Positions 1 through 64,000 of a DNA stretch of 64,000 nt are shown one piece after another. The stretch is from positions 53,222 to 117,221 of the forward strand of contig CALRQP020000008.1 of assembly GCA_943370355.1 (NCBI GenBank). Reading direction: 5' to 3'. The notes under the pieces were generated by a model. The model ran no database searches, was not told the DNA's origin, and saw nothing but the letters and a program-made list of their open reading frames with translations. The position numbers and the translations under genes are program-made. The number at the start of each line of letters is the position of its first letter. Position 1 is the first letter of the stretch. Source of the stretch: Sphingomonas paucimobilis (lineage in GTDB: Bacteria > Pseudomonadota > Alphaproteobacteria > Sphingomonadales > Sphingomonadaceae).

Positions 1-11
1 GGCTGCGCGTT

Positions 12-41
12 GACGCTTCCCGCCCGCCACGGCAAAGCGTC
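12..41 (+). promoter_or_regulatory. leader hairpin just upstream of the metZ start codon; possible 3' part of a SAM-II-type riboswitch cut off by the window edge
   Basis: GACGCTT (12..18) pairs with AAGCGTC (35..41) across a 16-nt loop. The stem can extend outward (GCGCG 5..9 with GCGC 42..45) and ends 4 nt before ATG 46. The GCUU...AAAGC pattern recalls SAM-II. Confidence 0.25.
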
Positions 42-45
42 GCGC

Positions 46-1254
46 ATGAAGCGCACCACAGGCCAAGACCGCAACATCACCAGGGGCTGGCGTCCGGCGA
101 CCCGCGCCGTGCGCGGCGGCACGGCGCGATCGGATTTTGGCGAGACGTCGGAAGCGATCTTCCTGACGTCGGGCTATTGCTACGACGATGCCGAGGAGGC
201 CGCCGCGCGCTTCCGCGGCGAGCGGCCGGGCATGACCTATTCGCGGCTGCAGAACCCGACCGTGCAGATGCTCGAGGAGCGGCTGTGTCTGCTTGAGGGC
301 GCGGAGGCCTGCCGCGCGCAGGCGACGGGCATGGCGGCGATGACGGCGGCGCTGATGTCGACCGTGTCGGCGGGGGACCATGTCGTCGCGGCCAAGGCGG
401 CGTTCGGGTCCTGCCGCGTGCTCATCGACAGCATCCTGCCGCGCTTCGGCGTCGAGACGACGACCGTCGATGGCGCGGATGTCGATGCCTGGGCGAAGGC
501 GCGGCAACCGAACACCAAGGTGTTTTTCTTCGAAACACCCGCCAATCCGACCCTTGATGTCATAGACATCCGCGCCGTATGCGACCTTGCACATGACGCA
601 GGCGCTCTCGCGATCGTCGACAATGCCTTTGCCTCGCCGGTCCTGCAGCGGCCGATGGAGTTCGGCGCCGACATCGTCGCCTATTCGGCAACCAAACATA
701 TGGACGGGCAGGGCCGCGTGCTCGCCGGTGCGGTGCTCGGCAGCGAGCAGTGGATGAACGACAAGCTGCTCGCGTTCACGCGCCACACCGGGCCGAACCT
801 GTCGCCGTTCAATGCCTGGGTGATCCTGAAGAGCCTCGAGACGCTCGATCTGCGCGTCCGCAAGGCCAGCGAGAATGCGCTGGCGGTCGCGAGTTTTCTC
901 GAAGCACGCGTGCCGCGCCTGCTCTATCCGGCGCTCGCCAGCCATCCGCAGCATGAGCTCGCGATGCGCCAGATGGATGCCGGCGGCACGATCATGGCGC
1001 TGTTCCTCGACGGCGGGCGCCGCCAAGCCCATGCGCTGCTCGACGCGCTGCAACTGGTCGATATCTCCAACAATGTTGGCGATTCGCGCAGCCTGATGAC
1101 GCATCCCGCCTCGACGACGCATGCGAGCGTCTCGGCGGACGCGCGCGAAGAAATGGGCATTACCGAAGGCATGCTCCGCCTGTCGGTCGGGCTCGAAGAT
1201 CCTGCCGACATCATCGAAGATTTCGACGCGGCGCTGACGAGCATCGGTCTGTGA
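46..1254 (+). CDS. metZ: O-succinylhomoserine sulfhydrylase (Cys/Met-metabolism PLP enzyme)
   Basis: ORF 10..1254 shows trans-sulfuration PLP family blocks (FLTSGYCY, YSRLQNPT, FFETPANP, YSATKHMDGQGR with the PLP lysine). First ATG is at 46; position 10 is a TTG extension. Confidence 0.9.
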   Translation: MKRTTGQDRNITRGWRPATRAVRGGTARSDFGETSEAIFLTSGYCYDDAEEAAARFRGERPGMTYSRLQNPTVQMLEERLCLLEGAEACRAQATGMAAMTAALMSTVSAGDHVVAAKAAFGSCRVLIDSILPRFGVETTTVDGADVDAWAKARQPNTKVFFFETPANPTLDVIDIRAVCDLAHDAGALAIVDNAFASPVLQRPMEFGADIVAYSATKHMDGQGRVLAGAVLGSEQWMNDKLLAFTRHTGPNLSPFNAWVILKSLETLDLRVRKASENALAVASFLEARVPRLLYPALASHPQHELAMRQMDAGGTIMALFLDGGRRQAHALLDALQLVDISNNVGDSRSLMTHPASTTHASVSADAREEMGITEGMLRLSVGLEDPADIIEDFDAALTSIGL

Positions 1255-1655
1255 AGGTCCTCTTCCCCTATTCGGCCACGACGCGCGGCGTGACGGTCCG
1301 CGTCAACCCGAACTATCTGCCCGACCAGTCCGATCCGGCCGGCGGGCGCTGGGTCTGGTCCTACCATATCCGGCTGGAGAATGAGGGCGACGCGCCCGTC
1401 CAGCTCATCAGCCGGCACTGGATCATCACCGACGCGCGCGGCCGCGTCGAAGAGGTCGAGGGGCCCGGCGTGGTCGGCGAGCAACCGGTCATCGAGCCGG
1501 GCCGGTCGTTCGACTATGTCTCGGGCTGCCCGCTACCCACCGCTTCGGGCACGATGCGCGGCAGCTACCGCATGATCAGCAACGGGATGCGCTTCGACGC
1601 CGCCATCCCACCCTTCAGCCTCGACAGCCCGATGGGTCGCGGACGGCTGAACTAA
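1251..1655 (+). CDS. apaG: ApaG (DUF525) protein
   Basis: 134 aa with the ApaG run SRHWIITDARGRVEEVEGPGVVGEQPVIEPG...YVSGCPL. The GTG start overlaps the metZ stop (GTGA). Confidence 0.9.
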   Translation: MKVLFPYSATTRGVTVRVNPNYLPDQSDPAGGRWVWSYHIRLENEGDAPVQLISRHWIITDARGRVEEVEGPGVVGEQPVIEPGRSFDYVSGCPLPTASGTMRGSYRMISNGMRFDAAIPPFSLDSPMGRGRLN

Positions 1656-1696
1656 TTGACAGTGCCGCCGCCGCGCACGTCCGCTACAGGTTGCAT

Positions 1697-2170
1697 ATGA
1701 CTACGCAAATTCCAGACGGATTCATCGAACTGCCGTTCAAATATGGCTTCGTTGGCGTCAACGGCCCGCTTTATTGCAATACGGCGGACGGCAAGCTGGT
1801 GCTCGGCTTTCGCGTCGAGGAGCGGCATTGCAACCCGATGGCCATCTGCCACGGCGGCATGCTCGCGCTGTTCGCCGACATGCAATTGCCCTTCGGTGCG
1901 CGCATGCAGGCCGGACTCGCCGACCATTTCCTGCCGACCGTAAGTCTCACGACCGACTTCCTCGCGACCGCCCCGCTGGGTGCCTGGGTCGAAGGCCGCA
2001 CCGAGGTGCTCCGCAAGACGCACAAGACGCTGTTCGCCCAGATGATCGCGACCGCCGACGGGGAGCCTTGCCTGCGTGCAAACGGCATTTTCAAGATCGG
2101 CCCGGTGGTGAAGTTCGGCGGCGACATGGAAAAGCTGCTGAGAGGCGAGCTGTCGGGGCCTGCGGCCTGA
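1697..2170 (+). CDS. PaaI-family hotdog-fold thioesterase
   Basis: ORF 1691..2170 has a CHGGMLALFAD block and the length typical of PaaI/YdiI thioesterases. ATG at 1697; TTG at 1691 is also open. Confidence 0.8.
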   Translation: MTTQIPDGFIELPFKYGFVGVNGPLYCNTADGKLVLGFRVEERHCNPMAICHGGMLALFADMQLPFGARMQAGLADHFLPTVSLTTDFLATAPLGAWVEGRTEVLRKTHKTLFAQMIATADGEPCLRANGIFKIGPVVKFGGDMEKLLRGELSGPAA

Positions 2171-2201
2171 GCCAGCCCACTGGCGTCCCTCGATCCTTTC
2201 T

Positions 2202-2220
2202 GATAATGGTTCGCAATAGA
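2202..2220 (+). promoter_or_regulatory. Fur-box-like sequence overlapping the feoA start
   Basis: GATAATGGTTCGCAATAGA matches 12 of 19 positions of GATAATGATAATCATTATC. It lies directly on the feoA ATG, and feo operons are commonly Fur-controlled. Confidence 0.25.
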
Positions 2221-2490
2221 CCTCCAGCCGGGACCCTTGTGATCCATATCGACCAGCTCCAACCGGGCGCGCCTGCGATCATCGCGGCCATCGACCGCGA
2301 TGCCTGCGATGCGGCGACGTGGCGGCGGCTGCATGAGATGGGCTTTGACGAGGGCGTCGATGTCGAGCTGCTGCACCGCGCGGCGTTCGGCGGGCCCATC
2401 GCGGTCCGCGTCGGCAACATGACCGTCGCGCTGCGCCCCGCACAGGCCGCACTGATCACCGTCGAACCGCAACACGCCGCCGCGCTATGA
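2206..2490 (+). CDS. feoA: ferrous iron transport protein A
   Basis: 94 aa from ATG 2206 inside ORF 1774..2490. It is a small FeoA-like protein (GFDEGVDVELLHRAAFGGPIAVRVGN). Its stop overlaps the feoB ATG (ATGA). Confidence 0.85.
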   Translation: MVRNRPPAGTLVIHIDQLQPGAPAIIAAIDRDACDAATWRRLHEMGFDEGVDVELLHRAAFGGPIAVRVGNMTVALRPAQAALITVEPQHAAAL

Positions 2491-4328
2491 CCGCCATCGC
2501 CGCGCTGGTCGGCAATCCCAATGCGGGCAAGACCTCGCTGTTCAACGCGCTGACCGGCGCGCGGCAGAAAGTCGGCAATTACCCCGGCGTCACCGTCGAG
2601 CGCAAAACTGGACCCTTGCGCCTCCCCGACGGCAGCCAGGTCGAGATCGTCGATCTGCCCGGCACCTACAGCCTCGACGCGCGCTCGCCCGACGAGGAAG
2701 TCACCCGCGACATGGTGATGGGCGTGCAGGCGGGCGAACGCCGACCCGACGCGATCGTCGCCGTCATCGACGCAACCAATTTGCGCAACCACCTGCGTTT
2801 CGTGCTCGAACTCAAGCGGCTCGGCCTGCCGATGATGGTCGCGCTCAACATGATCGACCTCGCCGAGCGCGACGGGCTGAAGATCGACGTCGCCGCCCTC
2901 TCCGCCAAACTCGGCATGCCCGTCGTCCCGACCGTCGCCGTCCGCCGCCGCGGTCTCGATACGCTTGCCGAGCAGCTCCAGCCGCTCCTCGCCAGCGCGC
3001 ACCCCACTCAGGCGCTCCCCCCCGCCGACATCCGCACCCTGCAGCGCGAAGCGCGCACCATCGCCGATGCCGTCACCCTCGGCATGGGCAGCGCGCGGCG
3101 CTGGAGCCAGTCGATCGACCGCATCGCGCTGCACCCGGTCATCGGCCCAATCCTGCTCGCCGGCATCCTGTTCTTCATGTTCCAGGCGGTCTTCTCCTGG
3201 GCGCAGGCCCCGCAGGACGCGATCGAAGCGGCGATCTCGGCGCTGCAAGGCACCGTCTCCGCGGCCCTCCCGGTCGGCTGGCTCCGCTCGCTCATCAACG
3301 ATGGCGTGCTCGCCGGAGTCGGCGCGGTCATCGTGTTCCTGCCGCAGATCCTGATCCTGTTCGCCTTCATCATCGCGCTCGAACAGTCGGGTTATATGAC
3401 CCGCGCCGCCTTCCTGATGGACCAGCTCATGGCCAAGGTCGGCCTCAACGGCCGCGCTTTCATCCCGCTGCTCTCCTCCTTCGCCTGTGCGATCCCCGGC
3501 ATCATGGCGACACGCACCATCGCCGAGCCGCGCGACCGGCTGACGACGATGCTCATCGCGCCGCTGATGACCTGCTCGGCCCGCCTGCCCGTCTATGCGA
3601 TCGTCATCGCCGCCTTCATCCCCGACCGCACCGTCGGCGGCGTCTTCAACCTGCAAGGCCTCGTGCTGTTCGCGCTCTATGCCTTCGGAGTCGGCGGCGC
3701 GCTCGTCGCGGCCTGGGCGCTGCGCCGCACCGTGACCAAGGGCGGCAACCAGACCTTCCTCATGGAAATGCCCAAATACCAGCTGCCGGCGCTGCGCGAC
3801 TTCGGCATCGGCCTGTGGCAGCGCGCGCAGGCCTTCCTGTACCGCGCCGGCACGATCATCCTGCTGTCGACCGTCGCACTCTGGGCACTGGCGAGCTGGC
3901 CCAACCCGCCCGCCGGAGCCACCCGCCCCGCGCTCGAATATTCGCTCGCCGGCAAGATCGGTGCGGCGCTCGAACCGATCTTCCGCCCGATCGGCTTCAA
4001 CAAGGAAATCGCCCTCGCACTCGTCCCCGGCATGGCGGCGCGCGAAGTCGCCGTCTCGGCGCTCGGCACCGTCTATTCGATCGGCGACACCGACGGCGCC
4101 GCGGGCCAGACCTCGCTCGTCGACCGCCTGCGCCACGCCTGGCCGCTCCCGACCGCCCTCGCCTTCCTCGCCTGGTATGTCTTCGCGCCGCAGTGCATCT
4201 CAACGCTCGCCGTCGCGCGCCGCGAAACCAACAGCTGGCGCTGGCCCGCCTTCATGTTCGGTTACCTGTTCGTCATGGCCTATGCGGCGGCGGGGCTGAC
4301 CTACTGGACGGCAAAGGCGTTGTTGTAG
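2487..4328 (+). CDS. feoB: ferrous iron transporter FeoB
   Basis: 613 aa with an N-terminal G domain (GNPNAGKTSLFNALTG, DLPGTYSL) followed by a polytopic membrane domain. Confidence 0.95.
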   Translation: MTAIAALVGNPNAGKTSLFNALTGARQKVGNYPGVTVERKTGPLRLPDGSQVEIVDLPGTYSLDARSPDEEVTRDMVMGVQAGERRPDAIVAVIDATNLRNHLRFVLELKRLGLPMMVALNMIDLAERDGLKIDVAALSAKLGMPVVPTVAVRRRGLDTLAEQLQPLLASAHPTQALPPADIRTLQREARTIADAVTLGMGSARRWSQSIDRIALHPVIGPILLAGILFFMFQAVFSWAQAPQDAIEAAISALQGTVSAALPVGWLRSLINDGVLAGVGAVIVFLPQILILFAFIIALEQSGYMTRAAFLMDQLMAKVGLNGRAFIPLLSSFACAIPGIMATRTIAEPRDRLTTMLIAPLMTCSARLPVYAIVIAAFIPDRTVGGVFNLQGLVLFALYAFGVGGALVAAWALRRTVTKGGNQTFLMEMPKYQLPALRDFGIGLWQRAQAFLYRAGTIILLSTVALWALASWPNPPAGATRPALEYSLAGKIGAALEPIFRPIGFNKEIALALVPGMAAREVAVSALGTVYSIGDTDGAAGQTSLVDRLRHAWPLPTALAFLAWYVFAPQCISTLAVARRETNSWRWPAFMFGYLFVMAYAAAGLTYWTAKALL

Positions 4329-4395
4329 GAGCGTTCGGATCGGCGGAGCAGCTGAATGTCGGCTAACGACTCCGTTGCGGGCATTCTTGTCGCCG
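4329..4395 (+). repeat. cassette-leader repeat, copy 1
   Basis: Starts right after the feoB stop. The core at 4351..4385 (GCTGAATGTCGGCTAACGACTCCGTTGCGGGCATT) is 28/35 identical to 5041..5075, and the preceding GTTCGGATCGG resembles TTTCGGGATGG in copy 2. Confidence 0.7.
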
Positions 4396-4444
4396 CGCCA
4401 GCAGCGCGATAGCGGAAGTAGCGAAGATGCGTTAAGATCGTGCC

Positions 4445-4915
4445 ATGAGACAGCCGAGAGAGGTATGGTTCGTCCCATCCCCAATTCGGGGCTTCGGTGT
4501 CGTTCATTGGAAAGGCCCGGCCTTCATTTTCGGGATGACGCTGCTTGCCCTGCCGTCAGCGCTGTTTACTCTGGCGAACCAAGAGCGGTTCCCCTTGCTA
4601 TCTGCGGTAGGCGCACTGTTCGCGATGGGGGCCATAGTCGTTGGCTACTATGTGTGCACGATCCACACAGCAGATCGCGACACCGATTACGATAAGAACT
4701 TGACCCTGAAAGAGGCCCATTGGCGCGTATTGCCGCAATGCGTGAAAGCCGCCAGCATCGGTATTGGGTTGCCCGCGTGGATCGTTGTGGCAACGGGCGT
4801 GGTGACTGGTCACATGGACACGCCCATTCAGCACGCCGCGTTCACTGTTTTTATGATGGTCGCTGTGCTTCAGACGGCGTCTACCTTCCGAAGCTACTGG
4901 CGAAAGGAACTCTGA
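4445..4915 (+). CDS. hypothetical membrane protein (about four hydrophobic helices)
   Basis: 156-aa ORF with no family recognised. It has many A/T-ending codons that are atypical for this replicon, and a weak RBS. Confidence 0.5.
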   Translation: MRQPREVWFVPSPIRGFGVVHWKGPAFIFGMTLLALPSALFTLANQERFPLLSAVGALFAMGAIVVGYYVCTIHTADRDTDYDKNLTLKEAHWRVLPQCVKAASIGIGLPAWIVVATGVVTGHMDTPIQHAAFTVFMMVAVLQTASTFRSYWRKEL

Positions 4916-5020
4916 CGGCAGCTAATCGCCCCTCTCCCTCCAAAAGCTGCCGGGCCGCTGTCCACCCACTCCCGGTCACTCCGCCGCAGATTTTAACCGC
5001 AAATCTTCGCAAAGCGGTCC

Positions 5021-5086
5021 GGCCGCTTTCGGGATGGATTGCTGCCGGTCCGCTTACGACTCCATTGCGGACATTAGCATCAGCAG
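5021..5086 (+). repeat. cassette-leader repeat, copy 2
   Basis: The core at 5041..5075 (GCTGCCGGTCCGCTTACGACTCCATTGCGGACATT) matches copy 1. It lies 13 nt upstream of the next ORF. Confidence 0.7.
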
Positions 5087-5098
5087 TAAGGTGGGCCG

Positions 5099-5674
5099 AT
5101 GTGGCTCGACGGATCCCAGTTTCAGCTTCCTGGGAACACGCTACCGGCCTTCTACGCCTACCTCGTCGGAGCAGGTGTCCTCATTTCGATTGTCGCTACT
5201 CGCGGCGACGTCAAAGCCTTCAAGACCTTGAGCCGACGAATGGCGCCCCCTCTTGCAATCATGGGTCTGATTGTCTTGGCACTGTGGCTGACACGATCCC
5301 AGCCACCTCCGCTTGGCTCTGTCGATGGAATTTATCGAAGCGCCTGCTGTTCTCCCGTCCAGCTCAAAGATGGCGTGCTCGCGAGCGGGACCTTCCGCGT
5401 TCCATTCAAACTCTCGATGGAGAAGGCGGGAGACATGGACCATCCAAACAAGATCGGGCTCGTGGCAGTTACGCCGGTCACAGTCGGAGTTCGAGCCGGG
5501 CGGGTTAGTGCGATGCCTGACCGGGTCGTGAAAGCGGGGTGGTTTGGGTTTGGTGGCAAAAGTGAGATGATAGTTGGAGGACGTCCTGCTCACTTCATCT
5601 TTTCAGACGATCGCAAAACATTCACTCTTTGCGACGCACGTTGCGAAACGGAATATCAGTTCCTCCGCCGCTGA
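5099..5674 (+). CDS. hypothetical membrane-anchored protein
   Basis: 191-aa ORF with an AAGGTGG RBS a few nt upstream of the ATG. Two N-terminal hydrophobic helices precede a soluble C-terminal part. No family recognised. Confidence 0.55.
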   Translation: MWLDGSQFQLPGNTLPAFYAYLVGAGVLISIVATRGDVKAFKTLSRRMAPPLAIMGLIVLALWLTRSQPPPLGSVDGIYRSACCSPVQLKDGVLASGTFRVPFKLSMEKAGDMDHPNKIGLVAVTPVTVGVRAGRVSAMPDRVVKAGWFGFGGKSEMIVGGRPAHFIFSDDRKTFTLCDARCETEYQFLRR

Positions 5675-5716
5675 GGCCGAGTGTCCACTATCCACCCAGT
5701 TTGAGGCATTCGCTCG
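5667..5716 (+). repeat. possible degenerate third copy of the cassette-leader repeat
   Basis: GCCGCTGA...GTTTGAGGCATTCGCTCGC resembles GCAGCTGA...GTTGCGGGCATTCTTGTCGC of copy 1. The central part is poorly conserved. Confidence 0.3.
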
Positions 5717-5741
5717 CACGCACTGTCCCCCAACCCCCGCA

Positions 5742-5770
5742 TTGTCACACCGCTCCCCCATCGCTATATC
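5742..5770 (+). promoter_or_regulatory. sigma70-like promoter upstream of purC
   Basis: TTGTCA (5742..5747), a 17-nt spacer, then TATATC (5765..5770). Confidence 0.35.
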
Positions 5771-5784
5771 CTGAATCCATCCGC

Positions 5785-5834
5785 CGCCCCGGGTCGCGCA
5801 GGCAAACTGCGTCCGGGGCGCTCCTGTTTTCGGG
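5785..5834 (+). terminator. terminator-like or attenuator hairpin between the promoter and the purC ATG
   Basis: CGCCCCGG (5785..5792) pairs with CCGGGGCG (5813..5820), with an inner CGCAG/CTGCG helix, followed by CTCCTGTTTTCGGG. The T-run is offset about 6 nt from the stem. Confidence 0.35.
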
Positions 5835-5867
5835 CGTTTCCCGCCAGCCATGAAAGGCGCAAAAGCC

Positions 5868-6647
5868 ATGACCCGGCGCCGCCAGATTTACGAGGGCAAG
5901 GCCAAGATCCTCTACGAAGGCCCCGAACCCGGCACGATCATCCAATATTTCAAGGATGACGCCACCGCCTTCAATGCGCAGAAAAAGGGCACGATTTCCG
6001 GCAAGGGCGTGCTCAACAACCGCATTTCCGAGCATCTGTTCACGCTGCTCGGCAATATCGGCATCCCGCATCATTTCATCCGCCGCCTCAACATGCGCGA
6101 GCAGCTGGTCCGCCAGGTCGAGATCGTGCCGATCGAGGTCGTGGCGCGCAACGTCGTTGCCGGCTCGCTCGCCAAACGGCTCGGCATGGAGGAAGGCGCG
6201 CAGCTGCCGCGCACCATCATCGAATATTATCTGAAGGACGATGCGCTCGGCGATCCGCTGATCACCGACGAGCATATCGCCGCCTTCGGCTGGGCCAACC
6301 AGGACGAGATGCACGACATCGCCGACTTCGCGATCCGCGTGAACGACTTCCTCTCGGGCCTGTTCGCTGGCATCGGCATCCGCCTCGTCGACTTCAAGCT
6401 CGAATTCGGCCGGCTGTGGGACGGCGACTATGCCCGCATCATCCTCGCCGACGAAATCAGCCCCGACGGCTGCCGCCTGTGGGACATGACGACCAACGAA
6501 AAGCTCGACAAGGACCGCTTCCGGCGCGACCTTGGCGGAGAAGTTGAGGCTTATCAAGAGGTTGCGCGTCGGTTGGGGTTGCTGCCGGAGGGTAACGTCT
6601 CAACGGTGCTCGATCTGGACAAGCATCGGAAGGCACGGGGGAAATAA
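5868..6647 (+). CDS. purC: phosphoribosylaminoimidazole-succinocarboxamide (SAICAR) synthase
   Basis: ORF 5850..6647 has SAICAR synthetase blocks ([37 protein letters not shown]). ATG 5868 is preferred. Confidence 0.95.
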
Positions 6648-6803
6648 GGCGAAGGCGCACCGAGCCCGCGAAGCGATTGCGCAAGCAATCGTTAGCAGGC
6701 GAGCGAGCCGCCGCCCGCCCGGCCGGCGGGTCGCACGGCGAAGCCAAGCGATCCCGTCCGACGCCAGCGCGGGCTTCGCCCGCGCCCTCCCGCCACTTTT
6801 CAC

Positions 6804-6832
6804 TTGACATTTCGAACCATATCGGTTAGTGC
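6804..6832 (+). promoter_or_regulatory. sigma70-like promoter inside the purC-DUF484 gap
   Basis: TTGACA (6804..6809), a 17-nt spacer, then TAGTGC (6827..6832). The -10 is weak. Confidence 0.3.
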
Positions 6833-7188
6833 GCAGGCCGTCCGGTCGTGGCCACGGCCGGGCGGACACGCTTCCGATGCCGCAAGGCCTCAGAAGCAGG
6901 ACCGGCGCGGAATCGTTCGGGGTTAGCCGAAGCTTCGCGTCAGACATCCGGTCTGGATTCGCCTGCAACAGAGCGTCCACCTGCTCCGCTGAAAGGGACG
7001 CCGGGACAGCCAGACCCCCAAAGCCTCGGTGCGGCTTCTACTCTACGTCAGTCACCGAGCGCCCGAGCGTCCAGCAGAAGGACGCGCCGGTCCCCGTTGT
7101 CTCACCCGGCTGCGAATCCGCAGGCCGGGCACGCGGCGCATCCCGCAACACAGTGATTATTAATCCCTTCGGGTGTAGCCTGCCCCGT

Positions 7189-7749
7189 ATGGCCACGGTT
7201 CTCTCCTTCGAACAGCATGCGATGGCGCGGCTGCGCGCCCGCGTCGCCGCGCTCGACGAGGCGAATTCGGACCTGCTGACCTATGCGCGCAGCCATTCGG
7301 GCGCGGTCGCGGAAATCCATGCGGCGGCGCTTGCGGCGATGGAGGCGACAAGCCTCGACCATCTGATCCATGTGGTGACGCAGGACTGGGTCGACATCCT
7401 CGGCGTCGATGCGGTGGCGCTCGCCTTCGCTGACGAGGTCAATGCGGTGCGCGCCGGCCTGACTGGCGTGCAATTCGTCGACCCGGCCGAGCTTGCCCCG
7501 TTGATGCGGCGCATTCCCGAGGTGACGCTGCGCGCCGTCGACGAAGGTGCCGCCGTGTTCGGCCCCGCCGCACCGCTGATCCGGTCGGAGGCGCTGATCC
7601 GCCTGACCCCCGCCGCGCCCCTGCCGGTCGGCGTCCTCGGCCTCGGCTCGCGGCAACGGCACAGCTTCACCGGCAGCCACGGCGGCGAATTGCTGGCGTT
7701 CCTCGGCGGCGTGGTATCGCGCACGCTGGCCCGCTGGGTGGCCAGTTAG
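7189..7749 (+). CDS. DUF484 (YigA-like) protein
   Basis: 186 aa from ATG 7189 within ORF 6829..7749. It resembles the DUF484 proteins that normally sit next to xerC. The 120 in-frame codons upstream look non-coding. Confidence 0.8.
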   Translation: MATVLSFEQHAMARLRARVAALDEANSDLLTYARSHSGAVAEIHAAALAAMEATSLDHLIHVVTQDWVDILGVDAVALAFADEVNAVRAGLTGVQFVDPAELAPLMRRIPEVTLRAVDEGAAVFGPAAPLIRSEALIRLTPAAPLPVGVLGLGSRQRHSFTGSHGGELLAFLGGVVSRTLARWVAS

Positions 7750-9008
7750 CCGATCCAGTCGCGACGCAGCGGCTTGACGGCCAGCGCCATCAGCAGTGCG
7801 GCCAGCCCATAGAGACCGAGCGAGGCCACGAACGCGACGCGCAGCGACTCGTCGCCGAACTGCGGCGCGAGCCAGTCGGACAATTTGCCGAGGAAGAAGG
7901 TGCCGCCGCCAAGCCCGATCAGATTGTTGATCAGCAGGAAGCAGGCCGACGCCGTCGCGCGCATCGGCGGCGGCACCAGATGCTGGACGGCCGAGATCAC
8001 CGGCCCGAGCCAGACATAGGCGAGGCCCTGCGGGATCAGGAACAGCAGGAACGCCGCCTGCGCCGAATGCGACAGCGCACCGGCGGCGAACAGCGGCGCG
8101 GCACCGAGGAAGGCGATGGCCGGAAGCTTGGCATAAGCACCCCGGTCGCCCTGGCCGAGCCGGTCGCCGAGCCAGCCGCCGCCAAGCACCCCCGCAATGC
8201 CGCCCAGCAGCAGGATCGCGCCATAGAAGCGCGAGGTGTCGATCAGGTCGAGCCCGAAGCTGCGCTGCATGAGCGACGGCAGCCAGAAGGCGAGGCCGTA
8301 GCCGAGCATCGAGCTCGACGCGGCGCCGAACGACAGCAGCCAGAAGCTGCGCTTGCCGGCCAGCAACCGCGCGACCTCCGCGAAGCGGGGTTTTGCGACC
8401 GTGGGCGCAACCGGCCGGTCGCGAACCAGCAGGCCGAACAGCGGGGCGAGCAGCGCACCGGCAATGCCAACCGCGAGGAAAGCGGCGCGCCAATCGACGC
8501 GCGCTGCCAGATAGCCGCCGAACAACACGCCCGCCGCCGAGCCGAGTGGGATGCCCAGCGAATAGACCGACAGCGCCCGCGCCTGCTCGCGCGGCGGGAA
8601 CGCCCCGGCGATCACGGCATAGGAAGGTGCCACGCCGCCCGCCTCGCCGATGCCAACCCCGAGGCGGCACAGGAACAATTGCACGAAACTCGTTGCGAGC
8701 CCGCACAGCGCGGTGAAGCCGCTCCAGACGGCGAGCGAAATCGCGATGACCCGGCTGCGCCCGGTCCGGTCCGCCAGCGCCGCCAGAGGCACTGCGAGCG
8801 TCGAGTAGAGCAGCGCGAAGGCGATGCCGCCGAGCAGGCCCAGCTGGCCGTCGCTGAGGTTCAGCTCCGCCTTGATCGGCCCGGCGAGGATGCCGAGGAT
8901 CTGCCGGTCGATGAAGTTGAAGGTGTAGACGGCCAGCAGCGCCGCCAGCACGACATAACGGTGGCGGGCCGGGCCAGCGGCGGTCGTCTCCGCTGGCCCG
9001 GTCGTCAC
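7746..9008 (-). CDS. MFS transporter
   Basis: 420 aa with about 12 hydrophobic segments and an MFS loop motif (ALADRTGRSRV). GTG start. Its 3' end overlaps the DUF484 stop by 4 nt. Confidence 0.9.
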   Translation of the reverse strand: MTTGPAETTAAGPARHRYVVLAALLAVYTFNFIDRQILGILAGPIKAELNLSDGQLGLLGGIAFALLYSTLAVPLAALADRTGRSRVIAISLAVWSGFTALCGLATSFVQLFLCRLGVGIGEAGGVAPSYAVIAGAFPPREQARALSVYSLGIPLGSAAGVLFGGYLAARVDWRAAFLAVGIAGALLAPLFGLLVRDRPVAPTVAKPRFAEVARLLAGKRSFWLLSFGAASSSMLGYGLAFWLPSLMQRSFGLDLIDTSRFYGAILLLGGIAGVLGGGWLGDRLGQGDRGAYAKLPAIAFLGAAPLFAAGALSHSAQAAFLLFLIPQGLAYVWLGPVISAVQHLVPPPMRATASACFLLINNLIGLGGGTFFLGKLSDWLAPQFGDESLRVAFVASLGLYGLAALLMALAVKPLRRDWIG

Positions 9009-9010
9009 GC

Positions 9011-11359
9011 TCAGAACTTGAAGCCGAGCGTCGCGAACACCTGGCGCGGTGCGCCATAATAGGCCGTCAGCACGCCTTCACGGCCGAGCGACGGCACGAA
9101 CACACCCGCCGCATTTTTCGCGCCGAACACATAGCCCGAGGTCTTGTAGCGCACATTGGCGAGGTTCTTGCCGTGCACCGCCAGCGACCAGCGGTCCGAG
9201 TCCGACCGCCAGCCGATCGACGCATCGATCAGCTCATAAGACGGCTGATCGAGCGCGCCGGCGACTTCGAACTGGTTGGTCAGGCTCTTGTAGGAAATGC
9301 TCGGCGAGATATCGAGCATGCCGGGTCCGACCAGCGTCATCGGCAGCGACACCGTCAGCGTCGCGCTGCCCGTATATTTCGGCGTATTCTGGAACACGCG
9401 CTGCGACGCGACATCGGCCCCCGTCGGCCCGATGTAGGTCTTGTACTTCGGGTTGATGTAGCCAAACGACATCCCGAAATTGATCGCCGAACCTGCGCCG
9501 GCAAAGTCGCGCGCGACCTTGGCGAGGCCTTCGATCTCGATGCCGTTGAGCGTCGCCTTGGCGGCATTGGTGGTGACGCCAACGAACGTCTCGTTGATGC
9601 CGTCGCCGTTCGAGTCGAAGCCGAACGAGCCCGGGACCTGGACGTTCTTATAGTCCGAATGGAAGGCCGCGATGCTGAAGTTCAGCCGGTGGTCGAGCGT
9701 GCTCGCCTTCCAGCCGATCTCGTAGCTGTCGACGGTCTCGGGATCGAAGGACAGGAAGTCGTAGATTTCCTGTGGATCCTTGACGCCGTTGCGGTTGGTG
9801 TCGGGCGCTGCCGTGGTCAGGCCGCGCGGATCGAAACCGCCGCCCTTGAAGCCCTGCGAATAGCTCGCATAGACGGTGTGGTCCGGCGTGATCTTGAAGC
9901 TCGCCGAGGCGCGCGGGGTGAAGTCCTTGAAGGTCGCGCGGCCATCGAAGTTGGAGGTCAGCCCACCCAGCTGCGTGCCTGCACCGCCGAGCGCCGGCGA
10001 TGCGCCGCCGATCAGATTCTTGCGGATGATGATCGAGTGGCGCTTGTCATTCGTGTAGCGACCGCCCGCCGAAATGCTGAACCGGTCGGTCAGGTCGTAG
10101 GTGAAGTCGCCGAAGAAGCTGTAGGTCTTGGTATCGACATCGCCATAGGTGCTCGCGGTGAAGCCGGGCAGGCCGAGCAGCGCGCCCGTCGTTCCGAGAA
10201 CCACGTCGAAAATATTGTTGGCATTGGCGTTCAAATAATAGACGCCGACGAGGCCGTTCAGCTTCTCGCTCGAATAGGCAATCTGCGCCTCTTCCGAGAA
10301 TTGGTGGTTCTTGTAGATCGCCGGGACGTCGACGTCCTGCGCGGGCAGGCTGTCGAAGTCGATCGGCGTGGAGGTCTTGTCCTTGCGATAGGCGATGATG
10401 TTCTTGAGAGTGAACGCATCGCTGAGCTTCAGCTGCGCGGTCAGCGCGCCGCCATAGGCCTTCACATCCTGATGCGGCGTGTCGAGTCCGGCGCGCGTGT
10501 CATAGACATTGGCGAGCACCGGTGCGCCCGACAGGCCGCCCGGGATCAGGCGGTGGCCCTGCTTGGGATCGCTATTGTCCTTCAGATAGTCTCCGGTAAC
10601 GCGGAAGCTCAGCGTCTCGCTGGCATCGAACTCGCCGGTGGCACGAACCGCCCAGATATCCTTGTTGTAATTCTCGCGGTTCGGCAGGTTCAGATTGTCG
10701 CCGAAGCCACCTCGGCTGAGGCGGGCACCCGTCACGCCGACGCGCACGCCGGGGGTCAGCGATGTCGAGGCGCTGACGACGGCGTCGGCTTCCTTGTAAT
10801 TGCCGCCGGTCAGGCGAACGCTGAGTTCGGGATCGTCCGACAGCCGCTTGGTCACATATTTGATCGCGCCGCCGATGGTGTTGCGGCCGTAGAGCGTGCC
10901 CTGCGGCCCGCGCAGCACTTCGATGCGCTGCACGTCGAGCACTTCGAGCACGGCGGCCTGAGGACGGTTCAGATAGACATCGTCGATATAGATGCCGACG
11001 CCAGCCTCGAAGCCTGCAACCGGGTCCTGCTGGCCGATGCCGCGGATGAAGGCCGAAAGCGTGTTGTTGGAGCCGCGCGTCGGCTCGAGCGTCAGGTTCG
11101 GGACGGTTTCGGCGACCTCGGTGATTTCCTGCACGCCGGCCGCTTCGAGCTGGGCACCGCTGAACGCGGTTACGGCGATCGGCACGTCCTTGAGGCTTTC
11201 CTCGCGGCGGCGCGCGGTGACGACGATATCGTCGTCGCTTGTCGAAACAGCTTCGGCGCTTGCCGTCGTCTGTGCGGTTACGACCTGTGACGAGGCGAGC
11301 GCGCCCAAGACAACGCTGGCCTGAACGAGCGTGCGAATCGAGAATATGCGCGGTGTCAT
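9011..11359 (-). CDS. TonB-dependent receptor
   Basis: 782 aa from ATG 11359; ORF 9011..11965 continues upstream but that part is not protein-like. It has a signal peptide, a plug (DIVVTARRREESLKDVPIAVTAF) and a C-terminal ATLGFKF. Confidence 0.9.
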   Translation of the reverse strand: MTPRIFSIRTLVQASVVLGALASSQVVTAQTTASAEAVSTSDDDIVVTARRREESLKDVPIAVTAFSGAQLEAAGVQEITEVAETVPNLTLEPTRGSNNTLSAFIRGIGQQDPVAGFEAGVGIYIDDVYLNRPQAAVLEVLDVQRIEVLRGPQGTLYGRNTIGGAIKYVTKRLSDDPELSVRLTGGNYKEADAVVSASTSLTPGVRVGVTGARLSRGGFGDNLNLPNRENYNKDIWAVRATGEFDASETLSFRVTGDYLKDNSDPKQGHRLIPGGLSGAPVLANVYDTRAGLDTPHQDVKAYGGALTAQLKLSDAFTLKNIIAYRKDKTSTPIDFDSLPAQDVDVPAIYKNHQFSEEAQIAYSSEKLNGLVGVYYLNANANNIFDVVLGTTGALLGLPGFTASTYGDVDTKTYSFFGDFTYDLTDRFSISAGGRYTNDKRHSIIIRKNLIGGASPALGGAGTQLGGLTSNFDGRATFKDFTPRASASFKITPDHTVYASYSQGFKGGGFDPRGLTTAAPDTNRNGVKDPQEIYDFLSFDPETVDSYEIGWKASTLDHRLNFSIAAFHSDYKNVQVPGSFGFDSNGDGINETFVGVTTNAAKATLNGIEIEGLAKVARDFAGAGSAINFGMSFGYINPKYKTYIGPTGADVASQRVFQNTPKYTGSATLTVSLPMTLVGPGMLDISPSISYKSLTNQFEVAGALDQPSYELIDASIGWRSDSDRWSLAVHGKNLANVRYKTSGYVFGAKNAAGVFVPSLGREGVLTAYYGAPRQVFATLGFKF

Positions 11360-11422
11360 GATATGATCCCCCTGACGGCTGAACTTACGCGTGGCTTGTG
11401 CCTCGTTGCGGCCGTGACTAAT

Positions 11423-11448
11423 GAAACATGAACCAAGTTTCAACTTGG
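11423..11448. promoter_or_regulatory. overlapping dyads; candidate TetR operator in the divergent promoter region
   Basis: CCAAGTTTCAACTTGG is a perfect 6+4+6 palindrome (11433..11448). It overlaps GAAAC-N9-GTTTC (11423..11441) and lies 20 nt upstream of the tetR-family ATG. Confidence 0.4.
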
Positions 11449-11467
11449 AAGCGGCGAGGGGCAGGGA

Positions 11468-12094
11468 ATGGCGGATGGGCGTGGTGCGGCGGCAACAGTC
11501 GCCGATGAGGTCAAGACACCGCGTACCGAGCGGGGACGGCGGACCCTGCGGCTGATTCTCGACGCGGCGGCCCTGGAGTTCGGGGAGCGCGGTTTCCACG
11601 ACGCTGCAATCACACGCATCACGGCGCGGGCGGGCGTCGCGCTCGGCACCTTCTACACCTATTTCGACTCCAAGGACGCGGTGTTCCGTGCGCTCGTAAA
11701 GGATATGTCCCGGCAGGTTCGCGAAACCGCGGGCCCCGCGATCCTCAACGCCCCGGACCGGCTGACCGGCGAGCGGCAGGGCCTGCAGGCCTTCCTCGAA
11801 TTCGTCCGCCACCACAAGGAACTCTACCGCATCCTCGACGAGGCCGAGTTCGTCGACGCACCGAGCTGGCGGGCGCATTATGAGACGACCGTGGAGGGCT
11901 ATGTCGCGAGCCTGACCGCCGCCGCAGCCAAGGGCGAGGTACGTGCCGACGTGGGCGAAGTGCACGCCTGGGCGATCGTCGGGATCAACGTCTTTCTGGG
12001 GCTCCGCTACGGCGTCTGGCGGCAGGATGAGCCGATCGCCGAGATCGCGCGCATCGCCAATGACATGCTCGTCGACGGCTTGAAACCGCGCTGA
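11468..12094 (+). CDS. TetR/AcrR family transcriptional regulator
   Basis: 208 aa with the HTH block AAALEFGERGFHDAAITRITARAGVALGTFYTYFDSKDAVF. Confidence 0.9.
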   Translation: MADGRGAAATVADEVKTPRTERGRRTLRLILDAAALEFGERGFHDAAITRITARAGVALGTFYTYFDSKDAVFRALVKDMSRQVRETAGPAILNAPDRLTGERQGLQAFLEFVRHHKELYRILDEAEFVDAPSWRAHYETTVEGYVASLTAAAAKGEVRADVGEVHAWAIVGINVFLGLRYGVWRQDEPIAEIARIANDMLVDGLKPR

Positions 12095-12132
12095 GGCTTT
12101 TCGGGGCGGGCCTGGCGGCGCATGGTAGTGCC

Positions 12133-13056
12133 GTGACCGACCTGCCCGACCATCCCGCGCAAGCGCTCGCTGCCGAGTGGCGCACGAGCCTGCAGCATCA
12201 GCGGCGCCTGTCGCCGCATACCGTCAAAGCCTATGGCAACACCGCTTTCGCATTCCTTGCCTTTGCTGGGACGCATCTGGGGCGCCGGGTGGATGCAACG
12301 GCGCTTGGCGGGCTGACCCTCACCGATTTCCGCGCCTATCTCGCCGCGCGGCGCGAGAGCGGGCTGGCGAATGCATCGATCGCGCGCGAGGTCTCGGCGC
12401 TGCGCACCTGGTTCGACTGGCTTGGGACGCAGCATGGCGTGACCTGCAACGCGATAGGCACGCTCAAATCCCCCCGCCTGCCGCGCCGCGTGCCGCGACC
12501 GCTCGCCCCGGCCGACGCGGCCGCGGTGGCGGGAGAGGCGGCCGACAATGCCCGCGAGCCGTGGATCGCTGCCCGCGACACCGCCATCCTGCTGCTGCTC
12601 TATGGCGGCGGCCTGCGCGTCGCTGAGGCGCTGTCGCTCGACGGTGGCATGCTGCCGCTCGGCGACACGCTGACGGTCACCGGCAAGCGCAATAAGACGC
12701 GCATCGTGCCGCTGCTCCCCGTCGTCCGCGCTGCGATCGAGGACTATGCCCGGCAGACCCCTTGGCCGCCGGCGCGCGGCGAAGCGCTGTTTCGCGGCGC
12801 GCGCGGCGGTCCGCTCGACTCAGGCTTGGTGCGGAAAGCCATGCGCATGGCGCGCGCGGGACTCGGCCTGCCGCCGAGCGCGACGCCGCACGCGCTGCGC
12901 CACAGTTTCGCGACGCACCTGCTCGGCCGAGGTGCCGACCTGCGCGCGATCCAGGAACTGCTCGGCCACGCCAGCCTGTCCTCGACGCAGATCTACACCG
13001 CCGTCGATGCGGCCCAGCTCATGGACGTCTATCGCAACGCGCACCCGCGCGCCTAG
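12133..13056 (+). CDS. xerC: tyrosine recombinase XerC
   Basis: 307 aa with a SAM-like N-domain and catalytic blocks (HALRHSFATHLL, GHASLSSTQIYT). GTG start. XerC versus XerD is not certain from sequence alone. Confidence 0.8.
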   Translation: MTDLPDHPAQALAAEWRTSLQHQRRLSPHTVKAYGNTAFAFLAFAGTHLGRRVDATALGGLTLTDFRAYLAARRESGLANASIAREVSALRTWFDWLGTQHGVTCNAIGTLKSPRLPRRVPRPLAPADAAAVAGEAADNAREPWIAARDTAILLLLYGGGLRVAEALSLDGGMLPLGDTLTVTGKRNKTRIVPLLPVVRAAIEDYARQTPWPPARGEALFRGARGGPLDSGLVRKAMRMARAGLGLPPSATPHALRHSFATHLLGRGADLRAIQELLGHASLSSTQIYTAVDAAQLMDVYRNAHPRA

Positions 13057-13086
13057 GCGCGGGTGCCGGGGACGTCGCTCTCCCCC

Positions 13087-13599
13087 TCAGTCGGCACCAG
13101 CCAGTTCAGCCAGCTTGGCCACCGTATTCATGTTGCGGGCGGTGCCCGTCTTCGCCGCCGGGATGCGCAGTTTCGAGTCTGCGATCCCATCGCCGTAAGC
13201 GACGTAAATCTCTCGCTTTCCCAGCGCGATGTCTTCATCCCTGCGACCAGCGACAGTCTCAAGCGCATCAACGGCGGGCGGCGCATCCAGAAAGATCGCG
13301 ACGGTGCGGTTCGGCGGCCTGTCCGCGAACGGACTGTCGGTGAGCACCTGCGCCATTTCGGCCGCCGTGCGAACCGCGACGCCAATCGGCTTGCCGGCAT
13401 GTTCGGCCAAGGCGCGCTCAAGCACCGACTTGATGCCGGTCTCGTCCAAATCGCTGTCGAACAGCAGGTTGCCGCTGGCGATATAGGTCCGCACCTTCTG
13501 GAAGCCCGCAGCGACCGCAAGCGCCTTCAGGTCGGCCATGGGAAGCTTGCTCGTCCCACCGACATTAACGGCACGGAGCAAGGCGACATAGCGTGTCAC
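13087..13599 (-). CDS. DUF1697 domain protein
   Basis: 170 aa. The N-terminus (MTRYVALLRAVNVGG) and the length are typical of DUF1697. Confidence 0.85.
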   Translation of the reverse strand: MTRYVALLRAVNVGGTSKLPMADLKALAVAAGFQKVRTYIASGNLLFDSDLDETGIKSVLERALAEHAGKPIGVAVRTAAEMAQVLTDSPFADRPPNRTVAIFLDAPPAVDALETVAGRRDEDIALGKREIYVAYGDGIADSKLRIPAAKTGTARNMNTVAKLAELAGAD

Positions 13600-14552
13600 T
13601 TAGCGGCGCGGCGTGCCTCGATCGCGTCCCAGATCCGGCCCGGCGTGTCCGTTCCGTTGAACCGGTCGATCGCAACGATGCCGGTCGGCGAGGTCACGTT
13701 GATCTCGGTCAGATAGCCCGCGATGACGTCGATCCCGACGAACACCAGCCCGCGCGACTTGAGCGCCGGCCCGATCCGCGCGCAGATTTCCTGCTCGCGT
13801 GCCGTAAGCTCCGTCTCATGGGCGCTGCCACCGGCGGCTAGATTGCTGCGAATTTCACCGGTCTTCGGCAGGCGATTGATCGCGCCCGCCGGCTCGCCAT
13901 CGACGAGCACGATGCGCTTATCGCCCGCGCTCACGTCGGGCAGGAACTTCTGCACCATGAACGGTTCGCGCCACACGTCGCTGAACAGTTCGACGAGCGC
14001 CGGCAGGTTCGCGTCCGCCTTGGCGATGTGAAATACCGCCGACCCGGCATTGCCATAGAGCGGTTTCACGACGATCTCGCCATGCTGCGCACGGAAGTCC
14101 ATCGCCTCGTCGAGACGCCGCGTAACCAGCGTTGGCGGCATGAGGTCGCCGAAGCCAAGCACGAACAGCTTCTCCGGCGCATTCCGCACTTCGCCCGGAT
14201 CGTTGACGACGAGCGCACCTTGGCCCTGCGCGATCTCGAGCAGATGGGTCGCGGTGATATAGGCCATGTCGAACGGCGGATCCTGCCGCATCAGCACGAC
14301 ATCGATGTCGGAACCAAGGTCGAGAGTCTCAGGCTCGGCCTCCCAGCGGAAATGGTCGCCCGCGACACGCTGCACGCTCAGCCGCCGCGCCTTCGCGAGC
14401 ACCCGGCCCTCGCGCCACGACAGGCCATGCGTTGTATAATGCCAGAGACTATGCCCGCGCGCCTGCGCCGACAACATGAGCGCAAAGCTCGAATCGCCCG
14501 CAATGCCGATGCCCTCGATCGGGTCCATCTGCACTGCCACCCGCAAGGCCAT
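13596..14552 (-). CDS. gshB: glutathione synthetase (ATP-grasp)
   Basis: ORF 13596..14567, ATG at 14552. Blocks: VLMRQDPPFD, VVKPLYGNAGSAVF, GEIRSNLAAGG. Confidence 0.9.
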   Translation of the reverse strand: MALRVAVQMDPIEGIGIAGDSSFALMLSAQARGHSLWHYTTHGLSWREGRVLAKARRLSVQRVAGDHFRWEAEPETLDLGSDIDVVLMRQDPPFDMAYITATHLLEIAQGQGALVVNDPGEVRNAPEKLFVLGFGDLMPPTLVTRRLDEAMDFRAQHGEIVVKPLYGNAGSAVFHIAKADANLPALVELFSDVWREPFMVQKFLPDVSAGDKRIVLVDGEPAGAINRLPKTGEIRSNLAAGGSAHETELTAREQEICARIGPALKSRGLVFVGIDVIAGYLTEINVTSPTGIVAIDRFNGTDTPGRIWDAIEARRAAK

Positions 14553-14583
14553 TCCCGTCCCCTTCACGGGGCGCGAACGCCCC

Positions 14584-15390
14584 TTATTGCGTGCGCGCCA
14601 GCGCCGTCAGTGCGGTGCGGATGCGCGCGGTCAGCATCTTGTCGCGCGTCGTCTCCATCATCGCGAGCAGCGACGCGCGGGCTTCCGAGACACGGCCGGT
14701 CAGCTGTTCTAGCCGCGCCCGCTCCCACCAAAGCCCCGTAAAGCCCGGCGCAAGGCTTGTCATCCGCTCGTGCAGTTCGAGCGCCCGCTGTGTGTCGCCG
14801 CCACGGCGCGCCCGCGTTGCCTGATTGGTCAGCAAGCGCACCAGCACGGACCGGTTGCTGAGCGGCACCAAATGCTCGGCCTCAACCGTCGCATGATTTC
14901 CAAGGATGCGCGTCAGCAACACCTCCAGCGCCCGCGCGTCCAAAATCCGGCCCCGGTCGAACGGATCGACAATGACGGACAGCGGCTCCCGGCCCAGCCG
15001 GACCAGCACATGGCCTGGAACGTTGAGCGGATCCGCCGTCCAGCCCGCGCGGCGCGCCAGCGCGACATAGAGGATCGACAGCGTGACCGGCAGCCCGCGC
15101 CGCCGCTCGAGCAGCCGCATCAGATTGGCATTGGCCGGATCGTCATAATGTTCCGAATCGCCGATGATGCCATTCTCGCTGGCGATGACCTGTGACAGCA
15201 GCGCGGCCTGTTCGGACGGCGTCGTCGCGGTCGACGCCAGCGCCGCCAGCCGTGCCGCCAGTGCGTCAATGCGGTTGCGGTGTTCAGCCAGGTCGGCATC
15301 GGGATTGTCGAGCGCCGCAAGCGTCAGCGCTGCGTCGTCGAGGGCAATATCCTCGTCGTCGAGGAGGCCGATCCGCTCGATGGCATTCAT
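14584..15390 (-). CDS. SirB1/YchA-like protein (transglutaminase-like N-domain plus TPR)
   Basis: ORF 14584..15402, ATG at 15390. Contains PVTLSILYVALARRAGW...NVPGHVLVRL and a TPR-like C-terminus. Confidence 0.75.
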   Translation of the reverse strand: MNAIERIGLLDDEDIALDDAALTLAALDNPDADLAEHRNRIDALAARLAALASTATTPSEQAALLSQVIASENGIIGDSEHYDDPANANLMRLLERRRGLPVTLSILYVALARRAGWTADPLNVPGHVLVRLGREPLSVIVDPFDRGRILDARALEVLLTRILGNHATVEAEHLVPLSNRSVLVRLLTNQATRARRGGDTQRALELHERMTSLAPGFTGLWWERARLEQLTGRVSEARASLLAMMETTRDKMLTARIRTALTALARTQ

Positions 15391-15391
15391 G

Positions 15392-15745
15392 TCAGTCTCC
15401 AAGCCAGGCGCCTTCTACATGTACGGGCAACCTCCACGGCCGGATGAAGACCGCATCGAATCGCGCCGAGTCATTTCGCCGGAGATAACGCGCCAAAATG
15501 AAATTGGACGCACGCGCAATGCGGCGCGTGCCACGCACCGTCAGCGCCTCCGCCGCCCCGCGCATGTCGCCGCGCGCCTTCACCTCGATGAACACCACCT
15601 GCCGCCCCCGCCGCGCAACGAGATCGATCTCGCCGGCGGGCGTGCGAACGCGGCGAGCGAGAATGCGATAGCCCTTCAGCTGCAGCCACAGCGCCGCAAG
15701 AGCCTCAGCCCGCCGGCCCCAACTCTCGGCCCGCTCGCGCTTCAT
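15392..15745 (-). CDS. yraN: YraN family (UPF0102) endonuclease-like protein
   Basis: 117 aa with the GEIDLVARRGRQVVFIEVKAR core. Confidence 0.85.
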   Translation of the reverse strand: MKRERAESWGRRAEALAALWLQLKGYRILARRVRTPAGEIDLVARRGRQVVFIEVKARGDMRGAAEALTVRGTRRIARASNFILARYLRRNDSARFDAVFIRPWRLPVHVEGAWLGD

Positions 15746-15766
15746 GCGCGGTACGTCTCAATGATT

Positions 15767-15882
15767 GGCGTCCCCTCCCCTTGGGGAGGGGCAGGGGTGG
15801 GCCCTTCAACGCACCTCAATCCTAACGAAGTTGCCGGTCGAGTTGCCCACCCCTGACCCCTCCCCAATGGGGAGGGGACGCC
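15767..15882. repeat. nested-palindrome intergenic repeat (two 36-38-nt inverted arms, each containing its own hairpin)
   Basis: The left arm GGCGTCCCCTCCCCTTGGGGAGGGGCAGGGGTGGGC (15767..15802) is near-perfectly complementary to the right arm GCCCACCCCTGACCCCTCCCCAATGGGGAGGGGACGCC (15845..15882). Each arm holds CCCCTCCCC-loop-GGGGAGGGG. Confidence 0.85.
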
Positions 15883-15896
15883 CAGGGCAGACACAG

Positions 15897-16745
15897 TCAC
15901 TCCGCCCCTCGCAACTCCAGCGCCCGCGCGTAAACCTGCTTCCGCGGCAGATCGAGCATGGCCGCCACTTCCGCGACAGCCGACTTCAACGGCTGCGCCG
16001 CCATCGCCGCGACCAGCGCCGTATCGAGATCAGCCGCGCTCGCCGGTGCCGCGTCAGCAGGCGGGCCGACGACAATCACGATCTCGCCTTTCGGATCGGC
16101 GGCCCCGGCATAGTGTCCGGCAAGGCCGCTCAACGTCCCGTCCACGGTTTCCTCAAACCGCTTGCTGATCTCACGCGCAACCGCCGCCGGGCGGTCGCCC
16201 AAGCCCGCGGCCAGAGCCGCCAGCGACTCCGCCAGCCGATGACCCGATTCGTAAAACACCAAAGTGGCGCGGATTCCCGCCACCTCGGCAATTGCCTCAG
16301 CGCGCGCCTTCGCCTTCGACGGCAGAAATCCCGCAAACAGGAACCGGTCGGTTGGCAGCCCCGCGAGCGTCAAGGCCGCTACCGCCGCACAGGGCCCCGG
16401 CAGCGTCGTCACGGCCAGTCCCGCCGCCCGCGCATCGCGCACCAGCTTGTAACCCGGATCGGAAATCAGCGGCGTCCCGGCATCCGAAACCAGCGCCACA
16501 GCTTCCCCCGCCATCCGCGCGAGCAGGCGCGGCCGCACCGCATCGGCATTATGGTCGTGATAGGGGGTCATTGCGGCGGTGGAACCGATGTGCCGCAGGA
16601 GCTTTGCAGTGACACGGGTGTCCTCGCAGGCGACCAGCGTCACGCGCGACAGGACATCGGCCGCCCGGGCCGTCAGGTCGCCGAGATTGCCGATGGGCGT
16701 CGCGACGATGTAAAGGCCCGGCGGCAGCGGATCGGGAGACGGCAT
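15897..16745 (-). CDS. rsmI: 16S rRNA (cytidine1402-2'-O)-methyltransferase
   Basis: ORF 15897..16934, ATG at 16745. Blocks: LYIVATPIGNLGDLT, ACEDTR, DAGTPLISDPG. Confidence 0.9.
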   Translation of the reverse strand: MPSPDPLPPGLYIVATPIGNLGDLTARAADVLSRVTLVACEDTRVTAKLLRHIGSTAAMTPYHDHNADAVRPRLLARMAGEAVALVSDAGTPLISDPGYKLVRDARAAGLAVTTLPGPCAAVAALTLAGLPTDRFLFAGFLPSKAKARAEAIAEVAGIRATLVFYESGHRLAESLAALAAGLGDRPAAVAREISKRFEETVDGTLSGLAGHYAGAADPKGEIVIVVGPPADAAPASAADLDTALVAAMAAQPLKSAVAEVAAMLDLPRKQVYARALELRGAE

Positions 16746-16754
16746 TTGAGCATC

Positions 16755-18014
16755 ATGGGACCAAGCGTCCGCACCGCGCAACGCTGGACAGCGGCTTTGC
16801 TGCTGGGAGTTGGCGTTCTGGGCCTGTCCGCCTGTACCGCGCCAAAGCGAGTCGCGCCCCGCGTCGAAGCTGCGCCGCCGCCCGTCGTCACCGCGCCGCC
16901 GCCCGTCGTGTTGCCGCCATCGCCCTCGCAACATAAGGTCGCGCTACTCGTGCCGATGACAGGCGAAAACGCGGCGGTTGGCCAGTCGATCGCCAATGCC
17001 GCCAACATGGCGCTGCTGGATTCGGGCAATGCGAGCGTCAAGCTGACCGTCTACGACACCGCACCCGGCGCGGCGCAGGCTGCCAGCCGCGCGCTTGCCG
17101 ACGGTTCGAGCGTGTTTCTCGGACCACTGCTCGCCCCCGACGTGCGCGCCGCCGCGCCGCTCGCTGCAGCGCGCGGGGTGCCAGTGATCAGCTTCTCCAA
17201 CGATGCGACACTCGCCCCCACCGCCTATGTCATGGGCTTCCAGCCCGGCGAGTCGATCGGCCGCGTCGTTGCCTTTGCGCGCTCCAAGGGCGTCGAACGC
17301 TTCGCAGCGCTGATCCCCGCCGGGGCTTACGGCCAACGCGTGTCCTCGGCGTTCGTGAAGGCTGTGCAGGCATCGGGCGGCAAGGTCGCCGCGATGGAAA
17401 CCTTCGTCCGCGATCGGAAGAAGCTGCTCGTCTCGGCGCGGCGGATCACTGACTATGAAACACGCGTCGCGAAGACGGCGCAGGCCGGCATGGTCCGTCA
17501 GGACGGCACCATCGCACCCGTCGCCAACCGGCTCGCACCTGTCCCGTTCCAGGCGCTGCTCATCGCCGACTCGGGCAATGTCGCCGCCGCCTTCCTGCCG
17601 GCACTGACGCAGTATGGTGCCGGCAACGCGAACGTCCGCCTCCTCGGCCCCGAACTGTGGAACAGCGAACCCGGTCTGGCGCGGATCCCGGCCATGAAGG
17701 GGGCCTGGTTCGCCAGCGTTCCGGATGGACGCTTCGCGCAGTTGTCGACCCGCTATCGCACCCGCTTCGGCGGCGCGCCAAGCCGCCTCGCCAGCCTCGG
17801 ATATGATGCGGTGCTGCTCGTCAACAGCGTCGGCACCCGCTGGACGGTCGGCGACCCCTTCCCGCGTCGCGCGCTTGACGATCCCGACGGCTTTGCCGGC
17901 ATCGACGGCATCTTCCGCTTCAAGGGCGGCGTCGCCGAACGCGGCCTCGAGGTGCAACAAATCGGACCGGGCGGCTTCCTGACCGTCTCGAACGCGCCCA
18001 GGGCCTTCCGCTAA
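16755..18014 (+). CDS. LpoA-like penicillin-binding-protein activator lipoprotein (type 1 periplasmic binding fold)
   Basis: 419 aa from ATG 16755 within ORF 15765..18014. It has a lipobox (LGLSAC), a Pro-rich linker and an LIVBP-like domain. It is divergent from rsmI, as lpoA is in enterobacteria. Confidence 0.8.
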   Translation: MGPSVRTAQRWTAALLLGVGVLGLSACTAPKRVAPRVEAAPPPVVTAPPPVVLPPSPSQHKVALLVPMTGENAAVGQSIANAANMALLDSGNASVKLTVYDTAPGAAQAASRALADGSSVFLGPLLAPDVRAAAPLAAARGVPVISFSNDATLAPTAYVMGFQPGESIGRVVAFARSKGVERFAALIPAGAYGQRVSSAFVKAVQASGGKVAAMETFVRDRKKLLVSARRITDYETRVAKTAQAGMVRQDGTIAPVANRLAPVPFQALLIADSGNVAAAFLPALTQYGAGNANVRLLGPELWNSEPGLARIPAMKGAWFASVPDGRFAQLSTRYRTRFGGAPSRLASLGYDAVLLVNSVGTRWTVGDPFPRRALDDPDGFAGIDGIFRFKGGVAERGLEVQQIGPGGFLTVSNAPRAFR

Positions 18015-18024
18015 CGGCGACTCG

Positions 18025-18936
18025 CTAGTGCGAGCCTCCTTCGGCTGCGGGAGGCGGAAAGCTGCCGACCCGCTCAGGATAGCGCGGACCCGAAGCAGAC
18101 GCCGGCACGTCCACGCTCGCGAATTCTCGACTATCGGCAGCGTCCAAGTAGCTGCGCGCCAGCCGGGCAACATCGGCCGTGTGCTGCGCGATAAATCCAT
18201 GTCCCCAACCGGGCACTTCGAGGATTATCGAGCGAGCCGCCACGCCGTTCGCCCGCCGCGTCTGCTGATCGAGGTCGTCGCCGGTGTTGAGGATCAGAAC
18301 CGGCTGCGTGATCTCCGCAAGGTCTGCCGCAAGGTCATAGTTGAACGCAGCATGGTGCCCCCACCATTCGATATTGCCTGCCAGCAAGGCATCCCGGAAG
18401 GCGTCGTTGACCTCCGACAGCGACACACCAGGCCGCAAATGGTGATAAACGAACCCCATCCACCGCCGCAGGACATGGCTGCCATCCGCCTCCGGTTCGC
18501 GGTGCCGGTAATGTTCACGAAACTCCCGCCGCTCGTCATCCGGAAAGATCGGTGCCGACACCATCAACAGCCGACGCACCCGCTCTGACGCTAGCTGCGC
18601 GATGGCGACCGCTATCATCGATCCGGTATGATAGCCCATCAGGTCGATGGGCCCCGCAATCCCCAAAGTGCCAAGACCGGCCAGCAGGTCTCTCGCATAA
18701 TCCGCGATCGCTGGCGGTCCGGACGGCGGGTCGGACATGCCAAAGCCGGGCGTATCGAAGGCGACCGCAATCCGGTCCTCCCCCATCTCGGCCAGCAAGG
18801 GCTCGAAAATGCGGCCAGTCATCGGACTCATGTGAATGCACATGAGCGGCGTTGCGATCGGTGTCTGCGGCCGCGCAATGCGCACATGCATCTGCCCGTG
18901 CGGACCATCGACATAGCTGCGAATCACCTGGGTCAT
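18025..18936 (-). CDS. alpha/beta hydrolase fold protein
   Basis: ORF 18025..19077. Blocks FDTPGFGMSD and MGYHTGSMIAV, with a C-terminal GWGHGF region. ATG 18936 is preferred and 19077 is possible. The catalytic nucleophile is not obvious. Confidence 0.75.
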   Translation of the reverse strand: MTQVIRSYVDGPHGQMHVRIARPQTPIATPLMCIHMSPMTGRIFEPLLAEMGEDRIAVAFDTPGFGMSDPPSGPPAIADYARDLLAGLGTLGIAGPIDLMGYHTGSMIAVAIAQLASERVRRLLMVSAPIFPDDERREFREHYRHREPEADGSHVLRRWMGFVYHHLRPGVSLSEVNDAFRDALLAGNIEWWGHHAAFNYDLAADLAEITQPVLILNTGDDLDQQTRRANGVAARSIILEVPGWGHGFIAQHTADVARLARSYLDAADSREFASVDVPASASGPRYPERVGSFPPPAAEGGSH

Positions 18937-19154
18937 ACCGGCAGCATGGCACGTGCAGGTCCAATCCTCGCCGCGCACTTCGAATCTGTCCACGAAATGG
19001 CCAACCGATCCGGTGACTAGCGAACGAATGGCCGCGGCTTGGTAGGATTTGCGCCATGAGTTGGCGGATTTCACCACAGTCGGCGAAACGTGCTCGGCAC
19101 CGAGTCCAACATTTATCCCTAAAATTGAAGGGTCTTAGGCCTGCGAATGTAAAT

Positions 19155-19169
19155 TGGCACGGCCCTTGC
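19155..19169 (+). promoter_or_regulatory. sigma54 (RpoN) -24/-12 promoter
   Basis: TGGCAC-GGCCC-TTGC matches TGGCAC-N5-TTGC exactly. It is intergenic, in an AT-rich context, 56 nt upstream of the mini-ORF ATG and correctly oriented. Confidence 0.5.
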
Positions 19170-19224
19170 GATTGTATCGGCATAGGACGGATGGTCCGCC
19201 CGAAAACGCAAAGGAAACCAAGTC

Positions 19225-19341
19225 ATGTTCTCGACCTCCAGCTTCAGCCGCAACCTCGTCGCCGCTTTCGGTTCGTTCGTGATCGCAGCGACCTGCCTGC
19301 TTGCCGCAACCGCTCCGGCGATGACCAACCTCGTCGCCTGA
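19225..19341 (+). CDS. 38-aa hydrophobic mini-protein (not in the ORF track, which starts at 60 aa)
   Basis: ATG 19225 is preceded by AAGGAAA about 8 nt upstream. Translation: MFSTSSFSRNLVAAFGSFVIAATCLLAATAPAMTNLVA, stop TGA 19339..19341. One predicted TM helix. Confidence 0.35.
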   Translation: MFSTSSFSRNLVAAFGSFVIAATCLLAATAPAMTNLVA

Positions 19342-19373
19342 ACGCGCCACATCCTCCTTCAAGGACAACGACA

Positions 19374-19580
19374 ATGACCGACCGCACCTTCCGCCTCGAC
19401 AAGCGCTCCGCCAAGATCCTCGGCGTCTGCGCCGGGATCGCCAATTACACCGGCGTCGACGTGCTCTGGGTCCGTGCTGCGGCTGTCCTCGCCACGCTGC
19501 TTGGCTCGGGCTTTCCCGCCCTTGCCTATATCGTGATCGCCCTGCTCGCTGAAGCCGAGGGCCAGCCGCTCGCCGACTGA
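19374..19580 (+). CDS. PspC-domain membrane protein
   Basis: 68 aa from ATG 19374 within ORF 19056..19580. LDKRSAKILGVCAGIANYTGVDVLWVRAAAVL is a typical PspC domain. Confidence 0.8.
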   Translation: MTDRTFRLDKRSAKILGVCAGIANYTGVDVLWVRAAAVLATLLGSGFPALAYIVIALLAEAEGQPLAD

Positions 19581-19590
19581 GCGGCGGCCC

Positions 19591-20733
19591 CTATGATCTG
19601 AGCAGCTTCGGCAGGATCGCATTCAGGAGCGGCAGGCCCCGCGCGGTAACGCGTAAGCCTGCCGCGCTTCGTTCGATCAGGCCGACGCCCGCCAGATGCG
19701 CCGCCGCTGCCTCATCGATGAGGTCGGCCAGCGCCACTCCCGTCCGGCGCTCGAACAGATCGCCATCGATCCCAGCCGTGAGCCGCAATCCCATCAGCAA
19801 CGCCTCGTCCGCCCGAGTAGCGCTATCCAGCTTGGTCTCGGTGTCGATGCCGTGGCGGCCCGCCGCAACCGCGTCCAGCCAGCCCTCCGGCTTCATCTGG
19901 CGCACTGTTGCCACACCCGCACGCCGTCCATGTGCACCCGGCCCAACACCGACATAATCGCCGTATGTCCAATAGCGCAGATTGTGCCGGCTCTCGCTGC
20001 CCGGTCGCGCGTGGTTGGAAATCTCATAGGCTGGCAATCCCGCTGCAGCGGTCATCGCCTGCGTCAGCTCCCACAGGTCGGCGGCGAGGTCCTCGCCGGG
20101 TATGACGAGGTCTCCAGACGCATGCAGTGTAGCGAACCGCGTCTTCGGTTCGATCGTGAGCTGATAGAGCGAGAGGTGATCCGTCCCGAACTTCAAAGCC
20201 CGCGACAGCTCGGCTTCCCAGCCGCTGAGTGTCTGCCCCTCACGCGCATAGATGAGATCGAAGCTGACCCGGTCGAAGATCGATTGCGCGACGTCGAGCG
20301 CGGCGAGACCCATAGCGACGTCGTGCGGACGGCCGAGCCGTTTCAACGCCGCATCGTCCAGTGCCTGCAGGCCGAGCGAAACGCGATTCACCCCGGCGGC
20401 GGCGAACCCCGCGAATCGTGATGATTCCACGCTTGAAGGATTGGCCTCCAGCGTGATTTCGAGACCCGGTTCGACGGGCCACAACCGAGCCACTTCGTCG
20501 ATGACCGCGCCGGTCGTTGCTGGGTCCATCAACGACGGCGTGCCGCCACCGAAAAATATGCTGGTGACCCGGTGATCGGGCGTAACGCTCGCCTCATGCC
20601 GCAAGTCGGCGAGCAACGCCTCGCGCCAGCCCGTCTCGCCGATCTTCGCACGGACATGGCTGTTGAAGTCGCAATAGGGGCATTTGGTGACGCAGAACGG
20701 CCAGTGCACATAGACAGCGAGCGGTTCGCGCAC
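19591..20733 (-). CDS. hemW: radical SAM heme chaperone HemW (HemN-like)
   Basis: ORF 19591..20928. Radical SAM motif WPFCVTKCPYCDF. A GTG at 20733 lies one nt after the rdgB stop and gives 380 aa. Confidence 0.85.
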   Translation of the reverse strand: MREPLAVYVHWPFCVTKCPYCDFNSHVRAKIGETGWREALLADLRHEASVTPDHRVTSIFFGGGTPSLMDPATTGAVIDEVARLWPVEPGLEITLEANPSSVESSRFAGFAAAGVNRVSLGLQALDDAALKRLGRPHDVAMGLAALDVAQSIFDRVSFDLIYAREGQTLSGWEAELSRALKFGTDHLSLYQLTIEPKTRFATLHASGDLVIPGEDLAADLWELTQAMTAAAGLPAYEISNHARPGSESRHNLRYWTYGDYVGVGPGAHGRRAGVATVRQMKPEGWLDAVAAGRHGIDTETKLDSATRADEALLMGLRLTAGIDGDLFERRTGVALADLIDEAAAAHLAGVGLIERSAAGLRVTARGLPLLNAILPKLLRS

Positions 20734-20734
20734 C

Positions 20735-21337
20735 TCAGAAACTGACAGCGACCAGCTTCGCGAAGGCCAAGGCCCGGTGGCTGATCGCATGCTTTTTGTC
20801 GGGGTCCATCTCGCCAAAGGTCTGGTCGTAACCCACCGGCATGAACACCGGATCATAGCCGAAGCCCCGGTCGCCACGCGGTGGCCAGACCAGCGTCCCG
20901 GCAACGCGCCCCTCGAACACATCGGCATGCCCGTCGGGCCAAGTTAGCGCCAGCGTGCAGACGAACTGCGCATCCCGCACGGCACCCTCGGGCAGCGCCG
21001 CCTCGACCTTGTGCATCGCCATCATCCAGTCGCGCGCGCCGTCGGGCCGCTCCGCCCAATTGGCAGTATAAACCCCCGGCTGCCCACCGAGCGCCGCGAC
21101 TTCCAGCCCGCTGTCGTCGCTGAGCGCCACCATGCCCGACGCGCGCGACGCCGCATGCGCTTTCAACAGCGCATTCCCCGCGAAACTGTCCTCGGTTTCC
21201 TCGGGCTCAGGCAAGCCGAGTTCGCCCGCCGCAACGGGTTCCATGCCATAGGGTCCGAGCAACGCCGCGATCTCGCGCACCTTGCCGTGATTATGGGTCG
21301 CCAGGACCAGCGGCCCGGGCATCAGCCTGCGGCTCAC
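20735..21337 (-). CDS. rdgB: dITP/XTP pyrophosphatase (RdgB/HAM1)
   Basis: 200 aa with [14 protein letters not shown] and FGYDPVF blocks. Confidence 0.9.
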
Positions 21338-22050
21338 CGCCCGGCAGCCGCCGCCTGCGCTGCGAAAATGTTGTCGCAGCCGATGCGGGCGAGGCGAAGC
21401 ATCCGGAGCAGGCCTTCCTCGTCATAGGGCGCCCCCTCGGCGGTCGCCTGTACCTCGACGATGCCGCCGCCTTCGATAAGCACGAAATTGGCGTCGGTCT
21501 CGGCCGAGGAATCCTCAGGATAGTCGAGGTCGAGCACCGCCGTCCCCTCGTAGAAACCGCACGAAACCGCCGCGACCCGGCTCTTGATCGGATCGACCTT
21601 CAGGTCATTTTTCTTCATGATCCCGTCGACCGCCATGCGCAGCGCCACCCAAGCGCCGGAAATGGCAGCGGTGCGCGTGCCGCCGTCAGCCTGGATCACG
21701 TCGCAATCGAGCGTGATCTGGCGCTCGCCGAGCAGCTTGAGATCAGTAACGGCGCGAAGCGACCGGCCGATCAGCCGCTGGATTTCCTGGGTGCGGCCCG
21801 ACTGCTTGCCCTTGGCTGCCTCGCGCTGTCCACGCGTGTGGGTGGCTCGCGGCAGCATGCCATATTCAGCCGTCACCCAGCCCTGCCCCTTCCCGCGTAG
21901 CCACGGCGGCAGCCGTTCTTCGACCGACGCGGTGACGAGCACATGCGTATCGCCGAATTTGACGAGGCACGAGCCCTCGGCATGGCGCGAAAATCCCGCG
22001 ATCATTTCGATGGCACGCATTTCGTCGGGGGCGCGACCGCTGGGGCGCAT
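21334..22050 (-). CDS. rph: ribonuclease PH
   Basis: ORF 21334..22107, ATG at 22050. Blocks: [39 protein letters not shown]. Confidence 0.95.
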
Positions 22051-22094
22051 GGCTTGTCTCCTGATACCGGGTTGGCGGCGTGTAGGTCGCACCC

Positions 22095-22123
22095 GTTGAG
22101 CGCGCAAGTCCGAGCGCCTACAT
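22095..22123 (+). promoter_or_regulatory. RpoH (sigma32)-type promoter candidate for hrcA-grpE
   Basis: GTTGAG-N17-CTACAT has the same -10 and spacing as the dnaK and clpB candidates. It is only 12 nt from the hrcA ATG, which would imply a near-leaderless mRNA. Confidence 0.35.
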
Positions 22124-22134
22124 TGGCGTCGCCC

Positions 22135-23181
22135 ATGTCCGGACCCAGCATCACCGAACTGAACGACCGCGCGCGCGACATCTTTCGCACGATCGTCGAA
22201 TCCTATCTGGCGAGCGGCTCGCCGGTCGGGTCGCGCACACTGTCCAAACTCGGTGCGCTTGGCCTGTCACCGGCCTCGATCCGCAACGTCATGCAGGATC
22301 TGGAGGAACTCGGGCTGCTCGCCAGCCCTCATGTCTCGGCAGGACGCATCCCGACCGACATCGGCCTCCGCCTTTTCGTCGATGGCATGATGCAGACCTC
22401 GGCACCGTCGGTCGAAGACCGCGCCGCCATCGAAGGCCAGATGCGCGGACAGGGTGGCTCGATCGAAGACATCATGGGTCGCGCAACCGCGGCACTGTCA
22501 GGCCTCAGCGCCTGCGCCGCCGTCGTGATGGCCCCAAAACGCGAGCTCGTGCTGCGCCAGCTGTCCTTCGTGCCTATGGGTCCGGACCGCGCGCTCGCTG
22601 TGCTCGTCGGCGATGACGGCACCGTCGAGAACCGCGCCATCGACCTGCCGCCGGGATTGCCGTCATCCGCGCTGATCCAGGCAGCGAATTACATCAATGC
22701 GCGCCTCGCGGGGCTCACCCTCGCCCAGGCGGCCGCCCGCCTCGCGCAGGAGATGGCGGCGGACCGGGCCGCGCTCGACGAGGCTGCGCAGGACGTCGTC
22801 GCAAAAGGCTTGGCGCTCTGGTCGTCGGACGGCCTATCGCGCCCGGTGCTGATCGTCCGCGGCAGTTCGCATCTGCTCGACGATCGGGCTGCCGCCGACA
22901 TCGAACGGGTTCGCTCATTGCTGGCCGATCTTGACGGCAAGGAGGATCTGGCGCGTGTCCTCGACTTGGCGCGCGATGGTCAGGGCATGAAGATTTTCAT
23001 CGGGTCGGAGAACAAGCTGTTCTCTTTGTCCGGCTCGAGCGTTATCGCGGCGCCGTACCGCGCGGCGGGCGATCGCATCGTTGGCGTCGTCGGCGTCATC
23101 GGCCCGACGCGGTTGAACTACGCGCGGGTCGTTCCCATGGTGGACTATACCGCACAGGCATTGAGCAGGTTGATTGCATGA
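22135..23181 (+). CDS. hrcA: heat-inducible transcription repressor HrcA
   Basis: 348 aa from ATG 22135 within ORF 21943..23181. N-terminal wHTH: [29 protein letters not shown]. Confidence 0.95.
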
Positions 23182-23723
23182 CTGACGAGACAGTGAATAC
23201 GCCCGAGGACGAAGACATCGGCGCGGCAGCTCCCGATTTCGAGGCGCTGTTGGCCGCCAAGGACGCCGAGATTGCCGAACTGAAGGACCGCATGCTGCGT
23301 GCCGCCGCCGAAGCTGAGAACAGCCGCCGCCGGCTCGAGCGCGACAAGGCCGACGCGGTTGCCTATGCGACGACCGGCTTTGCCCGAGACCTGCTCGGTG
23401 TCGCAGACAATCTGCGCCGCGCGGTCGATTCGATTCCTGCCGCCGCGCGCGAGGATGAGGCGGTGAAGGGCATCGTGACCGGCGTCGAGATGACCGAAAA
23501 GGAACTGCAATCGGTGCTTGGCCGCCATGGCGTTTCGCGGGTTGAGGCCGTCGGGCAGAAGCTCGACCCCAACCGCCACCAGGCGATGATCGAAGTCGAG
23601 CACGACCATGAGCCGGGCACGATCATCCAGGAACTTCAGGCCGGCTATGTGATCAAGGACCGGCTGCTGCGACCGGCGCTGGTCAGCGTTGCCAAGGCGA
23701 AGAGCGGCGACGCTGCCGCCTGA
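23178..23723 (+). CDS. grpE: nucleotide exchange factor GrpE
   Basis: 181 aa with coiled-coil and C-terminal beta domains (FDPNRHQAM, GYVIKDRLLRPALV). The start overlaps the hrcA stop. Confidence 0.95.
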   Translation: MTDETVNTPEDEDIGAAAPDFEALLAAKDAEIAELKDRMLRAAAEAENSRRRLERDKADAVAYATTGFARDLLGVADNLRRAVDSIPAAAREDEAVKGIVTGVEMTEKELQSVLGRHGVSRVEAVGQKLDPNRHQAMIEVEHDHEPGTIIQELQAGYVIKDRLLRPALVSVAKAKSGDAAA

Positions 23724-23745
23724 CGCGCGAAGTGGGGAACACGCC

Positions 23746-24048
23746 ATGTTGATCGTCATTGCCCGCGCCGAAGTCGATCCGGCCCGCATCGCCGAACTCC
23801 AGCCCGCGCTCGATGCGATGATGCGCGCGACCTGGGACGAGTCCGGCTGCCTCAGCTACTCGATGGCGGTGGAGAGCGCGTCCGAAGGCATCGTTACCAT
23901 CGTCGAGCGCTGGTCCGACGAGGCTTCGCTCAAGGCGCATTTCAAGCAACCGCACATGATGGCGTTCAATAAAGCCATCCAAGGCGCGGTACGCTCGATC
24001 GACGTCAAGCTTTACGACGCGATCAACGAACGGTCGCTGCCCGTCTGA
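23746..24048 (+). CDS. antibiotic-biosynthesis-monooxygenase (ABM) domain protein
   Basis: 100 aa from ATG 23746. A ferredoxin-like ABM pattern (MLIVIARAEV...CLSYSM...IVERWSDEASLKAHF). Confidence 0.8.
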   Translation: MLIVIARAEVDPARIAELQPALDAMMRATWDESGCLSYSMAVESASEGIVTIVERWSDEASLKAHFKQPHMMAFNKAIQGAVRSIDVKLYDAINERSLPV

Positions 24049-24055
24049 TTTGAGC

Positions 24056-24541
24056 TCAGGCGGCCGCGCCGGCAGCCCATGTACCGAATGGAATGATCGC
24101 CGCGAGCGCGGCATCGCAGAACCCGGTTTCGCGCGCGACATAGGCATGCTGCACGATCATCGCCTGCTGCTCGATGCCGTAGCGGCGAAACGGCTTGCCG
24201 GGTTTGAGCGCATAGCGATAGCGCGCGAACGGCGGGCGGCGCAGCGGCAGATACAGCCCCTGCTGGCACTGCCACACATGCACGAGTTCGTGGACGACGA
24301 GTGCCCGAAGCCCAAGCGTCGATTTGGTGTAATCATCACGCCAGTGCGGACTGTCCGGATGGAACCAAATGTTTCCGTCGGGGGCCATGACAACCGTCGC
24401 GGGCTGTAGCGGCCAATATTTGGCGCGTCGAAAGCGCAGCGGCGCGGAATCGAGCGAAGCGCCGAACACCGAATGGATCAGATCAACTTCGCCTGCGGTC
24501 GGCGGGCGAGAGGGTTTAGCCGTGCGTGTTGTCCATCGCAT
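24056..24541 (-). CDS. small HExxH protein with DUF4157-like topology (the type often annotated vgr-related protein)
   Basis: 161 aa. FGASLDSAPLRFRR...DGNIWFHP...LVVHELVHVWQCQQG parallels the DUF4157 layout FG-x-D...HExxHVxQ. Its 5' end overlaps the PCu(A)C 3' end by 26 nt. Confidence 0.65.
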   Translation of the reverse strand: MRWTTRTAKPSRPPTAGEVDLIHSVFGASLDSAPLRFRRAKYWPLQPATVVMAPDGNIWFHPDSPHWRDDYTKSTLGLRALVVHELVHVWQCQQGLYLPLRRPPFARYRYALKPGKPFRRYGIEQQAMIVQHAYVARETGFCDAALAAIIPFGTWAAGAAA

Positions 24542-25013
24542 CGCTGGCTGAACGCGCGGTTGCCAAGATCTGGACCGGACCGGCCTTGGCGAAATGGAAG
24601 GTCAGCGGCACCGCTGTGCCGGGCTTCGTCGCTACAGGCAGGCCGTAAATCATCAAATGCTTGCCGCCGGGCGCAAAGGCGACCTGTGTATTGGCGCGCA
24701 CGTCGACGGCCTTCAGCGCGCTCATCGACATCGCGCCGTGCATCGTTATCGTCTCGTGCAGCTCGACGCGGGTGCCCGCCGGGCCCGAGATACGCTCCAG
24801 CCGATCATCAGCCGCGCCACCTTCGAGGTGGAAATAACCGGCGGCCGGCCGGCCGGGCACCGGGGCCAGTCGCACGATCGCGTTGCTGACCTGCACCTGC
24901 TCGATGCCCCTCGAATGGGCGAGCCGCCCCGTCAGGAGGGCCAGCCCGAGCATAAGCAAAGCAATGATGATGGCGGCGGTGCCGAAGCGCCGGGCGCCGA
25001 TTCGCGTGTCCAT
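24516..25013 (-). CDS. periplasmic copper chaperone PCu(A)C (DUF461)
   Basis: 165 aa with a signal anchor and a His/Met copper motif region (VELHETITMHGAMSMSAL). Confidence 0.85.
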   Translation of the reverse strand: MDTRIGARRFGTAAIIIALLMLGLALLTGRLAHSRGIEQVQVSNAIVRLAPVPGRPAAGYFHLEGGAADDRLERISGPAGTRVELHETITMHGAMSMSALKAVDVRANTQVAFAPGGKHLMIYGLPVATKPGTAVPLTFHFAKAGPVQILATARSASDAMDNTHG

Positions 25014-25135
25014 AAACTTCCTAACGTCGGGCAGCGGAGATAAACCCGGCCTAGCGGCAAGTCGACCACCCTGCGGCGACCTGTCGCTTGTCCCATGTGC
25101 GGAACGATTGAGTCGTACTGGAATCGCCGCAAAGT

Positions 25136-25164
25136 CTTGCGACGCCCGTGCGGCCTTCCTACAT
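25136..25164 (+). promoter_or_regulatory. RpoH (sigma32)-type promoter candidate for dnaK
   Basis: CTTGCG-N17-CTACAT, 91 nt upstream of the dnaK ATG. It fits the alphaproteobacterial CTTG-N17/18-CYTAT-like consensus. Confidence 0.5.
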
Positions 25165-25255
25165 CGCCAACGCAGCCCGGATGCCGTGCTTGCCTTGCGA
25201 GGCGGCGGCGGGCTTGGAGACTAGTTCGGTTCCAGATTTTTCGGAGAGCACAGGA

Positions 25256-27154
25256 ATGGCCAAAGTCATCGGCATCGACCTCGGCACCACCAACAGCTGC
25301 GTTGCAGTGATGGAAGGGTCGACCCCCAAGGTTATCGAAAATGCGGAAGGCGCGCGCACGACGCCGTCGCAGGTTGCCTTCACCAAGGACGGCGAGCGAC
25401 TCGTCGGCCAGCCAGCCAAGCGCCAGGCAGTGACCAACCCCGAGAATACCGTGTTCGCGGTCAAGCGCCTGATCGGCCGCCGGTTCGATGACCCGATGAC
25501 CCAGAAGGACATGGGTCTTGTTCCCTACAAGATCGTCAAGGGCGGCAATGGCGACGCCTGGGTCAAGGCAGGCGGCAAGGATTACAGCCCCTCCGAAGTC
25601 TCGGCCTTCATCCTCCAGAAGATGAAGGAAACCGCCGAATCCTATCTTGGCGAAACCGTCACGCAGGCCGTCATCACGGTCCCCGCCTACTTCAACGACG
25701 CCCAGCGTCAGGCGACCAAGGACGCCGGCAAGATCGCCGGTCTCGAAGTGCTGCGCATCATCAACGAGCCGACAGCGGCGGCGCTTGCCTATGGTCTCGA
25801 CAAGAAGGCCGGCGCGACGATCGCGGTTTATGACTTGGGCGGCGGCACCTTCGACGTGTCGATCCTTGAGCTCGGCGACGGCGTGTTCGAGGTGAAGTCG
25901 ACGAGCGGCGACACCTTCCTCGGCGGTGAAGACTTCGACGCCAAGGTCGTCGAGTTCCTCGCAGCAGACTTCAAAAAGTCGGAAGGCATCGACCTGCGCA
26001 GTGACCGTTTGGCGCTGCAGCGTTTGAAGGAAGCCGCCGAAAAGGCGAAGATCGAACTGTCGTCGTCGGCCTCGACCGAGGTCAACCTGCCGTTCATCAC
26101 GGCCGACGCGACGGGTCCGAAGCATCTCGTCAAGTCGATCACCCGTGCCGACCTCGAAAAGCTCGTCATCGATCTGATCGAGAAGACCCGGAAGCCCTGC
26201 ATCGACGCGATGAACGAAGCCGGTGTGAAAGCCGACGCGATCGACGAAGTCATCCTCGTCGGCGGTATGAGCCGCATGCCGCGCGTCCGTCAGTTCGTGA
26301 AGGAACTGTTCGGCAAGGAGCCGAACACCTCGGTCAACCCTGACGAAGTCGTGGCGATGGGCGCGGCCATTCAGGCCGGCGTGTTGCAGGGCGACGTCAA
26401 GGACGTGCTGCTGCTCGACGTGACCCCGCTGTCGCTCGGCATCGAGACTTTGGGCGGCGTGTTCACCCGCATGATCGACCGCAACACGACGATCCCGACC
26501 AAGAAGTCGCAGACCTATTCGACGGCTGACGACAATCAGTCGGCGGTGACGATCCGCGTGCTGCAGGGCGAGCGCGAAATGGCGGCGGACAACAAGCTGC
26601 TCGGCAATTTCGATCTCGTCGGCATTCCGCCCGCCCCGCGCGGCGTGCCGCAGATTGAGGTGACCTTCGACATCGACGCCAACGGCCTCGTCAATGTCAG
26701 CGCCAAGGACAAGGGCACCGGCAAGGAGCAGCAGATCCGCATCCAGGCCTCGGGTGGCCTCAGCGACGCCGACATCGAAAAGATGGTGAAGGACGCCGAG
26801 CAGTTCGCGGAAGAGGACAAGAAGCGCCGCGCGTCGGCGGAAGCCCGAAACCAGGCCGACAGCCTGATCCACTCGACCGAGCGCCAGCTCGCCGAACATG
26901 GCGACAAGGTCTCGGGCGAGGTGAAGGGCGAGATCGAAACCGCCGTGGCCGCGCTGAAATCGGTGCTCGACTCGAACGACGTCGATGACATCAACGCCAA
27001 GAGCCAGGCGCTCGCGCAGGCGGCGATGAAGCTCGGCGAGGCGATCTATGCAGCGGAGCAGGCCTCGGCCGCCTCGCCGCAGCCCGACGCTGCGCCGAAA
27101 GACGACAATGTCGTCGATGCGGAATTCTCGGAAGTCGACGACGAGAAGAAGTAA
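25256..27154 (+). CDS. dnaK: molecular chaperone DnaK (Hsp70)
   Basis: 632 aa from ATG 25256. Blocks: [33 protein letters not shown]. Confidence 0.98.
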
Positions 27155-27160
27155 GCTGGC

Positions 27161-27215
27161 ATGGGCGGAGCGATTGATCCCGGTGGACAAGCGCTCCGCC
27201 CATTGCTTTGTGTTG
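27161..27215 (+). terminator. hairpin plus T-rich tail between dnaK and dnaJ (partial terminator or attenuator)
   Basis: ATGGGCGGAGCG (27161..27172) pairs with CGCTCCGCCCAT (27192..27203) across a 19-nt loop, followed by TGCTTTGTGTTG. Confidence 0.5.
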
Positions 27216-27243
27216 CGTACAGGCGCGCCGGGGGGCCGACCGA

Positions 27244-28392
27244 ATGATCGACATGGATTATTACGAACTGCTGGAAGTCGAGCGCGGTGCCGACGAAAAG
27301 GTGCTGAAAAGCGCCTACCGCCGCCTCGCCATGCAATATCACCCCGACAAGAATCCGGGCTGCAAGGATTCGGAAAGCCGGTTCAAGGCGATTTCCGAAG
27401 CCTATGACTGCCTGAAGGACCCGCAGAAGCGCGCCGCCTATGACCGTTACGGCAAGGCAGCGTTCCAGAACGGCGGCGGTGGCGGCGGCGGCGGCGGATT
27501 CTCAGCTGACGACCTAGGCGGCTTCTCGGACATTTTCGAGAATATCTTCGGCGACTTCATGGGCGGCGGGCGTCAGCGCAGCCAGCGCCAGGGCGTCGGC
27601 CAGCGCGGCAACGACCTGCGCTACGACCTCGAAATGACGTTCGAGGAAGCCTTCACCGGCAAGGATACCGAGCTGCTGCTCGATGTCTCGGCCAGCTGCG
27701 ACCATTGCGCCGGCAAGGGCGCCAAACCCGGCACCTCGGCGAAGACCTGCCATGGCTGCGGCGGTCGCGGGCAGGTTCGCATGTCGCAAGGCCTGTTCGT
27801 CGTCGAACGCGCCTGCCCGACCTGCCGCGGCGCCGGGCAGATCATTCCCGACCCCTGCAACTACTGCGGCGGCCTCGGCCGCGTCGAGCAGCGTAAGACG
27901 CTCAACGTCAAGGTGCCGGCCGGCGTCGATGACGGCACGCGCATCCGCGTGTCCGGCGAAGGCGAGGCTGGCATGCGCGGCGGCCCGGCCGGCGATCTTT
28001 ACCTGTTCGTCAACCTGAGGCCGCACAGCATTTTCAAGCGCGAGGGAACGACGCTGTTCGCAGCTGTGCCGGTCTCGCTGACCACCGTCGCGCTTGGCGG
28101 CGACATCGAAGTTCCGTGCCTCGACCGCAAGGGCTGCTCGGTCCGCATTCCCGCGGGCACCCAGTCCGGCAAGCAGTTCCGCGTGCGCGGCCGCGGCTTC
28201 CCGGCCCTCAATGGCGGCGGCACCGGCGATCTGGTCATTCAGGTCGATGTCGAAACGCCGACCAAACTCAGCGCCCGGCAGCGCGAGTTGCTCGAAGAGT
28301 TTCAGGCACTTGAGGCCGAGGCACAAAGCTGCCCGAAATCGAGCGGCTTTTTCGCCAAGCTGAAGGACGCCTGGGACGCGGTCACCGATTGA
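27244..28392 (+). CDS. dnaJ: molecular chaperone DnaJ (Hsp40)
   Basis: ORF 27208..28392. J domain (DYYELLEV...YHPDKNP), Gly-rich linker, four CxxCxGxG zinc motifs. Start at ATG 27244 or 27253. Confidence 0.95.
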   Translation: MIDMDYYELLEVERGADEKVLKSAYRRLAMQYHPDKNPGCKDSESRFKAISEAYDCLKDPQKRAAYDRYGKAAFQNGGGGGGGGGFSADDLGGFSDIFENIFGDFMGGGRQRSQRQGVGQRGNDLRYDLEMTFEEAFTGKDTELLLDVSASCDHCAGKGAKPGTSAKTCHGCGGRGQVRMSQGLFVVERACPTCRGAGQIIPDPCNYCGGLGRVEQRKTLNVKVPAGVDDGTRIRVSGEGEAGMRGGPAGDLYLFVNLRPHSIFKREGTTLFAAVPVSLTTVALGGDIEVPCLDRKGCSVRIPAGTQSGKQFRVRGRGFPALNGGGTGDLVIQVDVETPTKLSARQRELLEEFQALEAEAQSCPKSSGFFAKLKDAWDAVTD

Positions 28393-28742
28393 TGGCGCGG
28401 CGGCGATCTGAGACGACGGTCGCCGCAACCCGTAAGGGCCTACCCGAACCGCTGCGCGCGGGACTTGAGCAGCTGTCAGGTCTCTCGCTTGCCGAGGTCG
28501 AAGTCCATCGCAATTCCGCCAAACCCGCGCAGCTCAATGCACTCGCCTATGCGCAGGGCTCGGACATCCATGTCATGTCCGGCAAGGATCGGCATGTCCC
28601 CCACGAGGCGTGGCATGTGGTTCAGCAAAGGCAGGGACGCGTACGGCCCACCGCGCAACTGCACCGTAGCGCGACAATCAACGACGATGCTGGTCTGGAA
28701 GCGGAAGCCGATCGAATGGGGAAAAAGGCGTCTGAGAGTTAG
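28392..28742 (+). CDS. stand-alone DUF4157 domain protein (HExxH)
   Basis: 116 aa. LPEPLRAGLEQLSGLSLAEVEVHRNSAKPAQLNALAYAQGSDIHVMSG...HEAWHVVQQ...INDDAGLEAEADRMG follows the DUF4157 pattern end to end. Its ATG overlaps the dnaJ TGA (TGATG). Confidence 0.75.
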   Translation: MARRRSETTVAATRKGLPEPLRAGLEQLSGLSLAEVEVHRNSAKPAQLNALAYAQGSDIHVMSGKDRHVPHEAWHVVQQRQGRVRPTAQLHRSATINDDAGLEAEADRMGKKASES

Positions 28743-28749
28743 CCCCACA

Positions 28750-28777
28750 CTTGTGTGACAATCGGGCAACACTACAT
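28750..28777 (+). promoter_or_regulatory. RpoH (sigma32)-type promoter candidate for clpB
   Basis: CTTGTG-N16-CTACAT, 26 nt upstream of the clpB ATG and starting 8 nt after the DUF4157 stop. Confidence 0.5.
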
Positions 28778-28803
28778 GGAGTCGGACCAGGCAAAGGGCT
28801 GAC

Positions 28804-31380
28804 ATGAACATCGAAAAATTCACCGAGCGCGCCAAGGGTTTCCTGCAGGCCGCGCAGACCGTCGCGATACGGAACAGCCATCAGCGCGTTGCGCCCGAGC
28901 ATCTGCTGAAGGCGCTCATCGAGGATGAGCAGGGCATGGCTGCCGGACTGATCCGCGCGGCCGGCGGTGACCCCAAGGCGGCCGAGATCGCCACCGACGC
29001 GGCGCTGGCCAAAATCGCCAAGGTTAGCGGCTCAGGCGCGCAGCAGTTGCAGTGGGACAATGACACCGCGCGCATTCTCGACTCCGCCGAGCAGGTCGCG
29101 ACCAAGGCGGGCGACAGCTTCGTCACCGTCGAGCGTTTACTTCTCGCGCTGGCACTCGCCAAGGGCACGGCGGCGGGCGAGGCGCTCGCCAAGGCTGGCG
29201 TGACGGCGCAGGGCCTGAACAGCGCGATCGAAGGGCTGCGCAAGGGCCGCACCGCCGACACGGCGGGTGCCGAAGACCGCTATGATGCGCTCAAGAAATT
29301 CGCACGGGACCTGACGCAGGCGGCGCGCGACGGCAAGCTCGATCCCGTCATCGGCCGCGACGAGGAAATCCGCCGCACCATCCAGGTGCTGGCGCGCCGC
29401 ACCAAGAATAATCCGGTACTGATCGGCGAACCCGGCGTCGGCAAGACGGCGATCGTCGAAGGCCTCGCGCTGCGCATCGTCAACGGCGATGTGCCCGACG
29501 GCCTCAAGGACAAGAAATTGATGGCGCTCGACATGGGCAGCCTGATCGCCGGCGCGAAATATCGCGGCGAGTTCGAGGAACGGCTGAAGGGCGTGCTTGA
29601 CGAGGTCACCGCCGGTGCCGGCGATATCTTGCTGTTCATCGACGAGATGCACACGCTGATCGGGGCGGGCAAATCCGAAGGCGCGATGGATGCGTCCAAC
29701 CTGCTCAAGCCCGCCCTCGCCCGCGGTGAGCTGCACTGTATCGGCGCGACGACGCTCGACGAATATCGCAAGCATGTCGAAAAGGACGCGGCGCTCGCGC
29801 GGCGCTTCCAGCCAGTGTTCGTCGGCGAACCGACCGTCGAGGACACAATCTCTATCCTGCGCGGCCTCAAGGAGAAATACGAACTCCACCACGGCATTCG
29901 CATCACCGATGGAGCCATCGTTGCCGCCGCGACGCTCAGCAACCGCTATATCGCCGACCGCTTCCTGCCCGACAAAGCCATCGACCTCATGGACGAGGCC
30001 GCGTCGCGGCTGCGCATGGAAGTCGAATCCAAGCCCGAGGAAATCGAGAATCTCGACCGGCGCATCATGCAGCTGAAGATCGAGCGCGAGGCGCTGAAGC
30101 GCGAGACCGACCGTGCCTCGAAGGACCGGCTCGACGCGCTTGAGGACGAACTGGCCAATCTCGAGGAGCAGTCCGCCGCGCTCACCACGCGCTGGCAGGG
30201 CGAAAAGGACAAGCTCAACAGCGCCACCAAGCTCAAGGAGCGGCTCGACGCGGCGCGGATCGAAGTCGATCAGGCCCAGCGAAATGGCGACTTCGCCAAG
30301 GCGGGCGAGCTCAGCTACGGCGTAATCCCCGATCTCGAACGGCAATTGGCGGAAGCTGAGGCTGTCTCGGCAACCGCGATGCTGCGTGAGGAGGTCACCT
30401 CCGAAGACATCGCCGGCGTCGTCTCGCGCTGGACCGGCATCCCCGTCGATCGCATGCTCGAAGGAGAGCGCGAGAAGCTGCTGCAGATGGAAACGCAGCT
30501 CGGCAAGCGCGTCATCGGCCAGGCCGATGCCGTCAAGGCGGTGTCATCCGCCGTCCGCCGCGCACGCGCTGGACTGCAAGACCCCAACCGCCCCCTGGGC
30601 TCCTTCCTGTTCCTTGGGCCGACCGGCGTCGGCAAGACCGAGCTGACCAAGGCGCTCGCGCAATTCATGTTCGACGACGCCGCCGCAATGGTGCGCATCG
30701 ACATGTCGGAATTCATGGAGAAGCATTCGGTCGCCCGCCTGATCGGCGCGCCGCCGGGCTATGTCGGCTATGAAGAAGGCGGCGTGCTCACCGAAGCCGT
30801 CCGCCGCCGGCCCTATCAGGTCGTGCTGTTCGACGAGGTCGAGAAGGCGCACGGCGATGTCTTCAACATCCTGCTGCAGGTGCTCGACGACGGCCGGCTG
30901 ACCGACGGTCAGGGCCGCACCGTCGATTTCACCAATACGATCATCATCCTGACCTCGAACCTCGGCTCGCAATATATTGCCGCGTTGCGCGACGATCAGA
31001 AGGTCGAGGAGGTCGAGGCGCAGGTGATGGAGGTGGTGCGCGGCCATTTCCGCCCCGAATTCCTCAACCGGCTCGACGAGATCATCCTGTTCCACCGGCT
31101 GGCGCTCGAACATATGGGCGCGATCGTCGACATCCAGGTCGATCGCGTCGCGGCGCTGCTCAAGGATCGCAAGATCATGCTGGAACTCACTGACGCTGCC
31201 CGGCGCTGGCTGGCGCGGGTTGGCTATGATCCGGTGTATGGCGCGCGACCGCTCAAACGGGCGGTGCAAAAGCATCTGCAGGACCCGCTTGCCGACCTGA
31301 TCCTGCGCGGTGATGCGCCGGACGGGGCCACGATCCGGGTCGACGAGGGCGATGGGAAGCTGGCGCTGGTGGTGGCTTAG
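28804..31380 (+). CDS. clpB: ATP-dependent chaperone ClpB
   Basis: 858 aa with a Clp N-domain, two AAA+ modules ([30 protein letters not shown]) and a middle coiled coil. Confidence 0.98.
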
Positions 31381-31421
31381 CAGGGCTTCGCCCGGTCGGC
31401 ACAGAGAGCTATAGACTGGGC

Positions 31422-32414
31422 ATGTCAGACCTCGCGACCCTGTTGGCCCGTTCGCCCGACCTGCTGCCGCTGGCGTACGATCCCGAGCGCGATGCCATGC
31501 TGTTCGTCGATTTCGACCGCGCCGCCTATGAGCGCGCGAGCTTCCTCGATGAACGTCTGCTGGGAGACGTGCGCGCGCGCTGGGTGCCTGCAGAACAGGT
31601 CGTGCTCGCTGCGGCGGCGATGCCGATGCCCAGTTGCAGCTTCATTTTCCACATCGGCCATGTTGGCTCGACGTTGCTGGCCCGGATGATCGGCGCGGCC
31701 GGTGCACATGTGCTGCGGGAGCCTGCCGCGCTCCGCGTGTTCGCAGGCGAGGGCGGCCTAACAAGCCGCGAGCCGCGTCTGGATGCGTTGCTTCGGCTCT
31801 GGTCGCGCACCTACACGCCAGGCCAGCTGTCCGTCGTAAAGGCATCAAGCTTTGTATCAGAAATCGCTGGCGAATTGCTCCACATGACCGGACAACCCGG
31901 ACTGGCCATATCGGTTTCGGCCGAGGTCTATCTCGCTGGTATCCTCGGCGGGGCCATTTCCCGGCAGGAGATCGCGGCGGCCGCGCCGCTGCGCGCCACA
32001 CGGTTGGTGCAGCGCCTGGGCGGAATCGTCCCGGTTACCGGAGAGGGCGAGGCGATCGCGATGAGCTGGCTCTGCGAAATGACGGCCCTACTCGCCGCCG
32101 AGCCGGCTGATGCGCTCTTCTGGCTCGATTTCGAGGCATTCCTTGTCGAACCCGACGCCGGGCTGACCACTTGCTTGGATCATCTCAAGATCGAGGCGTC
32201 ACCTGATGTCATAACGGCCATCGTGAACGGCCCATTGCTGACTCGTTATTCGAAGGCTCCCGAACATGCCTATACGCCAGGCCTGCGCCAAGCGGTGCTC
32301 GATAGAGCCCGCACTGACTTTGCGGACGAGATTACTGCTGGACTCCGCTGGCTCGATGTAATGGCGGCTCAATGGCGAGACGCGGGACAGGCGCTCGAGC
32401 GAGCTGGGCGGTAG
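31422..32414 (+). CDS. hypothetical protein A1; sulfotransferase-like layout (inference); paralog of 33212..34243
   Basis: 330 aa with no signal peptide. FIFHIGHVGSTLLARMIG, VVKASSF, LDFEAFLVEPDAGLTTCLDHL and IVNGPLLTRYSK blocks are shared with A2. Confidence 0.7.
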   Translation: MSDLATLLARSPDLLPLAYDPERDAMLFVDFDRAAYERASFLDERLLGDVRARWVPAEQVVLAAAAMPMPSCSFIFHIGHVGSTLLARMIGAAGAHVLREPAALRVFAGEGGLTSREPRLDALLRLWSRTYTPGQLSVVKASSFVSEIAGELLHMTGQPGLAISVSAEVYLAGILGGAISRQEIAAAAPLRATRLVQRLGGIVPVTGEGEAIAMSWLCEMTALLAAEPADALFWLDFEAFLVEPDAGLTTCLDHLKIEASPDVITAIVNGPLLTRYSKAPEHAYTPGLRQAVLDRARTDFADEITAGLRWLDVMAAQWRDAGQALERAGR

Positions 32415-32535
32415 ATAGGCACCGAGATGCCCCGTTCGCCGACCATCATCCTTCAGCGATGGGCCTGACGGGTCGATAATCCGCATGACCCGGGCAATGG
32501 AAACTGGGGCCAATGATGCCTCGGTACCGCCAGCG

Positions 32536-32793
32536 TCAGTTCGAAACCTGCCGGTTCGTATTGTCCATCAGCATCTTGCGCGCTTCGGCCGAATGTTGAT
32601 CGTCGACATATTTCCACTGTTCGCGGGTCAGACAGGTCCGCCGTTTCTTGACCAGCGATCCGATCTCCGCCTCCGAGCGACAGATTTTCTTTTCCTCAAC
32701 AGGCGGCGGGGTGGCAGGCGGCGCGCTCTGTGCCGCAGCGACCGATGCCAAGATCGTCGCCCCCAACAGGCTTGGCAGAATTTTCCCGATCAT
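32536..32793 (-). CDS. small secreted two-Cys protein S1
   Basis: ORF 32536..32799, ATG at 32793 (85 aa). Signal peptide MIGKILPSLLGATILASVAAA, Pro-rich linker, then PVEEKKICRSEAEIGSLVKKRRTCLTREQW. Confidence 0.65.
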   Translation of the reverse strand: MIGKILPSLLGATILASVAAAQSAPPATPPPVEEKKICRSEAEIGSLVKKRRTCLTREQWKYVDDQHSAEARKMLMDNTNRQVSN

Positions 32794-32795
32794 GC

Positions 32796-33089
32796 TCAAT
32801 TCCCCGACGGACGGCCGGCGCTGTCCTCGACCATCTTGCGCGCTTCGCGCTCCTGCTGTGCGTCAACGGCGAGCCATTGCGCCTTGGTAAGACAGGTCTT
32901 GCGTTTCTTGATCAACGAACCAGTTTCGATCGCTCCCCGGCAAATCTTCTTTTCCTCAACGGGTGCGGCAGCGGCGGTTGCATCCGGAGCGGTCGTTGCG
33001 CCCGCCGGATCGGCGGCGACGCAGGGCACCGACAGCGCTGCCGACACCAGTCCTGCGGCGACCATCAAAATTCTATTGCTGGAACGCAT
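32796..33089 (-). CDS. small secreted two-Cys protein S2 (tandem paralog of S1)
   Basis: 97 aa from ATG 33089 within ORF 32796..33326. A GGGAGG RBS lies 5 nt upstream. Signal peptide, then PVEEKKICRGAIETGSLIKKRKTCLTKAQW. The stop is 2 nt before the S1 ATG. Confidence 0.7.
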   Translation of the reverse strand: MRSSNRILMVAAGLVSAALSVPCVAADPAGATTAPDATAAAAPVEEKKICRGAIETGSLIKKRKTCLTKAQWLAVDAQQEREARKMVEDSAGRPSGN

Positions 33090-33211
33090 TGAAACCTCCC
33101 GACAAACGTTCAAACGAAAGCATGTCATGCGGCGCGCCGATCGGGAAGCCCCAAATCGACGAAATGTCGCGACAGGTTGCGACGCTGCACCAGCCGGGCA
33201 ATAACCGGGCG

Positions 33212-34243
33212 ATGACGCAAATCCGCCCCGATGGCGCGACGGTCGCACGTGACCCGCTGTGGCACGCGCACCGTTACGACCCGCAATATGACGCCTTCCA
33301 TTTCCGCTACGTCCCCCGGGAGGCACATCGGGCGTCTATCTTCCTAACCGACGAATATCTGCCGTCGGACGATGGTCCCGTTGTCGTAACCCGAAGTGAG
33401 GCGATCGCGAGCGCCGGGACACCGGCACCGCTCCATTTCATCTTCCACTCCGCTTTCTGCCTGTCGACACTGCTCGCCCGAGCCTTCGACGTCCCTGGCA
33501 TCGCGATGGGGCTGAAGGAGCCGATGGTATTCAACGACCTGTCGGGCTGGAAGCACCGGGGCGGCAAGCCTGCCGATATCGCGCGGGTACTCGACAGCGC
33601 GCTGACCATGCTGGCACGGCCGTTCGGGCCCGGCGAAACGGTCGTTGTCAAACCCTCGAACATCGTCAATCCGCTCATTGCCGCGGCGCTGGCAATGCGT
33701 CCAACATCGCATGCGCTGCTCCTCGAGGCGCCGCTGCGCACCTATCTGAGCTCGATCGCCAAGAAGGAAATGACGGGCCGCCTTTGGGTCAGAGACCTTC
33801 TGGTGAAGCTGCTCAAGGACGGCCTGATCGACCTCGGCTTCGAGCTGGAGGATTTCCTCGGCCAGACCGACTTGCAAGTCGCGGCGGTCGGCTGGCTGGC
33901 ACAGCATGCGCTGTTCGCGCGATTGGCTGGGCAATATCCCGGACGCATACGGACGCTGGATAGTGAAACGCTGCTCGCGCAACCTGCCAAAGCGATGGCG
34001 GCGCTGGTCGCACATTTCGGGATGCCGCTGGACGAGGCAGCGATTTCCGAAATCGTGTCCGGCCCGGCCTTCACTCGCCACTCCAAATTCGGCACCGAAT
34101 TCGGCGGCGAGGCGCGCGCCGCAGAATATCGCGACGCAGCGGCTGTGCACGCCGACGAGATCGACAAGGCAGCGATCTGGGCCGAGGCGGTAGCGAACAC
34201 GGCCGGAGTGTCGATGTCGCTGCCTGCATCGTTGCTGGGGTAA
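33212..34243 (+). CDS. hypothetical protein A2; paralog of A1
   Basis: 343 aa from ATG 33212 within ORF 32963..34243. This start aligns with the A1 N-terminus (YDPxxDA). Blocks: HFIFHSAFCLSTLLARAF, VVKPSNI, LDSETLLAQPAKAMAALVAHF, IVSGPAFTRHSK. Confidence 0.7.
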   Translation: MTQIRPDGATVARDPLWHAHRYDPQYDAFHFRYVPREAHRASIFLTDEYLPSDDGPVVVTRSEAIASAGTPAPLHFIFHSAFCLSTLLARAFDVPGIAMGLKEPMVFNDLSGWKHRGGKPADIARVLDSALTMLARPFGPGETVVVKPSNIVNPLIAAALAMRPTSHALLLEAPLRTYLSSIAKKEMTGRLWVRDLLVKLLKDGLIDLGFELEDFLGQTDLQVAAVGWLAQHALFARLAGQYPGRIRTLDSETLLAQPAKAMAALVAHFGMPLDEAAISEIVSGPAFTRHSKFGTEFGGEARAAEYRDAAAVHADEIDKAAIWAEAVANTAGVSMSLPASLLG

Positions 34244-34255
34244 CCCCCGACACGT

Positions 34256-34338
34256 CCCGTCATCCTGACGAACGTCAGGATCTCTCTCCGAGTAGCCGAT
34301 ACTCCCGACAAGATCCTGACGTTCGTCAGGATGACGGG
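34256..34338. repeat. nested-palindrome intergenic repeat (27-nt inverted arms)
   Basis: CCCGTCATCCTGACGAACGTCAGGATC (34256..34282) is the exact reverse complement of GATCCTGACGTTCGTCAGGATGACGGG (34312..34338). Each arm contains its own hairpin, ATCCTGACG-AA-CGTCAGGAT. Confidence 0.85.
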
Positions 34339-34374
34339 CTCTCACCGGCGCACTCTCCTCTCCCCCAAAAAGAA

Positions 34375-34400
34375 AAGGGCGGACCCGAAGGTCCGCCCTT
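34375..34400 (-). terminator. rho-independent terminator of the TonB-dependent receptor gene (also usable from the + strand)
   Basis: AAGGGCGGACC-CGAA-GGTCCGCCCTT forms an 11-bp stem. On the minus strand it is followed by TTCTTTTTGGGG, 24 nt past the receptor stop codon. Confidence 0.7.
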
Positions 34401-34423
34401 TCCTTTGGCAGTCGAAGTTCAGT

Positions 34424-37400
34424 TTAGAACTTCAGGCGCGCCTGCACCGCAAAGCGGCGGCCCAGCGAGTCGTAGGTCGACGGGTAGGTGTTGCCGCTGT
34501 TGAAGGCGGTGGTACCGACACCCGTTCCGACCAGCGGCGGCTGCTTGTTGAGCAGGTTCTCCACCGTGACGGTCAGCGACAGATTGTCGTTCACCCCGAC
34601 GCGCGTCGACAGGTCGAAATAGTCGTACGCCTTGATGTGCTGGAAATCGACAGTCTGACCAACGGTCGAATTGCCGGCAGCAGTCGCGGCTGCAAGGCTG
34701 GAGCCGGAGTTCAAAACGCCTTGGAAGGCGCCGCCGTTGCCAGAGGCAATATCCAGAGGCTCCTGCTGAACCTTGTCGATGTGGCGCCACAGCAGCGAGA
34801 CGTCGATCTGCTTGAAGCTCAGCGTGGTGCGCTGCGACCACTGGAACTTCGGCTGAATCGAGCCGCAGTTCGCGCTGTAGTAGCCGGTGCACTCGCGGTT
34901 GACCGACGTCGGAACAAAGACGTTGGCGTTGAACTTCGAGTCGTGCGTGTAGTTGCCCGTGAAGGTCAGCCCCAGCTTGGCGAAGCCGATATCGCGGCTG
35001 TAGTTCGCCGAGACGTCGATACCGTCGGTCTTGAGCGAGCCAAGGTTCGACAGCGCGGTGGACAGGCCGGGCGTCGTTGCCGGATCGCCGTCAAGACCGC
35101 CGGTGATCGGGTTACGGCGGATGAGCGTGCAGGCCGGGTCGGTGGCGGCAGACGCCGACGGCGTGAAGTTGGCACCGGTCCGAGCCCCGAAGCAGGCCGT
35201 GATCGCATCAGCCGAAGACGGCGTGGTGATCGCACCCTTCACCTTGATGTTGTAGTAATCGACGGTGATCGAGAAGCCCGGGATCGCCGCCGGCTGGATC
35301 ACAGCACCGAAGGTGTAGGAGTTCGACGTTTCCGGCTTCACATTGACGTTGCCGCCCGAAGTCACATTGGCCTGGTTGGCAGTCGGGTTGGCGATGCTGC
35401 CGATATTCCCGGCCGTTGCGCCCTGAGCCAAGCAGACTGCGCGAAGATTTGCGGGCTGCGGGTTAGTGCGACCGGGGAGGGCCGCGCCCGCCGTGGTGAT
35501 GAGCGCGCACGGATCGTCGGTCAGCGTGGTCAGGCCCGTCGAAACCGGCGTGAACAGCTCACCGATGTTCGGGGCGCGAACGGCGTGGCTATAGTTGCCA
35601 CGCAGCTTCAGGCCATCGACCGGCTCCCAGCTGCCGCCCGCCTTGTAAGTCGTCGTCTTGTACGACGGCGACGACGGGGCATCGACCTTGTAGCTCGAGT
35701 AGCGCACGCCGGCTTCAAGCGTCAGGCTCTTGAAGAAGGGCTTATCCTGGACGAGCGGTGCAACCAACTCGCCGAAGGCTTCCCAAACGTCATAGCCACC
35801 GGTGATGTTCGGTGCAGCGCCACCGGCACCGCCCAGCTCACCCGGTGTCTGTGCCAGCGAGTCGGACCGCTGCGACGCCGTATATTTGCGATATTCAGTA
35901 CCGACGGCGATGCCGATCGGGTCCTGCGCCCAGGGAGCGGCAACACCGAAGTCGCCGCTGATCGTGCCACGGCCCTGTGCGAGCGAGGTCTTGACCAGCG
36001 TCGTGCTCTCACCCGTGATGTACGGGATCTGCCCGGCCGTGATCGAGCCTTCCGGCCCGAAGAAGTTGACCGGAACGCAGCCCGCGTTGCCGCTGAGGCA
36101 GGTCGTGGTGTTGGTCGCAAGCAGGCTGTCCCGGACCCGCGAGGTCAGAACATAGCCCTGCAGCGCCTGGCGGTTCTCCGACTCGCCGTACGACCCGTTG
36201 ACATCCCAATCGAGGCTGTCGGTCAGCTTGCCGCGAAGGCCGGCACGATAGTCGAAGATCGTCGTCGTGAACTGGCTGATGCGCGGCCCGATTTCCGTCG
36301 TGCGGCGGGAGAGCGTGACACCGGGGTTGACGTTGACGGCAGCCTCGCTGGCCTGGATAATGCCGTCCCCGTTTACATCGACCGGTGCCGTCGCATTGGT
36401 GCCGATCACGCGGTACGCAGGGTTGCTGGTAGTGGTTGCGGTCGCAGCCGCAGCGCATTCCGCCGGGGTGAAGCGAGGCTGATAGCCCGCGCCCGGATTG
36501 ACGTCGAATGCGCAAAACTGGTTGCGCAGCGTTGCCGGCAGATAGGGGTTGCTCAGCGGGATCTGCACCGCCGAACCGAACACACCCGACGGCGCGATGA
36601 TCGTGTTGACGGTGTTCTTCGAGAACAGCGCGCGGTTGTAGATCTCGACGTTGTCGGTGAACTCATACTTGCCCTGCGCGTAGATGTTGAAGCGCTTAAA
36701 CGGCGTCTGGTAGATGTTGTACGGGTTGAAGTTGAACAAATTGAACGTGGTCACCGCGGCGCCAGGCGTCGTGGACCCCGTGCGGGTGTCGATCTGACGG
36801 ACCGGACCGTTTGCGGTTGCCGGATTTACGTCCGGAGTCGTCGTGCCGGCGAGCAGCGGACGCGTGCCCGAGAAGCGCGTCGGGATCGAGGTGCCCGAAC
36901 CGCCGTAAGTGCCCGCGAAGGACGAAATATTGAACGCGCCGTAGTCGCGTGCGCCCTGATAGACCGGATCGGCTTCCTGATAGCCGATGCTGATCGTGGC
37001 GTTGCCCTTGCCGTCGTCGAAGTTGCCGCCGATGGTCAGGTCGGTGCGGAAGGTGTTGCCGTCACCCTTTTCGGTGATCTGCTCGGAAGCCGACACGTCG
37101 ACGCCCTGGAAGTCCTGCTTGGTGATGAAGTTCACAACGCCGGAAATGGCGTCGGCACCGTAGGTGGTCGAGGCACCGCCGGTCAGCACTTCGACGCGGT
37201 TGAGCAGCGCCAGCGGAATGTTGTTCAAGTCGACGCGACCGGCGAGGCCCGACGGGGCGATGCGGTAACCGTCCAGCAGGACGATGTTGCGGATCGAGCC
37301 GAGGCCGCGGAGGTTGACGAACGACGCGCCGCCGTTGCCATTGTTCACGGCCGAACCGATCGACGGAACGATGCCGGGGATTTCACGAAGAACCTCTTCG

Positions 37401-37645
37401 GCGACGTTCGACTGCTTGAGCTCGATCTCGTCCGACGTCGTAACCGTCACCGGCGCCGAGCGCTCGAGATTGGGGTTCTTGATCAGCGAGCCGGTGACGA
37501 CGATCTCTTCGTCGCCTGCAGCGGCTTCGTCAGCGGCGGCAACGGCCGTCTTGGCAGCCTGCGCGAAGGCGGGCGAAGCGAAAGCGGCGACGCCGACGAG
37601 AATCGTCGAGCGCAGCAGTGCGGTCTTCAGTGAATTATTCGACAT
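34424..37645 (-). CDS. TonB-dependent receptor (large, 1073 aa)
   Basis: Signal peptide, TonB-box-like EEIVVTGSLI, plug (NLRGLGSIRNIVLLDGYR, VEVLTGGASTTYGADAISGVVNFITK) and C-terminal FAVQARLKF. Confidence 0.9.
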   Translation of the reverse strand: MSNNSLKTALLRSTILVGVAAFASPAFAQAAKTAVAAADEAAAGDEEIVVTGSLIKNPNLERSAPVTVTTSDEIELKQSNVAEEVLREIPGIVPSIGSAVNNGNGGASFVNLRGLGSIRNIVLLDGYRIAPSGLAGRVDLNNIPLALLNRVEVLTGGASTTYGADAISGVVNFITKQDFQGVDVSASEQITEKGDGNTFRTDLTIGGNFDDGKGNATISIGYQEADPVYQGARDYGAFNISSFAGTYGGSGTSIPTRFSGTRPLLAGTTTPDVNPATANGPVRQIDTRTGSTTPGAAVTTFNLFNFNPYNIYQTPFKRFNIYAQGKYEFTDNVEIYNRALFSKNTVNTIIAPSGVFGSAVQIPLSNPYLPATLRNQFCAFDVNPGAGYQPRFTPAECAAAATATTTSNPAYRVIGTNATAPVDVNGDGIIQASEAAVNVNPGVTLSRRTTEIGPRISQFTTTIFDYRAGLRGKLTDSLDWDVNGSYGESENRQALQGYVLTSRVRDSLLATNTTTCLSGNAGCVPVNFFGPEGSITAGQIPYITGESTTLVKTSLAQGRGTISGDFGVAAPWAQDPIGIAVGTEYRKYTASQRSDSLAQTPGELGGAGGAAPNITGGYDVWEAFGELVAPLVQDKPFFKSLTLEAGVRYSSYKVDAPSSPSYKTTTYKAGGSWEPVDGLKLRGNYSHAVRAPNIGELFTPVSTGLTTLTDDPCALITTAGAALPGRTNPQPANLRAVCLAQGATAGNIGSIANPTANQANVTSGGNVNVKPETSNSYTFGAVIQPAAIPGFSITVDYYNIKVKGAITTPSSADAITACFGARTGANFTPSASAATDPACTLIRRNPITGGLDGDPATTPGLSTALSNLGSLKTDGIDVSANYSRDIGFAKLGLTFTGNYTHDSKFNANVFVPTSVNRECTGYYSANCGSIQPKFQWSQRTTLSFKQIDVSLLWRHIDKVQQEPLDIASGNGGAFQGVLNSGSSLAAATAAGNSTVGQTVDFQHIKAYDYFDLSTRVGVNDNLSLTVTVENLLNKQPPLVGTGVGTTAFNSGNTYPSTYDSLGRRFAVQARLKF

Positions 37646-37656
37646 GTCTGTCCCCT

Positions 37657-37734
37657 CATGAAAGCCCGCCGAAGCCCCCCTTCCCTGACGGAGGGCATGA
37701 AAGCCGACGGCACATGGGCCGCTGTATGAAAGGG
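37657..37734. repeat. three direct copies of (C/T)ATGAAAG(C/G)(C/G) in the receptor / periplasmic-protein divergent region
   Basis: CATGAAAGCC at 37657..37666 and 37696..37705; TATGAAAGGG at 37725..37734. On the receptor strand this reads GGCTTTCATG, and the last copy abuts the receptor RBS. Confidence 0.4.
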
Positions 37735-37863
37735 CGGTGGGGGTTCACGCAACTGTGCAGCGACTGCGGTTCACCGTTCCGTAAACACATGTTGCAAAAT
37801 CGACACATGCGATTGCGTGCCGGGTTGTGCCAGAAACCGGCGCGTCAAATGGGGAGACATATT

Positions 37864-38376
37864 ATGCGACCAGCAGCGATCCTGGCGGCCGGATTGGCGC
37901 TCGCGGCAACGGCGGCCATCGCCAAGGACACGCCGCCCTCGCCTTTGGTCAGCGCCCTCGTGGCCTGCAAATCGGAAACGGACGACGCCAAGCGCCTTGC
38001 TTGCTATGACCGCACAGCTGGCGCGCTCGCGGACGCGACCGCGAAAGGGCAAATTGCCGTCGTCGACCGCGAAGACGTCCGGAAGACTCGCCGGGCGCTG
38101 TTCGGATTCGTGCTGCCGAAGCTGCCCTTCTTCTCCGACGACGACAGTGCAAAGGACACGCCGGACGTCATCGAAACCACGGCGGAGTCGGTGCGGGCCC
38201 TCGGTTACGGCATGTATTCGATCACGATCGAGGACGGCGCGGTTTGGCGCACCACCGAAGTGTCGCGGCGCGATCCGAAGCCGGGCATGAAGATCAGGAT
38301 CAAGCGCGGCGCGCTCGGCGGCTATTTCCTGAGCATCGACGGCGCGGTTGCGGTTCGTGCTTCCCGCGTTGGCTGA
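37864..38376 (+). CDS. hypothetical periplasmic protein (Cys-x-RLACYD motif)
   Basis: 170 aa from ATG 37864 within ORF 37618..38376. A GGGGAGA RBS lies 6 nt upstream. Signal peptide MRPAAILAAGLALAATAAIA, then CKSETDDAKRLACYD. Confidence 0.65.
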   Translation: MRPAAILAAGLALAATAAIAKDTPPSPLVSALVACKSETDDAKRLACYDRTAGALADATAKGQIAVVDREDVRKTRRALFGFVLPKLPFFSDDDSAKDTPDVIETTAESVRALGYGMYSITIEDGAVWRTTEVSRRDPKPGMKIRIKRGALGGYFLSIDGAVAVRASRVG

Positions 38377-38386
38377 GGCCGGCTGC

Positions 38387-39568
38387 GTGGCTGACGACCC
38401 GCAACAGCTCAACGCGCTGGGCGTCCGCGCGCTCAATGACGGCGACGCGGCGACCGCTGCGCCGCTGTTCGCGCGGGCGGCAGCCGCCGATCCGCAGGCG
38501 ATTGCCCTGTGGATCAACCTTGCCAAGGCGCAACGCCTGCTCGGCGACGATGCCGGCGAGCTGCGCAGCCTCGACAAGGCGCTGGCAATCGATGGCCTGC
38601 ACCTGATGGCGTTGGTCCGGAAGGCGGAACTGCATGAGCGGCTTGGCGAAATGCCGCAGGCCAGCCGGAACTGGTCAGGCGCGCTCGCCGTGGCACCGCC
38701 GTTCGAGCAGCTGCCGCCTGCGCTTGCCGCACGGCTGACCGAAGCAAGGGCGTTTGTAACGCGGCACACCGAGGCATTTGGCCAGACAATTGACGCCGGC
38801 CTTGCGTCAGCGCGCGCCACTGCCGACCCGCAAACGCTCCGCCGCTTCAATGCCGCCGTGGACGCGTCGGTCGGACGCCGCCGCATTTACGCAAACGAAT
38901 GCGCCGGCTTGCATTACCCCTTCCTACCCGCCGACGAGTTTTTCGAACGGCATCATTTCCCGTGGCTCGAGAAAATCGAGGCGGCGACACCGGCGATCCG
39001 CGCCGAAATCGAATCGCTGCTACGGGACGGCGATGAAGGGTTCGCACCCTATGTCTCGATGGATCCCGGCACGCCCGAGAACAAATGGACGCCGCTCGAC
39101 AATTCGCTCGCCTGGAGCGCCTATTATCTGTGGAAATATGGCGAGCCGGTCCGGCACGCGCTCAAGCGCTGCCCGGCGACAGCGGCAGCGCTTGAATTGC
39201 TGCCGCGTGCTGATCTGCCGGGACGTGCGCCAACCGCCTTCTTCTCAGTCCTGAAGCCGCGCACCCACATCCCGCCGCACACCGGCGTCAGCAACACCCG
39301 CACGATCGTGCACCTGCCGCTGATCGTGCCCCCCGGTTGCAGCTTTCGCGTTGGCGGCGAAACGCGCGTATGGAAGGTCGGCGAGGCGTTTGCGTTCGAC
39401 GACACGATTGAACACGAAGCCCGGAACGACAGCGACGAGATACGCGCGGTGCTGATCTTCGACGTGTGGAATCCGCACATCACCGAGCCGGAGCGCGAAC
39501 TGCTGCGCGAATTCTTCCGCACTGCAGATGCCAGCGGCTTCGACCCCAATCCGCGCGAGGCGGGGTGA
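38387..39568 (+). CDS. TPR-repeat / aspartyl-asparaginyl beta-hydroxylase family protein
   Basis: ORF 38348..39568. N-terminal TPRs and a C-terminal AspH/LpxO-like 2OG-oxygenase domain (FSVLKPRTHIPPHTGVSNTRTIVHLPLIVP, FDDTIEHEARN). The start is uncertain: GTG 38387 or TTG 38348. Confidence 0.85.
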   Translation: MADDPQQLNALGVRALNDGDAATAAPLFARAAAADPQAIALWINLAKAQRLLGDDAGELRSLDKALAIDGLHLMALVRKAELHERLGEMPQASRNWSGALAVAPPFEQLPPALAARLTEARAFVTRHTEAFGQTIDAGLASARATADPQTLRRFNAAVDASVGRRRIYANECAGLHYPFLPADEFFERHHFPWLEKIEAATPAIRAEIESLLRDGDEGFAPYVSMDPGTPENKWTPLDNSLAWSAYYLWKYGEPVRHALKRCPATAAALELLPRADLPGRAPTAFFSVLKPRTHIPPHTGVSNTRTIVHLPLIVPPGCSFRVGGETRVWKVGEAFAFDDTIEHEARNDSDEIRAVLIFDVWNPHITEPERELLREFFRTADASGFDPNPREAG

Positions 39569-39615
39569 CAACAAGCGGCGCTCGCTGACCTTTGGCGTAG
39601 GCCGGCACCAAGCGT

Positions 39616-41169
39616 CTAAGCCGCGCGCGAACCTTCCAGCAATGCCGAACGGCGGCGTTGCACGCTCGACCCGAGCCCCAGCGACTCGCGGTACTTGGCG
39701 ACCGTACGGCGGGCGATGTCGAAGCCTTCGCCGCGCAGCACGTCGACGAGCTTGTCGTCGCTGAGGATCGTCGAAGCCGTCTCCGCCCCGATCAGCGCGC
39801 GGATGCGCGATTTGACCGCCTCTGACGAGACCGCATCCTCGTCGCCCGCGCCCTGAATCGCGCTGGTGAAGAAATATTTGAGTTCATAGAGCCCGCGCTC
39901 GCACGACAGATATTTGTTCGAGGTCACCCGGCTGACCGTCGATTCGTGCATCGAGATCGCATCGGCGATGGCGCGCAGGTTGAGCGGCTTCATGCGCGAC
40001 ACCCCCTGCTCGAAAAAGCCCTGCTGCTGGCGGACGATCTCGGTCGCGACGCGCACGATGGTGCGGGCGCGCTGGTCGAGCGCCTTCGCGAGCCAGTTCG
40101 CCGATTGCAGGCAGTCCGACAGGTAATTTTTCGCCTCCCGCCCCGAGGCGCGTGCCGTGAGTTCGGCATAATAGCTGCGGTTGACGAGCAGGCGCGGCAG
40201 CGTCGCCGAATTGAGTTCAACTGCCCAGCCGCCGACGGGCAGCCGCGCCACGAAAATATCGGGAACGACCGACTGGGTCCGCTCCCCGCCATAAACGAGA
40301 CCCGGCTTCGGATTATAGGCGCGCAGCTCGCGCACCATGTCGGTCAGATCCTCCTGATCGACGCCGCAGATCCGGCGGAGCGCCGCCATGTCGCCGCGCG
40401 CCAGCACTTCGAGATTGGCGAGCAGTTTGGCCATCGCGGGGTCATAGCGGTCGGCCTCGCGCGCCTGCAGCGCCAGGCATTCGCCGAGCGACCGCGCACC
40501 GACGCCGGTCGGCTCGAACCCTTGGATGACCGCAAGCACACGTTCAACATGCGCGCTGTCGGTGCCGAGCCGGAGCGCCACCTCGGCGATCGGGCCGGTC
40601 AGATAACCGGATTCGTCGATGAGATCGATCAGATGGCGCGCGATGATGAGGTCGGCCCCGTCCAGCGCGAGCTGCGCCTGATCGATAAGCACCTCGCAGA
40701 GCGAGCGCTCCTCCGACAGCATCGATTCGAAACCATCGGACGGCGCCTCGCCGCCGCCGGCGCTCGCGCCATTGAGACCCAGCCCGCCGTCGAGCCCCTG
40801 CCCGCCGCCATCGACGATGCTGTCCGAGCCACTGTCGTGATGGAAGGTCTCGGCGTTGAAGTCGCAGTCGAGCGGCGAGTCGGCCACCGCGTCACCTGTC
40901 GCCATGAGCTGGTCAGCAGTCGCGGGGTCGGGCGTGTCGAAATCCACGTCGAAATCCGCGTCGCCGCCGTCGCCGTCGGACTCGGCAACCGGCTCAAGCG
41001 GCCCGTCCTCGGACGCGGCTTCCAGCAGCGGGTTCTTCTCGATCTCGGCGGCCATGAAGGCCTCGATCTCGAGGTTGGTCAGCGTCAGCAGCTTGATCGC
41101 CTGCTGCAGCTGGGGGGTCATCACCAGCTGCTGTGTCTGCCGCAGATCGAGGCGTGGCCCCAGGCCCAT
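39616..41169 (-). CDS. rpoN: RNA polymerase sigma-54 factor
   Basis: 517 aa. N-terminal LRQTQQLVMTPQLQQAIKLL, an acidic region, and the C-terminal RpoN box ARRTVAKYRE. Confidence 0.95.
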   Translation of the reverse strand: MGLGPRLDLRQTQQLVMTPQLQQAIKLLTLTNLEIEAFMAAEIEKNPLLEAASEDGPLEPVAESDGDGGDADFDVDFDTPDPATADQLMATGDAVADSPLDCDFNAETFHHDSGSDSIVDGGGQGLDGGLGLNGASAGGGEAPSDGFESMLSEERSLCEVLIDQAQLALDGADLIIARHLIDLIDESGYLTGPIAEVALRLGTDSAHVERVLAVIQGFEPTGVGARSLGECLALQAREADRYDPAMAKLLANLEVLARGDMAALRRICGVDQEDLTDMVRELRAYNPKPGLVYGGERTQSVVPDIFVARLPVGGWAVELNSATLPRLLVNRSYYAELTARASGREAKNYLSDCLQSANWLAKALDQRARTIVRVATEIVRQQQGFFEQGVSRMKPLNLRAIADAISMHESTVSRVTSNKYLSCERGLYELKYFFTSAIQGAGDEDAVSSEAVKSRIRALIGAETASTILSDDKLVDVLRGEGFDIARRTVAKYRESLGLGSSVQRRRSALLEGSRAA

Positions 41170-41171
41170 GG

Positions 41172-41930
41172 CTAGAGACTGAAGCTTTCGCCGAGATAGA
41201 CGCGGCGCACGTCTTCGTTGGCGACGAGGTCCTCGGGCGTGCCCTCGAACAGCACCCGGCCATCATAGATGATGCAGGCGCGATCGACGATGTCGAGCGT
41301 CTCGCGGACATTATGGTCGGTAATCAGCACGCCGATGTCGCGGTCCTTCAAATGCCGGACGAGGTCGCGAATGTCGGAGATCGAGATCGGGTCGATGCCG
41401 GCAAAGGGCTCGTCGAGCAGCATGATCGACGGCGTCGCGGCCAGCGCCCGCGCGATCTCGCAACGCCGCCGCTCACCGCCCGAAAGTGCCATCGCCGGCG
41501 CGGCGCGCAGGCGGGCGATCGAGAATTCGTCCAGCAACTGCTCAAGACGGGCCGCGCGCGCATCGGCATCGGACTCAACGACCTCAAGCACCGCCATGAT
41601 ATTCTGCTCGACAGTCAGACCGCGGAAAATCGATGTCTCCTGCGGCAGATAGCCGAGGCCGAGGGCCGCGCGCCGGTACATCGGCAGGCCGGTGACGTCC
41701 TGCCCGTCGAGCATGATGCGGCCCTGGTCGGGCATCGCGAGGCCCATGATCGAATAGAAGCAGGTGGTCTTCCCCGCGCCGTTCGGGCCGAGCAGCCCGA
41801 CGACTTCGCCGCGATCGACCGACAGCGACACGTCGCGCAGCACGACACGCTTGTCGTAGCGCTTGCCGATCGACACGACGGCCAGGCCATTGTCGGCCCC
41901 CGTCGCGCCCGCGGCGCGCTTGCCCGTCAT
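41172..41930 (-). CDS. lptB: LPS export ABC transporter ATP-binding protein
   Basis: ORF 41172..42011, ATG at 41930. Walker A GPNGAGKTT, signature LSGGERRR. Located next to rpoN as usual. Confidence 0.95.
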   Translation of the reverse strand: MTGKRAAGATGADNGLAVVSIGKRYDKRVVLRDVSLSVDRGEVVGLLGPNGAGKTTCFYSIMGLAMPDQGRIMLDGQDVTGLPMYRRAALGLGYLPQETSIFRGLTVEQNIMAVLEVVESDADARAARLEQLLDEFSIARLRAAPAMALSGGERRRCEIARALAATPSIMLLDEPFAGIDPISISDIRDLVRHLKDRDIGVLITDHNVRETLDIVDRACIIYDGRVLFEGTPEDLVANEDVRRVYLGESFSL

Positions 41931-42066
41931 CAGCTCTGCATCCGCCACGGTCACCTCAACGCCTCGCCAGCACGGCACTCCGGACCGGTTGGCGCGGTTC
42001 GTGCATATCAAGCGAGAGATTACCGCCCTGGCAATGGACGCGGCAAGCGAAACCGCGCGGCGCTAC

Positions 42067-42609
42067 CTATTTTCCGGTGCGTTGTGGCACGACGAACCGC
42101 CCGGTCACGCGGCCACTGCTCGCCGATGTGCTGCCGCCCGACGACGCACCGTCGAGCGTCGAGCGGCCGCTGTCGAGGTCGATGGTCAGCCGCTGGCCGC
42201 GCAGCACCGAATCGCCGCGGTTGAGCACGACGCCGCCAATCATCGTCAGCACGCGCTGGTCGACATCATAAACGCCGTAGGATGAGGTCGCGCGTTCCGA
42301 CGGGCTGACCAGCGAGAAGCCGCCCTTCGCGTCGATGCGCAGGATCGTCGGATTGCCGCCCGCGCCCTTCTCATAGAACACCCGCAGCTCGGCAGCGGCG
42401 AGGTTCATGTCCTGCTGTTTCGCCTTCACCGCGCCGGAGAAGATCGCGACATTTTCCTTGTCGCGCACCTCGATGCGCTGCGCATCGATGTCGATCGGCG
42501 CGTTGGTGTCATGCCCCTTCAGCGCCGAACCGCCGAGACCCTGTGCGAGCACAGGCGTGGCGGCCAGGACGAGGGCGGAAAGCAGGGCGGGGCGCAGCAT
42601 GCGGCTCAT
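42067..42609 (-). CDS. lptA: LPS transport periplasmic protein LptA (OstA-like)
   Basis: 180 aa with a signal peptide and an OstA N-domain pattern (IDIDAQRIEVRDKENVAIFSGAVKAKQ). Confidence 0.85.
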   Translation of the reverse strand: MSRMLRPALLSALVLAATPVLAQGLGGSALKGHDTNAPIDIDAQRIEVRDKENVAIFSGAVKAKQQDMNLAAAELRVFYEKGAGGNPTILRIDAKGGFSLVSPSERATSSYGVYDVDQRVLTMIGGVVLNRGDSVLRGQRLTIDLDSGRSTLDGASSGGSTSASSGRVTGRFVVPQRTGK

Positions 42610-43244
42610 CTGCCGTGTTGCCGGTCGATGTGCAAGGACGCGCCGCCGTCCAATGTGACAATGCGGCCCCGCACATCGGCACGCAGCCGGCCAGCCTTGA
42701 AGGAGCCCAGCGGCACGCGCCCATCAACGGCACCACCGCTCGCCACCTGCCGCGTCGCCAGATCGACCGTCACGTCGCGCGTTTCAAGCCGCGTGCCATC
42801 GGCAGCCGAAAAGCGCACCGGGCCGACCGTCGCGACCTGCTCGCGCTTGATGTCATAGCGCCCCGCATCGGCGACGACGCGCGACGGCCCGTCCTTCGCC
42901 GCGAGCTCGGCGGTGATGCCGGAGAGTTCGACGACCGGAGTCGCCGAATTGCGCTGCAGCGCACGGGCCGCGGAAATGACGAACTTCTGTCCTTTGGTGT
43001 CCTCGCCGCGGTAGATCGCGCGCTCGACGAGCAGCCGCTCCTTAGCGCTGCCGACCTGATCCTTCGACAGCAGGAAGGAGAACTCCTCCTGCGCGGTCAG
43101 CGGCAGGATCAGGAAGGTCAGCGCCAGCGCCCCTGCCGCAACGGGCAGCGCGATCTTCAGCACGGTCATCCAGCGGTCGAAGCTGCTGCCCGGCCGGGCG
43201 GCGCGCTGACGCGCGGTATAATGGGCAGGCGCGGGCAAGGTCAC
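42606..43244 (-). CDS. lptC: LPS export system protein LptC
   Basis: 212 aa with one TM anchor then a beta-jellyroll-like sequence. Its stop overlaps the lptA start. GTG start. Confidence 0.8.
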   Translation of the reverse strand: MTLPAPAHYTARQRAARPGSSFDRWMTVLKIALPVAAGALALTFLILPLTAQEEFSFLLSKDQVGSAKERLLVERAIYRGEDTKGQKFVISAARALQRNSATPVVELSGITAELAAKDGPSRVVADAGRYDIKREQVATVGPVRFSAADGTRLETRDVTVDLATRQVASGGAVDGRVPLGSFKAGRLRADVRGRIVTLDGGASLHIDRQHGR

Positions 43245-43248
43245 GGGA

Positions 43249-43863
43249 TCAGACGTGCGCGAAAATGTCGATTTCGGGCCAGCCGGCCAGATCCAGTTCG
43301 GCGCGGTGCGGCAGGAAGTCGAAACAGGCTTGCGCCAGTTCGGTCCGCCCCTCGCGCGCCAGCCGCTCCTCGAGCAACTCCTTCAGCCGGTGCAGAAAAC
43401 GCACGTCGGACGCCGCATATTCCTTCTGCGCATCGCTCAGCACGGGGGCACCCCAATCGGATGACTGCTGCTGCTTGGAAATGTCGATGCCGAGCAGTTC
43501 GCGGACCAACTCCTTCAGGCCATGCCGGTCCGTATAGGTTCGGATCAGCCGCGACGCGGTCTTGGTGCAGAACACCGGCCCGGCCATCACGCCCAGATAT
43601 TGTTTCATGATCGACAGGTCGAAGCGCGCGAAATGATAGAGTTTCAGCCGCGCCGGATCGGCGAGCACCGACTTCAGCACCGGCGCGTCATACTGGCCGG
43701 GATCGAAGCGCACGAGATGCTCGTCGCCCTGCCCGTCGGACAGCTGCACGAGGCACAGCCGGTCGCGGAAATTGTTGAGGCCCATCGCCTCGGTATCGAC
43801 CGCGATCGCGCCCGGCGCGAACACGTCATGGGGCAGGTCGCCCTCGTGCAGGTGGATCGTCAT
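43249..43863 (-). CDS. ribonuclease D-like 3'-5' exonuclease (DEDDy, short form)
   Basis: 204 aa with AVDTEAMGL, LYHFARFDL and YAASDVRFL motifs. Confidence 0.85.
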   Translation of the reverse strand: MTIHLHEGDLPHDVFAPGAIAVDTEAMGLNNFRDRLCLVQLSDGQGDEHLVRFDPGQYDAPVLKSVLADPARLKLYHFARFDLSIMKQYLGVMAGPVFCTKTASRLIRTYTDRHGLKELVRELLGIDISKQQQSSDWGAPVLSDAQKEYAASDVRFLHRLKELLEERLAREGRTELAQACFDFLPHRAELDLAGWPEIDIFAHV

Positions 43864-43895
43864 TGCGGCTGGTTAGGCCGGGAGGCTGCGAAAAG

Positions 43896-44639
43896 CTAGG
43901 CTTGCCCGCGCCGCTCCTTCGCCCGGCGCGACCAGATGTTCAAAATCTCGACGAGCGCCGAGAAGGCCATCGCCGTGTAGATATAGCCCTTGGGCACATG
44001 CACGCCGAAACCATCGGCGATCAGCGTCATGCCGATCATGAGCAGGAAGCCGAGCGCCAGCATCACAACGGTCGGGTTCTTTGCGATGAAGGCCGACAGC
44101 GGACCCGCCGCGAACAACATGCCCGCGACCGCGACGAGGACCGCGATGAACATCACCGGTACATGGTCGGTCATGCCGACGGCGGTGATGATCGAGTCGA
44201 TCGAGAAGACGATGTCGAGCATGATGATCTGGCTGATCGCTGCCGCGAAGCCGATCTTCACGACCGCATCGGCCGCCGCATGCTCCTTCTCCTTCGGATC
44301 GACGCTCTCATGGATTTCCTTGGTCGCCTTCCAGACGAGGAACAGACCACCGGCGATCAGGATCAGGTCGCGCCAAGAGAAGCCGTGGTTGAACGCCGTG
44401 AACAATGGCTCGGTCAGCTGGACGATCCACGCGACGGAGCCGAGCAGTGCCAGCCTGAGCCCGAGCGCCAGACCGATGCCGATCCGCCGCGCCTTCGGCC
44501 GCATCTCCTCGGGCAGCTTGTTGGTCAGGATCGAGATGAAGATCAGATTGTCGATGCCGAGCACAAGCTCCATGGCAATCAACGTGATGAGGGCAGCCCA
44601 GGTGGCCGGCTCGGCGAACAGCGCGATCAGGTCGGTCAT
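43896..44639 (-). CDS. TerC family membrane protein
   Basis: 247 aa, polytopic, with the typical [14 protein letters not shown] and [11 protein letters not shown] repeats. Confidence 0.9.
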
Positions 44640-44681
44640 GGGAGGGCCATTTGGTTACGGCCCGGCAACATCGCAAGGCCC

Positions 44682-45569
44682 CTAACCGGGAAAAATCGGC
44701 GTGGCGCATCCTTTTGCGCCGTGGCCCATGAGTTCGAACAGACCGCCCGCCTGCGGCTGGGCTGAGAGCGCATCAGCGTTCAGGCCGACGGTGGCCGAGG
44801 TAACGAACAGCCGATCGAGTAACGGCCCCCCGAAGGCAACGCTGGTCGGCCGTTCGACGGAAAGCGCGCGTTCAGTGAGGATTTCGCCCGTTGCCGAAAT
44901 CCGGCGCACCGCCCAGCCATCCCAGAAGGCGACCCAGAGGCAGCCTTCGGCATCGACGGTCATGCCGTCGGGATAGCCATGTTCGTTGCGGAATGTGGCG
45001 AGCGGTCGCCGCCCGGATACAGAGCCATCCGGTGCGATATCGAAGCGGTAGATGGTCCGCAACGCGGAGTCGCTGTGATACATGATGCGCCCATTAGGGC
45101 TGAAGGCCGGGCCGTTGGTGACGCGGTAGCCGTCGTCGATGCGTTGCCAGCTTCGGTCTGCGCCGAGACGGTAGAGCGCGCCCGAGGCGTCCTGCTCGCG
45201 ATTGTCCATCGTGCCGGCCCAGAAATTCCCTGCGTTATCCAGTTTTCCATCGTTGCTGCGGTTATGCGGACGGTCGGGTTCGAATTCGGTGAAAGGTTCG
45301 TAGCGGCCCGCAACAGGATCGACGGACGCGAAGCCCTTGCTCGTCGCTGCGACGAAGCCGCCGGCGGCGCGCGGCGCGAGTGCGGTGACCTGTAGCGGCG
45401 GAATGAAACTGGTCTTGCTGTCGGTTGCCGGGTCGTAGCGGTGGATGGCGGGTGCCTTGATGTCGACCCACCAGAGGCAGCCGTCGCGTTTATCCCAGAC
45501 CGGTCCCTCGCCAAGAATGGCCTTCGCATCCCAGAGGCAGATGGCATCGCCGGTGGCGGACTGAACCAT
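44682..45569 (-). CDS. SMP-30/gluconolactonase/LRE-family lactonase
   Basis: ORF 44682..45590, ATG at 45569. GEGPVWD, WWVDI and PDGMTVDAEG beta-propeller motifs. Confidence 0.85.
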   Translation of the reverse strand: MVQSATGDAICLWDAKAILGEGPVWDKRDGCLWWVDIKAPAIHRYDPATDSKTSFIPPLQVTALAPRAAGGFVAATSKGFASVDPVAGRYEPFTEFEPDRPHNRSNDGKLDNAGNFWAGTMDNREQDASGALYRLGADRSWQRIDDGYRVTNGPAFSPNGRIMYHSDSALRTIYRFDIAPDGSVSGRRPLATFRNEHGYPDGMTVDAEGCLWVAFWDGWAVRRISATGEILTERALSVERPTSVAFGGPLLDRLFVTSATVGLNADALSAQPQAGGLFELMGHGAKGCATPIFPG

Positions 45570-45612
45570 ATTCTTTCGCACCCGTTTCAATCGGTGGGGC
45601 GAACCCCTGCTT

Positions 45613-45649
45613 CGGTTAACCGTTGCACACGCGGTGCTGTTCCCGGGAA
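45613..45649. promoter_or_regulatory. two short perfect palindromes in the lactonase/dehydratase divergent promoter
   Basis: CGGTTAACCG (45613..45622) and TTCCCGGGAA (45640..45649). Possible operator sites; no regulator gene lies in the cluster. Confidence 0.25.
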
Positions 45650-45694
45650 CGCCACCGCCGCCAATGCGGTTGAACGCGTCAGGAGATTATTGCG

Positions 45695-47464
45695 ATGACC
45701 GACGGACCCGCAGGCGGTCAGCCCACCGACGGACCGCCGAAACCGGGCGTCTCGACGAAGCTGCGTTCGGCCGAAAGCTATGGCAAGCTCGACAAGGATG
45801 GGTTCATCCACCGCAGCTGGATGAAGTCGCAGGGCTTTCCGAACCATGTGTTCGACGGGCGGCCGGTCATCGGCATCTGCAATACGTTCAGCGAGTTCAA
45901 TCCCTGCCATAGCCATCTCAACGAGATCGCCGAGGCGGTGAAGCGCGGCGTCTGGGAGGCCGGCGGCCTGCCGCTGGAATTTCCGGTGATGTCGCTCGGC
46001 GAGACACAGATCCGGCCGACCGCGATGCTGTTCCGCAATTTGATGTCTATGGACGTCGAGGAGTCGATCCGCGGCTATGCGATGGATGGCGTCGTGCTGC
46101 TCGGCGGCTGCGACAAGAACACACCGGCAATGCTGATGGGCGCTGCGTCGGTCGGCCTGCCGGCGATGGTGGTGTCATCGGGGCCGATGCTCAACGGCAA
46201 ATATCGCGGCAAGGATATCGGCTCGGGCACCGACGTGTGGCGGTTCAGCGAGGAAGTGCGCGCCGGCACGATGACGATGGCCGAGTTCACCGCAGCGGAG
46301 GCCGGGATGAGCCGCAGCCGCGGCACCTGCATGACGATGGGCACCGCTTCGACCATGGCCTGTATCGTTGAGGCGATGGGGCTGAGCCTGCCCTACAATG
46401 GCACGATCCCTGGCATCGACGCGCGGCGGCGCGCGATGGCGCATGTGACGGGCAACCGCATCGTGCAGCTGGTCAAGGACGGCGCAACGCTGGGCGATGT
46501 GATGACACGCGCGAGCTTCGAAAATGGCATCAAGGTCTGCGCGGGCATAGGCGGATCGACCAATGCCGTGCTGCACCTGCTCGCGATGGCGGGGCGGGCC
46601 GGTGTGGCGCTGACGCTCGATGATTGGGACCGGCTGGGACGCGGCGTGCCGACGCTCGTCGATTTGATGCCGTCGGGCCAGTTCCTGATGGAGGATTTCC
46701 ATTATGCGGGCGGCGTCCCCGCGCTGATCGCGGAAATGGCTGATCTGCTCGACATAAGCCATGTCGGGGTGTCGGGGCGGAGCCTTGCCGAGATCGCTGC
46801 CGAGGCGCGCAACGACAATCCGCTGGTCATTCGTCCGCGCGAGCGACCGCTCATGGCGCATGGCGGCATCGCGGTACTGCGCGGCAACCTCGCCCCGCTT
46901 GGTGCGGTGCTCAAACCGTCGGCGGCCAGTCCGGAACTCATGGCGCATCGCGGCAAGGCGGTGGTGTTCGAGAGCATCGAGGACATGAAGGCGCGCATCG
47001 ACGATCCGGCGCTCGACGCCGATGCCACGTCGGTGCTCGTGCTGAAGGGCTGCGGGCCGAAGGGCTATCCGGGCATGCCGGAGGTCGGCAACATGCCGAT
47101 CCCGCGCAAGCTGCTCGAACAGGGCGTGCGCGACATGGTGCGGATCAGCGACGCGCGCATGTCGGGGACCGCCTACGGCACCGTGGTGCTGCATGTCTCG
47201 CCGGAAAGTCATGCCGGCGGTCCGCTCGCACTGGTCCGCGATGGCGATATCATCGCGCTCGATGTGGCGGCGGGGACGCTGACGCTCGAGATTTCCGAAG
47301 CCGAGATGGCGGACCGGCGCGCCGCATGGGTCGCACCGCCACCGGTCGCCGAGCGCGGCTGGGCCAAATTATATGTCGACACGGTGACCGGCGCGCATGA
47401 GGGGGCCGACCTGTCCTTCCTGCGCGGCGCATCGGGATCGCTCGTGACGCGGGAGTCGCATTGA
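45695..47464 (+). CDS. IlvD/Edd-family sugar-acid dehydratase (galactonate/arabinonate type)
   Basis: 589 aa with an AGGAGA RBS. IlvD/Edd blocks (GICNTFSEFNPCHSHL, LLGGCDKNTPAML, CMTMGTASTMAC). Confidence 0.9.
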   Translation: MTDGPAGGQPTDGPPKPGVSTKLRSAESYGKLDKDGFIHRSWMKSQGFPNHVFDGRPVIGICNTFSEFNPCHSHLNEIAEAVKRGVWEAGGLPLEFPVMSLGETQIRPTAMLFRNLMSMDVEESIRGYAMDGVVLLGGCDKNTPAMLMGAASVGLPAMVVSSGPMLNGKYRGKDIGSGTDVWRFSEEVRAGTMTMAEFTAAEAGMSRSRGTCMTMGTASTMACIVEAMGLSLPYNGTIPGIDARRRAMAHVTGNRIVQLVKDGATLGDVMTRASFENGIKVCAGIGGSTNAVLHLLAMAGRAGVALTLDDWDRLGRGVPTLVDLMPSGQFLMEDFHYAGGVPALIAEMADLLDISHVGVSGRSLAEIAAEARNDNPLVIRPRERPLMAHGGIAVLRGNLAPLGAVLKPSAASPELMAHRGKAVVFESIEDMKARIDDPALDADATSVLVLKGCGPKGYPGMPEVGNMPIPRKLLEQGVRDMVRISDARMSGTAYGTVVLHVSPESHAGGPLALVRDGDIIALDVAAGTLTLEISEAEMADRRAAWVAPPPVAERGWAKLYVDTVTGAHEGADLSFLRGASGSLVTRESH

Positions 47465-48345
47465 TGGACGCGCCATTTCTCGCCGTCGACTGGGGAACCA
47501 CCAATCGCCGCGCCTATCTGGTCGGCGCGGATGGCCGGCACGGGGCGGAGCATGAGGACGACCGCGGCGTGATGTCGGTTGGCGCTGGCGGTTTCGAGAG
47601 CGCAGTCAATGAATTGTGCGCGCGCGATGGCGATGTGCCGATGCTGCTGGCGGGGATGGTCGGGTCGAGCCGCGGCTGGGTCGATGCGGGCTATGTGGCC
47701 TGCCCTGCCGATCTCGAGGCGATTGCGAAAGCGCTCAAGTGGATCGAGCCGGGACGCGTCGCCATCGTGCCAGGCCTCTCGCTCAGCGACGCGCCGCATT
47801 TCGACGTGATGCGCGGCGAGGAGGTGCAGATATTGGGCGGCGTCGCGGCCGGGCTGCTCCCGCAGGACGCGTTGGTCTGCCATCCCGGCACGCACACCAA
47901 GTGGATCGAGTTGGAACGCGGCTGCGTGCAGCGGTTCCGCACGGTGATGACGGGCGAGCTGTTCGGGCTGCTCAAGGCGCATTCGATCCTGTCCGACCTG
48001 CTGGCCGGGGACGCACCGGTCGGCGAGGATTTTGCGCGCGGGGTCGATCACGGCGTCGCGCATGACGATTTGACCGCCGAGCTGTTCCAGGTGCGCGCGC
48101 GGGTGCTGCTCGGGGCAGCGGAGAAGTCCGAGGCGGCGAGCTATGTGAGCGGGCTCCTCATCGGCAACGACCTGCGCACCGGCTTCGGCCGGCAGCGGCA
48201 CGACAGCGTGTACGTGGTTGGCAGGCCGGAACTCACCGAACGCTATGCAGCGGCAATCCGGCAGAGCGGCCGTGTCGCCACCGAGGTGGACGGCGAGGCG
48301 GCTTTCGTCGCGGGCATGGTGCGAATCTGGGAGATGGCGTCGTGA
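47464..48345 (+). CDS. dgoK: 2-dehydro-3-deoxygalactonokinase
   Basis: ORF 47461..48345. The N-terminus FLAVDWGTTNRRAY is typical of DgoK. The ATG overlaps the preceding TGA. Confidence 0.85.
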   Translation: MDAPFLAVDWGTTNRRAYLVGADGRHGAEHEDDRGVMSVGAGGFESAVNELCARDGDVPMLLAGMVGSSRGWVDAGYVACPADLEAIAKALKWIEPGRVAIVPGLSLSDAPHFDVMRGEEVQILGGVAAGLLPQDALVCHPGTHTKWIELERGCVQRFRTVMTGELFGLLKAHSILSDLLAGDAPVGEDFARGVDHGVAHDDLTAELFQVRARVLLGAAEKSEAASYVSGLLIGNDLRTGFGRQRHDSVYVVGRPELTERYAAAIRQSGRVATEVDGEAAFVAGMVRIWEMAS

Positions 48346-48980
48346 GCGCAATCGCCGAATTCCGGGAGCATTTGGCGGCCTGCCCGCTGGTTGCGATCAT
48401 CCGTGGGGTGACGCCGGACGAGGCGGAGGCCGTGGGGGCGGCGCTGGTCGGGGCCGGGCTGCGGATCATCGAGGTCCCGCTGAATTCGCCCGATCCGCTC
48501 CGGAGCATCGAGATCCTCGCGCGGACGTTTGGAGATGTGGCGACGGTCGGCGCTGGCACCGTGCTCGATGCTGACAGCGTGGCCGCGGTGCGCGATTCAG
48601 GCGGACGGCTCATTGTCTCGCCGAACAGCGACGCCGCAGTGATCGGTGCCACGGTTGCGGCCGGACTTGTCTCGTCGCCGGGCTATTTCACGCCGTCCGA
48701 GGCCTTCGCGGCAATCCAGGCAGGCGCACAGGTTCTGAAACTGTTTCCAGCCGAGGCCGCCTCACCCGCCGTGCTTAAGGCGCAGCTGGCGGTGTTGCCG
48801 AAATCGGTGCCGGTGCTGGCAGTCGGCGGGATCCGGTCCGACGGGATGCGGCCATGGCTCGATGCAGGCGCGAGCGGGTTCGGGCTGGGTTCGGGACTCT
48901 ACAGCCCGGGAATGACGGCCGTTCAGATCAGCGACAGGGCGCGGGCCTATGTCGTGGGCCTGAAGGACAGTGCGGAGTAG
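48342..48980 (+). CDS. dgoA: 2-dehydro-3-deoxy-6-phosphogalactonate aldolase
   Basis: 212 aa of the KDPG/KDPGal aldolase family (LVAIIRGVTPDEA, IEVPLNSP, LKLFPA). The GTG start overlaps the dgoK stop. Confidence 0.85.
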   Translation: MSAIAEFREHLAACPLVAIIRGVTPDEAEAVGAALVGAGLRIIEVPLNSPDPLRSIEILARTFGDVATVGAGTVLDADSVAAVRDSGGRLIVSPNSDAAVIGATVAAGLVSSPGYFTPSEAFAAIQAGAQVLKLFPAEAASPAVLKAQLAVLPKSVPVLAVGGIRSDGMRPWLDAGASGFGLGSGLYSPGMTAVQISDRARAYVVGLKDSAE

Positions 48981-48985
48981 CGTTT

Positions 48986-51757
48986 ATGGCCACGATCCTT
49001 GCCCAGGTCCCGGACAATCTGCGGCGGCAGCCGACGCGCGAGAGGGTCAGCCTCGACGGCGTCTGGGACTTCCGGCTGGAGCGCGAGGAGAACTGGCGGG
49101 CGATCCAGGTTCCGGGCGTCTGGCAGGCCCAATTCGACGATTTGCGCGAGACGCAGGGCGTCACCTGGTACCGGCGCAACTTCACGCTGCCGCGCAGCTT
49201 CCGCGACCGGCACATCGTCATCGGCTTCGGCGCGATCAATTATCTCGCCGAGGTTTATGTCAACGGCCGGCTGATCCGCAGCCATGAGGGCGGCTATCTT
49301 GCGTTCGAGGCGGTGCTGGCCCCCGAACTGCTCTGGGAGGACAATCTCCTCGAAGTGAAGGTGACGCTGCCATCGAACGACCGGGCGGAGTTTCCCGATC
49401 ACCCCTTCCAGGAAATTCCGCACGGCAAGCAGAGCTGGTACGGCCCGATGGGCGGTATCTGGCAGTCGGTGTGGCTGGAGGCGCGCAACGCCGAACATTT
49501 CAAGGCGGTGCAGCTGCGCGCCGACCTTACGACGGGCGAGATCCTGGCCGAGATCAGCGTGTCAGCGGCGGCAGCGGAGCGCGCGCTACGCTGTACGGTG
49601 TTCGGTCCCGACGGCCGCGAGGTTGCGCAGCGGCGCTATCAGCGCGCAGGCGAGGTATCAGGTCATGCCAAGCTGAAAGTCGATAAGCCGCTCGCCTGGT
49701 CGCCCGACCATCCGAACCTCTACCGGCTCGTCATCGAACTCGGGCGCGGCGGCGACCTGCTCGATACGATGAGCCTGAACTTTGGCTTCCGCACGATCGA
49801 GACAAAGGATGGCAGATTCCTGCTCAATGGCCAGCCGCTCTACATGCGTTGCGCGCTCGATCAGGACTATTATCCGGAAGGCCTCTACACGCTGCCCAAC
49901 CTCGAATATCTCGAGGACCAGATGAAGAAGGCCAAACAGCTCGGTCTGAACACCATCCGTTGCCACATCAAAGTGCCTGACCCCGTCTATTATGATGTCT
50001 GCGACCGGCTGGGCCTGCTGGTCTGGACCGAATTCCCCAATTTCGAGCGGTTCAGCGACAAGGCAGCCGAGCGGGCGCGGCATACCGCCGAAGGTATCAT
50101 TGCCCGCGACGGCCACCATCCCTCGATCATCGCCTGGACGATAATCAACGAGGACTGGGGCACGCGGCTCACCGAAAACCCCGAGCACCGGCAATGGCTT
50201 GCCGAACAATATGACTGGCTGAAAGTCTATGACCCGACGCGACTCGCAGTCGACAATTCAGCCTGTTTTCCGAACTTTCATGTCAAGACGGACATCGAGG
50301 ACTATCATTATTACCGCGGCATCCCCGACCGGCGCGAGGAATGGGACGCCCTGACCGCGAGCTTCGCGAAGCGTGAGGGCTGGACCTTCAGTCCGCACGG
50401 CGACAGCCAGGCGCGCGGCGACGAGCCGCTGGTCTGCTCGGAGTTCGGCATCTGGGGCTTGCCGCATCCGAAGGATCTGCGGCGCGGCGGCACGATGGAT
50501 CCGTGGTGGTTCGAGACGGGCCAGCAATGGGGCGACGGCGTCGCCTACCCCAAGGGAATCGAGCAGCGCTATCGCAGCTTCTTCCTCGACCGCGCCTTCG
50601 GCAGCTTCGACGCGTTCATCGATGCGACGCAATGGTATCAGTGGATGGGTCTCAAATATGAGATCGAGAAGCTCCGCGAACATGCCTCGATCCAGGGCTA
50701 TGTGATCACCGAGCTGACCGACATTTATTGGGAGTCGAACGGGCTCATGGACATGGAGCGCAACCTGCGCGCCTTCCACGAGCCGTTTGCGCAGTTGAAC
50801 GCCGATCTCGTCGTGCTGCCCGCCTTCGCCAAATGGGGCTATTGGGCAGGCGAGCGTCTCGATTTCACGCCGCGCATCGCAACCGGCGGTGCGACGCTGC
50901 CGCCGGGTGCGCGCCTCGACTGGCGGGTCGAGCCGTTCGGCCTGTCGGGGAGCGTCGAAGTCGCCGCCGCGCCGCCCGGTGCGGTCATCCCGATCGACGG
51001 CATCGAGATCGAACTACCGCAGGACCGCCCGCCGGTTGCGGCGATGCTCCACCTGACACTGTCAGATCACCGCAGCAATGTGCTCGCGCGCAACAGCGAA
51101 GCCTTTTCGGTCTACCCGCGCATGGCCAGCGTGACCGGTGTATCGGCACAGCTCTGGTCCGACGACCAGCGCATCCTCGAACGGCTGCGCGCACTCGGCT
51201 ACCGCATCGCCGAGGACGCCGACCATGCCGATCTGCTGGTGGTGCGCATCATGGACACCGACTCGGTCGAGGCGGTGCGGCGCGGCAAGCGGGCGCTCGT
51301 CATCTATGAGGAAGGCGAATCGCGCTGGCTGCGCTCCGACCATCCGGCGTCGATCCTGCCCGTGCAATTCTATATGCACGAGGCCTTTCCGGGGCTGTTC
51401 GCCGAGAACCGCGAACATTCGATCACGCGCAGCGACTGGATTACCGCGTTCAGCTGGCTGCGCCGCTCCGGCGCATTCGCCGACCTGCCGGGCGGCCCGA
51501 TATTCGACATGAGTTTCGAGAAAGTCGCGCCGCGCCATACGCTCAACGGCATGAAGCCGTGGGAGTATGAAGCGCATGTCCATGCCGGCTGCACGGTCGG
51601 CTGGGCGCACAAAACCAGCGCCTTCATCGCCGAACGCTGGTTCGGTCGCGGCAAGGCGGTACTCACGACCTTTCGCCTGACCCAGAGCCCGACGGGCAGC
51701 GACCCGGTTGCGACGGTATTGCTCGACCGGCTGGTACGGCAGTCCCTCGCCGGCTGA
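48986..51757 (+). CDS. glycoside hydrolase family 2 protein (beta-galactosidase-like)
   Basis: 923 aa from ATG 48986 within ORF 48854..51757. GH2 sugar-binding and TIM-barrel blocks (VYVNGRLIRSHEGGYLAFE, IRCHIKVPDP, AWTIINEDWG). Confidence 0.85.
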   Translation: MATILAQVPDNLRRQPTRERVSLDGVWDFRLEREENWRAIQVPGVWQAQFDDLRETQGVTWYRRNFTLPRSFRDRHIVIGFGAINYLAEVYVNGRLIRSHEGGYLAFEAVLAPELLWEDNLLEVKVTLPSNDRAEFPDHPFQEIPHGKQSWYGPMGGIWQSVWLEARNAEHFKAVQLRADLTTGEILAEISVSAAAAERALRCTVFGPDGREVAQRRYQRAGEVSGHAKLKVDKPLAWSPDHPNLYRLVIELGRGGDLLDTMSLNFGFRTIETKDGRFLLNGQPLYMRCALDQDYYPEGLYTLPNLEYLEDQMKKAKQLGLNTIRCHIKVPDPVYYDVCDRLGLLVWTEFPNFERFSDKAAERARHTAEGIIARDGHHPSIIAWTIINEDWGTRLTENPEHRQWLAEQYDWLKVYDPTRLAVDNSACFPNFHVKTDIEDYHYYRGIPDRREEWDALTASFAKREGWTFSPHGDSQARGDEPLVCSEFGIWGLPHPKDLRRGGTMDPWWFETGQQWGDGVAYPKGIEQRYRSFFLDRAFGSFDAFIDATQWYQWMGLKYEIEKLREHASIQGYVITELTDIYWESNGLMDMERNLRAFHEPFAQLNADLVVLPAFAKWGYWAGERLDFTPRIATGGATLPPGARLDWRVEPFGLSGSVEVAAAPPGAVIPIDGIEIELPQDRPPVAAMLHLTLSDHRSNVLARNSEAFSVYPRMASVTGVSAQLWSDDQRILERLRALGYRIAEDADHADLLVVRIMDTDSVEAVRRGKRALVIYEEGESRWLRSDHPASILPVQFYMHEAFPGLFAENREHSITRSDWITAFSWLRRSGAFADLPGGPIFDMSFEKVAPRHTLNGMKPWEYEAHVHAGCTVGWAHKTSAFIAERWFGRGKAVLTTFRLTQSPTGSDPVATVLLDRLVRQSLAG

Positions 51758-51821
51758 GCGCGGGCATCAGCGTTTCGTTAACCTTCCATCTTCCATAGTC
51801 GCGCCTTGGAGAGGGAGCGCC

Positions 51822-53516
51822 GTGACTGGGGAAGAGCATAGTTTCCGAGACCGGGCGGTCGCTTTTGCCGCCGGTGCCGCGGCGGTTGTCCTGATTCTGG
51901 CGCTGCTGGCGACGGGCGTTGGCGAGAAGCTGCAGGCCGGCGATCCCATGCTGCGTGCGCTGGCGATCCAGTGCATCCTGCTGTCGGTGATCGCTGCGGG
52001 CGTGACCGCACTCGCGACGCTGCGCGCGGTGGAGCCAATCGCAGGAGCACTCGACCGGATCATCCTGACCCTCCGTGCGGCTGCCGACGGCAACCTCTCG
52101 GCGAGCTTTCCTGATGGTGCCCGTGGTGTGCTGCCCACGCTGGTCATCTCACTTGAGACGCTGTTGCAGCGCTTCCGGGTCAGCCTCGACCGGTCGGAGC
52201 AGCTCGCGCTGACCGATGCGCTGACCGGCCTGCCCAACCGCATGCACTTTGAACGCATCGTCGAGACGACCCTGACGTCGGTTCGGCTCGATGACCGCGC
52301 CTGCGCCCTGCTCTTTGTCGATCTCGACCGGTTCAAGGCGATCAACGACAGCCTTGGCCATGCGCGGGGCGACCTGCTCGTGCAGATGGTCGCGTCGCGG
52401 TTGCGGCAGGTCGATGCAGGTGCTGACAAGCCGGTAATCGCCCGGCTGTCCGGCGACGAATTTGCCGTGTTGCTGACCGCGCCCGCGGCCGAGGATATCG
52501 ACCGCTCGGCGCGGCGGGTCCTGCAAATTTTCGAACAGCCCTTCCACTTCGACGGACAGACCGTGAAGGTCGGCGCGTCGATCGGCTTGGCCAATTTCCC
52601 GCTCGATGGCAGCGATCTGGAAACGCTGCTGCGCAACGCCGATGCGGCGATGTACCATGCCAAAGACCAAGGCCGCAGCCGCATCGCGACCTATGCTGCC
52701 TCGATGGGCGAGCGGTCGCGCGACCGGGCGCAGCTGGAGGAACAGATCCGCGAGGCGCTGCGGCTGAACCAGTTCGAACTCCACTATCAGGCGCAGGTCG
52801 CCCCATCCGCCGATGGTTGCATCGGCGTCGAGGCCCTGATCCGCTGGCGGCACCCGACGCTCGGCATGCGGCCGCCGGGGCTGTTCATCCCCTTTGCTGA
52901 AGAGACCGGCCTAATCCTCGATATCGGCCGCTGGGTGGCCGAGGAAGCGACGCGCACCGTCGCACGCTGGCACAAACGCGGGCTCAACGTGCGGATGAGC
53001 TTCAACGTGTCGCCGGTGCAGCTCGCGCGGCCCGACTTCGTCGGCCATCTGCGGCACTGCCTCGTCGCGAGCGGGGCTCCGCCCGAACTGGTCGAGGTGG
53101 AGATCACCGAGTCGCTGGTCATGTCGAACGACGATACCGCGATGGAGCGGCTGACCGCGCTGCGCCAGCTGGGCCTGTCGGTCGCCATCGACGATTTCGG
53201 CACGGGCTATTCGAACCTCGCCCGCCTGAAGCAATTGCCGATTGACCGGCTCAAGATCGACCGATCGCTCGTCGAGGATATCGTAACCTCGCAGGACACG
53301 CGTACGATCGTGACGGCGATCATCGGGCTGGCTCACGGCCTCGGCTACGAGACCGTCGCCGAAGGGATCGAGACGAGCGATCAGCATGAAATGCTCGGTG
53401 TGCTCGGCTGCGACCTGCTGCAGGGCTTCGGGATTGCGCGACCCGTCGAGGAGGCCCGCTTCCTCGCCTGGGAGGCCGAGAGGCGGACGCCGGTGCGGCT
53501 CGCCGCGACGGCTTAA
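51822..53516 (+). CDS. membrane HAMP-GGDEF-EAL signalling protein
   Basis: ORF 51708..53516. GTG 51822 follows GGAGAGGGAG. GGDEF domain with an SGDEF variant (RLSGDEFAVLL), and an EAL domain (EALIRWRHP, DDFGTGYSNL). Confidence 0.9.
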   Translation: MTGEEHSFRDRAVAFAAGAAAVVLILALLATGVGEKLQAGDPMLRALAIQCILLSVIAAGVTALATLRAVEPIAGALDRIILTLRAAADGNLSASFPDGARGVLPTLVISLETLLQRFRVSLDRSEQLALTDALTGLPNRMHFERIVETTLTSVRLDDRACALLFVDLDRFKAINDSLGHARGDLLVQMVASRLRQVDAGADKPVIARLSGDEFAVLLTAPAAEDIDRSARRVLQIFEQPFHFDGQTVKVGASIGLANFPLDGSDLETLLRNADAAMYHAKDQGRSRIATYAASMGERSRDRAQLEEQIREALRLNQFELHYQAQVAPSADGCIGVEALIRWRHPTLGMRPPGLFIPFAEETGLILDIGRWVAEEATRTVARWHKRGLNVRMSFNVSPVQLARPDFVGHLRHCLVASGAPPELVEVEITESLVMSNDDTAMERLTALRQLGLSVAIDDFGTGYSNLARLKQLPIDRLKIDRSLVEDIVTSQDTRTIVTAIIGLAHGLGYETVAEGIETSDQHEMLGVLGCDLLQGFGIARPVEEARFLAWEAERRTPVRLAATA

Positions 53517-54475
53517 CCGCCCAGAATATCGCTTCGGCGGAGCCAGATCCAAAGCCCGGCGCCGATGGCAATGCTCAGGATCGTGATCGCCCAAAATCCC
53601 TGTCCGTGCTCGCCGAACGGGATGCCGCCGACGTTCATGCCGAACAGGCCGGTCAGGAAGGTCAGCGGCAGGAACACCGTTCCCGCGACGGTCAGCACGA
53701 GATTGCGTTCGTTCATCGACTCGGCACGCATGTCGGCGAGCTGTTCGGTCAGCACAGCCGAGCGTTCGCGGATCGAATCCAGTTCTTCGACGAGCCGGGT
53801 CACCCGGTTGACCGCCTCGCCGATCTCGATACGGTCATCATCGTGCAGCCAGGCGAAATTGGGGACGACGAGTCCGGTCAGCGCGTCCCTCTGCGGGCTG
53901 ATGTAACGGCGCAGGCCGATCGCGGTGCGGCGAATGCGGCCGATGCGTTCGCGCAGATTCTTGGTCTGGCCTTCGATGACATCTTCTTCCAGCTGGTCGA
54001 CGGTATCGGTCAGCGTGTTGATCGGCGTTTCGAGGCGGATCGTCAGCACTTCGGACAGCCGGACGATCATGTCGCCCGGGTCCTTGACGCGTCCCGCCTC
54101 AACGGCAGCGATGAGGTCGTCGAGCGCGAGCAGCTGGCGGTAGCTGACACTGAGCACCCTGCCCGCCTCGGCCCACAGCCGGATCGAGACCAGATCTTCC
54201 GGATCGGCCTCGGGGTTCATGTTGACGCCGCGCAGGTTGACGAGAACGCCTCCGTCGAGCGGCGTCGCGCGCGGGCGTGTCTCTATCGCCGACAGCGCGG
54301 CGATGGCAGCCGCCGGGACGCCCGACTGATCGCGCAGCCACGCCATGCATTCATCGTCATTGCCGTCGATATGCAGCCAGATCAGCGCGCAGCCAGACCG
54401 ATGGGCCTCGGCTTCGGCGAGGTCGAAACAGCGGGCCGAACCGTCGGCCTGGATGATATAGGCGAAGCTTCTCAT
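53513..54475 (-). CDS. CorA/ZntB-family divalent metal transporter
   Basis: ORF 53513..54535, ATG at 54475. C-terminal two TM helices with the GMNVGG signature. Confidence 0.85.
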   Translation of the reverse strand: MRSFAYIIQADGSARCFDLAEAEAHRSGCALIWLHIDGNDDECMAWLRDQSGVPAAAIAALSAIETRPRATPLDGGVLVNLRGVNMNPEADPEDLVSIRLWAEAGRVLSVSYRQLLALDDLIAAVEAGRVKDPGDMIVRLSEVLTIRLETPINTLTDTVDQLEEDVIEGQTKNLRERIGRIRRTAIGLRRYISPQRDALTGLVVPNFAWLHDDDRIEIGEAVNRVTRLVEELDSIRERSAVLTEQLADMRAESMNERNLVLTVAGTVFLPLTFLTGLFGMNVGGIPFGEHGQGFWAITILSIAIGAGLWIWLRRSDILGG

Positions 54476-55224
54476 GGGTGCGCGGCGACAAATACGCTGC
54501 GACCGACTGGAAGTGCCAGCGGTGGCGTATCGCACACGCTGCGAATGGCATCGCGGCGCGCGCGGTCGAGGATCGCTGCGGGGGCGTTCGGCGCATGGAA
54601 CAGCGTGTCGGCCTGCGACAGGGCACGGAGTTCGCGGAGCGTGAGGTCGTCGGGGTCGCGGGCCGTGATCATCGTCAGAGAGGGGGCAGTTGAGGTCGTG
54701 CCACCCAGCGCCGTCACGATGATTGCCGCAGGGTCGGCATGATCGGCGAACGGGTCGAGCGGACCGCCGGGCGCGAGCAGCGCATCCCAGAAGCGGCGGC
54801 GATCCGACACGGTCGGCATCGCAGCGGCGACGGCCGGCTTGGCTGCGTCGATGGCGCGTGCGAGATCACTGAGACTGGCGGGCAGCAGCGCCTCAAGACG
54901 TTCGCGCAGCGCCTTGGAAAGTGTCGCCGACGCGCCGCCGGTACCCACCGCGACGGTGACGGGCGCGCGGTCGACGATAGCTGGGACGGTAAAGTCGCAG
55001 AGGTCTGGTCGGTCAACGACGTTGACGAGCAGGCCTGCGGCCTCGAGCCGCGCCGCATCGGCCTCGGGCGGGTCGGCCGCGACAAAGGCGAGCTTCGCGC
55101 CCTCAGTGACGATCATACCGCCAGATGACTCGATGAGCCGCCGCTTGGCCTCGGCTGCCTCGCCGCTGCCCGTCAGCACGACCTTGCGACCCTTGAGATT
55201 CAGGAAGACCGGCAACTGCTCCAT
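54472..55224 (-). CDS. siroheme synthase N-terminal module (precorrin-2 dehydrogenase / sirohydrochlorin ferrochelatase) with a vestigial methyltransferase stub
   Basis: 250 aa from ATG 55224 within ORF 54472..55494. PVFLNLKGRKVVLTGSGEAA Rossmann start. The C-terminal TMITARDPDDLTLRELRALSQADTLFH echoes the SUMT motif VGAGPGDPxLLTxKAxxxLxxADVVLYD. The stop overlaps the corA-like ATG. Confidence 0.8.
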   Translation of the reverse strand: MEQLPVFLNLKGRKVVLTGSGEAAEAKRRLIESSGGMIVTEGAKLAFVAADPPEADAARLEAAGLLVNVVDRPDLCDFTVPAIVDRAPVTVAVGTGGASATLSKALRERLEALLPASLSDLARAIDAAKPAVAAAMPTVSDRRRFWDALLAPGGPLDPFADHADPAAIIVTALGGTTSTAPSLTMITARDPDDLTLRELRALSQADTLFHAPNAPAAILDRARRDAIRSVCDTPPLALPVGRSVFVAAHP

Positions 55225-55235
55225 AATGGCGACTG

Positions 55236-55250
55236 TGGCACAGCGTTCGC
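55236..55250 (+). promoter_or_regulatory. sigma54-like -24/-12 element (one mismatch)
   Basis: TGGCAC-AGCGT-TCGC has correct GG/GC spacing but TCGC instead of TTGC. It lies 38 nt upstream of the ABM gene ATG. Confidence 0.25.
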
Positions 55251-55287
55251 CGTCGCGCCAAGGCCGGACGCCTGCTAAGGCTGGGTA

Positions 55288-55608
55288 ATGAGCCAGGACA
55301 TCATCATCGTCACCGGCGCGATCCTCGCGCAGCCCGACACCTTCGACGAATTGCAGCGGATCAGCCTTGCGCATGTGCACCGGTCGCGGACCGAGCCGGG
55401 ATGCCTGTCGCACGGCGTCGCGGTCGACAGCGACAATCCATTGCGGCTGGTGTTCCATGAGGAATGGGCCGACGAAACCGCCCTGCTCACACATTTCGCG
55501 GTGCCGGAATCCCGGACCTTCGCGGCCGAAGCTGCGAGATTGGCAGCAGAGAAGCCGGCGATTGCGATCTGGCGATCCGCGCCGTCGCCGCTCATGACGC
55601 GGTTCTAG
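55288..55608 (+). CDS. antibiotic-biosynthesis-monooxygenase (ABM) domain protein
   Basis: 106 aa with an ABM ferredoxin-like pattern (IIIVTGAILA...EPGCLSHGV...LVFHEEWADETALLTHF). Confidence 0.8.
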   Translation: MSQDIIIVTGAILAQPDTFDELQRISLAHVHRSRTEPGCLSHGVAVDSDNPLRLVFHEEWADETALLTHFAVPESRTFAAEAARLAAEKPAIAIWRSAPSPLMTRF

Positions 55609-55612
55609 ACGA

Positions 55613-55966
55613 ATGCTCTACCTTGCGCTCAAGGCGCTGATCTCCGGCCTGATCATTGGCATCGTGTCGGAGATCGCCAAGCGCAGCCCGGGCTTCGGCG
55701 CGCTCGTCGCGTCGCTGCCGCTCATTTCGGTGCTCGGCATGATCTGGCTGTGGCGCGACACCGCCGACCCGGTGCGGATGGCCGACCATGCCGCGGCGAC
55801 CTTCTGGTATGTGCTGCCGTCGCTGCCGATGTTCCTGCTGATCCCGGCGATGCTTCGGCACGGCACCGGCTTCTGGCTGGCGCTGACTGCGGGCTGTGCT
55901 CTGACGGTGGTGCTCTACCTGCTCATGACCTGGATCGGCCCCCGCCTCGGACTGCGGCTGTCATGA
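55613..55966 (+). CDS. DUF3147-like small membrane protein
   Basis: 117 aa with four hydrophobic segments. The start is 4 nt after the ABM stop. Confidence 0.7.
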   Translation: MLYLALKALISGLIIGIVSEIAKRSPGFGALVASLPLISVLGMIWLWRDTADPVRMADHAAATFWYVLPSLPMFLLIPAMLRHGTGFWLALTAGCALTVVLYLLMTWIGPRLGLRLS

Positions 55967-57303
55967 AGCGATTTGCGACGGTTGCGCTGTTCGTCGCGCT
56001 GCCGGTCATGGCGGCGGCGCAGGACATGCCGGGGATGGACCATAGCCAGCACACGCCGGCGGCCGACCCGATGGCTGGCATGGACATGTCAGGCATGGCC
56101 GGAATGGACCATGGCGGCGGCATGACGATGACCGGCCTGCTCGGCCCCTATCCGATGGCGCGCGAGGCATCGGGGACGGCGTGGCAGCCGGACAGCGCCG
56201 GGCATGATGCGCTGCATTTCGGCAGCGGCGGCTGGATGCTGATGGCACATGGCAATGTGACCGGCGTCTACGACAATCAGGGTGGCCCACGCGGCGGCAG
56301 CAAGGGCTTCAGCGAGTCGATGGGCATGCTGATGGCGAGCCGCAAGGTCGGTCATAGCGACACGATCGGGCTGCGCGCGATGCTATCGCTCGATCCGCTG
56401 ATGGGACGGCGCGGCTATCCGTTGCTGCTGGCGACCGGCGAGACGGCGGACGGCGCGACGAGTCTCGTCGACCGGCAGCATCCGCACGACCTGTTCATGG
56501 AACTGGCCGCCAGCTGGTCGCACGATCTCGGCGGCGGCAAGGCGGTCTCGCTGTACGCGGGCCTGCCCGGCGAACCGGCGCTCGGGCCGCCGACCTTCAT
56601 GCACCGCGTGTCGGGCATGGACAATCCGGAGGCCCCGATCGGCCACCATTGGTTCGACTCGACACATGTGACTTTCGGCGTGGTGACGGCCGGCTTCTCG
56701 ACCTCAACGTGGAAGATCGAGGCGAGCGCATTCAAGGGCCGAGAGCCGGACCAGCACCGCTATGATATCGAGACGCCGAAACTCGATTCCTGGGCCGTGC
56801 GCGCCTTCTGGAACCCGACCGCCAACCTGTCGCTGCAGGCCAGCACCGGGCATCTGAACAGCCCCGAGCAATTGCATCCCGAAAAGGACGAGCAGCGCAC
56901 GACTGTCAGCGCGACCTGGGCGAAGCCGCTCGGTGAGCGGCGGCTGGTTGCGGCGACGCTGGCGTGGAGCAACAAGGATCTGCGCCCGGGTCCGACGCTG
57001 ACCGGCTGGCTGGCGGAGGCGACGCTGCGGCTGGATCGCGACACGCTGTTTGCACGCGCCGAACGCAAGTCCGATGACGAACTGTTTGAGGACGATCCTG
57101 CAAACCCGCTGCACGATAAGGTGGTACGTGTGAACAAGCTCAGCCTCGGCTATTTCCGCACCCTGCCGGTAGCGGCGCATGTGAAGCTCGATATCGGCGG
57201 ACTGGCGAGCGCCTACGCGTGGCCGACGGCTTTGGAGACGGCGTACGGGAAGGATGGGGTGAAGAGCTTCATGCTATTCGTGAGGGCAAAGCTGGGGAGC
57301 TGA
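55963..57303 (+). CDS. secreted Met/His-rich protein, possibly an outer-membrane beta-barrel
   Basis: 446 aa from ATG 55963 within ORF 55750..57303; the ATGA overlaps the DUF3147 stop. Signal peptide, then DMPGMDHSQHTPAADPMAGMDMSGMAGMDHGGGMTM. The remainder alternates in a beta-strand-like way. Confidence 0.7.
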   Translation: MKRFATVALFVALPVMAAAQDMPGMDHSQHTPAADPMAGMDMSGMAGMDHGGGMTMTGLLGPYPMAREASGTAWQPDSAGHDALHFGSGGWMLMAHGNVTGVYDNQGGPRGGSKGFSESMGMLMASRKVGHSDTIGLRAMLSLDPLMGRRGYPLLLATGETADGATSLVDRQHPHDLFMELAASWSHDLGGGKAVSLYAGLPGEPALGPPTFMHRVSGMDNPEAPIGHHWFDSTHVTFGVVTAGFSTSTWKIEASAFKGREPDQHRYDIETPKLDSWAVRAFWNPTANLSLQASTGHLNSPEQLHPEKDEQRTTVSATWAKPLGERRLVAATLAWSNKDLRPGPTLTGWLAEATLRLDRDTLFARAERKSDDELFEDDPANPLHDKVVRVNKLSLGYFRTLPVAAHVKLDIGGLASAYAWPTALETAYGKDGVKSFMLFVRAKLGS

Positions 57304-57309
57304 TCCCTG

Positions 57310-57429
57310 CCGTCATCCCGGCGAACGCCGGGACCCAGCAGCGAAGCAATAAATGCACGCGGGAGCGTGCGCGCGCTGCCGCGCGCTTTCCCTGTAGCTT
57401 CTGGGTCCCGGCGTTCGCCGGGATGACGG
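57310..57429. repeat. nested-palindrome intergenic repeat (29-nt inverted arms), same architecture as 34256..34338
   Basis: CCGTCATCCCGGCGAACGCCGGGACCCAG (57310..57338) is the reverse complement of CTGGGTCCCGGCGTTCGCCGGGATGACGG (57401..57429). The arm begins CGTCATCC and carries an internal hairpin with an AA loop, like the 34256 element. Confidence 0.85.
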
Positions 57430-57440
57430 GGGTAGTCCCT

Positions 57441-58193
57441 TCAGAACACCGGTTCGTTCGGATCCGCCACCGTCTCATGGATCCCGCATTCGACCTTGTC
57501 CCAGCCGCGCCAGCGGCCGGCGCGCGGGTCTTCGCCGGGCTGGACGATGCTGGTGCAGGGCATGCAGCCGATCGAGGCATAGCCTTGCGCCTCGAGCGGG
57601 TGGCGCGGCAGTTCGTGGTCAGCGAAATAGGCGTCGAGCTCGGGCTTGGACCAATCGGCGAGCGGGTTGATCTTGAGCCGGCCCTCGTCGATCTCGAAAC
57701 GCGGCAGGCCCGCGCGCGTGCCAAACCCCTTGCGGCCGGAAATCCAGGCGTCGAAGGGGGCCAGCGCGCGGCGCAGCGGTTCGACCTTGCGCAGGTCGCA
57801 GCAACCATCGGGATCGTAGGACCAACGCAAACTCGTCTTGTCCTTCTGCGCGAGCAGATAGGGATCGGGCCGGAACACACGCAGGTCGGTGAAGCCGAGA
57901 CTTTCGGCGAGCGTGTCCCGGTAGGCGAGCGTTTCGCCAAACATCTTCTGCGTGTTGACGAAGATGACCGGGACGCCGGTATCGACCTGCGCCACCTGAT
58001 GCAGCAACACGGCCGACTCCGCGCCGAACGACGACACGGCGGCAACGCGGCCCTTGAGTTCGCCGGTCAGCAGGTCGCGCAGCATGTCCGCCGTCGAGAC
58101 ACCGTCATAGCGTGCGGTCAGCCGCTCGACATCCGCCGCGCCGAATGGCGGCGCCGTTTCGATGACGTCGAGCTGGCGCGCGGCGTCAGCCAT
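57441..58193 (-). CDS. cysH: assimilatory adenylyl-/phosphoadenylyl-sulfate reductase (Fe-S type)
   Basis: 250 aa from ATG 58193 within ORF 57441..58607. PAPS-reductase fold (AAVSSFGAESAVLL), Cys pairs CC...CxxC (DGCCDLRK, GCMPCT) and C-terminal ECGIH. Confidence 0.9.
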   Translation of the reverse strand: MADAARQLDVIETAPPFGAADVERLTARYDGVSTADMLRDLLTGELKGRVAAVSSFGAESAVLLHQVAQVDTGVPVIFVNTQKMFGETLAYRDTLAESLGFTDLRVFRPDPYLLAQKDKTSLRWSYDPDGCCDLRKVEPLRRALAPFDAWISGRKGFGTRAGLPRFEIDEGRLKINPLADWSKPELDAYFADHELPRHPLEAQGYASIGCMPCTSIVQPGEDPRAGRWRGWDKVECGIHETVADPNEPVF

Positions 58194-58611
58194 GCCGCTC
58201 GCGCCACGCCTGCGGGCGGCCGTCGGCGGCATCCTGATAGACATGCGCGTAGCGGGCGAGCGCCCGGTCGACGACGGCCTGGTCGAGCGCTTTCTCTGGC
58301 GCGAAACTGTCGAAGCCGACGCGGCGCATGAACCAAAGCTGGTCGACGAGCACATCGCCCGCCGCGCGCAGTTCGCCCGTGTAGCCCAGTTCCTCGCGCA
58401 GGATGCGCGCCGCCGAATAGCCGCGGCCGTCGCGGAAGGTCGGGAAGCTGATCTCGACAAGCCGCAACCGGTCGAGCGCCGGCGCCAAGCGGCGCACATC
58501 TTCGCCGGGCTCGATGCGGACCGCGCTGGCATTCGTCTGGTCGAGGAAGCCGTCGAGCGTCGTGCCGGGCTCGTCGACCGGGGAATCGTCGCGGAAACGA
58601 AGCTCACCCAT
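58186..58611 (-). CDS. DUF934 protein
   Basis: 141 aa from ATG 58611 within ORF 58186..58791. FPTFRDGRGYSAARILREELGYTGELRAAGDVLVDQ is typical of DUF934, which sits between cysI and cysH. Confidence 0.85.
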   Translation of the reverse strand: MGELRFRDDSPVDEPGTTLDGFLDQTNASAVRIEPGEDVRRLAPALDRLRLVEISFPTFRDGRGYSAARILREELGYTGELRAAGDVLVDQLWFMRRVGFDSFAPEKALDQAVVDRALARYAHVYQDAADGRPQAWRERHG

Positions 58612-60229
58612 AGACTGCCTCCTTGAAGGGTTCGACGCCGACGCGGCGGTAGGTATCGAGGAAGCGCTCGCCGGGCTCGCGCACCTCGCGGTAGCGCTGC
58701 GTGACCTTTTCGACCGCGTTGACGATGCCGTCCTGGTTGAAGCCGGGCCCGATGATCTTGGCGAGGCTCGCATCCTCGGCACCGCTGCCACCGAGCAGCA
58801 GCTGGTAATTCTCCTCGCCCTTCCGGTCGACTCCGAGGATGCCGATGTGGCCCGCGTGATGATGGCCGCAGGCGTTGATGCAGCCGGAGATTTTGATCTT
58901 CAGCTCACCAAGGTCGCGCTGGACGGGCGCGAGCCGTTCAGCGATCTGCTGCGCGACCGGGATCGAGCGCGCATTGGCGAGGCTGCAATAATCCAGGCCC
59001 GGGCAGGCAATGATGTCCGTCGCAAGATCGAGATTGGCATCGGCCAGCTGCGCGTCGCGCAGCGCCGACCAGACCGCATAGAGGTCGGTCTTGCGGACAT
59101 GCGGCAACACGAGATTCTGCGCGTGCGTCACGCGCAGCTCGTCGAAGCTGTAGCGTTCGGCGAGGTCGGCTACGGCATCGATTTGCTCGGCCGAGGCATC
59201 GCCGGGGATACCGCCGACAGGCTTCAGGCTGACCGTCGCGATCGCATAGCCGGGCTGTTTGTGCGGATGGACATTGGTCTTCACCCAGAGCGCGAAATCG
59301 GGATCGGACAGGTCGATGTCGTCGCTGGCGTCCGCGCCAAAAGCCGGCGGCGCGAAGAATGCGGCGATGCGGTCGATCTCGGCTTGCGGTGCGTCGATGC
59401 CGAGCGGCTTCAGGATAGCCCACTCCGCCTCGACCTGCCGCGCGAATTCCGCCGCGCCAAGCTCGGTGACGAGGATCTTGATGCGCGCCTTGTAGATATT
59501 GTCGCGGCGACCATAGCGATTGTAGACGCGCAAGATCGCCTCGCAGTAGCCGAGCATCTCGGTCGCGGGGATGAAGTCGCGGATCAGGCTGGCGATGATC
59601 GGGGTCCGCCCCATGCCGCCGCCGACATAGACCTTGAAACCCAATACGCCGTCCCGCTCAACGAGTTGCAGGCCGATATCGTGCAGCTGCATTGCCGCAC
59701 GGTCGGTGTCGCTCGCGATCACCGCGATCTTGAACTTGCGCGGCAGGTAGCTGAACTCGGGGTGGAAGCTCGACCATTGGCGCAGCAGCTCGGCCCAAGG
59801 ACGCGGATCGCCGACCTCATCGGCGGCAGCGCCGGCATATTGGTCGCTCGAAATGTTGCGGATGCAATTGCCGCTGGTCTGGATCGCATGCATTTCGACG
59901 GTCGCCAGTTCGCCGAGCAAGTCGGGGGCGTCGGCAAGGCGGATCCAGTTATACTGGATATTCTGCCGTGTCGTGAAATGACCGTAGCCGCGATCATATT
60001 TGCGCGCGACATGCGCGAGCATCCGCATCTGGCGGCTGTCGAGCGTGCCATAGGGAATGGCAACGCGCAGCATATAGGCGTGCAGCTGCAGATAGAGGCC
60101 GTTCATGAGCCGTAGCGGCTTGAACTGGTCCTCGGTCAGTTCGCCTGCGAGGCGGCGCGCGGTCTGGTCACGGAACTCGTCGACCCGGGCGTCGACGATG
60201 GCCTGATCGATCTTGTCATAGCGGTACAT
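58604..60229 (-). CDS. cysI: sulfite reductase hemoprotein (siroheme/4Fe-4S, nitrite-sulfite reductase family)
   Basis: 541 aa with NIR_SIR repeats and a C-terminal cluster (ACPGLDYCSLA, SGCINACGHHH). Confidence 0.93.
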   Translation of the reverse strand: MYRYDKIDQAIVDARVDEFRDQTARRLAGELTEDQFKPLRLMNGLYLQLHAYMLRVAIPYGTLDSRQMRMLAHVARKYDRGYGHFTTRQNIQYNWIRLADAPDLLGELATVEMHAIQTSGNCIRNISSDQYAGAAADEVGDPRPWAELLRQWSSFHPEFSYLPRKFKIAVIASDTDRAAMQLHDIGLQLVERDGVLGFKVYVGGGMGRTPIIASLIRDFIPATEMLGYCEAILRVYNRYGRRDNIYKARIKILVTELGAAEFARQVEAEWAILKPLGIDAPQAEIDRIAAFFAPPAFGADASDDIDLSDPDFALWVKTNVHPHKQPGYAIATVSLKPVGGIPGDASAEQIDAVADLAERYSFDELRVTHAQNLVLPHVRKTDLYAVWSALRDAQLADANLDLATDIIACPGLDYCSLANARSIPVAQQIAERLAPVQRDLGELKIKISGCINACGHHHAGHIGILGVDRKGEENYQLLLGGSGAEDASLAKIIGPGFNQDGIVNAVEKVTQRYREVREPGERFLDTYRRVGVEPFKEAVYG

Positions 60230-60230
60230 G

Positions 60231-60524
60231 TCAGATCACCCATTGGCCGGCGGCGCTGTCGCGCGACACGGCGAGATCGGGCCGCACGGTCGGCCCCTTG
60301 GAACGGACGCGGTCCTTGATGTGGCCGGGAATCGGGCCGTCCGGCCCGGCGGTGCCCTCGATGACGTAAGGCGCATTCACAAGACGCAGCGCCTCCTGCT
60401 CCTTGGCGATGCGCTCGCCCTGGTCGCCGACATCGGCGGCTTCGGCGACATAAGGCGACCAGTCGAGTCCGGTCCACCAGATCACGCCGCCCGAGCCCAG
60501 ATCATTTCCCGTCAGCAATTTCAT
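60231..60524 (-). CDS. DUF2849 protein
   Basis: 97 aa (LTGNDLGSGGVIWW...). The position between cobA/cysG and cysI is typical of this family. Confidence 0.8.
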   Translation of the reverse strand: MKLLTGNDLGSGGVIWWTGLDWSPYVAEAADVGDQGERIAKEQEALRLVNAPYVIEGTAGPDGPIPGHIKDRVRSKGPTVRPDLAVSRDSAAGQWVI

Positions 60525-61309
60525 GCGAGCGCCTCCGCGCGAATGGCGAGACTGCCGAGAACATCCTCGGCGTCGGACAAAGTGACGACCTCGCCGATGA
60601 CGAGCACGGCGGGGCTGCCGACATTGTGTCGGTCCACCGCGCCGCCGAGATCGGCGAGCAGGGTACGGAAGCTGCGCGAGCCGGGCAGCGTGCCGCGCTC
60701 AAGGATCGCGACGGGCGTCTCCGGCGACAGGCCGTCGGCCATGAGCTTATCGGCAATCGCCGAGGCTGTCGCGACGCCCATATAGACAACCAGCGTGCGG
60801 TCGGGGCCGGCAAGACCGGTCCAGTCCTGCTCGGTCAGGCCCTTGCACTGGCCCGCGACGAAGCTGACCGTCGAGGCGAAGTTGCGGTGGGTCAGCGGCA
60901 GCATCGCGCCGGCCGCGCAGCCGAGTGCCGCCGACACGCCGGGAATAACCTCGACGCGCAGGCCGGCAGCGCGCACCGCCTCGACCTCCTCGCCGCCGCG
61001 CCCGAAAATGAACGGATCGCCGCCCTTCAGCCGCACCACGGTCGCGCCGGTCTGCACATGCGCGACGACAAGCGCGTTGATGGCGTCCTGCGGCAGCGTG
61101 TGGCGGTCGCGCTTTTTGGCGACCGAGATGCGCAGTGCGGACGCGGGCGCCAGATCGAGCACGCGCGGATCGACGAGCCCGTCATGGACGAGCACATCGG
61201 CCTGGCCAAGTGCCTTGACCGCCTTGACGGTCAGCAGGTCAGGGTCGCCGGGGCCCGCGCCGACGAGAATGGCGCGTCCTGCGCCGTGGGGATCGAGACT
61301 CGTTGCCAT
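60521..61309 (-). CDS. cobA: uroporphyrinogen-III C-methyltransferase (SUMT)
   Basis: 262 aa from ATG 61309 within ORF 60521..61363. Blocks: LVGAGPGDPDLLTVKA, RLKGGDPFIFGRGGEE, IPGVSAA. Confidence 0.9.
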   Translation of the reverse strand: MATSLDPHGAGRAILVGAGPGDPDLLTVKAVKALGQADVLVHDGLVDPRVLDLAPASALRISVAKKRDRHTLPQDAINALVVAHVQTGATVVRLKGGDPFIFGRGGEEVEAVRAAGLRVEVIPGVSAALGCAAGAMLPLTHRNFASTVSFVAGQCKGLTEQDWTGLAGPDRTLVVYMGVATASAIADKLMADGLSPETPVAILERGTLPGSRSFRTLLADLGGAVDRHNVGSPAVLVIGEVVTLSDAEDVLGSLAIRAEALA

Positions 61310-61406
61310 GCCGGAACACCTTTCGCGAGGCTGCGATGTGCGCGCTGCCGACCGCAAACCCAAACAATGGTTTCTTGGGCTGGGGTTAGTTTGGCTTGGC
61401 GAACCT

Positions 61407-61781
61407 TCAGGCGAGCAGCAATTCGGCGTCGCGGGCAGCGGCGAGGAACGCGATCATGCCACCGGCCTCGACGCCATCGTGCAGCGCGGCGGGCGACAGG
61501 CCGCAGAGGTGCAAGCCAGATTGGCAGGCCATGATCTCCACACCGAGATCCGCGGCGCTTGCGAACAGGTTGGCAAGCGAGGGAATCCCGGCAGCGACAA
61601 GCGGCACGTCGCCCTGCCAGTGGCGGCCGGGCGCGAGCGCCGCGACGCTTTCGCCGTGGAAGAACAGCATGACCGGCCGGTCGAGCGCGGCGGCCCCACA
61701 GGCAAGCGTCAGCCCGGCATGCAGCCGGGCGTGGTTCGCCTCGGCGAAAATCAACGCTAGACCGCGCGGCACGCCGGACAT
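61407..61781 (-). CDS. DsrE/DsrF-like sulfur-relay family protein
   Basis: 124 aa with the layout of DsrE-like proteins (LALIFAE...VMLFFHGESV...EIMACQSGL). Its 5' end overlaps the moeB-like 3' end by 25 nt. Confidence 0.65.
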   Translation of the reverse strand: MSGVPRGLALIFAEANHARLHAGLTLACGAAALDRPVMLFFHGESVAALAPGRHWQGDVPLVAAGIPSLANLFASAADLGVEIMACQSGLHLCGLSPAALHDGVEAGGMIAFLAAARDAELLLA

Positions 61782-62512
61782 GCCGGATCCTTGGGCAAGG
61801 TGAGCGTGCGCATCCGCATCGACAGCGCATCGAACAGGAGCAGGCGGCCGTCCAGCCCCTCGCCGAATGGCACAATCGCGCGGATGACCTCGATTGCCTG
61901 CAACGCCCCCATCACGCCGGTCAGCGCGCCGAGCACGCCCTGATCGGCACAGGTCTCGCCGTCCCGATCGGCGGGCGAGCCAACGAGACAGCGATAGCAG
62001 GGCTTGTCGGCCTCCCAGCCGCGATGCACCGAAATCTGCCCCTCGAACGGCCCCACTGCGGCGGCGACGAGCGGAGTGCGCAAAGCCAGCGCCGCATCGG
62101 CAACGGCAAGACGCGTCACAAAGCTGTCTGAGCCGTCGGCGATCACGTCATGGCCTGCGAGCAACGACGCGGCGTTGGTGGCTGTCAGTCGCTCGGGTGC
62201 GCCAACGATTGCCGTATCCGGGGTGAGCCGCGCAACCGCATCGGCGGCAGACTCAACCTTTGCGCGTCCGACATCGGCGCTTCCGTGCAAAACCTGCCGC
62301 TGCAGATTGGACAGCGCGACAGTATCGTCATCGATGACCGTGATGCCGCCGACGCCTGCTGCGGACAGATATAGAATGCACGGACTGCCGATCCCGCCCG
62401 CGCCGATAACAGCGACCTTTGCCTCCAGCAGCCGCCGCTGCCCGGCCCCGCCAATCTCCTTGAGAATGATATGGCGGGCGTAGCGTTCGAGCTGCGCGTC
62501 GGTAAGTGTCAC
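61757..62512 (-). CDS. moeB: HesA/MoeB/ThiF-family adenylyltransferase
   Basis: 251 aa. [26 protein letters not shown], and Zn Cys pairs (CYRC...CADQG). The moeB versus thiF assignment is not resolvable by eye. Confidence 0.85.
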
Positions 62513-62958
62513 CGCCCCGTCGAACCGAAGCCGCCGGCGCCGCGCGCTGTCTCGGCGAGATCGGCGACTTCCTCGAATGTTGCGCGCTGGACCACCGCAG
62601 GGACGAGCTGGGCGATGCGGTCGCCGCGCTGGATCGGGAAAGGGTCGCTGCCGAGGTTGGCAAGGATGATTTTCACCTCGCCGCGATAGTCCGAATCCAC
62701 CGTGCCCGGCGTGTTCAGGCAGGTAACGCCATGCTTGAGCGCGAGGCCCGAGCGGGGGCGGACCTGAATTTCATAGCCGACCGGAATGGCGACGGCGAAG
62801 CCCGTCGCGACGGCGTGACGCGCGCCGGGTTCGAGCGTCAGGTTTTCGGCAGCGACGACATCGAGCCCAGCGGCACCATCCGTCGCATAGGCCGGGAGAG
62901 GCAGACCTTCGCCGTGCGGCAACCGGCGGATACGGATGGCGATGTCAGGCGAGGGCAT
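62509..62958 (-). CDS. dut: dUTP diphosphatase
   Basis: 149 aa with [16 protein letters not shown] and [10 protein letters not shown] motifs. Confidence 0.95.
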
Positions 62959-64000
62959 CGGCGATCCGGCGGGCGAGTTTCATGGCGACCTGGTCCTTCG
63001 GCATAATGTCCCAATCCTCGATGCCCTCGGCGGTCACGAGATGGACGCGGTTGTCGGAGCCGCCCATCACGTCGCCCGACACATCATTGGCGACGATCCA
63101 GTCGGCCTTCTTACGCGTGCGCTTGCGGGCGGCGTTGGCGAGCAGATTGTCGGTTTCGGCAGCAAAGCCGATGACAAGGCGAGGGCGATTGGCGTGGGCG
63201 CACAGTCCGGCGAGGATATCGGGATTCTCGATCAACGCGAGCGTCGGCGGCGCGCCCGTCTTCTTGATCTTGCCCGCAGCAGCGTCGGTCCGCCAGTCGG
63301 CGACAGCGGCGACCATGACCGCGATATCGGCCGGAAGGGCGGTCTCGACGGCGGCTGCCATTTCAAACGCGGTTTCGATATCGATCCGCTTTACGCGCGG
63401 CGGTGTCGGCAAGAGCACGGGGCCGGACACCAGCGTGACATCCGCACCCAATTTTGCGAGCGCATCCGCGATAGCGAAGCCCTGCTTTCCCGACGAGCGG
63501 TTGGCGAGGTAGCGCACGGGATCGATCGGTTCATGTGTCGGGCCTGCGGTCACCAACGCGCGCTTGCCCGCCAGGGGCTTGTCAGCGGGTCCGAGCAGGT
63601 CTGCGATGGCCGCGACGATACGGGTAGCTTCAGGCAGGCGGCCGGGGCCGAACTCGCCGCACGCCATTTCGCCCTCATCGGGATCGAGCACCGTGACGCC
63701 GTCGGCGCGCAGTTGCGCGACATTGCGCCGGGTCGCGACGTGCAGCCACATGCGGACGTTCATCGCGGGTACCGCGAGCACGGGCTTGTCGGTCGCGAGC
63801 AGCACCGTGGAGGCGAGGTCCGATGCCGCGCCTGTTGCCATGCGCGACAGGAGGTTGGCGGTCGCTGGGCAGACGACGACGAGATCGGCTTGGCGGCTGA
63901 GCTGGATATGGCCCATCTCGGCCTCGTCCTTGAGGCTGAACAGGTCTTCGTAGACGGGCGATTCGGTGAGTGCCGCGAGGCTGAGCGGCGTCACGAACTT
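62945..64000 (-). CDS. coaBC: bifunctional phosphopantothenoylcysteine decarboxylase/synthetase (5' end beyond the window)
   Basis: The frame is open to the window edge. Blocks: [51 protein letters not shown]. Confidence 0.92.

What the first reader, a model, noticed from the sequence alone, without database searches (positions are those of the whole stretch)
19100..19580. Consensus sigma54 promoter driving a 38-codon hydrophobic mini-ORF and a PspC-domain gene
TTGGCACGGCCCTTGCG at 19154..19170 matches the sigma54 -24/-12 consensus TGGCAC-N5-TTGC at all ten fixed positions. As a rough estimate, such a 10-nt pattern is expected only about 0.1 times by chance in both strands of 64 kb, assuming equal base use. 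It lies in the most AT-rich intergenic stretch of the window, correctly oriented, 56 nt upstream of an unannotated ORF. That ORF has a good RBS (AAGGAAA) and encodes MFSTSSFSRNLVAAFGSFVIAATCLLAATAPAMTNLVA (19225..19341). A 68-aa PspC-domain protein follows 33 nt later (19374..19580). In enterobacteria the phage-shock (psp) operon is the classic sigma54/PspF-dependent envelope-stress unit, and rpoN itself is in this window (39616..41169). No bEBP activator or pspA/pspB is adjacent. This may therefore be a minimal, differently wired sigma54 envelope-stress module.
Basis: partly seen in the sequence, partly recalled or inferred. Interest (0 to 1): 0.6.

Follow-up and report, generated by a model that had tools for sequence, protein, structure and literature searches.

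The report
PspF-regulon satellite with new mini-protein
The sigma54 promoter, the 38-codon ORF and the short PspC gene are real and conserved across sphingomonads; they most likely form an outlying unit of the phage-shock (PspF) regulon, and its first gene belongs to a small membrane-protein family that has no curated family model.

Summary
TGGCACGGCCCTTGC (19155-19169) is the only exact match in the window. It is followed by a 38-aa ORF (19225-19341) and a 68-aa PspC-domain ORF (19374-19580).

The promoter match alone is weak evidence (about 0.14 expected per window). Comparative evidence makes the case.
- The order promoter, mini-ORF, short PspC recurs in 28 genomes (27 genera) of the same GTDB family (Sphingomonadaceae).
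- In the loci examined, the TGGCAC-N5-NTGC element always lies 66-88 nt before the first mini-ORF.
- A 36-nt dyad upstream site sits about 100 nt before the promoter; in this window it is at 19054-19089.

The genome carries a canonical pspF-pspABC locus on another contig. There the same upstream site, a sigma54 promoter and a paralogous mini-ORF precede pspA. Two more units with this site lie on other contigs.

The best reading is a PspF/sigma54-dependent satellite operon, analogous to E. coli pspG, that makes two small inner-membrane proteins.

The mini-ORF is under purifying selection. It has no Pfam or NCBIfam model, is mis-named in databases, and was found only in this bacterial family. 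What it does biochemically is unknown.

The parts
19054..19089 (+). Upstream activator site (putative PspF enhancer): CCATGAGTTGGCGGATTTCACCACAGTCGGCGAAAC, a dyad of the TTGG-N10-CCAA type, starting 101 nt before the T of TGGCAC
   Evidence: A motif search over 32 promoter regions found CCAAnnnnTTGGtGaAATTTCCC at fixed distances from the T of TGGCAC, mostly -97 to -102 and in pspA-linked loci -108 to -120. A 36-nt matrix trained only on 19 sites from other genera ranks this site 10th of 6.5 million genome positions (14.6 bits). It lies at -101, in the expected orientation.
19155..19169 (+). Sigma54 promoter: TGGCACGGCCCTTGC, with -24 GG at 19156-19157 and -12 GC at 19168-19169. The inferred start of transcription is near 19180.
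   Evidence: It is the only exact match in the window. TGGCAC[G/A]-N4-NTGC lies 66-88 nt before the first mini-ORF in about 30 loci from other genera. No sigma70-like site was found in 18900-19800. The transcription start is inferred, not measured.
19211..19217 (+). Ribosome-binding site AAGGAAA of the mini-ORF
   Evidence: Read directly from the sequence. AAAGGAAACCAAG is identical in the two same-genus orthologues, although the surrounding leader is only 72-81% identical.
19225..19341 (+). Mini-ORF of 38 aa: a short polar N-terminus, a hydrophobic stretch of about 22 residues, an invariant Pro in the motif A-x-x-P-A, and a 6-residue tail. Predicted to be a single-pass, N-in small membrane protein or a signal-peptide-like peptide.
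   Evidence: Codon differences to same-genus orthologues are 14 synonymous to 3 non-synonymous, 9 to 2 and 14 to 5. A profile of the family finds copies across the bacterial family and 210 protein clusters in public data. There is no Pfam or NCBIfam model. Two paralogues in the same genome also sit behind sigma54 promoters.
19374..19580 (+). Short PspC-domain protein of 68 aa. It has only the N-terminal PspC domain and lacks the C-terminal half of operon-encoded PspC. Its own ribosome-binding site AAGGA is at 19361-19365.
   Evidence: It matches Pfam PspC at 3.1e-16. It scores 60.8 bits on TIGR02978, below the cut-off of 104, and covers profile positions 2-61 of 121. In a tree, 17 of 18 short PspCs lie on one side of a branch (support 86/90) against the long PspCs. 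It ends 10 nt before the convergent radical-SAM gene at 19591-20928.
39616..41169 (-). rpoN (sigma54, 517 aa), downstream of an lptB-like ABC ATPase gene (41172-42011, minus strand)
   Evidence: It scores 687 bits on NF004596 and 398 bits on TIGR02395, both above their cut-offs. The ORF is listed.

Best explanation
The region is a two-gene operon, mini-ORF then short PspC. It is transcribed from a sigma54 promoter that is activated from an enhancer about 100 nt upstream by PspF, and PspF is encoded on another contig next to pspABC. The unit is therefore a satellite of the phage-shock regulon. Under inner-membrane or proton-motive-force stress, PspA would release PspF. PspF would then bind the dyad site at 19054-19089, contact sigma54-RNA polymerase held at 19155-19169, and switch on both genes together with pspABC and two further satellite units. 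The products are two small inner-membrane proteins: a 38-aa single-pass, signal-peptide-like protein and a 68-aa protein consisting only of the PspC membrane domain.

Shown in silico:
- the promoter, the enhancer and their spacing are conserved;
- the same site lies before pspA;
- the mini-ORF is under purifying selection;
- the unit is missing wherever the Psp system is missing.

Inferred:
- that PspF is the binding protein;
- that stress induces the unit;
- the membrane topology of the two proteins;
- that the two proteins act together as accessory sensor or effector parts of the Psp response.
For: (1) Promoter and mini-ORF. TGGCAC[G/A]-N4-NTGC lies 66-88 nt before the first mini-ORF in about 30 loci from different genera. 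It also does so in named Sphingomonas species.

(2) Enhancer. A shared dyad motif lies at phased distances of -98, -108/-109 and -119/-120. A matrix trained on other genera ranks the following sites in this genome: pspA 1st (38 bits), contig C6 2nd, contig C35 3rd, and the window 10th of 6.5 million positions. Each lies before a sigma54 element.

(3) Activator. PspF scores above the equivalog cut-off. It has no N-terminal regulatory domain, and it has GAFTGA and a Trp at the position of E. coli W56 (the sequence is). In 11 of 11 canonical loci the motif lies in the pspF-pspA intergenic region.

(4) Architecture. The order promoter, mini-ORF (one or two copies), short PspC was found in 17 examined loci. 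Cross-reading searches gives 28 genomes in 27 genera where the unit is unlinked to pspF.

(5) Co-loss. Five PspF-less genomes that are 97-100% complete have no PspA, no PspC domain and no mini-ORF.

(6) Translation. Synonymous changes outnumber non-synonymous ones 14 to 3, and the ribosome-binding site is conserved.

(7) Precedents. E. coli pspG is an unlinked PspF/sigma54 target encoding a small membrane protein (PMC2763126, PMC3068692). In Zymomonas the first cistron behind the equivalent promoter is co-induced with pspABC (PMC8645129, PMC8237431; locus).
Against: The window's enhancer is a weak copy (14.6 bits against 38 for pspA), and 5 of the 9 higher-scoring genome positions are not at the four sigma54 promoters.

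The exact promoter pattern is not enriched genome-wide: 10 were found and about 7 are expected.

The binding of PspF to the motif rests on position and co-occurrence only.

Related genomes are not independent, so the counts overstate the support.

The short PspC lacks the C-terminal part that, in Yersinia, contacts PspA (recalled from the literature, not tested here). Its role in signalling is therefore unclear.
Confidence: 0.72

Rival explanations
1. The sigma54 promoter is real, but another enhancer-binding protein of this genome drives it (NtrC, NtrX, a FlbD-like protein, the PEP-CTERM-box regulator or an unnamed response-regulator type). The unit would then answer to a signal other than membrane stress.
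For: Six sigma54 activators are encoded. The window's upstream site scores only 14.6 bits. No binding data exist.
Against: The same motif at the same distance lies in the pspF-pspA intergenic region of 11 of 11 canonical loci, and is the top-scoring site of this genome there. Satellites were never seen without the Psp system. The downstream gene is itself a Psp-family protein.
Confidence: 0.1
2. The mini-ORF is not a functional protein. It is a leader peptide or leader RNA whose translation merely tunes expression of the downstream gene by attenuation or translational coupling.
For: It is always the first cistron behind the promoter. In 9 of 11 pspA-linked loci a strong GC hairpin, sometimes with a T run, follows its stop codon.
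Against: The amino-acid sequence is conserved against a background of synonymous change. The family keeps an invariant Pro and a TM-length hydrophobic core across genera. It occurs as tandem copies, each with its own ribosome-binding site, and once fused to a UrcA domain. In the satellites there is no hairpin between the two genes, and the leader folds no better than shuffles (z = +1.1).
Confidence: 0.12
3. The promoter match is a chance or non-productive sigma54 site, and the genes are transcribed from an unrecognised sigma70-type or ECF-type promoter.
For: The pattern alone is expected 0.14 times per window and is not enriched in the genome. Non-productive sigma54 sites are known in E. coli (PMC4591121).
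Against: The element and its spacing to the ORF and to the upstream dyad are conserved in about 30 genera, while the flanking sequence diverges. No sigma70-like site is present in the region.
Confidence: 0.04

Closest known systems
E. coli / Yersinia pspG (an unlinked member of the PspF regulon)
   Same: It is a gene outside the psp operon with its own sigma54 promoter and a PspF-dependent enhancer. It encodes a small inner-membrane protein that is co-induced with pspA (PMC2763126, PMC3068692).
   Different: There is no sequence relationship. The mini-ORF and the short PspC give no PspG or PspD match, and the genome has neither family. Here the satellite has two genes, and one of them is a PspC paralogue.
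Canonical pspF-pspABC system (E. coli type)
   Same: This genome has a divergent pspF lacking a regulatory domain, a sigma54 promoter, pspA, pspB and pspC. The window's unit shares the promoter type and the upstream site with it.
   Different: In sphingomonads a mini-ORF is inserted between the promoter and pspA. The broad PSP survey that was searched by keyword does not mention this (PMC11237479). The window's PspC is the N-terminal domain only.
Zymomonas mobilis ZMO1062 (annotated 'hypothetical' or 'putative PspD')
   Same: It is the first cistron between pspF and pspA, behind TGGCACGAGGGATGC. It starts with a signal-peptide-like segment and is co-induced with pspABC in RNA-seq (PMC8645129, PMC8237431, PMC3495753).
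   Different: It is a 172-aa protein with a TonB_C domain and is not a member of the mini-ORF family (score -0.5). It is a positional analogue only.
UrcA family (TIGR04433)
   Same: One relative (locus L054) has a mini-ORF-like N-terminus joined to a UrcA domain. A UrcA gene on contig C35 of this genome carries the same enhancer and a sigma54 promoter.
   Different: The window's mini-protein has no UrcA domain. The resemblance is limited to the signal-anchor segment.

Membership tests
Sigma54-dependent promoter | GG at -24 and GC at -12 with exact spacing (TGGCAC-N5-TTGC) | tested here: met
   There is an exact match at 19155-19169.
Sigma54-dependent promoter | Conservation of the element and its position in orthologous loci | tested here: met
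   The element lies 66-88 nt before the first mini-ORF in about 30 loci.
Sigma54-dependent promoter | An enhancer site for an AAA+ activator about 80-150 nt upstream, and rpoN in the genome | tested here: met
   A dyad site lies at -101. rpoN is present in the window.
Sigma54-dependent promoter | A transcription start about 12 nt after the GC, and dependence on rpoN | not testable with these tools
PspF regulon | A PspF orthologue present (AAA+ domain and HTH, no regulatory domain) | tested here: met
   TIGR02974 scores 479.7 bits against a cut-off of 443.55. The Sigma54_activat domain starts at residue 7, and HTH_8 is present.
PspF regulon | The same upstream site as the pspA promoter | tested here: met
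   A matrix trained on other genera ranks the pspA site 1st and the window's site 10th in the genome. Both lie at phased distances from the promoter.
PspF regulon | PspF binding and PspF-dependent induction by membrane stress | not testable with these tools
   This needs a footprint or gel-shift assay and mutants.
PspC (equivalog TIGR02978) | A full-length match above the curated cut-off | tested here: not met
   The score is 60.8 bits against a cut-off of 104, and only profile positions 2-61 of 121 are covered.
PspC domain (PF04024) | A domain match above the gathering score | tested here: met
   The score is 59.4 bits against a cut-off of 25.
PspG / PspD | A match to PF09583 or PF09584 | tested here: not met
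   The mini-ORF family gave no hit at E up to 1, nor the short PspC at E up to 0.1. Neither family was found in the genome.
Transcription-attenuation leader peptide | A terminator or antiterminator structure between the leader ORF and the regulated gene | tested here: not met
   There is no hairpin in the 32-nt spacer. The leader's fold has z = +1.1. Such a hairpin does exist in pspA-linked paralogues.
Cleavable Sec signal peptide | n-h-c regions with small residues at -3 and -1 before a mature part | tested here: inconclusive
   A-P-A precedes a 6-residue tail, and pspA-linked paralogues have P-A-x-A followed by 10-20 residues. However, the hydrophobic core is of TM length (about 22 residues), and no signal-peptide predictor or experiment was available.

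The most novel reading that the evidence does not exclude
The mini-proteins may be a new class of Psp component: free-standing signal-anchor peptides. Each is made from the first cistron of every PspF-controlled promoter in sphingomonads, including the one before pspA. Their membrane insertion or processing would depend on the state of the membrane (proton-motive force, or Sec/YidC load). Together with a PspC-domain partner they would report that state back to the PspA-PspF switch, or they would seal or stabilise the stressed membrane directly. The same N-terminal module can be fused to periplasmic domains such as UrcA, which fits an N-in, C-out orientation.
Probability: 0.15. Interest if true: 0.75.

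Novelty: new variant of a known kind. Interest (0 to 1): 0.55.

Why it matters
The phage-shock response is a model for enhancer-dependent transcription and for sensing of membrane stress, but it has been dissected almost only in enterobacteria.

This analysis predicts a complete PspF regulon for a sphingomonad: four promoters that share one enhancer motif. It also shows that a small-protein family without any curated model is the most constant companion of PspF-dependent promoters across one large bacterial family. It occupies the first position of the pspA operon itself.

This gives a short list of direct, cheap experiments in tractable sphingomonads, including Zymomonas relatives where psp genes matter for solvent tolerance. 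It also corrects database names such as 'recombination protein F' and 'enoyl-CoA hydratase' that have been attached to these 40-residue proteins.

Tried and rejected
It worked with a 48-aa paralogue placed first.
- The search for related loci with the short PspC mostly returned operon-encoded pspC genes of named Novosphingobium, Sphingorhabdus and Sphingomonas species. No mini-ORF lay directly before those genes. Four did show the mini-ORF before pspA.
- Rfam: nothing relevant in 18900-19700.
- The 5' leader has no unusual structure.
- The terminator-like hit on the minus strand at 19239-19213 lies across the ribosome-binding site and start codon, at the rate expected by chance, and was dismissed.
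- The minus-strand ORFs over the region (77 and 79 aa) have no support.
- The idea that the five tandem ORFs after pspC carry the PspC C-terminal domain was rejected: BLASTP found no alignment. There is only a weak similarity to PspB.
- The idea that Zymomonas ZMO1062 is a family member was tested and rejected.
- In a sample of 149 other families of the same class, the profile gave only three weak hits, all inside long open frames and taken as spurious.
- Literature searches for a sphingomonad PspF regulon or this small protein found nothing.

Full report
**1. What is in the window**

TTGGCACGGCCCTTGCG lies at 19154-19170. TGGCAC-N5-TTGC occurs once in the 64 kb, on the plus strand at 19155-19169. 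Shuffles give a mean of 0.14 matches, and 12 of 100 shuffles give at least one.

The downstream features are as follows.
- AAGGAAA lies at 19211-19217.
- A 38-codon ORF lies at 19225-19341.
- After a 32-nt spacer with its own AAGGA, a 68-codon ORF lies at 19374-19580. It matches the Pfam PspC domain at 3.1e-16.
- The unit ends 10 nt before a convergent radical-SAM (HemN_C) gene.
- Upstream lies a divergent alpha/beta-hydrolase gene. Its Pfam domain begins near residue 77-87 of the longest frame. Its true start is therefore probably the ATG at about 18936, which leaves about 290 nt of intergenic DNA.
- No sigma70-type site is predicted in 18900-19800.
- rpoN is in the window at 39616-41169, on the minus strand.
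- The stretch is AT-rich, but it ranks third to fifth in the window, not first.

On its own the promoter match proves little. The genome holds ten exact matches, and about seven are expected by extrapolating.

**2. The genome has a complete Psp system elsewhere**

A search of the assembly for sigma54-activator domains found six true activators. One, on contig C1, is a 359-aa protein. Its AAA+ domain starts at residue 7, and it ends in a Fis-type HTH. It scores 479.7 bits on the PspF equivalog model, whose cut-off is 443.55. The other five are an NtrC, an NtrX, a FlbD-like protein, a PEP-CTERM-box regulator and one unnamed response-regulator type.

Divergent from pspF lie, in this order:
- a sigma54-like element, TTGGCACGGCTCATGC;
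- a 55-codon ORF;
- pspA, pspB and a 126-aa pspC;
- five tandem small ORFs.

The 55-aa product, MFALFSNESLKRSTIGGLGATLFGLTCLLAATAPATANA..., is a paralogue of the window's mini-protein; the two share TCLLAATAPA.

A third copy (48 aa) sits on contig C6, 72 nt after TTGGCACGCCTCCTGC. The inference of a differently wired module does not follow.

**3. The unit is conserved across a bacterial family**

DNA and profile searches in relatives gave the following.
- The window's unit recurs in the same genus, with the promoter 67-70 nt before the ORF.
- A profile of the mini-proteins finds copies throughout the same GTDB family.
- In about 30 loci examined, the first mini-ORF always has TGGCAC[G/A]-N4-NTGC 66-88 nt before its start, and nearly always a Shine-Dalgarno motif.

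Two architectures dominate.
- Architecture A: pspF divergent from enhancer, promoter, mini-ORF (48-56 aa), pspA, pspB, pspC. Found in 11 loci.
- Architecture B, the window's type: enhancer, promoter, one or two mini-ORFs (38-44 aa), then a short PspC of 59-78 aa. Found in 17 loci.

Cross-reading the coordinates gives 28 genomes in 27 genera with architecture B unlinked to pspF. At least 18 genomes have the mini-ORF next to pspF.

Fifty-three of 81 sampled genomes have two or more PspC-domain genes. Named members include Sphingomonas, Novosphingobium, Erythrobacter, Qipengyuania and Pontixanthobacter. In 149 other families of the class, only three weak hits appeared, all inside long open frames.

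A tree of the PspC domains puts 17 of 18 short PspCs on one side of a branch (support 86/90). They are therefore mostly one old paralogue lineage rather than repeated truncations.

**4. A shared enhancer links the unit to PspF**

A motif search on 32 promoter regions found CCAAnnnnTTGGtGaAATTTCCC(AA), a TTGG-N10-CCAA dyad. It lies at fixed distances from the T of TGGCAC: -98 in most satellites, and -108/-109 or -119/-120 in pspA-linked loci. These steps are about one helical turn apart.

To avoid circularity, a 36-nt matrix was trained on 19 sites from other genera only. It was then scanned over all 6.5 million positions of this genome.
- The pspA site ranks first (38.0 bits).
- The contig C6 site ranks second.
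- A site on contig C35 ranks third.
- The window's site (19054-19089) ranks tenth (14.6 bits). It lies at -101 in the correct orientation.

The C35 site precedes TGGCACGACTAATGC and a UrcA-family gene. This gives a predicted regulon of four promoters.

The motif lies in the pspF-pspA intergenic region of every canonical locus. That is where PspF's own sites lie in E. coli (established knowledge of the family). PspF is therefore the most economical candidate for the binding protein.

Five PspF-less genomes of 97-100% completeness, from five genera, have no PspA, no PspC domain and no significant mini-ORF. Related genomes are not independent, so this result is consistent with the explanation rather than proof of it.

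**5. The mini-ORF is a selected coding sequence without a curated family**

Between same-genus orthologues, the codon differences are 14 synonymous to 3 non-synonymous, 9 to 2 and 14 to 5, concentrated at third positions. The spacer after the ORF, by contrast, is only 25-47% identical.

Across 37 sequences the family keeps four features:
- a short polar N-terminus, often with an Arg;
- a hydrophobic core of about 22 residues;
- an invariant Pro in A-x-x-P-A;
- a short tail.

Satellite-type tails end in hydrophobic residues (for example GVMA, NLVA). The pspA-linked type has P-A-x-A followed by 10-20 residues rich in Ala, Thr, Pro and Ser.

One relative fuses this N-terminus to a UrcA domain (30 bits). 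This fits an N-in, C-out signal-anchor or signal peptide.

No Pfam or NCBIfam model matches. Public records call these proteins hypothetical, or mis-name them 'recombination protein F' or 'enoyl-CoA hydratase'. The window's exact sequence is already present as a called gene in public protein collections.

The satellites show no attenuator-like structure. Nine of 11 pspA-linked copies are followed by a strong GC hairpin.

**6. Comparison with what is known**

The regulatory logic matches E. coli pspG. That gene is unlinked to the psp operon, has its own sigma54 promoter, depends on PspF and encodes a small inner-membrane protein (PMC2763126, PMC3068692). There is no homology to PspG or PspD, and neither is in the genome.

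The 68-aa protein is a PspC-domain protein but not a PspC equivalog. It scores 60.8 bits against a cut-off of 104 and covers only the N-terminal half.

A broad survey of PSP systems lists duplicated PspB and other variants. In the passages found by keyword search, it does not mention a small first cistron or such satellites (PMC11237479).

In Zymomonas, genome G050 was identified by an exact match to a published ZMO1062 primer. There, the first cistron behind the equivalent promoter and enhancer is a 172-aa exported TonB_C-domain protein. It is not a family member. It is co-induced with pspABC under xylose and temperature stress (PMC8645129, PMC8237431; see also PMC3495753). This is the only experimental support found for stress-induced transcription from this type of promoter in a sphingomonad.

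**7. Verdict**

It is wrong about the wiring.

The most likely mechanism is PspF acting from the 19054-19089 site on sigma54-RNA polymerase at 19155-19169, to co-express two small membrane proteins with the rest of the Psp regulon (confidence about 0.7). The biochemical role of the mini-protein and of the truncated PspC is open.

The finding is a new variant of a known kind of system, and it contains a protein family without a curated model.

I could not test whether it is related.

Noticed in passing
G000 contig C1, locus L011 3217-3290 (outside the window); also L015, L022, L025, L051, L057, L067, L069, L058: In 9 of 11 pspA-linked loci a 10-12 bp GC-rich hairpin, sometimes followed by a T run, lies between the mini-ORF stop and pspA. 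It may be an attenuator or partial terminator that sets the ratio of mini-protein to PspABC.
   Followed up: partly
Loci L017, L045, L048, L053, L070, L067 and others, -28 to -55 from the -24 element: A near-perfect palindrome AAATGGCGGAATTCCGCCATTT sits between the enhancer and the sigma54 element of satellite promoters in many other genera, but not in this window. It may bind a second regulator or a bending protein.
   Followed up: no
G000 contig C35:20265-20700 (outside the window): A fourth unit carries the same enhancer motif (19.8 bits) and TGGCACGACTAATGC. It drives a UrcA-family secreted protein (TIGR04433, 7.5e-21).
   Followed up: partly
G000 contig C6:44625-43800, minus strand (outside the window): A third mini-ORF paralogue (48 aa) lies behind TTGGCACGCCTCCTGC, with the enhancer in inverted orientation. 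It is followed by an ORF of at least 135 aa (the extracted sequence ends before its stop), with no significant Pfam match, that is conserved only in the same genus.
   Followed up: partly
G000 contig C1, locus L011 4618-6141 (outside the window): Five tandem ORFs of 81-103 aa, each with a TM segment and a coiled coil, directly follow pspC. They are weakly similar to the N-terminus of PspB (E = 0.003 for the single comparison) and have no Pfam family.
   Followed up: partly
window 41172-42011 (-) and 39616-41169 (-): An lptB-like ABC ATPase gene lies directly upstream of rpoN on the minus strand, the usual lptB-rpoN arrangement.
   Followed up: no
Public protein records (P0003, P0031, P0049, P0097, P0098): Members of the mini-protein family, 39-47 aa long, carry the names 'recombination protein F' or 'enoyl-CoA hydratase' in several Erythrobacter-group genomes. 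These are evidently propagated mis-annotations.
   Followed up: no
Locus L112 (G050:C1:291645-294664): A published Zymomonas ZMO1062 qPCR primer matches this 2.1-Mb genome exactly. ZMO1062 is a 172-aa signal-peptide plus TonB_C protein, 65 nt after TGGCACGAGGGATGC, between pspF and pspA. The literature calls it 'putative PspD', without homology support.
   Followed up: yes

What the first reader, a model, noticed from the sequence alone, without database searches (positions are those of the whole stretch)
31422..34243. Candidate novel module: two paralogous sulfotransferase-like proteins bracketing two tandem small secreted two-Cys proteins
Four uncharacterised genes form a compact, almost mirror-symmetric block. 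A1 (31422..32414, +, 330 aa) is followed by a 121-nt gap. Then come S1 (32536..32793, -, 85 aa) and S2 (32796..33089, -, 97 aa, stop 2 nt before the S1 ATG). A 122-nt gap follows, then A2 (33212..34243, +, 343 aa).

A1 and A2 are clear paralogs by hand alignment. They share the blocks YDPxxDA, RASxFLxDExL, FIFHxxxxxSTLLAR, LxEP, VVKxS, LDxExxLxxP...H[LF], IxxIVxGPxxTR[YH]SK and DEIxxxxxW. The order runs from a P-loop-like GSTLL segment, through VVKxS, to LDxExLxxP followed by a hydrophobic H[LF]. That order resembles the 5'-PSB / 3'-PB / C-terminal YEDLxxxP...FLG layout of PAPS-dependent sulfotransferases, though the spacing is not a perfect fit. A2 has lost the Gly/His residues of the putative phosphate loop (HSAFCLSTLL versus GHVGSTLL). 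One copy could therefore be catalytic and the other a pseudo-enzyme partner.

S1 and S2 are tandem duplicates, about 60% identical over the last 55 residues by my alignment. Their DNA still shares TCTTTTCCTCAAC 260 nt apart. Each has a Sec-type signal peptide and a Pro/Ala-rich linker. Then comes PVEEKKICRx5GSLxKKRxTCLTxxQWxxVDxQ...EARKM, with exactly two cysteines. A1 and A2 have no signal peptide. Cytoplasmic enzyme-like paralogs beside exported mini-proteins recall peptide-modifying pairs such as RaxST/RaxX. S1, but not S2, has a Tyr in an acidic context (QWKYVDDQ). I know of no described function for this gene combination.
Basis: partly seen in the sequence, partly recalled or inferred. 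Interest (0 to 1): 0.75.

Follow-up and report, generated by a model that had tools for sequence, protein, structure and literature searches.

The report
Sulfotransferase-fold pair in TonB-receptor cluster
The two sulfotransferase-like genes and the two small exported proteins are real, but the tidy four-gene mirror is a local rearrangement inside a larger, widely conserved and uncharacterised Sphingomonadales cluster built around an outer-membrane TonB-dependent receptor and iron/2-oxoglutarate hydroxylases.

Summary
All four ORFs, the gaps and both paralogies are confirmed. A1 gives a confident AlphaFold model (pLDDT 89.8), and its PDB fold matches are essentially all PAPS sulfotransferases. 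Family members weakly hit Pfam Sulfotransfer_3. The canonical Lys/Arg of the phosphate loop is absent: A1 has GHVGST and A2 has AFCLST.

A2 is not a decayed copy. Its variant loop is invariant across relatives in 476 species genomes.

The conserved unit is not A1-S1-S2-A2. In 80 related loci, A2 sits with:
- a ~1050-aa TonB-dependent receptor;
- a TPR + Asp/Asn beta-hydroxylase;
- one S-type mini-protein (63/80 loci, always on the receptor's strand);
- a ~180-aa exported protein;
- in subsets, a canonical TPR-sulfotransferase, other 2OG oxygenases and a third A clade.

A1-type genes normally lie elsewhere (rplY | A1 | PiuC-like oxygenase). The closest relatives have only clpB-S-A2. Each A clade pairs with its own Fe/2OG oxygenase.

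S belongs to a large unannotated family (1815 representative clusters). Tyr is not conserved in it, which argues against a RaxST/RaxX-type system.

The best reading is a hydroxylate-then-sulfate tailoring cluster tied to the receptor. The substrate is unknown.

The parts
28804..31380 (+). clpB. A syntenic landmark upstream of the cluster. A1 starts 41 nt after its stop, with no terminator-like site between them.
   Evidence: ORF. clpB is found upstream of A2 in 59/80 related loci. The junction sequence is, and no terminator was found.
31422..32414 (+). A1: a cytoplasmic sulfotransferase-fold protein of the 'A1 clade' (loop FHIGHVGSTLL, then LREP, KASSFVSE, RYSK). It sits here in a non-canonical position.
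   Evidence: AlphaFold pLDDT 89.8. All Foldseek top hits are sulfotransferases. 24/33 family members hit PF13469, best E 2.6e-7. The canonical locus lies elsewhere.
32536..32793 (-). S1: a small Sec-exported two-Cys protein and the diverged tandem copy. Its ATG lies 2 nt after the S2 stop, so it is probably co-transcribed with S2.
   Evidence: It carries the S-family signature C-x6-GSL-x6-C-x-T-x3-W.
32796..33089 (-). S2: a small Sec-exported two-Cys protein. It is the orthologue of the single S gene beside A2 in relatives (70% identity to the S of L003).
   Evidence: The AlphaFold model shows a beta-hairpin (48-51/65-68) carrying both Cys, then a helix at 69-92. A GGGAGG ribosome-binding site lies upstream, read.
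33090..33211 (.). Divergent S2/A2 intergenic region, a presumed promoter region. A TTGCGA-N17-AATAAC-like element lies just upstream of the A2 ATG. GTTGC-type motifs (GTTGCGAC in this window and some orthologues, related variants in others) recur in orthologous regions.
   Evidence: Sequences. The consensus sigma-70 scan found nothing, and there is no EcfG-type GGAAC-N16-CGTT upstream of any of 58 S genes. The promoter assignment is inference only.
33212..34243 (+). A2: a cytoplasmic sulfotransferase-fold paralogue of the 'A2 clade' (loop FHSAFCLSTLL, then MGLKEP, KPSN, RHSK). It is the conserved core gene of the cluster.
   Evidence: Paralogy to A1. Family alignment and invariants. 476 species genomes encode a relative. 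Only weak Pfam sulfotransferase hits.
34256..34338 (.). An 83-nt near-perfect hairpin (28-bp stem) between the convergent A2 and receptor genes.
   Evidence: Self inverted match, fold at -94.7 kcal/mol with z = -10.7 for the whole spacer, and arms found only here in the window.
34367..34405 (.). Bidirectional intrinsic-terminator-like hairpin (GGGCGGACC-CGAA-GGTCCGCCC, flanked by A-rich and T-rich runs) serving the convergent A2 and receptor genes.
   Evidence: Sequence and fold.
34424..37645 (-). TonB-dependent receptor, 1073 aa, of no assigned substrate class. It is convergent with A2.
   Evidence: Pfam Plug + TonB_dep_Rec_b-barrel. No NCBIfam model reaches its cut-off. An orthologue (>45% identity) is present in 40/46 full-flank loci.
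37864..38376 (+). u180: an exported ~170-aa protein with an N-terminal C-x11-C-Y-D (RLACYD) motif. It is divergent from the receptor and immediately upstream of, and overlapping, the hydroxylase gene.
   Evidence: The family is present in 28/46 full-flank loci. u180-like genes sit directly downstream of TPR-AspH genes in L085 and L091. There is a weak VasI-motif hit only.
38348..39568 (+). A cytoplasmic Asp/Asn beta-hydroxylase-family (cupin) oxygenase. Its orthologues in related loci carry TPR hits, but none was detected in this copy. It is the commonest direct neighbour of A2 in other genomes.
   Evidence: PF05118 at E 4e-42. No signal peptide. Present in 39/46 full-flank loci, and adjacent to A2 in 36/68.

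Best explanation
The block is a lineage-specific elaboration of a conserved cluster found in Sphingomonadales (and Kordiimonadales).

Shown:
- A2, a strongly conserved and highly divergent member of the PAPS-sulfotransferase fold, is kept together with a TonB-dependent receptor, a TPR + Asp/Asn beta-hydroxylase, an exported ~180-aa protein and, usually, one S-type exported disulfide-hairpin mini-protein.
- In this genome an A1-clade paralogue has moved in next to clpB. A1-type genes normally sit beside a PiuC/YbiX-like oxygenase at the rplY locus.
- The S gene has been tandemly duplicated here.
- Each A clade pairs with its own Fe(II)/2-oxoglutarate oxygenase: A1 with PiuC-like, A2 with TPR-AspH, A3 with TauD-like.

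Inferred mechanism: the cytoplasmic oxygenase hydroxylates a substrate, and the A-type transferase then O-modifies the new hydroxyl, most likely by sulfation from PAPS. The product is functionally tied to the receptor.

I consider the likeliest substrates to be the co-encoded exported proteins (S, u180), tailored before Sec export. The reasons are that three of the partner enzyme families carry peptide-binding TPR/Sel1 domains, and that the S subtype co-varies with the enzyme set. The substrate and the chemistry are not demonstrated.
For: Fold:
- The A1 model has pLDDT 89.8 and pTM 0.89.
- 31 PDB matches have E<=1e-3, and the listed top 50 (E up to 2.7e-3) are all sulfotransferase-fold enzymes: CurM ST, HS 3-OST, TPST, Teg12/14 and SULTs.
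- 24/33 A1-family members hit PF13469.
- hhalign places HVGST on the RSGTT loop and LREP on LEER of a canonical TPR-sulfotransferase.

Conservation: 57 invariant columns in the A1 family and 74 in the A2 family, including the loop, [RK]EP, K-x5-[SN] and [YH]SK.

Neighbourhood in 46 loci with full flanks: receptor 40, AspH 39, S 36, u180 28, TPR-sulfotransferase 16, extra A paralogue 8. The positions of S and AspH differ between loci while the genes stay within the cluster.

Oxygenase pairing:
- A3 is adjacent to TauD in 10/10 loci.
- A2 is adjacent to AspH in 36/68 and to a P4H-type oxygenase in 6/68 (3 of these have both; 39/68 have at least one).
- A1 is adjacent to a PiuC-like gene in 5/10.

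The same guild travels together next to relaxase and coupling-protein genes in L085/L091: TPR-ST, u180-like, TPR-AspH, 2OG oxygenases, A1-type and, in L085 only, an S-like gene.

S links:
- S-like genes lie beside all three A clades.
- The four-Cys S subtype goes with the TPR-sulfotransferase: 10/13 against 4/46, Fisher p 3.6e-6, not corrected for phylogeny.

Precedents:
- Iyer et al. 2010 predicted that beta-hydroxylase + sulfotransferase operons hydroxylate and then sulfate co-encoded secreted proteins (PMC2938197).
- CciT-CciO shows that a receptor can strictly require a cytoplasmic dioxygenase (PMC12004947).
Against: - No biochemical data exist for any member.
- The basic residue of the 5'-phosphosulfate loop is missing: His in A1, Phe in A2. 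A2 also lacks the loop Gly. PAPS use is therefore unproven.
- The window's own A1 and A2 do not reach any Pfam cut-off, and no PDB sequence relative exists.
- All enzymes lack signal peptides while S and u180 are Sec substrates. Modification would have to precede export, which is unusual.
- S is never on A2's strand.
- No Tyr, Asp or Asn is invariant in the S core.
- Most members of another S subfamily lie in a housekeeping context with no A-type gene: only 2 of about 17 distinct contexts have one.
- Kordiimonas-type loci keep A2 + receptor without a detectable S.
- Nearly all sampled loci are from one order, so conserved order partly reflects descent.
- AspH's nearest named relatives are lipid hydroxylases (OlsC, LpxO), which fits a non-protein substrate equally well.
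Confidence: 0.4

Rival explanations
1. Small-molecule route. The cytoplasmic enzymes (oxygenases, A-type and canonical sulfotransferases) make, or process after import, a low-molecular-weight or cell-associated ligand of the TonB-dependent receptor. This could be a siderophore-like compound, a sulfated or hydroxylated metabolite, or an envelope lipid. S and u180 would be periplasmic accessory proteins of the receptor, not substrates. A variant is organosulfur scavenging, with an imported sulfate ester handled by TauD-type and A-type enzymes.
For: - S always shares the receptor's strand and often lies directly downstream of it.
- CciT-CciO/PiuA-PiuC is an experimentally shown receptor + cytoplasmic dioxygenase partnership whose models all involve a small ligand.
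- The canonical neighbour of A1 is a PiuC/YbiX-type protein.
- AspH's closest named relatives are the lipid hydroxylases OlsC and LpxO.
- TauD-family partners of A3 typically act on small molecules (established knowledge).
- Iyer et al. 2010 predicted siderophore-like products for receptor + dioxygenase clusters.
- S genes commonly occur without any A gene.
Against: - The cluster holds no NRPS, other scaffold-building enzyme or inner-membrane transporter.
- TPR/Sel1 domains on AspH, the sulfotransferase and the P4H-type oxygenase point to peptide or protein substrates.
- No Fur box or other iron signal was recognised by eye in the receptor or S/A2 intergenic sequences (no Fur-box scan was run).
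- S-like genes recur beside three different A clades.
Confidence: 0.3
2. A1 (catalytic) and A2 (pseudo-enzyme partner) form a pair that sulfates a tyrosine of the exported S peptides, as RaxST does for RaxX.
For: - Sulfotransferase fold, with tyrosylprotein sulfotransferases among the best fold matches.
- S1 has Tyr in an acidic context, and 25/66 S proteins have W-x-Y-[IV]-[DN]-[DE].
- Two different A clades have come to share one cluster at least twice: A1+A2 here and A3+A2 in 9/80 loci.
Against: - The Tyr is absent from S2, from the closest orthologues (L003, L004) and from 41/66 S proteins.
- A1-type and A2-type genes are at separate loci in most genomes.
- A2's variant motifs are invariant across its family, so it is under strong selection in its own right.
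- There is no peptidase-ABC exporter. S carries a Sec signal, not a GG leader.
- S is on the strand opposite to A2 in 67/68 cases.
Confidence: 0.07
3. There is no functional module. The genes are neighbours only because this clpB-to-rpoN/xseA stretch of the chromosome has kept its order by descent in Sphingomonadales. S is a general periplasmic mini-protein unrelated to A.
For: - The region is core chromosome: hrcA-grpE, dnaK-dnaJ, clpB on one side and rpoN-lptBAC on the other.
- Nearly all sampled loci belong to one order.
- A2, S and the receptor are on different strands.
- The S family has 1815 representative clusters and many members lie elsewhere.
Against: - Gene order inside the cluster has been reshuffled while membership is kept.
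- Enzymes of the same guild accumulate specifically here: TPR-ST, TauD, P4H and extra A copies.
- The same guild recurs next to mobile-element genes without the clpB context.
- A3-TauD pairs are adjacent in 10/10 loci, including unrelated contexts.
- With 1-3 A genes per genome, an S gene within about 2 kb would be expected in well under 1% of cases by chance, against 54/80 observed.
Confidence: 0.15

Closest known systems
PAPS-dependent sulfotransferases (Pfam Sulfotransfer_3/PF13469; structurally TPST, heparan sulfate 3-OST, CurM ST, Teg12/14)
   Same: Same fold (Foldseek probability 1.0, TM 0.37-0.52). A strand followed by a loop ending in G-S-T-L-L at the 5'-phosphosulfate position. A conserved [RK]-E-P about 16 residues later, where TPST and 3-OST carry their catalytic Glu (my recollection of those structures, not tested here). 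A K-x5-[SN] motif after the next strand, where the 3'-phosphate R...S motif sits.
   Different: No Lys/Arg in the loop (His in A1 and A3, Phe in A2). A2 has no loop Gly but has an invariant Cys. There is an extra ~60-residue N-terminal beta-hairpin domain with invariant FLD. The window's proteins do not reach Pfam cut-offs, and profiles find no PDB sequence relative.
Beta-hydroxylase + sulfotransferase gene neighbourhoods predicted by Iyer, Abhiman, de Souza & Aravind 2010 (PMC2938197)
   Same: Fe/2OG hydroxylases of the Asp/Asn/Pro beta-hydroxylase type are co-encoded with sulfotransferases and with secreted non-enzymatic proteins. TonB-type receptors appear in related clusters. The proposed logic is to hydroxylate and then sulfate the co-encoded secreted protein.
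   Different: Their secreted partners are collagen-like or tail-collar proteins, and their sulfotransferases are canonical. Neither the A family, the S mini-proteins, u180 nor this Sphingomonadales cluster is described there.
CciT-CciO / PiuA-PiuC / Fiu-YbiX: a TonB-dependent transporter plus a cytoplasmic Fe(II) dioxygenase (PMC12004947)
   Same: An outer-membrane receptor is co-conserved with a cytoplasmic 2OG-type oxygenase. Genetic data show the receptor's function needs the oxygenase, by an unknown mechanism. The usual neighbour of A1 is a PF13640 protein of this PiuC/YbiX type.
   Different: That pair is operonic and Fur-regulated and has no sulfotransferase-fold gene or small exported protein. 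Here the oxygenase beside the receptor is a TPR-AspH, the receptor is not of a recognised siderophore class, and no Fur site was seen.
RaxST-RaxX (Xanthomonas tyrosine-sulfated peptide)
   Same: A cytoplasmic sulfotransferase-fold enzyme is encoded next to a small exported peptide.
   Different: No conserved Tyr. Sec signal instead of a GG leader. No RaxA/RaxB-type exporter. S is never co-oriented with A. A lacks the canonical PAPS motifs.
Bufferins (Sec-signal RiPP precursors modified by cytoplasmic MNIO enzymes). Cited from my own knowledge, not retrieved here.
   Same: A precedent for cytoplasmic tailoring of a small Cys-containing protein that carries a Sec signal peptide. An MbnB/HvfC pair with an 84-aa Cys-rich precursor lies next to the A1 cluster in L085.
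   Different: The enzyme families and chemistry are different. The similarity is only an analogy for pre-export modification.

Membership tests
PAPS-dependent sulfotransferase superfamily | Sulfotransferase alpha/beta fold | tested here: met
   A1 model pLDDT 89.8. The top 50 Foldseek PDB hits are all sulfotransferase-fold enzymes, best E 1.9e-5, TM up to 0.52. A2 was not modelled; its fold is inferred from its paralogy to A1 (E 6e-20).
PAPS-dependent sulfotransferase superfamily | Sequence match to a curated sulfotransferase model above its cut-off | tested here: not met
   Window A1 has no Pfam hit. Window A2 hits PF19798 at 14 bits against a cut-off of 23.2. Among family members, 24/33 of the A1 family (best E 2.6e-7) and 4/33 of the A2 family hit PF13469 at E<=0.1.
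PAPS-dependent sulfotransferase superfamily | 5'-phosphosulfate-binding loop P-[KR]-x-G-[ST]-T with a basic residue | tested here: not met
   hhalign puts A1 H-V-G-S-T on R-S-G-T-T. The basic residue is His in A1 and A3 and Phe in A2. A2 also replaces the Gly (AFC[CL]ST). The terminal S-T is kept in all.
PAPS-dependent sulfotransferase superfamily | 3'-phosphate-binding motif (R...S after a beta-strand) | tested here: inconclusive
   An invariant K-x5-S (A1: KATSFxSE) or K-x5-N (A2: KPSNxxN; A3: KANVPVN) sits at the corresponding place by secondary-structure order. Equivalence was not shown by a residue-level structural alignment.
PAPS-dependent sulfotransferase superfamily | Binds PAPS and transfers sulfate | not testable with these tools
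   Needs biochemistry.
RaxST/RaxX-type tyrosine-sulfated peptide system | Conserved sulfated Tyr in an acidic motif of the peptide | tested here: not met
   Tyr at W+2 occurs in 25/66 S proteins. It is absent from S2 and from the closest orthologues.
RaxST/RaxX-type tyrosine-sulfated peptide system | Leader peptide cleaved and exported by a peptidase-containing ABC transporter encoded in the operon | tested here: not met
   S1 and S2 have Sec-type signal peptides, judged by reading. The only ABC-family gene within +/-10 kb is the ATPase (41172-42011) next to lptA and lptC genes, which I take to be lptB; there is no peptidase-ABC exporter or membrane-fusion gene.
RiPP-like precursor + tailoring enzyme cluster | Precursor gene consistently linked and usually co-oriented with its modifying enzymes | tested here: inconclusive
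   S is linked to A2 in 63/80 loci but lies on the opposite strand in 67/68. Other S subfamily members mostly lack A neighbours. The S subtype co-varies with the TPR-sulfotransferase.
RiPP-like precursor + tailoring enzyme cluster | Demonstrated covalent modification of the precursor | not testable with these tools
   Needs mass spectrometry.
TonB-dependent receptor + cytoplasmic dioxygenase partnership (CciT-CciO type) | Receptor gene co-conserved next to a cytoplasmic Fe(II)/2OG oxygenase gene | tested here: met
   Among 46 full-flank loci, the receptor is present in 40 and AspH in 39. PF05118 at E 4e-42 with no signal peptide.
TonB-dependent receptor + cytoplasmic dioxygenase partnership (CciT-CciO type) | Oxygenase of the PiuC/YbiX (PF13640) type in an operon with a Fiu/PiuA-type catecholate receptor, Fur-regulated | tested here: not met
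   Here the oxygenase is a TPR-AspH. The receptor reaches no siderophore-receptor cut-off. The genes are not operonic, and no Fur box was recognised. A PiuC-like gene is the usual neighbour of A1-type genes elsewhere but is absent from this window.

The most novel reading that the evidence does not exclude
S-type mini-proteins (and perhaps u180) are ribosomally made, hydroxylated and then sulfated in the cytoplasm by oxygenase/A-type enzyme pairs, and exported by Sec. Outside the cytoplasm they act as the cognate ligand, or as a ligand-carrying cofactor, of the neighbouring TonB-dependent receptor. This would be a new class of enzymatically tailored protein ligand for TonB-dependent uptake or signalling. 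It would also give the A family a new sulfotransferase chemistry, with a His/Cys loop in place of Lys/Arg.
Probability: 0.1. Interest if true: 0.85.

Novelty: new variant of a known kind. Interest (0 to 1): 0.5.

Why it matters
TonB-dependent receptors in Sphingomonadales, Caulobacter and Xanthomonas are often accompanied by cytoplasmic oxygenases whose role is unknown. The only genetic dissection (CciT-CciO, 2025) shows that the receptor needs the oxygenase but not why.

This cluster adds three unannotated families to that puzzle, arranged in testable pairs (A1/PiuC-like, A2/AspH, A3/TauD):
- the A sulfotransferase-fold family, with three clades;
- the S mini-proteins;
- u180.

If the A proteins do sulfate oxygenase-made hydroxyls, the cluster would give a concrete chemical link between cytoplasmic tailoring and outer-membrane transport. 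It would also reveal a sulfotransferase active site without the canonical basic residue. If they do not, the A family is a repurposed sulfotransferase fold with an invariant Cys-containing loop, which is of interest for enzyme evolution.

Tried and rejected
- Curated family searches gave nothing usable for A1, A2, S1 or S2 in Pfam or NCBIfam. Ten diverse S proteins also gave nothing.
- Profile searches of the A1 and A2 families against PDB sequences found no relative.
- hhalign of A1 and A2 against a canonical TPR-sulfotransferase domain gave only short, weak alignments. I used them only to place the loop.
- The AlphaFold model of S2 is only partly confident (mean pLDDT 62), and Foldseek found no match.
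- The word-indexed homologue search found only 8 S relatives, so I needed the full HMMER scan.
- Contig look-ups for two distant S proteins returned contigs under 1.1 kb and were uninformative.
The narrower one sampled a different S subfamily.
- Regulatory leads went nowhere. There is no sigma-70 consensus site in the block and no EcfG-type promoter upstream of 58 S genes. I recognised no Fur box by eye.
- Rfam matches in 31-38.5 kb are all below gathering scores and fall on the hairpin/terminator.
- Cluster look-up gave no organism or protein names.
- Literature searches for this gene combination returned nothing specific.
- The idea that A2 is a pseudo-enzyme was rejected on conservation.
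- The idea that the mirror block is an ancestral module was rejected on synteny.

Full report
OBSERVATION

The four ORFs exist at the stated coordinates, with gaps of 121 nt and 122 nt, and the S2 stop lies 2 nt before the S1 ATG. A1 and A2 are paralogues: 28% identity over 325 aa, E 6e-20. S1 and S2 are 60% identical over their last 55 residues, E 6e-23. At the DNA level they are 69% identical over 135 nt and share TCTTTTCCTCAAC at 32688 and 32948.

Three small corrections apply.
- The S2 precursor has a third Cys inside its signal peptide.
- The A2 ORF is open further upstream, and a 373-aa database model exists. The family alignment supports the 343-aa start.
- I could judge the signal peptides only by reading them, supported by the disordered residues 1-41 of the S2 model.

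The block has lower third-position GC (0.68-0.76) than clpB and the receptor gene (0.83-0.84).

WHAT A1 AND A2 ARE

Neither protein reaches a Pfam or NCBIfam cut-off. Both nevertheless belong to large families.
- A1 has more than 1600 relatives. One is 70% identical and the rest are at most about 50%.
- A2 has more than 2300 relatives at roughly 60-79% identity.

An AlphaFold model of A1 built on 33 homologues is confident (pLDDT 89.8, pTM 0.89). Its PDB matches are essentially all PAPS-sulfotransferase-fold enzymes: CurM ST, heparan sulfate 3-OST, tyrosylprotein sulfotransferases, Teg12/14 and cytosolic SULTs. Thirty-one have E<=1e-3, with TM 0.3-0.5.

At sequence level, 24 of 33 A1-family members hit Sulfotransfer_3 (best E 2.6e-7), but only 4 of 33 A2-family members do. 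A profile-profile alignment to a canonical TPR-sulfotransferase from the same loci places A1's HVGST on the RSGTT phosphosulfate loop and LREP on LEER. Profiles of either family find no PDB sequence relative.

The defining basic residue of the loop is missing, however: His in A1 and Phe in A2. A2 also replaces the loop glycine.

A2 is not a decayed copy. FHSAxCxST, MGLKEP, KPSN and HSK are invariant over its family, which is more conserved than the A1 family (65% against 60% mean column identity). A third clade ('A3', loop AHCGST) exists in some genomes. The loop thus forms a series: GHVGST, AHCGST, AFC[CL]ST.

WHAT S1 AND S2 ARE

A full HMMER scan with a nine-sequence profile finds 1815 representative clusters at E<=1e-3; the 150 listed are mostly 75-130 aa. 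None matches Pfam or NCBIfam.

In the S genes of the related loci the core has fixed spacing: [IV]-C-[RK]-x4-[TI]-G-S-L-x6-C-x-[TS]-x2-[QE]-W, in 62 of 66 sequences. The model puts the two Cys on neighbouring strands of a hairpin, followed by a long helix. There is no fold match.

Two further features of the family stand out.
- A Tyr two residues after the Trp occurs in only 25 of 66. It is absent from S2 and from the nearest orthologues.
- Most two-Cys S proteins end in -[GS]-N (32 of 50). A four-Cys subtype ends in Cys.

THE REAL UNIT

A scan of one genome per species found A2 relatives in 476 stretches, and I fetched the best 80 loci. Nearly all are Sphingomonadales, plus Kordiimonas and Pseudokordiimonas. 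I analysed them by tblastn and by crude gene calling with clustering, and checked the partner families with Pfam.

In the 46 loci with full flanks:

| Partner of A2 | Loci (of 46) |
|---|---|
| Orthologous ~1050-aa TonB-dependent receptor | 40 |
| TPR + Asp/Asn beta-hydroxylase (PF05118) | 39 |
| S gene | 36 |
| Exported ~180-aa protein (u180) | 28 |
| Canonical TPR + Sulfotransfer_3 protein | 16 |
| Extra A paralogue | 8 |

Sel1 + 2OG-FeII_Oxy_3 and TauD-type oxygenases occur in subsets.

Across all 80 loci, S is present in 63 and lies within 400 bp of A2 in 54. It is either divergent upstream of A2 or between A2 and the receptor. In 67 of 68 cases it is on the strand opposite to A2, which is the receptor's strand. 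Tandem S genes are rare (4 loci).

THE MIRROR BLOCK IS LOCAL

The closest A2 relatives (L003 at 79%, L004 at 77%) have clpB-S-A2 with no A1.

A1-type genes sit elsewhere.
- The A1 homologue at 70% identity, and the Sphingoaurantiacus A1-type gene, lie at rplY-pth-ychF | A1 | PiuC/YbiX-like oxygenase. In Sphingoaurantiacus this is about 140 kb from the A2 locus.
- In three other lineages the A1-type gene is divergent from secE-nusG-rplKAJL-rpoBC.

S2 is the orthologue of the single ancestral S (70% identity to the S of L003). S1 is a diverged duplicate (58%). The arrangement therefore arose by moving an A1-type gene in next to clpB, with only 41 nt and no terminator between them, and by tandem duplication of S.

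THE STEADIEST PARTNERS OF A ARE OXYGENASES

Counting genes within 700 bp:
- A3 is adjacent to a TauD-family gene in 10 of 10 loci, always divergent.
- A2 is adjacent to AspH in 36 of 68 and to the P4H-type oxygenase in 6.
- A1 is adjacent to a PiuC-like PF13640 gene in 5 of 10.

In L085 and L091 an A1-type gene sits next to relaxase and coupling-protein genes, inside a block that holds a PiuC-like gene, TPR-AspH, another 2OG oxygenase, TPR-sulfotransferases and a u180-like gene directly downstream of AspH. L085 also has a 153-aa S-like protein.

A TEST FROM THE S SIDE

A metagenome scan with a different S subfamily (EKKICRxE) gave 58 loci. About 17 distinct contexts are at least 4 kb long.

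Most lie in what I read as a glyA-nrdR-methyltransferase-S-rpsD context with no A gene. Two (L104, L110) carry an A3-TauD pair next to one or two S genes.

So S is a broad family that often occurs without A. A-type genes are nevertheless found beside S genes far more often than the sub-1% expected by chance, and this holds for all three A clades. Within the A2 loci, the four-Cys S subtype goes with the canonical TPR-sulfotransferase: 10/13 against 4/46, Fisher p 3.6e-6, not corrected for phylogeny.

MECHANISM

Shown:
- the fold of A;
- strong purifying conservation of both A clades;
- a reshuffled but persistent cluster around a receptor;
- clade-specific pairing of A with oxygenases;
- exported S and u180.

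Inferred: an oxygenase installs a hydroxyl and the A-type protein O-modifies it, most simply by sulfation, with a product linked to the receptor. Iyer et al. 2010 proposed this logic for beta-hydroxylase + sulfotransferase operons with co-encoded secreted proteins (PMC2938197). CciT-CciO shows genetically that a receptor can depend on a cytoplasmic dioxygenase, by an unknown mechanism (PMC12004947).

I lean towards protein substrates (S, u180). TPR/Sel1 domains decorate three of the partner enzyme families, and the S subtype tracks the enzyme set.

The small-molecule alternative is nearly as likely, for these reasons.
- S is co-oriented with the receptor and not with A2.
- The enzymes are cytoplasmic while S is a Sec substrate.
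- S often occurs without A.
- AspH's nearest named relatives are lipid hydroxylases.

The RaxST/RaxX-type reading and the catalytic/pseudo-enzyme reading are disfavoured, as set out above.

COMPARISON AND NOVELTY

A1 and A2 work within the sulfotransferase fold but fail two membership features: the curated cut-off and the basic loop residue. I therefore call them a divergent, unannotated branch rather than members of a named family. The overall theme (receptor + oxygenases + sulfotransferases + secreted proteins) was sketched in 2010. This particular cluster, the three-clade A family, the S family and u180 are not described in anything I could retrieve.

VERDICT

The finding is real and moderately interesting. 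It is a new variant of a known kind, and its function is open. Interest 0.5.

Noticed in passing
window 34256-34338 and 34367-34405: An 83-nt near-perfect hairpin (28-bp stem, arms containing CATCCTGACGAACGTCAGGAT) lies between the convergent A2 and receptor genes, followed by a classic bidirectional terminator. The arms occur nowhere else in the 64-kb window. It may be a MITE/REP-like insertion. Its Rfam miRNA-type hits are below threshold and merely reflect the hairpin.
   Followed up: partly
window 24932-27190 (-) versus 25148-27154 (+): The long minus-strand ORF matches Pfam NAD-GH (PF10712) at E 1e-186. It lies antisense to dnaK (HSP70, E 4e-275, GC3 0.85), which is followed by dnaJ. The NAD-GH match is therefore an antisense-ORF artefact, not a gene.
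   Followed up: partly
L002, L090 (rplY-pth-ychF); L083, L092, L093 (secE-nusG-rplKAJL-rpoBC); L104, L110 (rpsD): A-family genes of different clades sit next to ribosomal-protein or translation operons in three separate configurations. This could be chance, with conserved landmarks acting as insertion boundaries, or it could hint at a translation-related target. I did not test it.
   Followed up: no
L085 9850-11790 and L086 2850-4793: Next to the A1-type cluster lies an MbnB_TglH_ChrH (DUF692) + HvfC_N gene pair. In L085 an 84-aa signal-peptide protein rich in Cys-x-x-x-Cys-type repeats precedes the pair. By my own knowledge this looks like a bufferin-type RiPP system. In L085 mobile-element genes (MobA/MobL relaxase, TraG-like coupling protein) lie a few kb downstream.
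   Followed up: no
window 37864-38376 / 38348-39568; L085 1827-3634; L091 1740-3744: The exported u180 protein (conserved C-x11-C-[FY]-D 'RLACYD' motif; weak VasI-motif hit only) is immediately adjacent to, or overlapping, the TPR-AspH gene on the same strand, in either order. This suggests an operon of a cytoplasmic hydroxylase with an exported protein.
   Followed up: partly
S genes in L003-L082 and window S1/S2: Two-Cys S proteins end in -[GS]-Asn-COOH in 32 of 50 cases, including S1 (VSN) and S2 (SGN). The four-Cys subtype ends in Cys. A conserved C-terminal Asn beside an Asp/Asn hydroxylase gene is suggestive but unexplained.
   Followed up: partly
L098-L144 (metagenome loci): A separate S subfamily (PKEKKICRxExxTGSL...) lies in a conserved housekeeping context that I read as glyA-nrdR-RNA methyltransferase-S-rpsD. 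S-type mini-proteins therefore have several paralogues per genome with different neighbours.
   Followed up: partly
window 31381-31421: Only 41 nt and no terminator-like structure separate clpB from A1, so A1 may be transcribed with the heat-shock gene clpB in this genome. The wider region is rich in chaperone genes (hrcA, grpE, dnaK, dnaJ, clpB).
   Followed up: no
PMC10040529, Table 2 (Pontixanthobacter genomes): That paper lists consecutive gene clusters annotated as lasso-peptide B2 protein, sulfotransferase, aspartyl beta-hydroxylase, sulfotransferase-domain protein, PqqD and asparagine-synthase-like protein. This suggests that sulfotransferase + AspH tailoring of a RiPP exists in the same bacterial order.
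   Followed up: no
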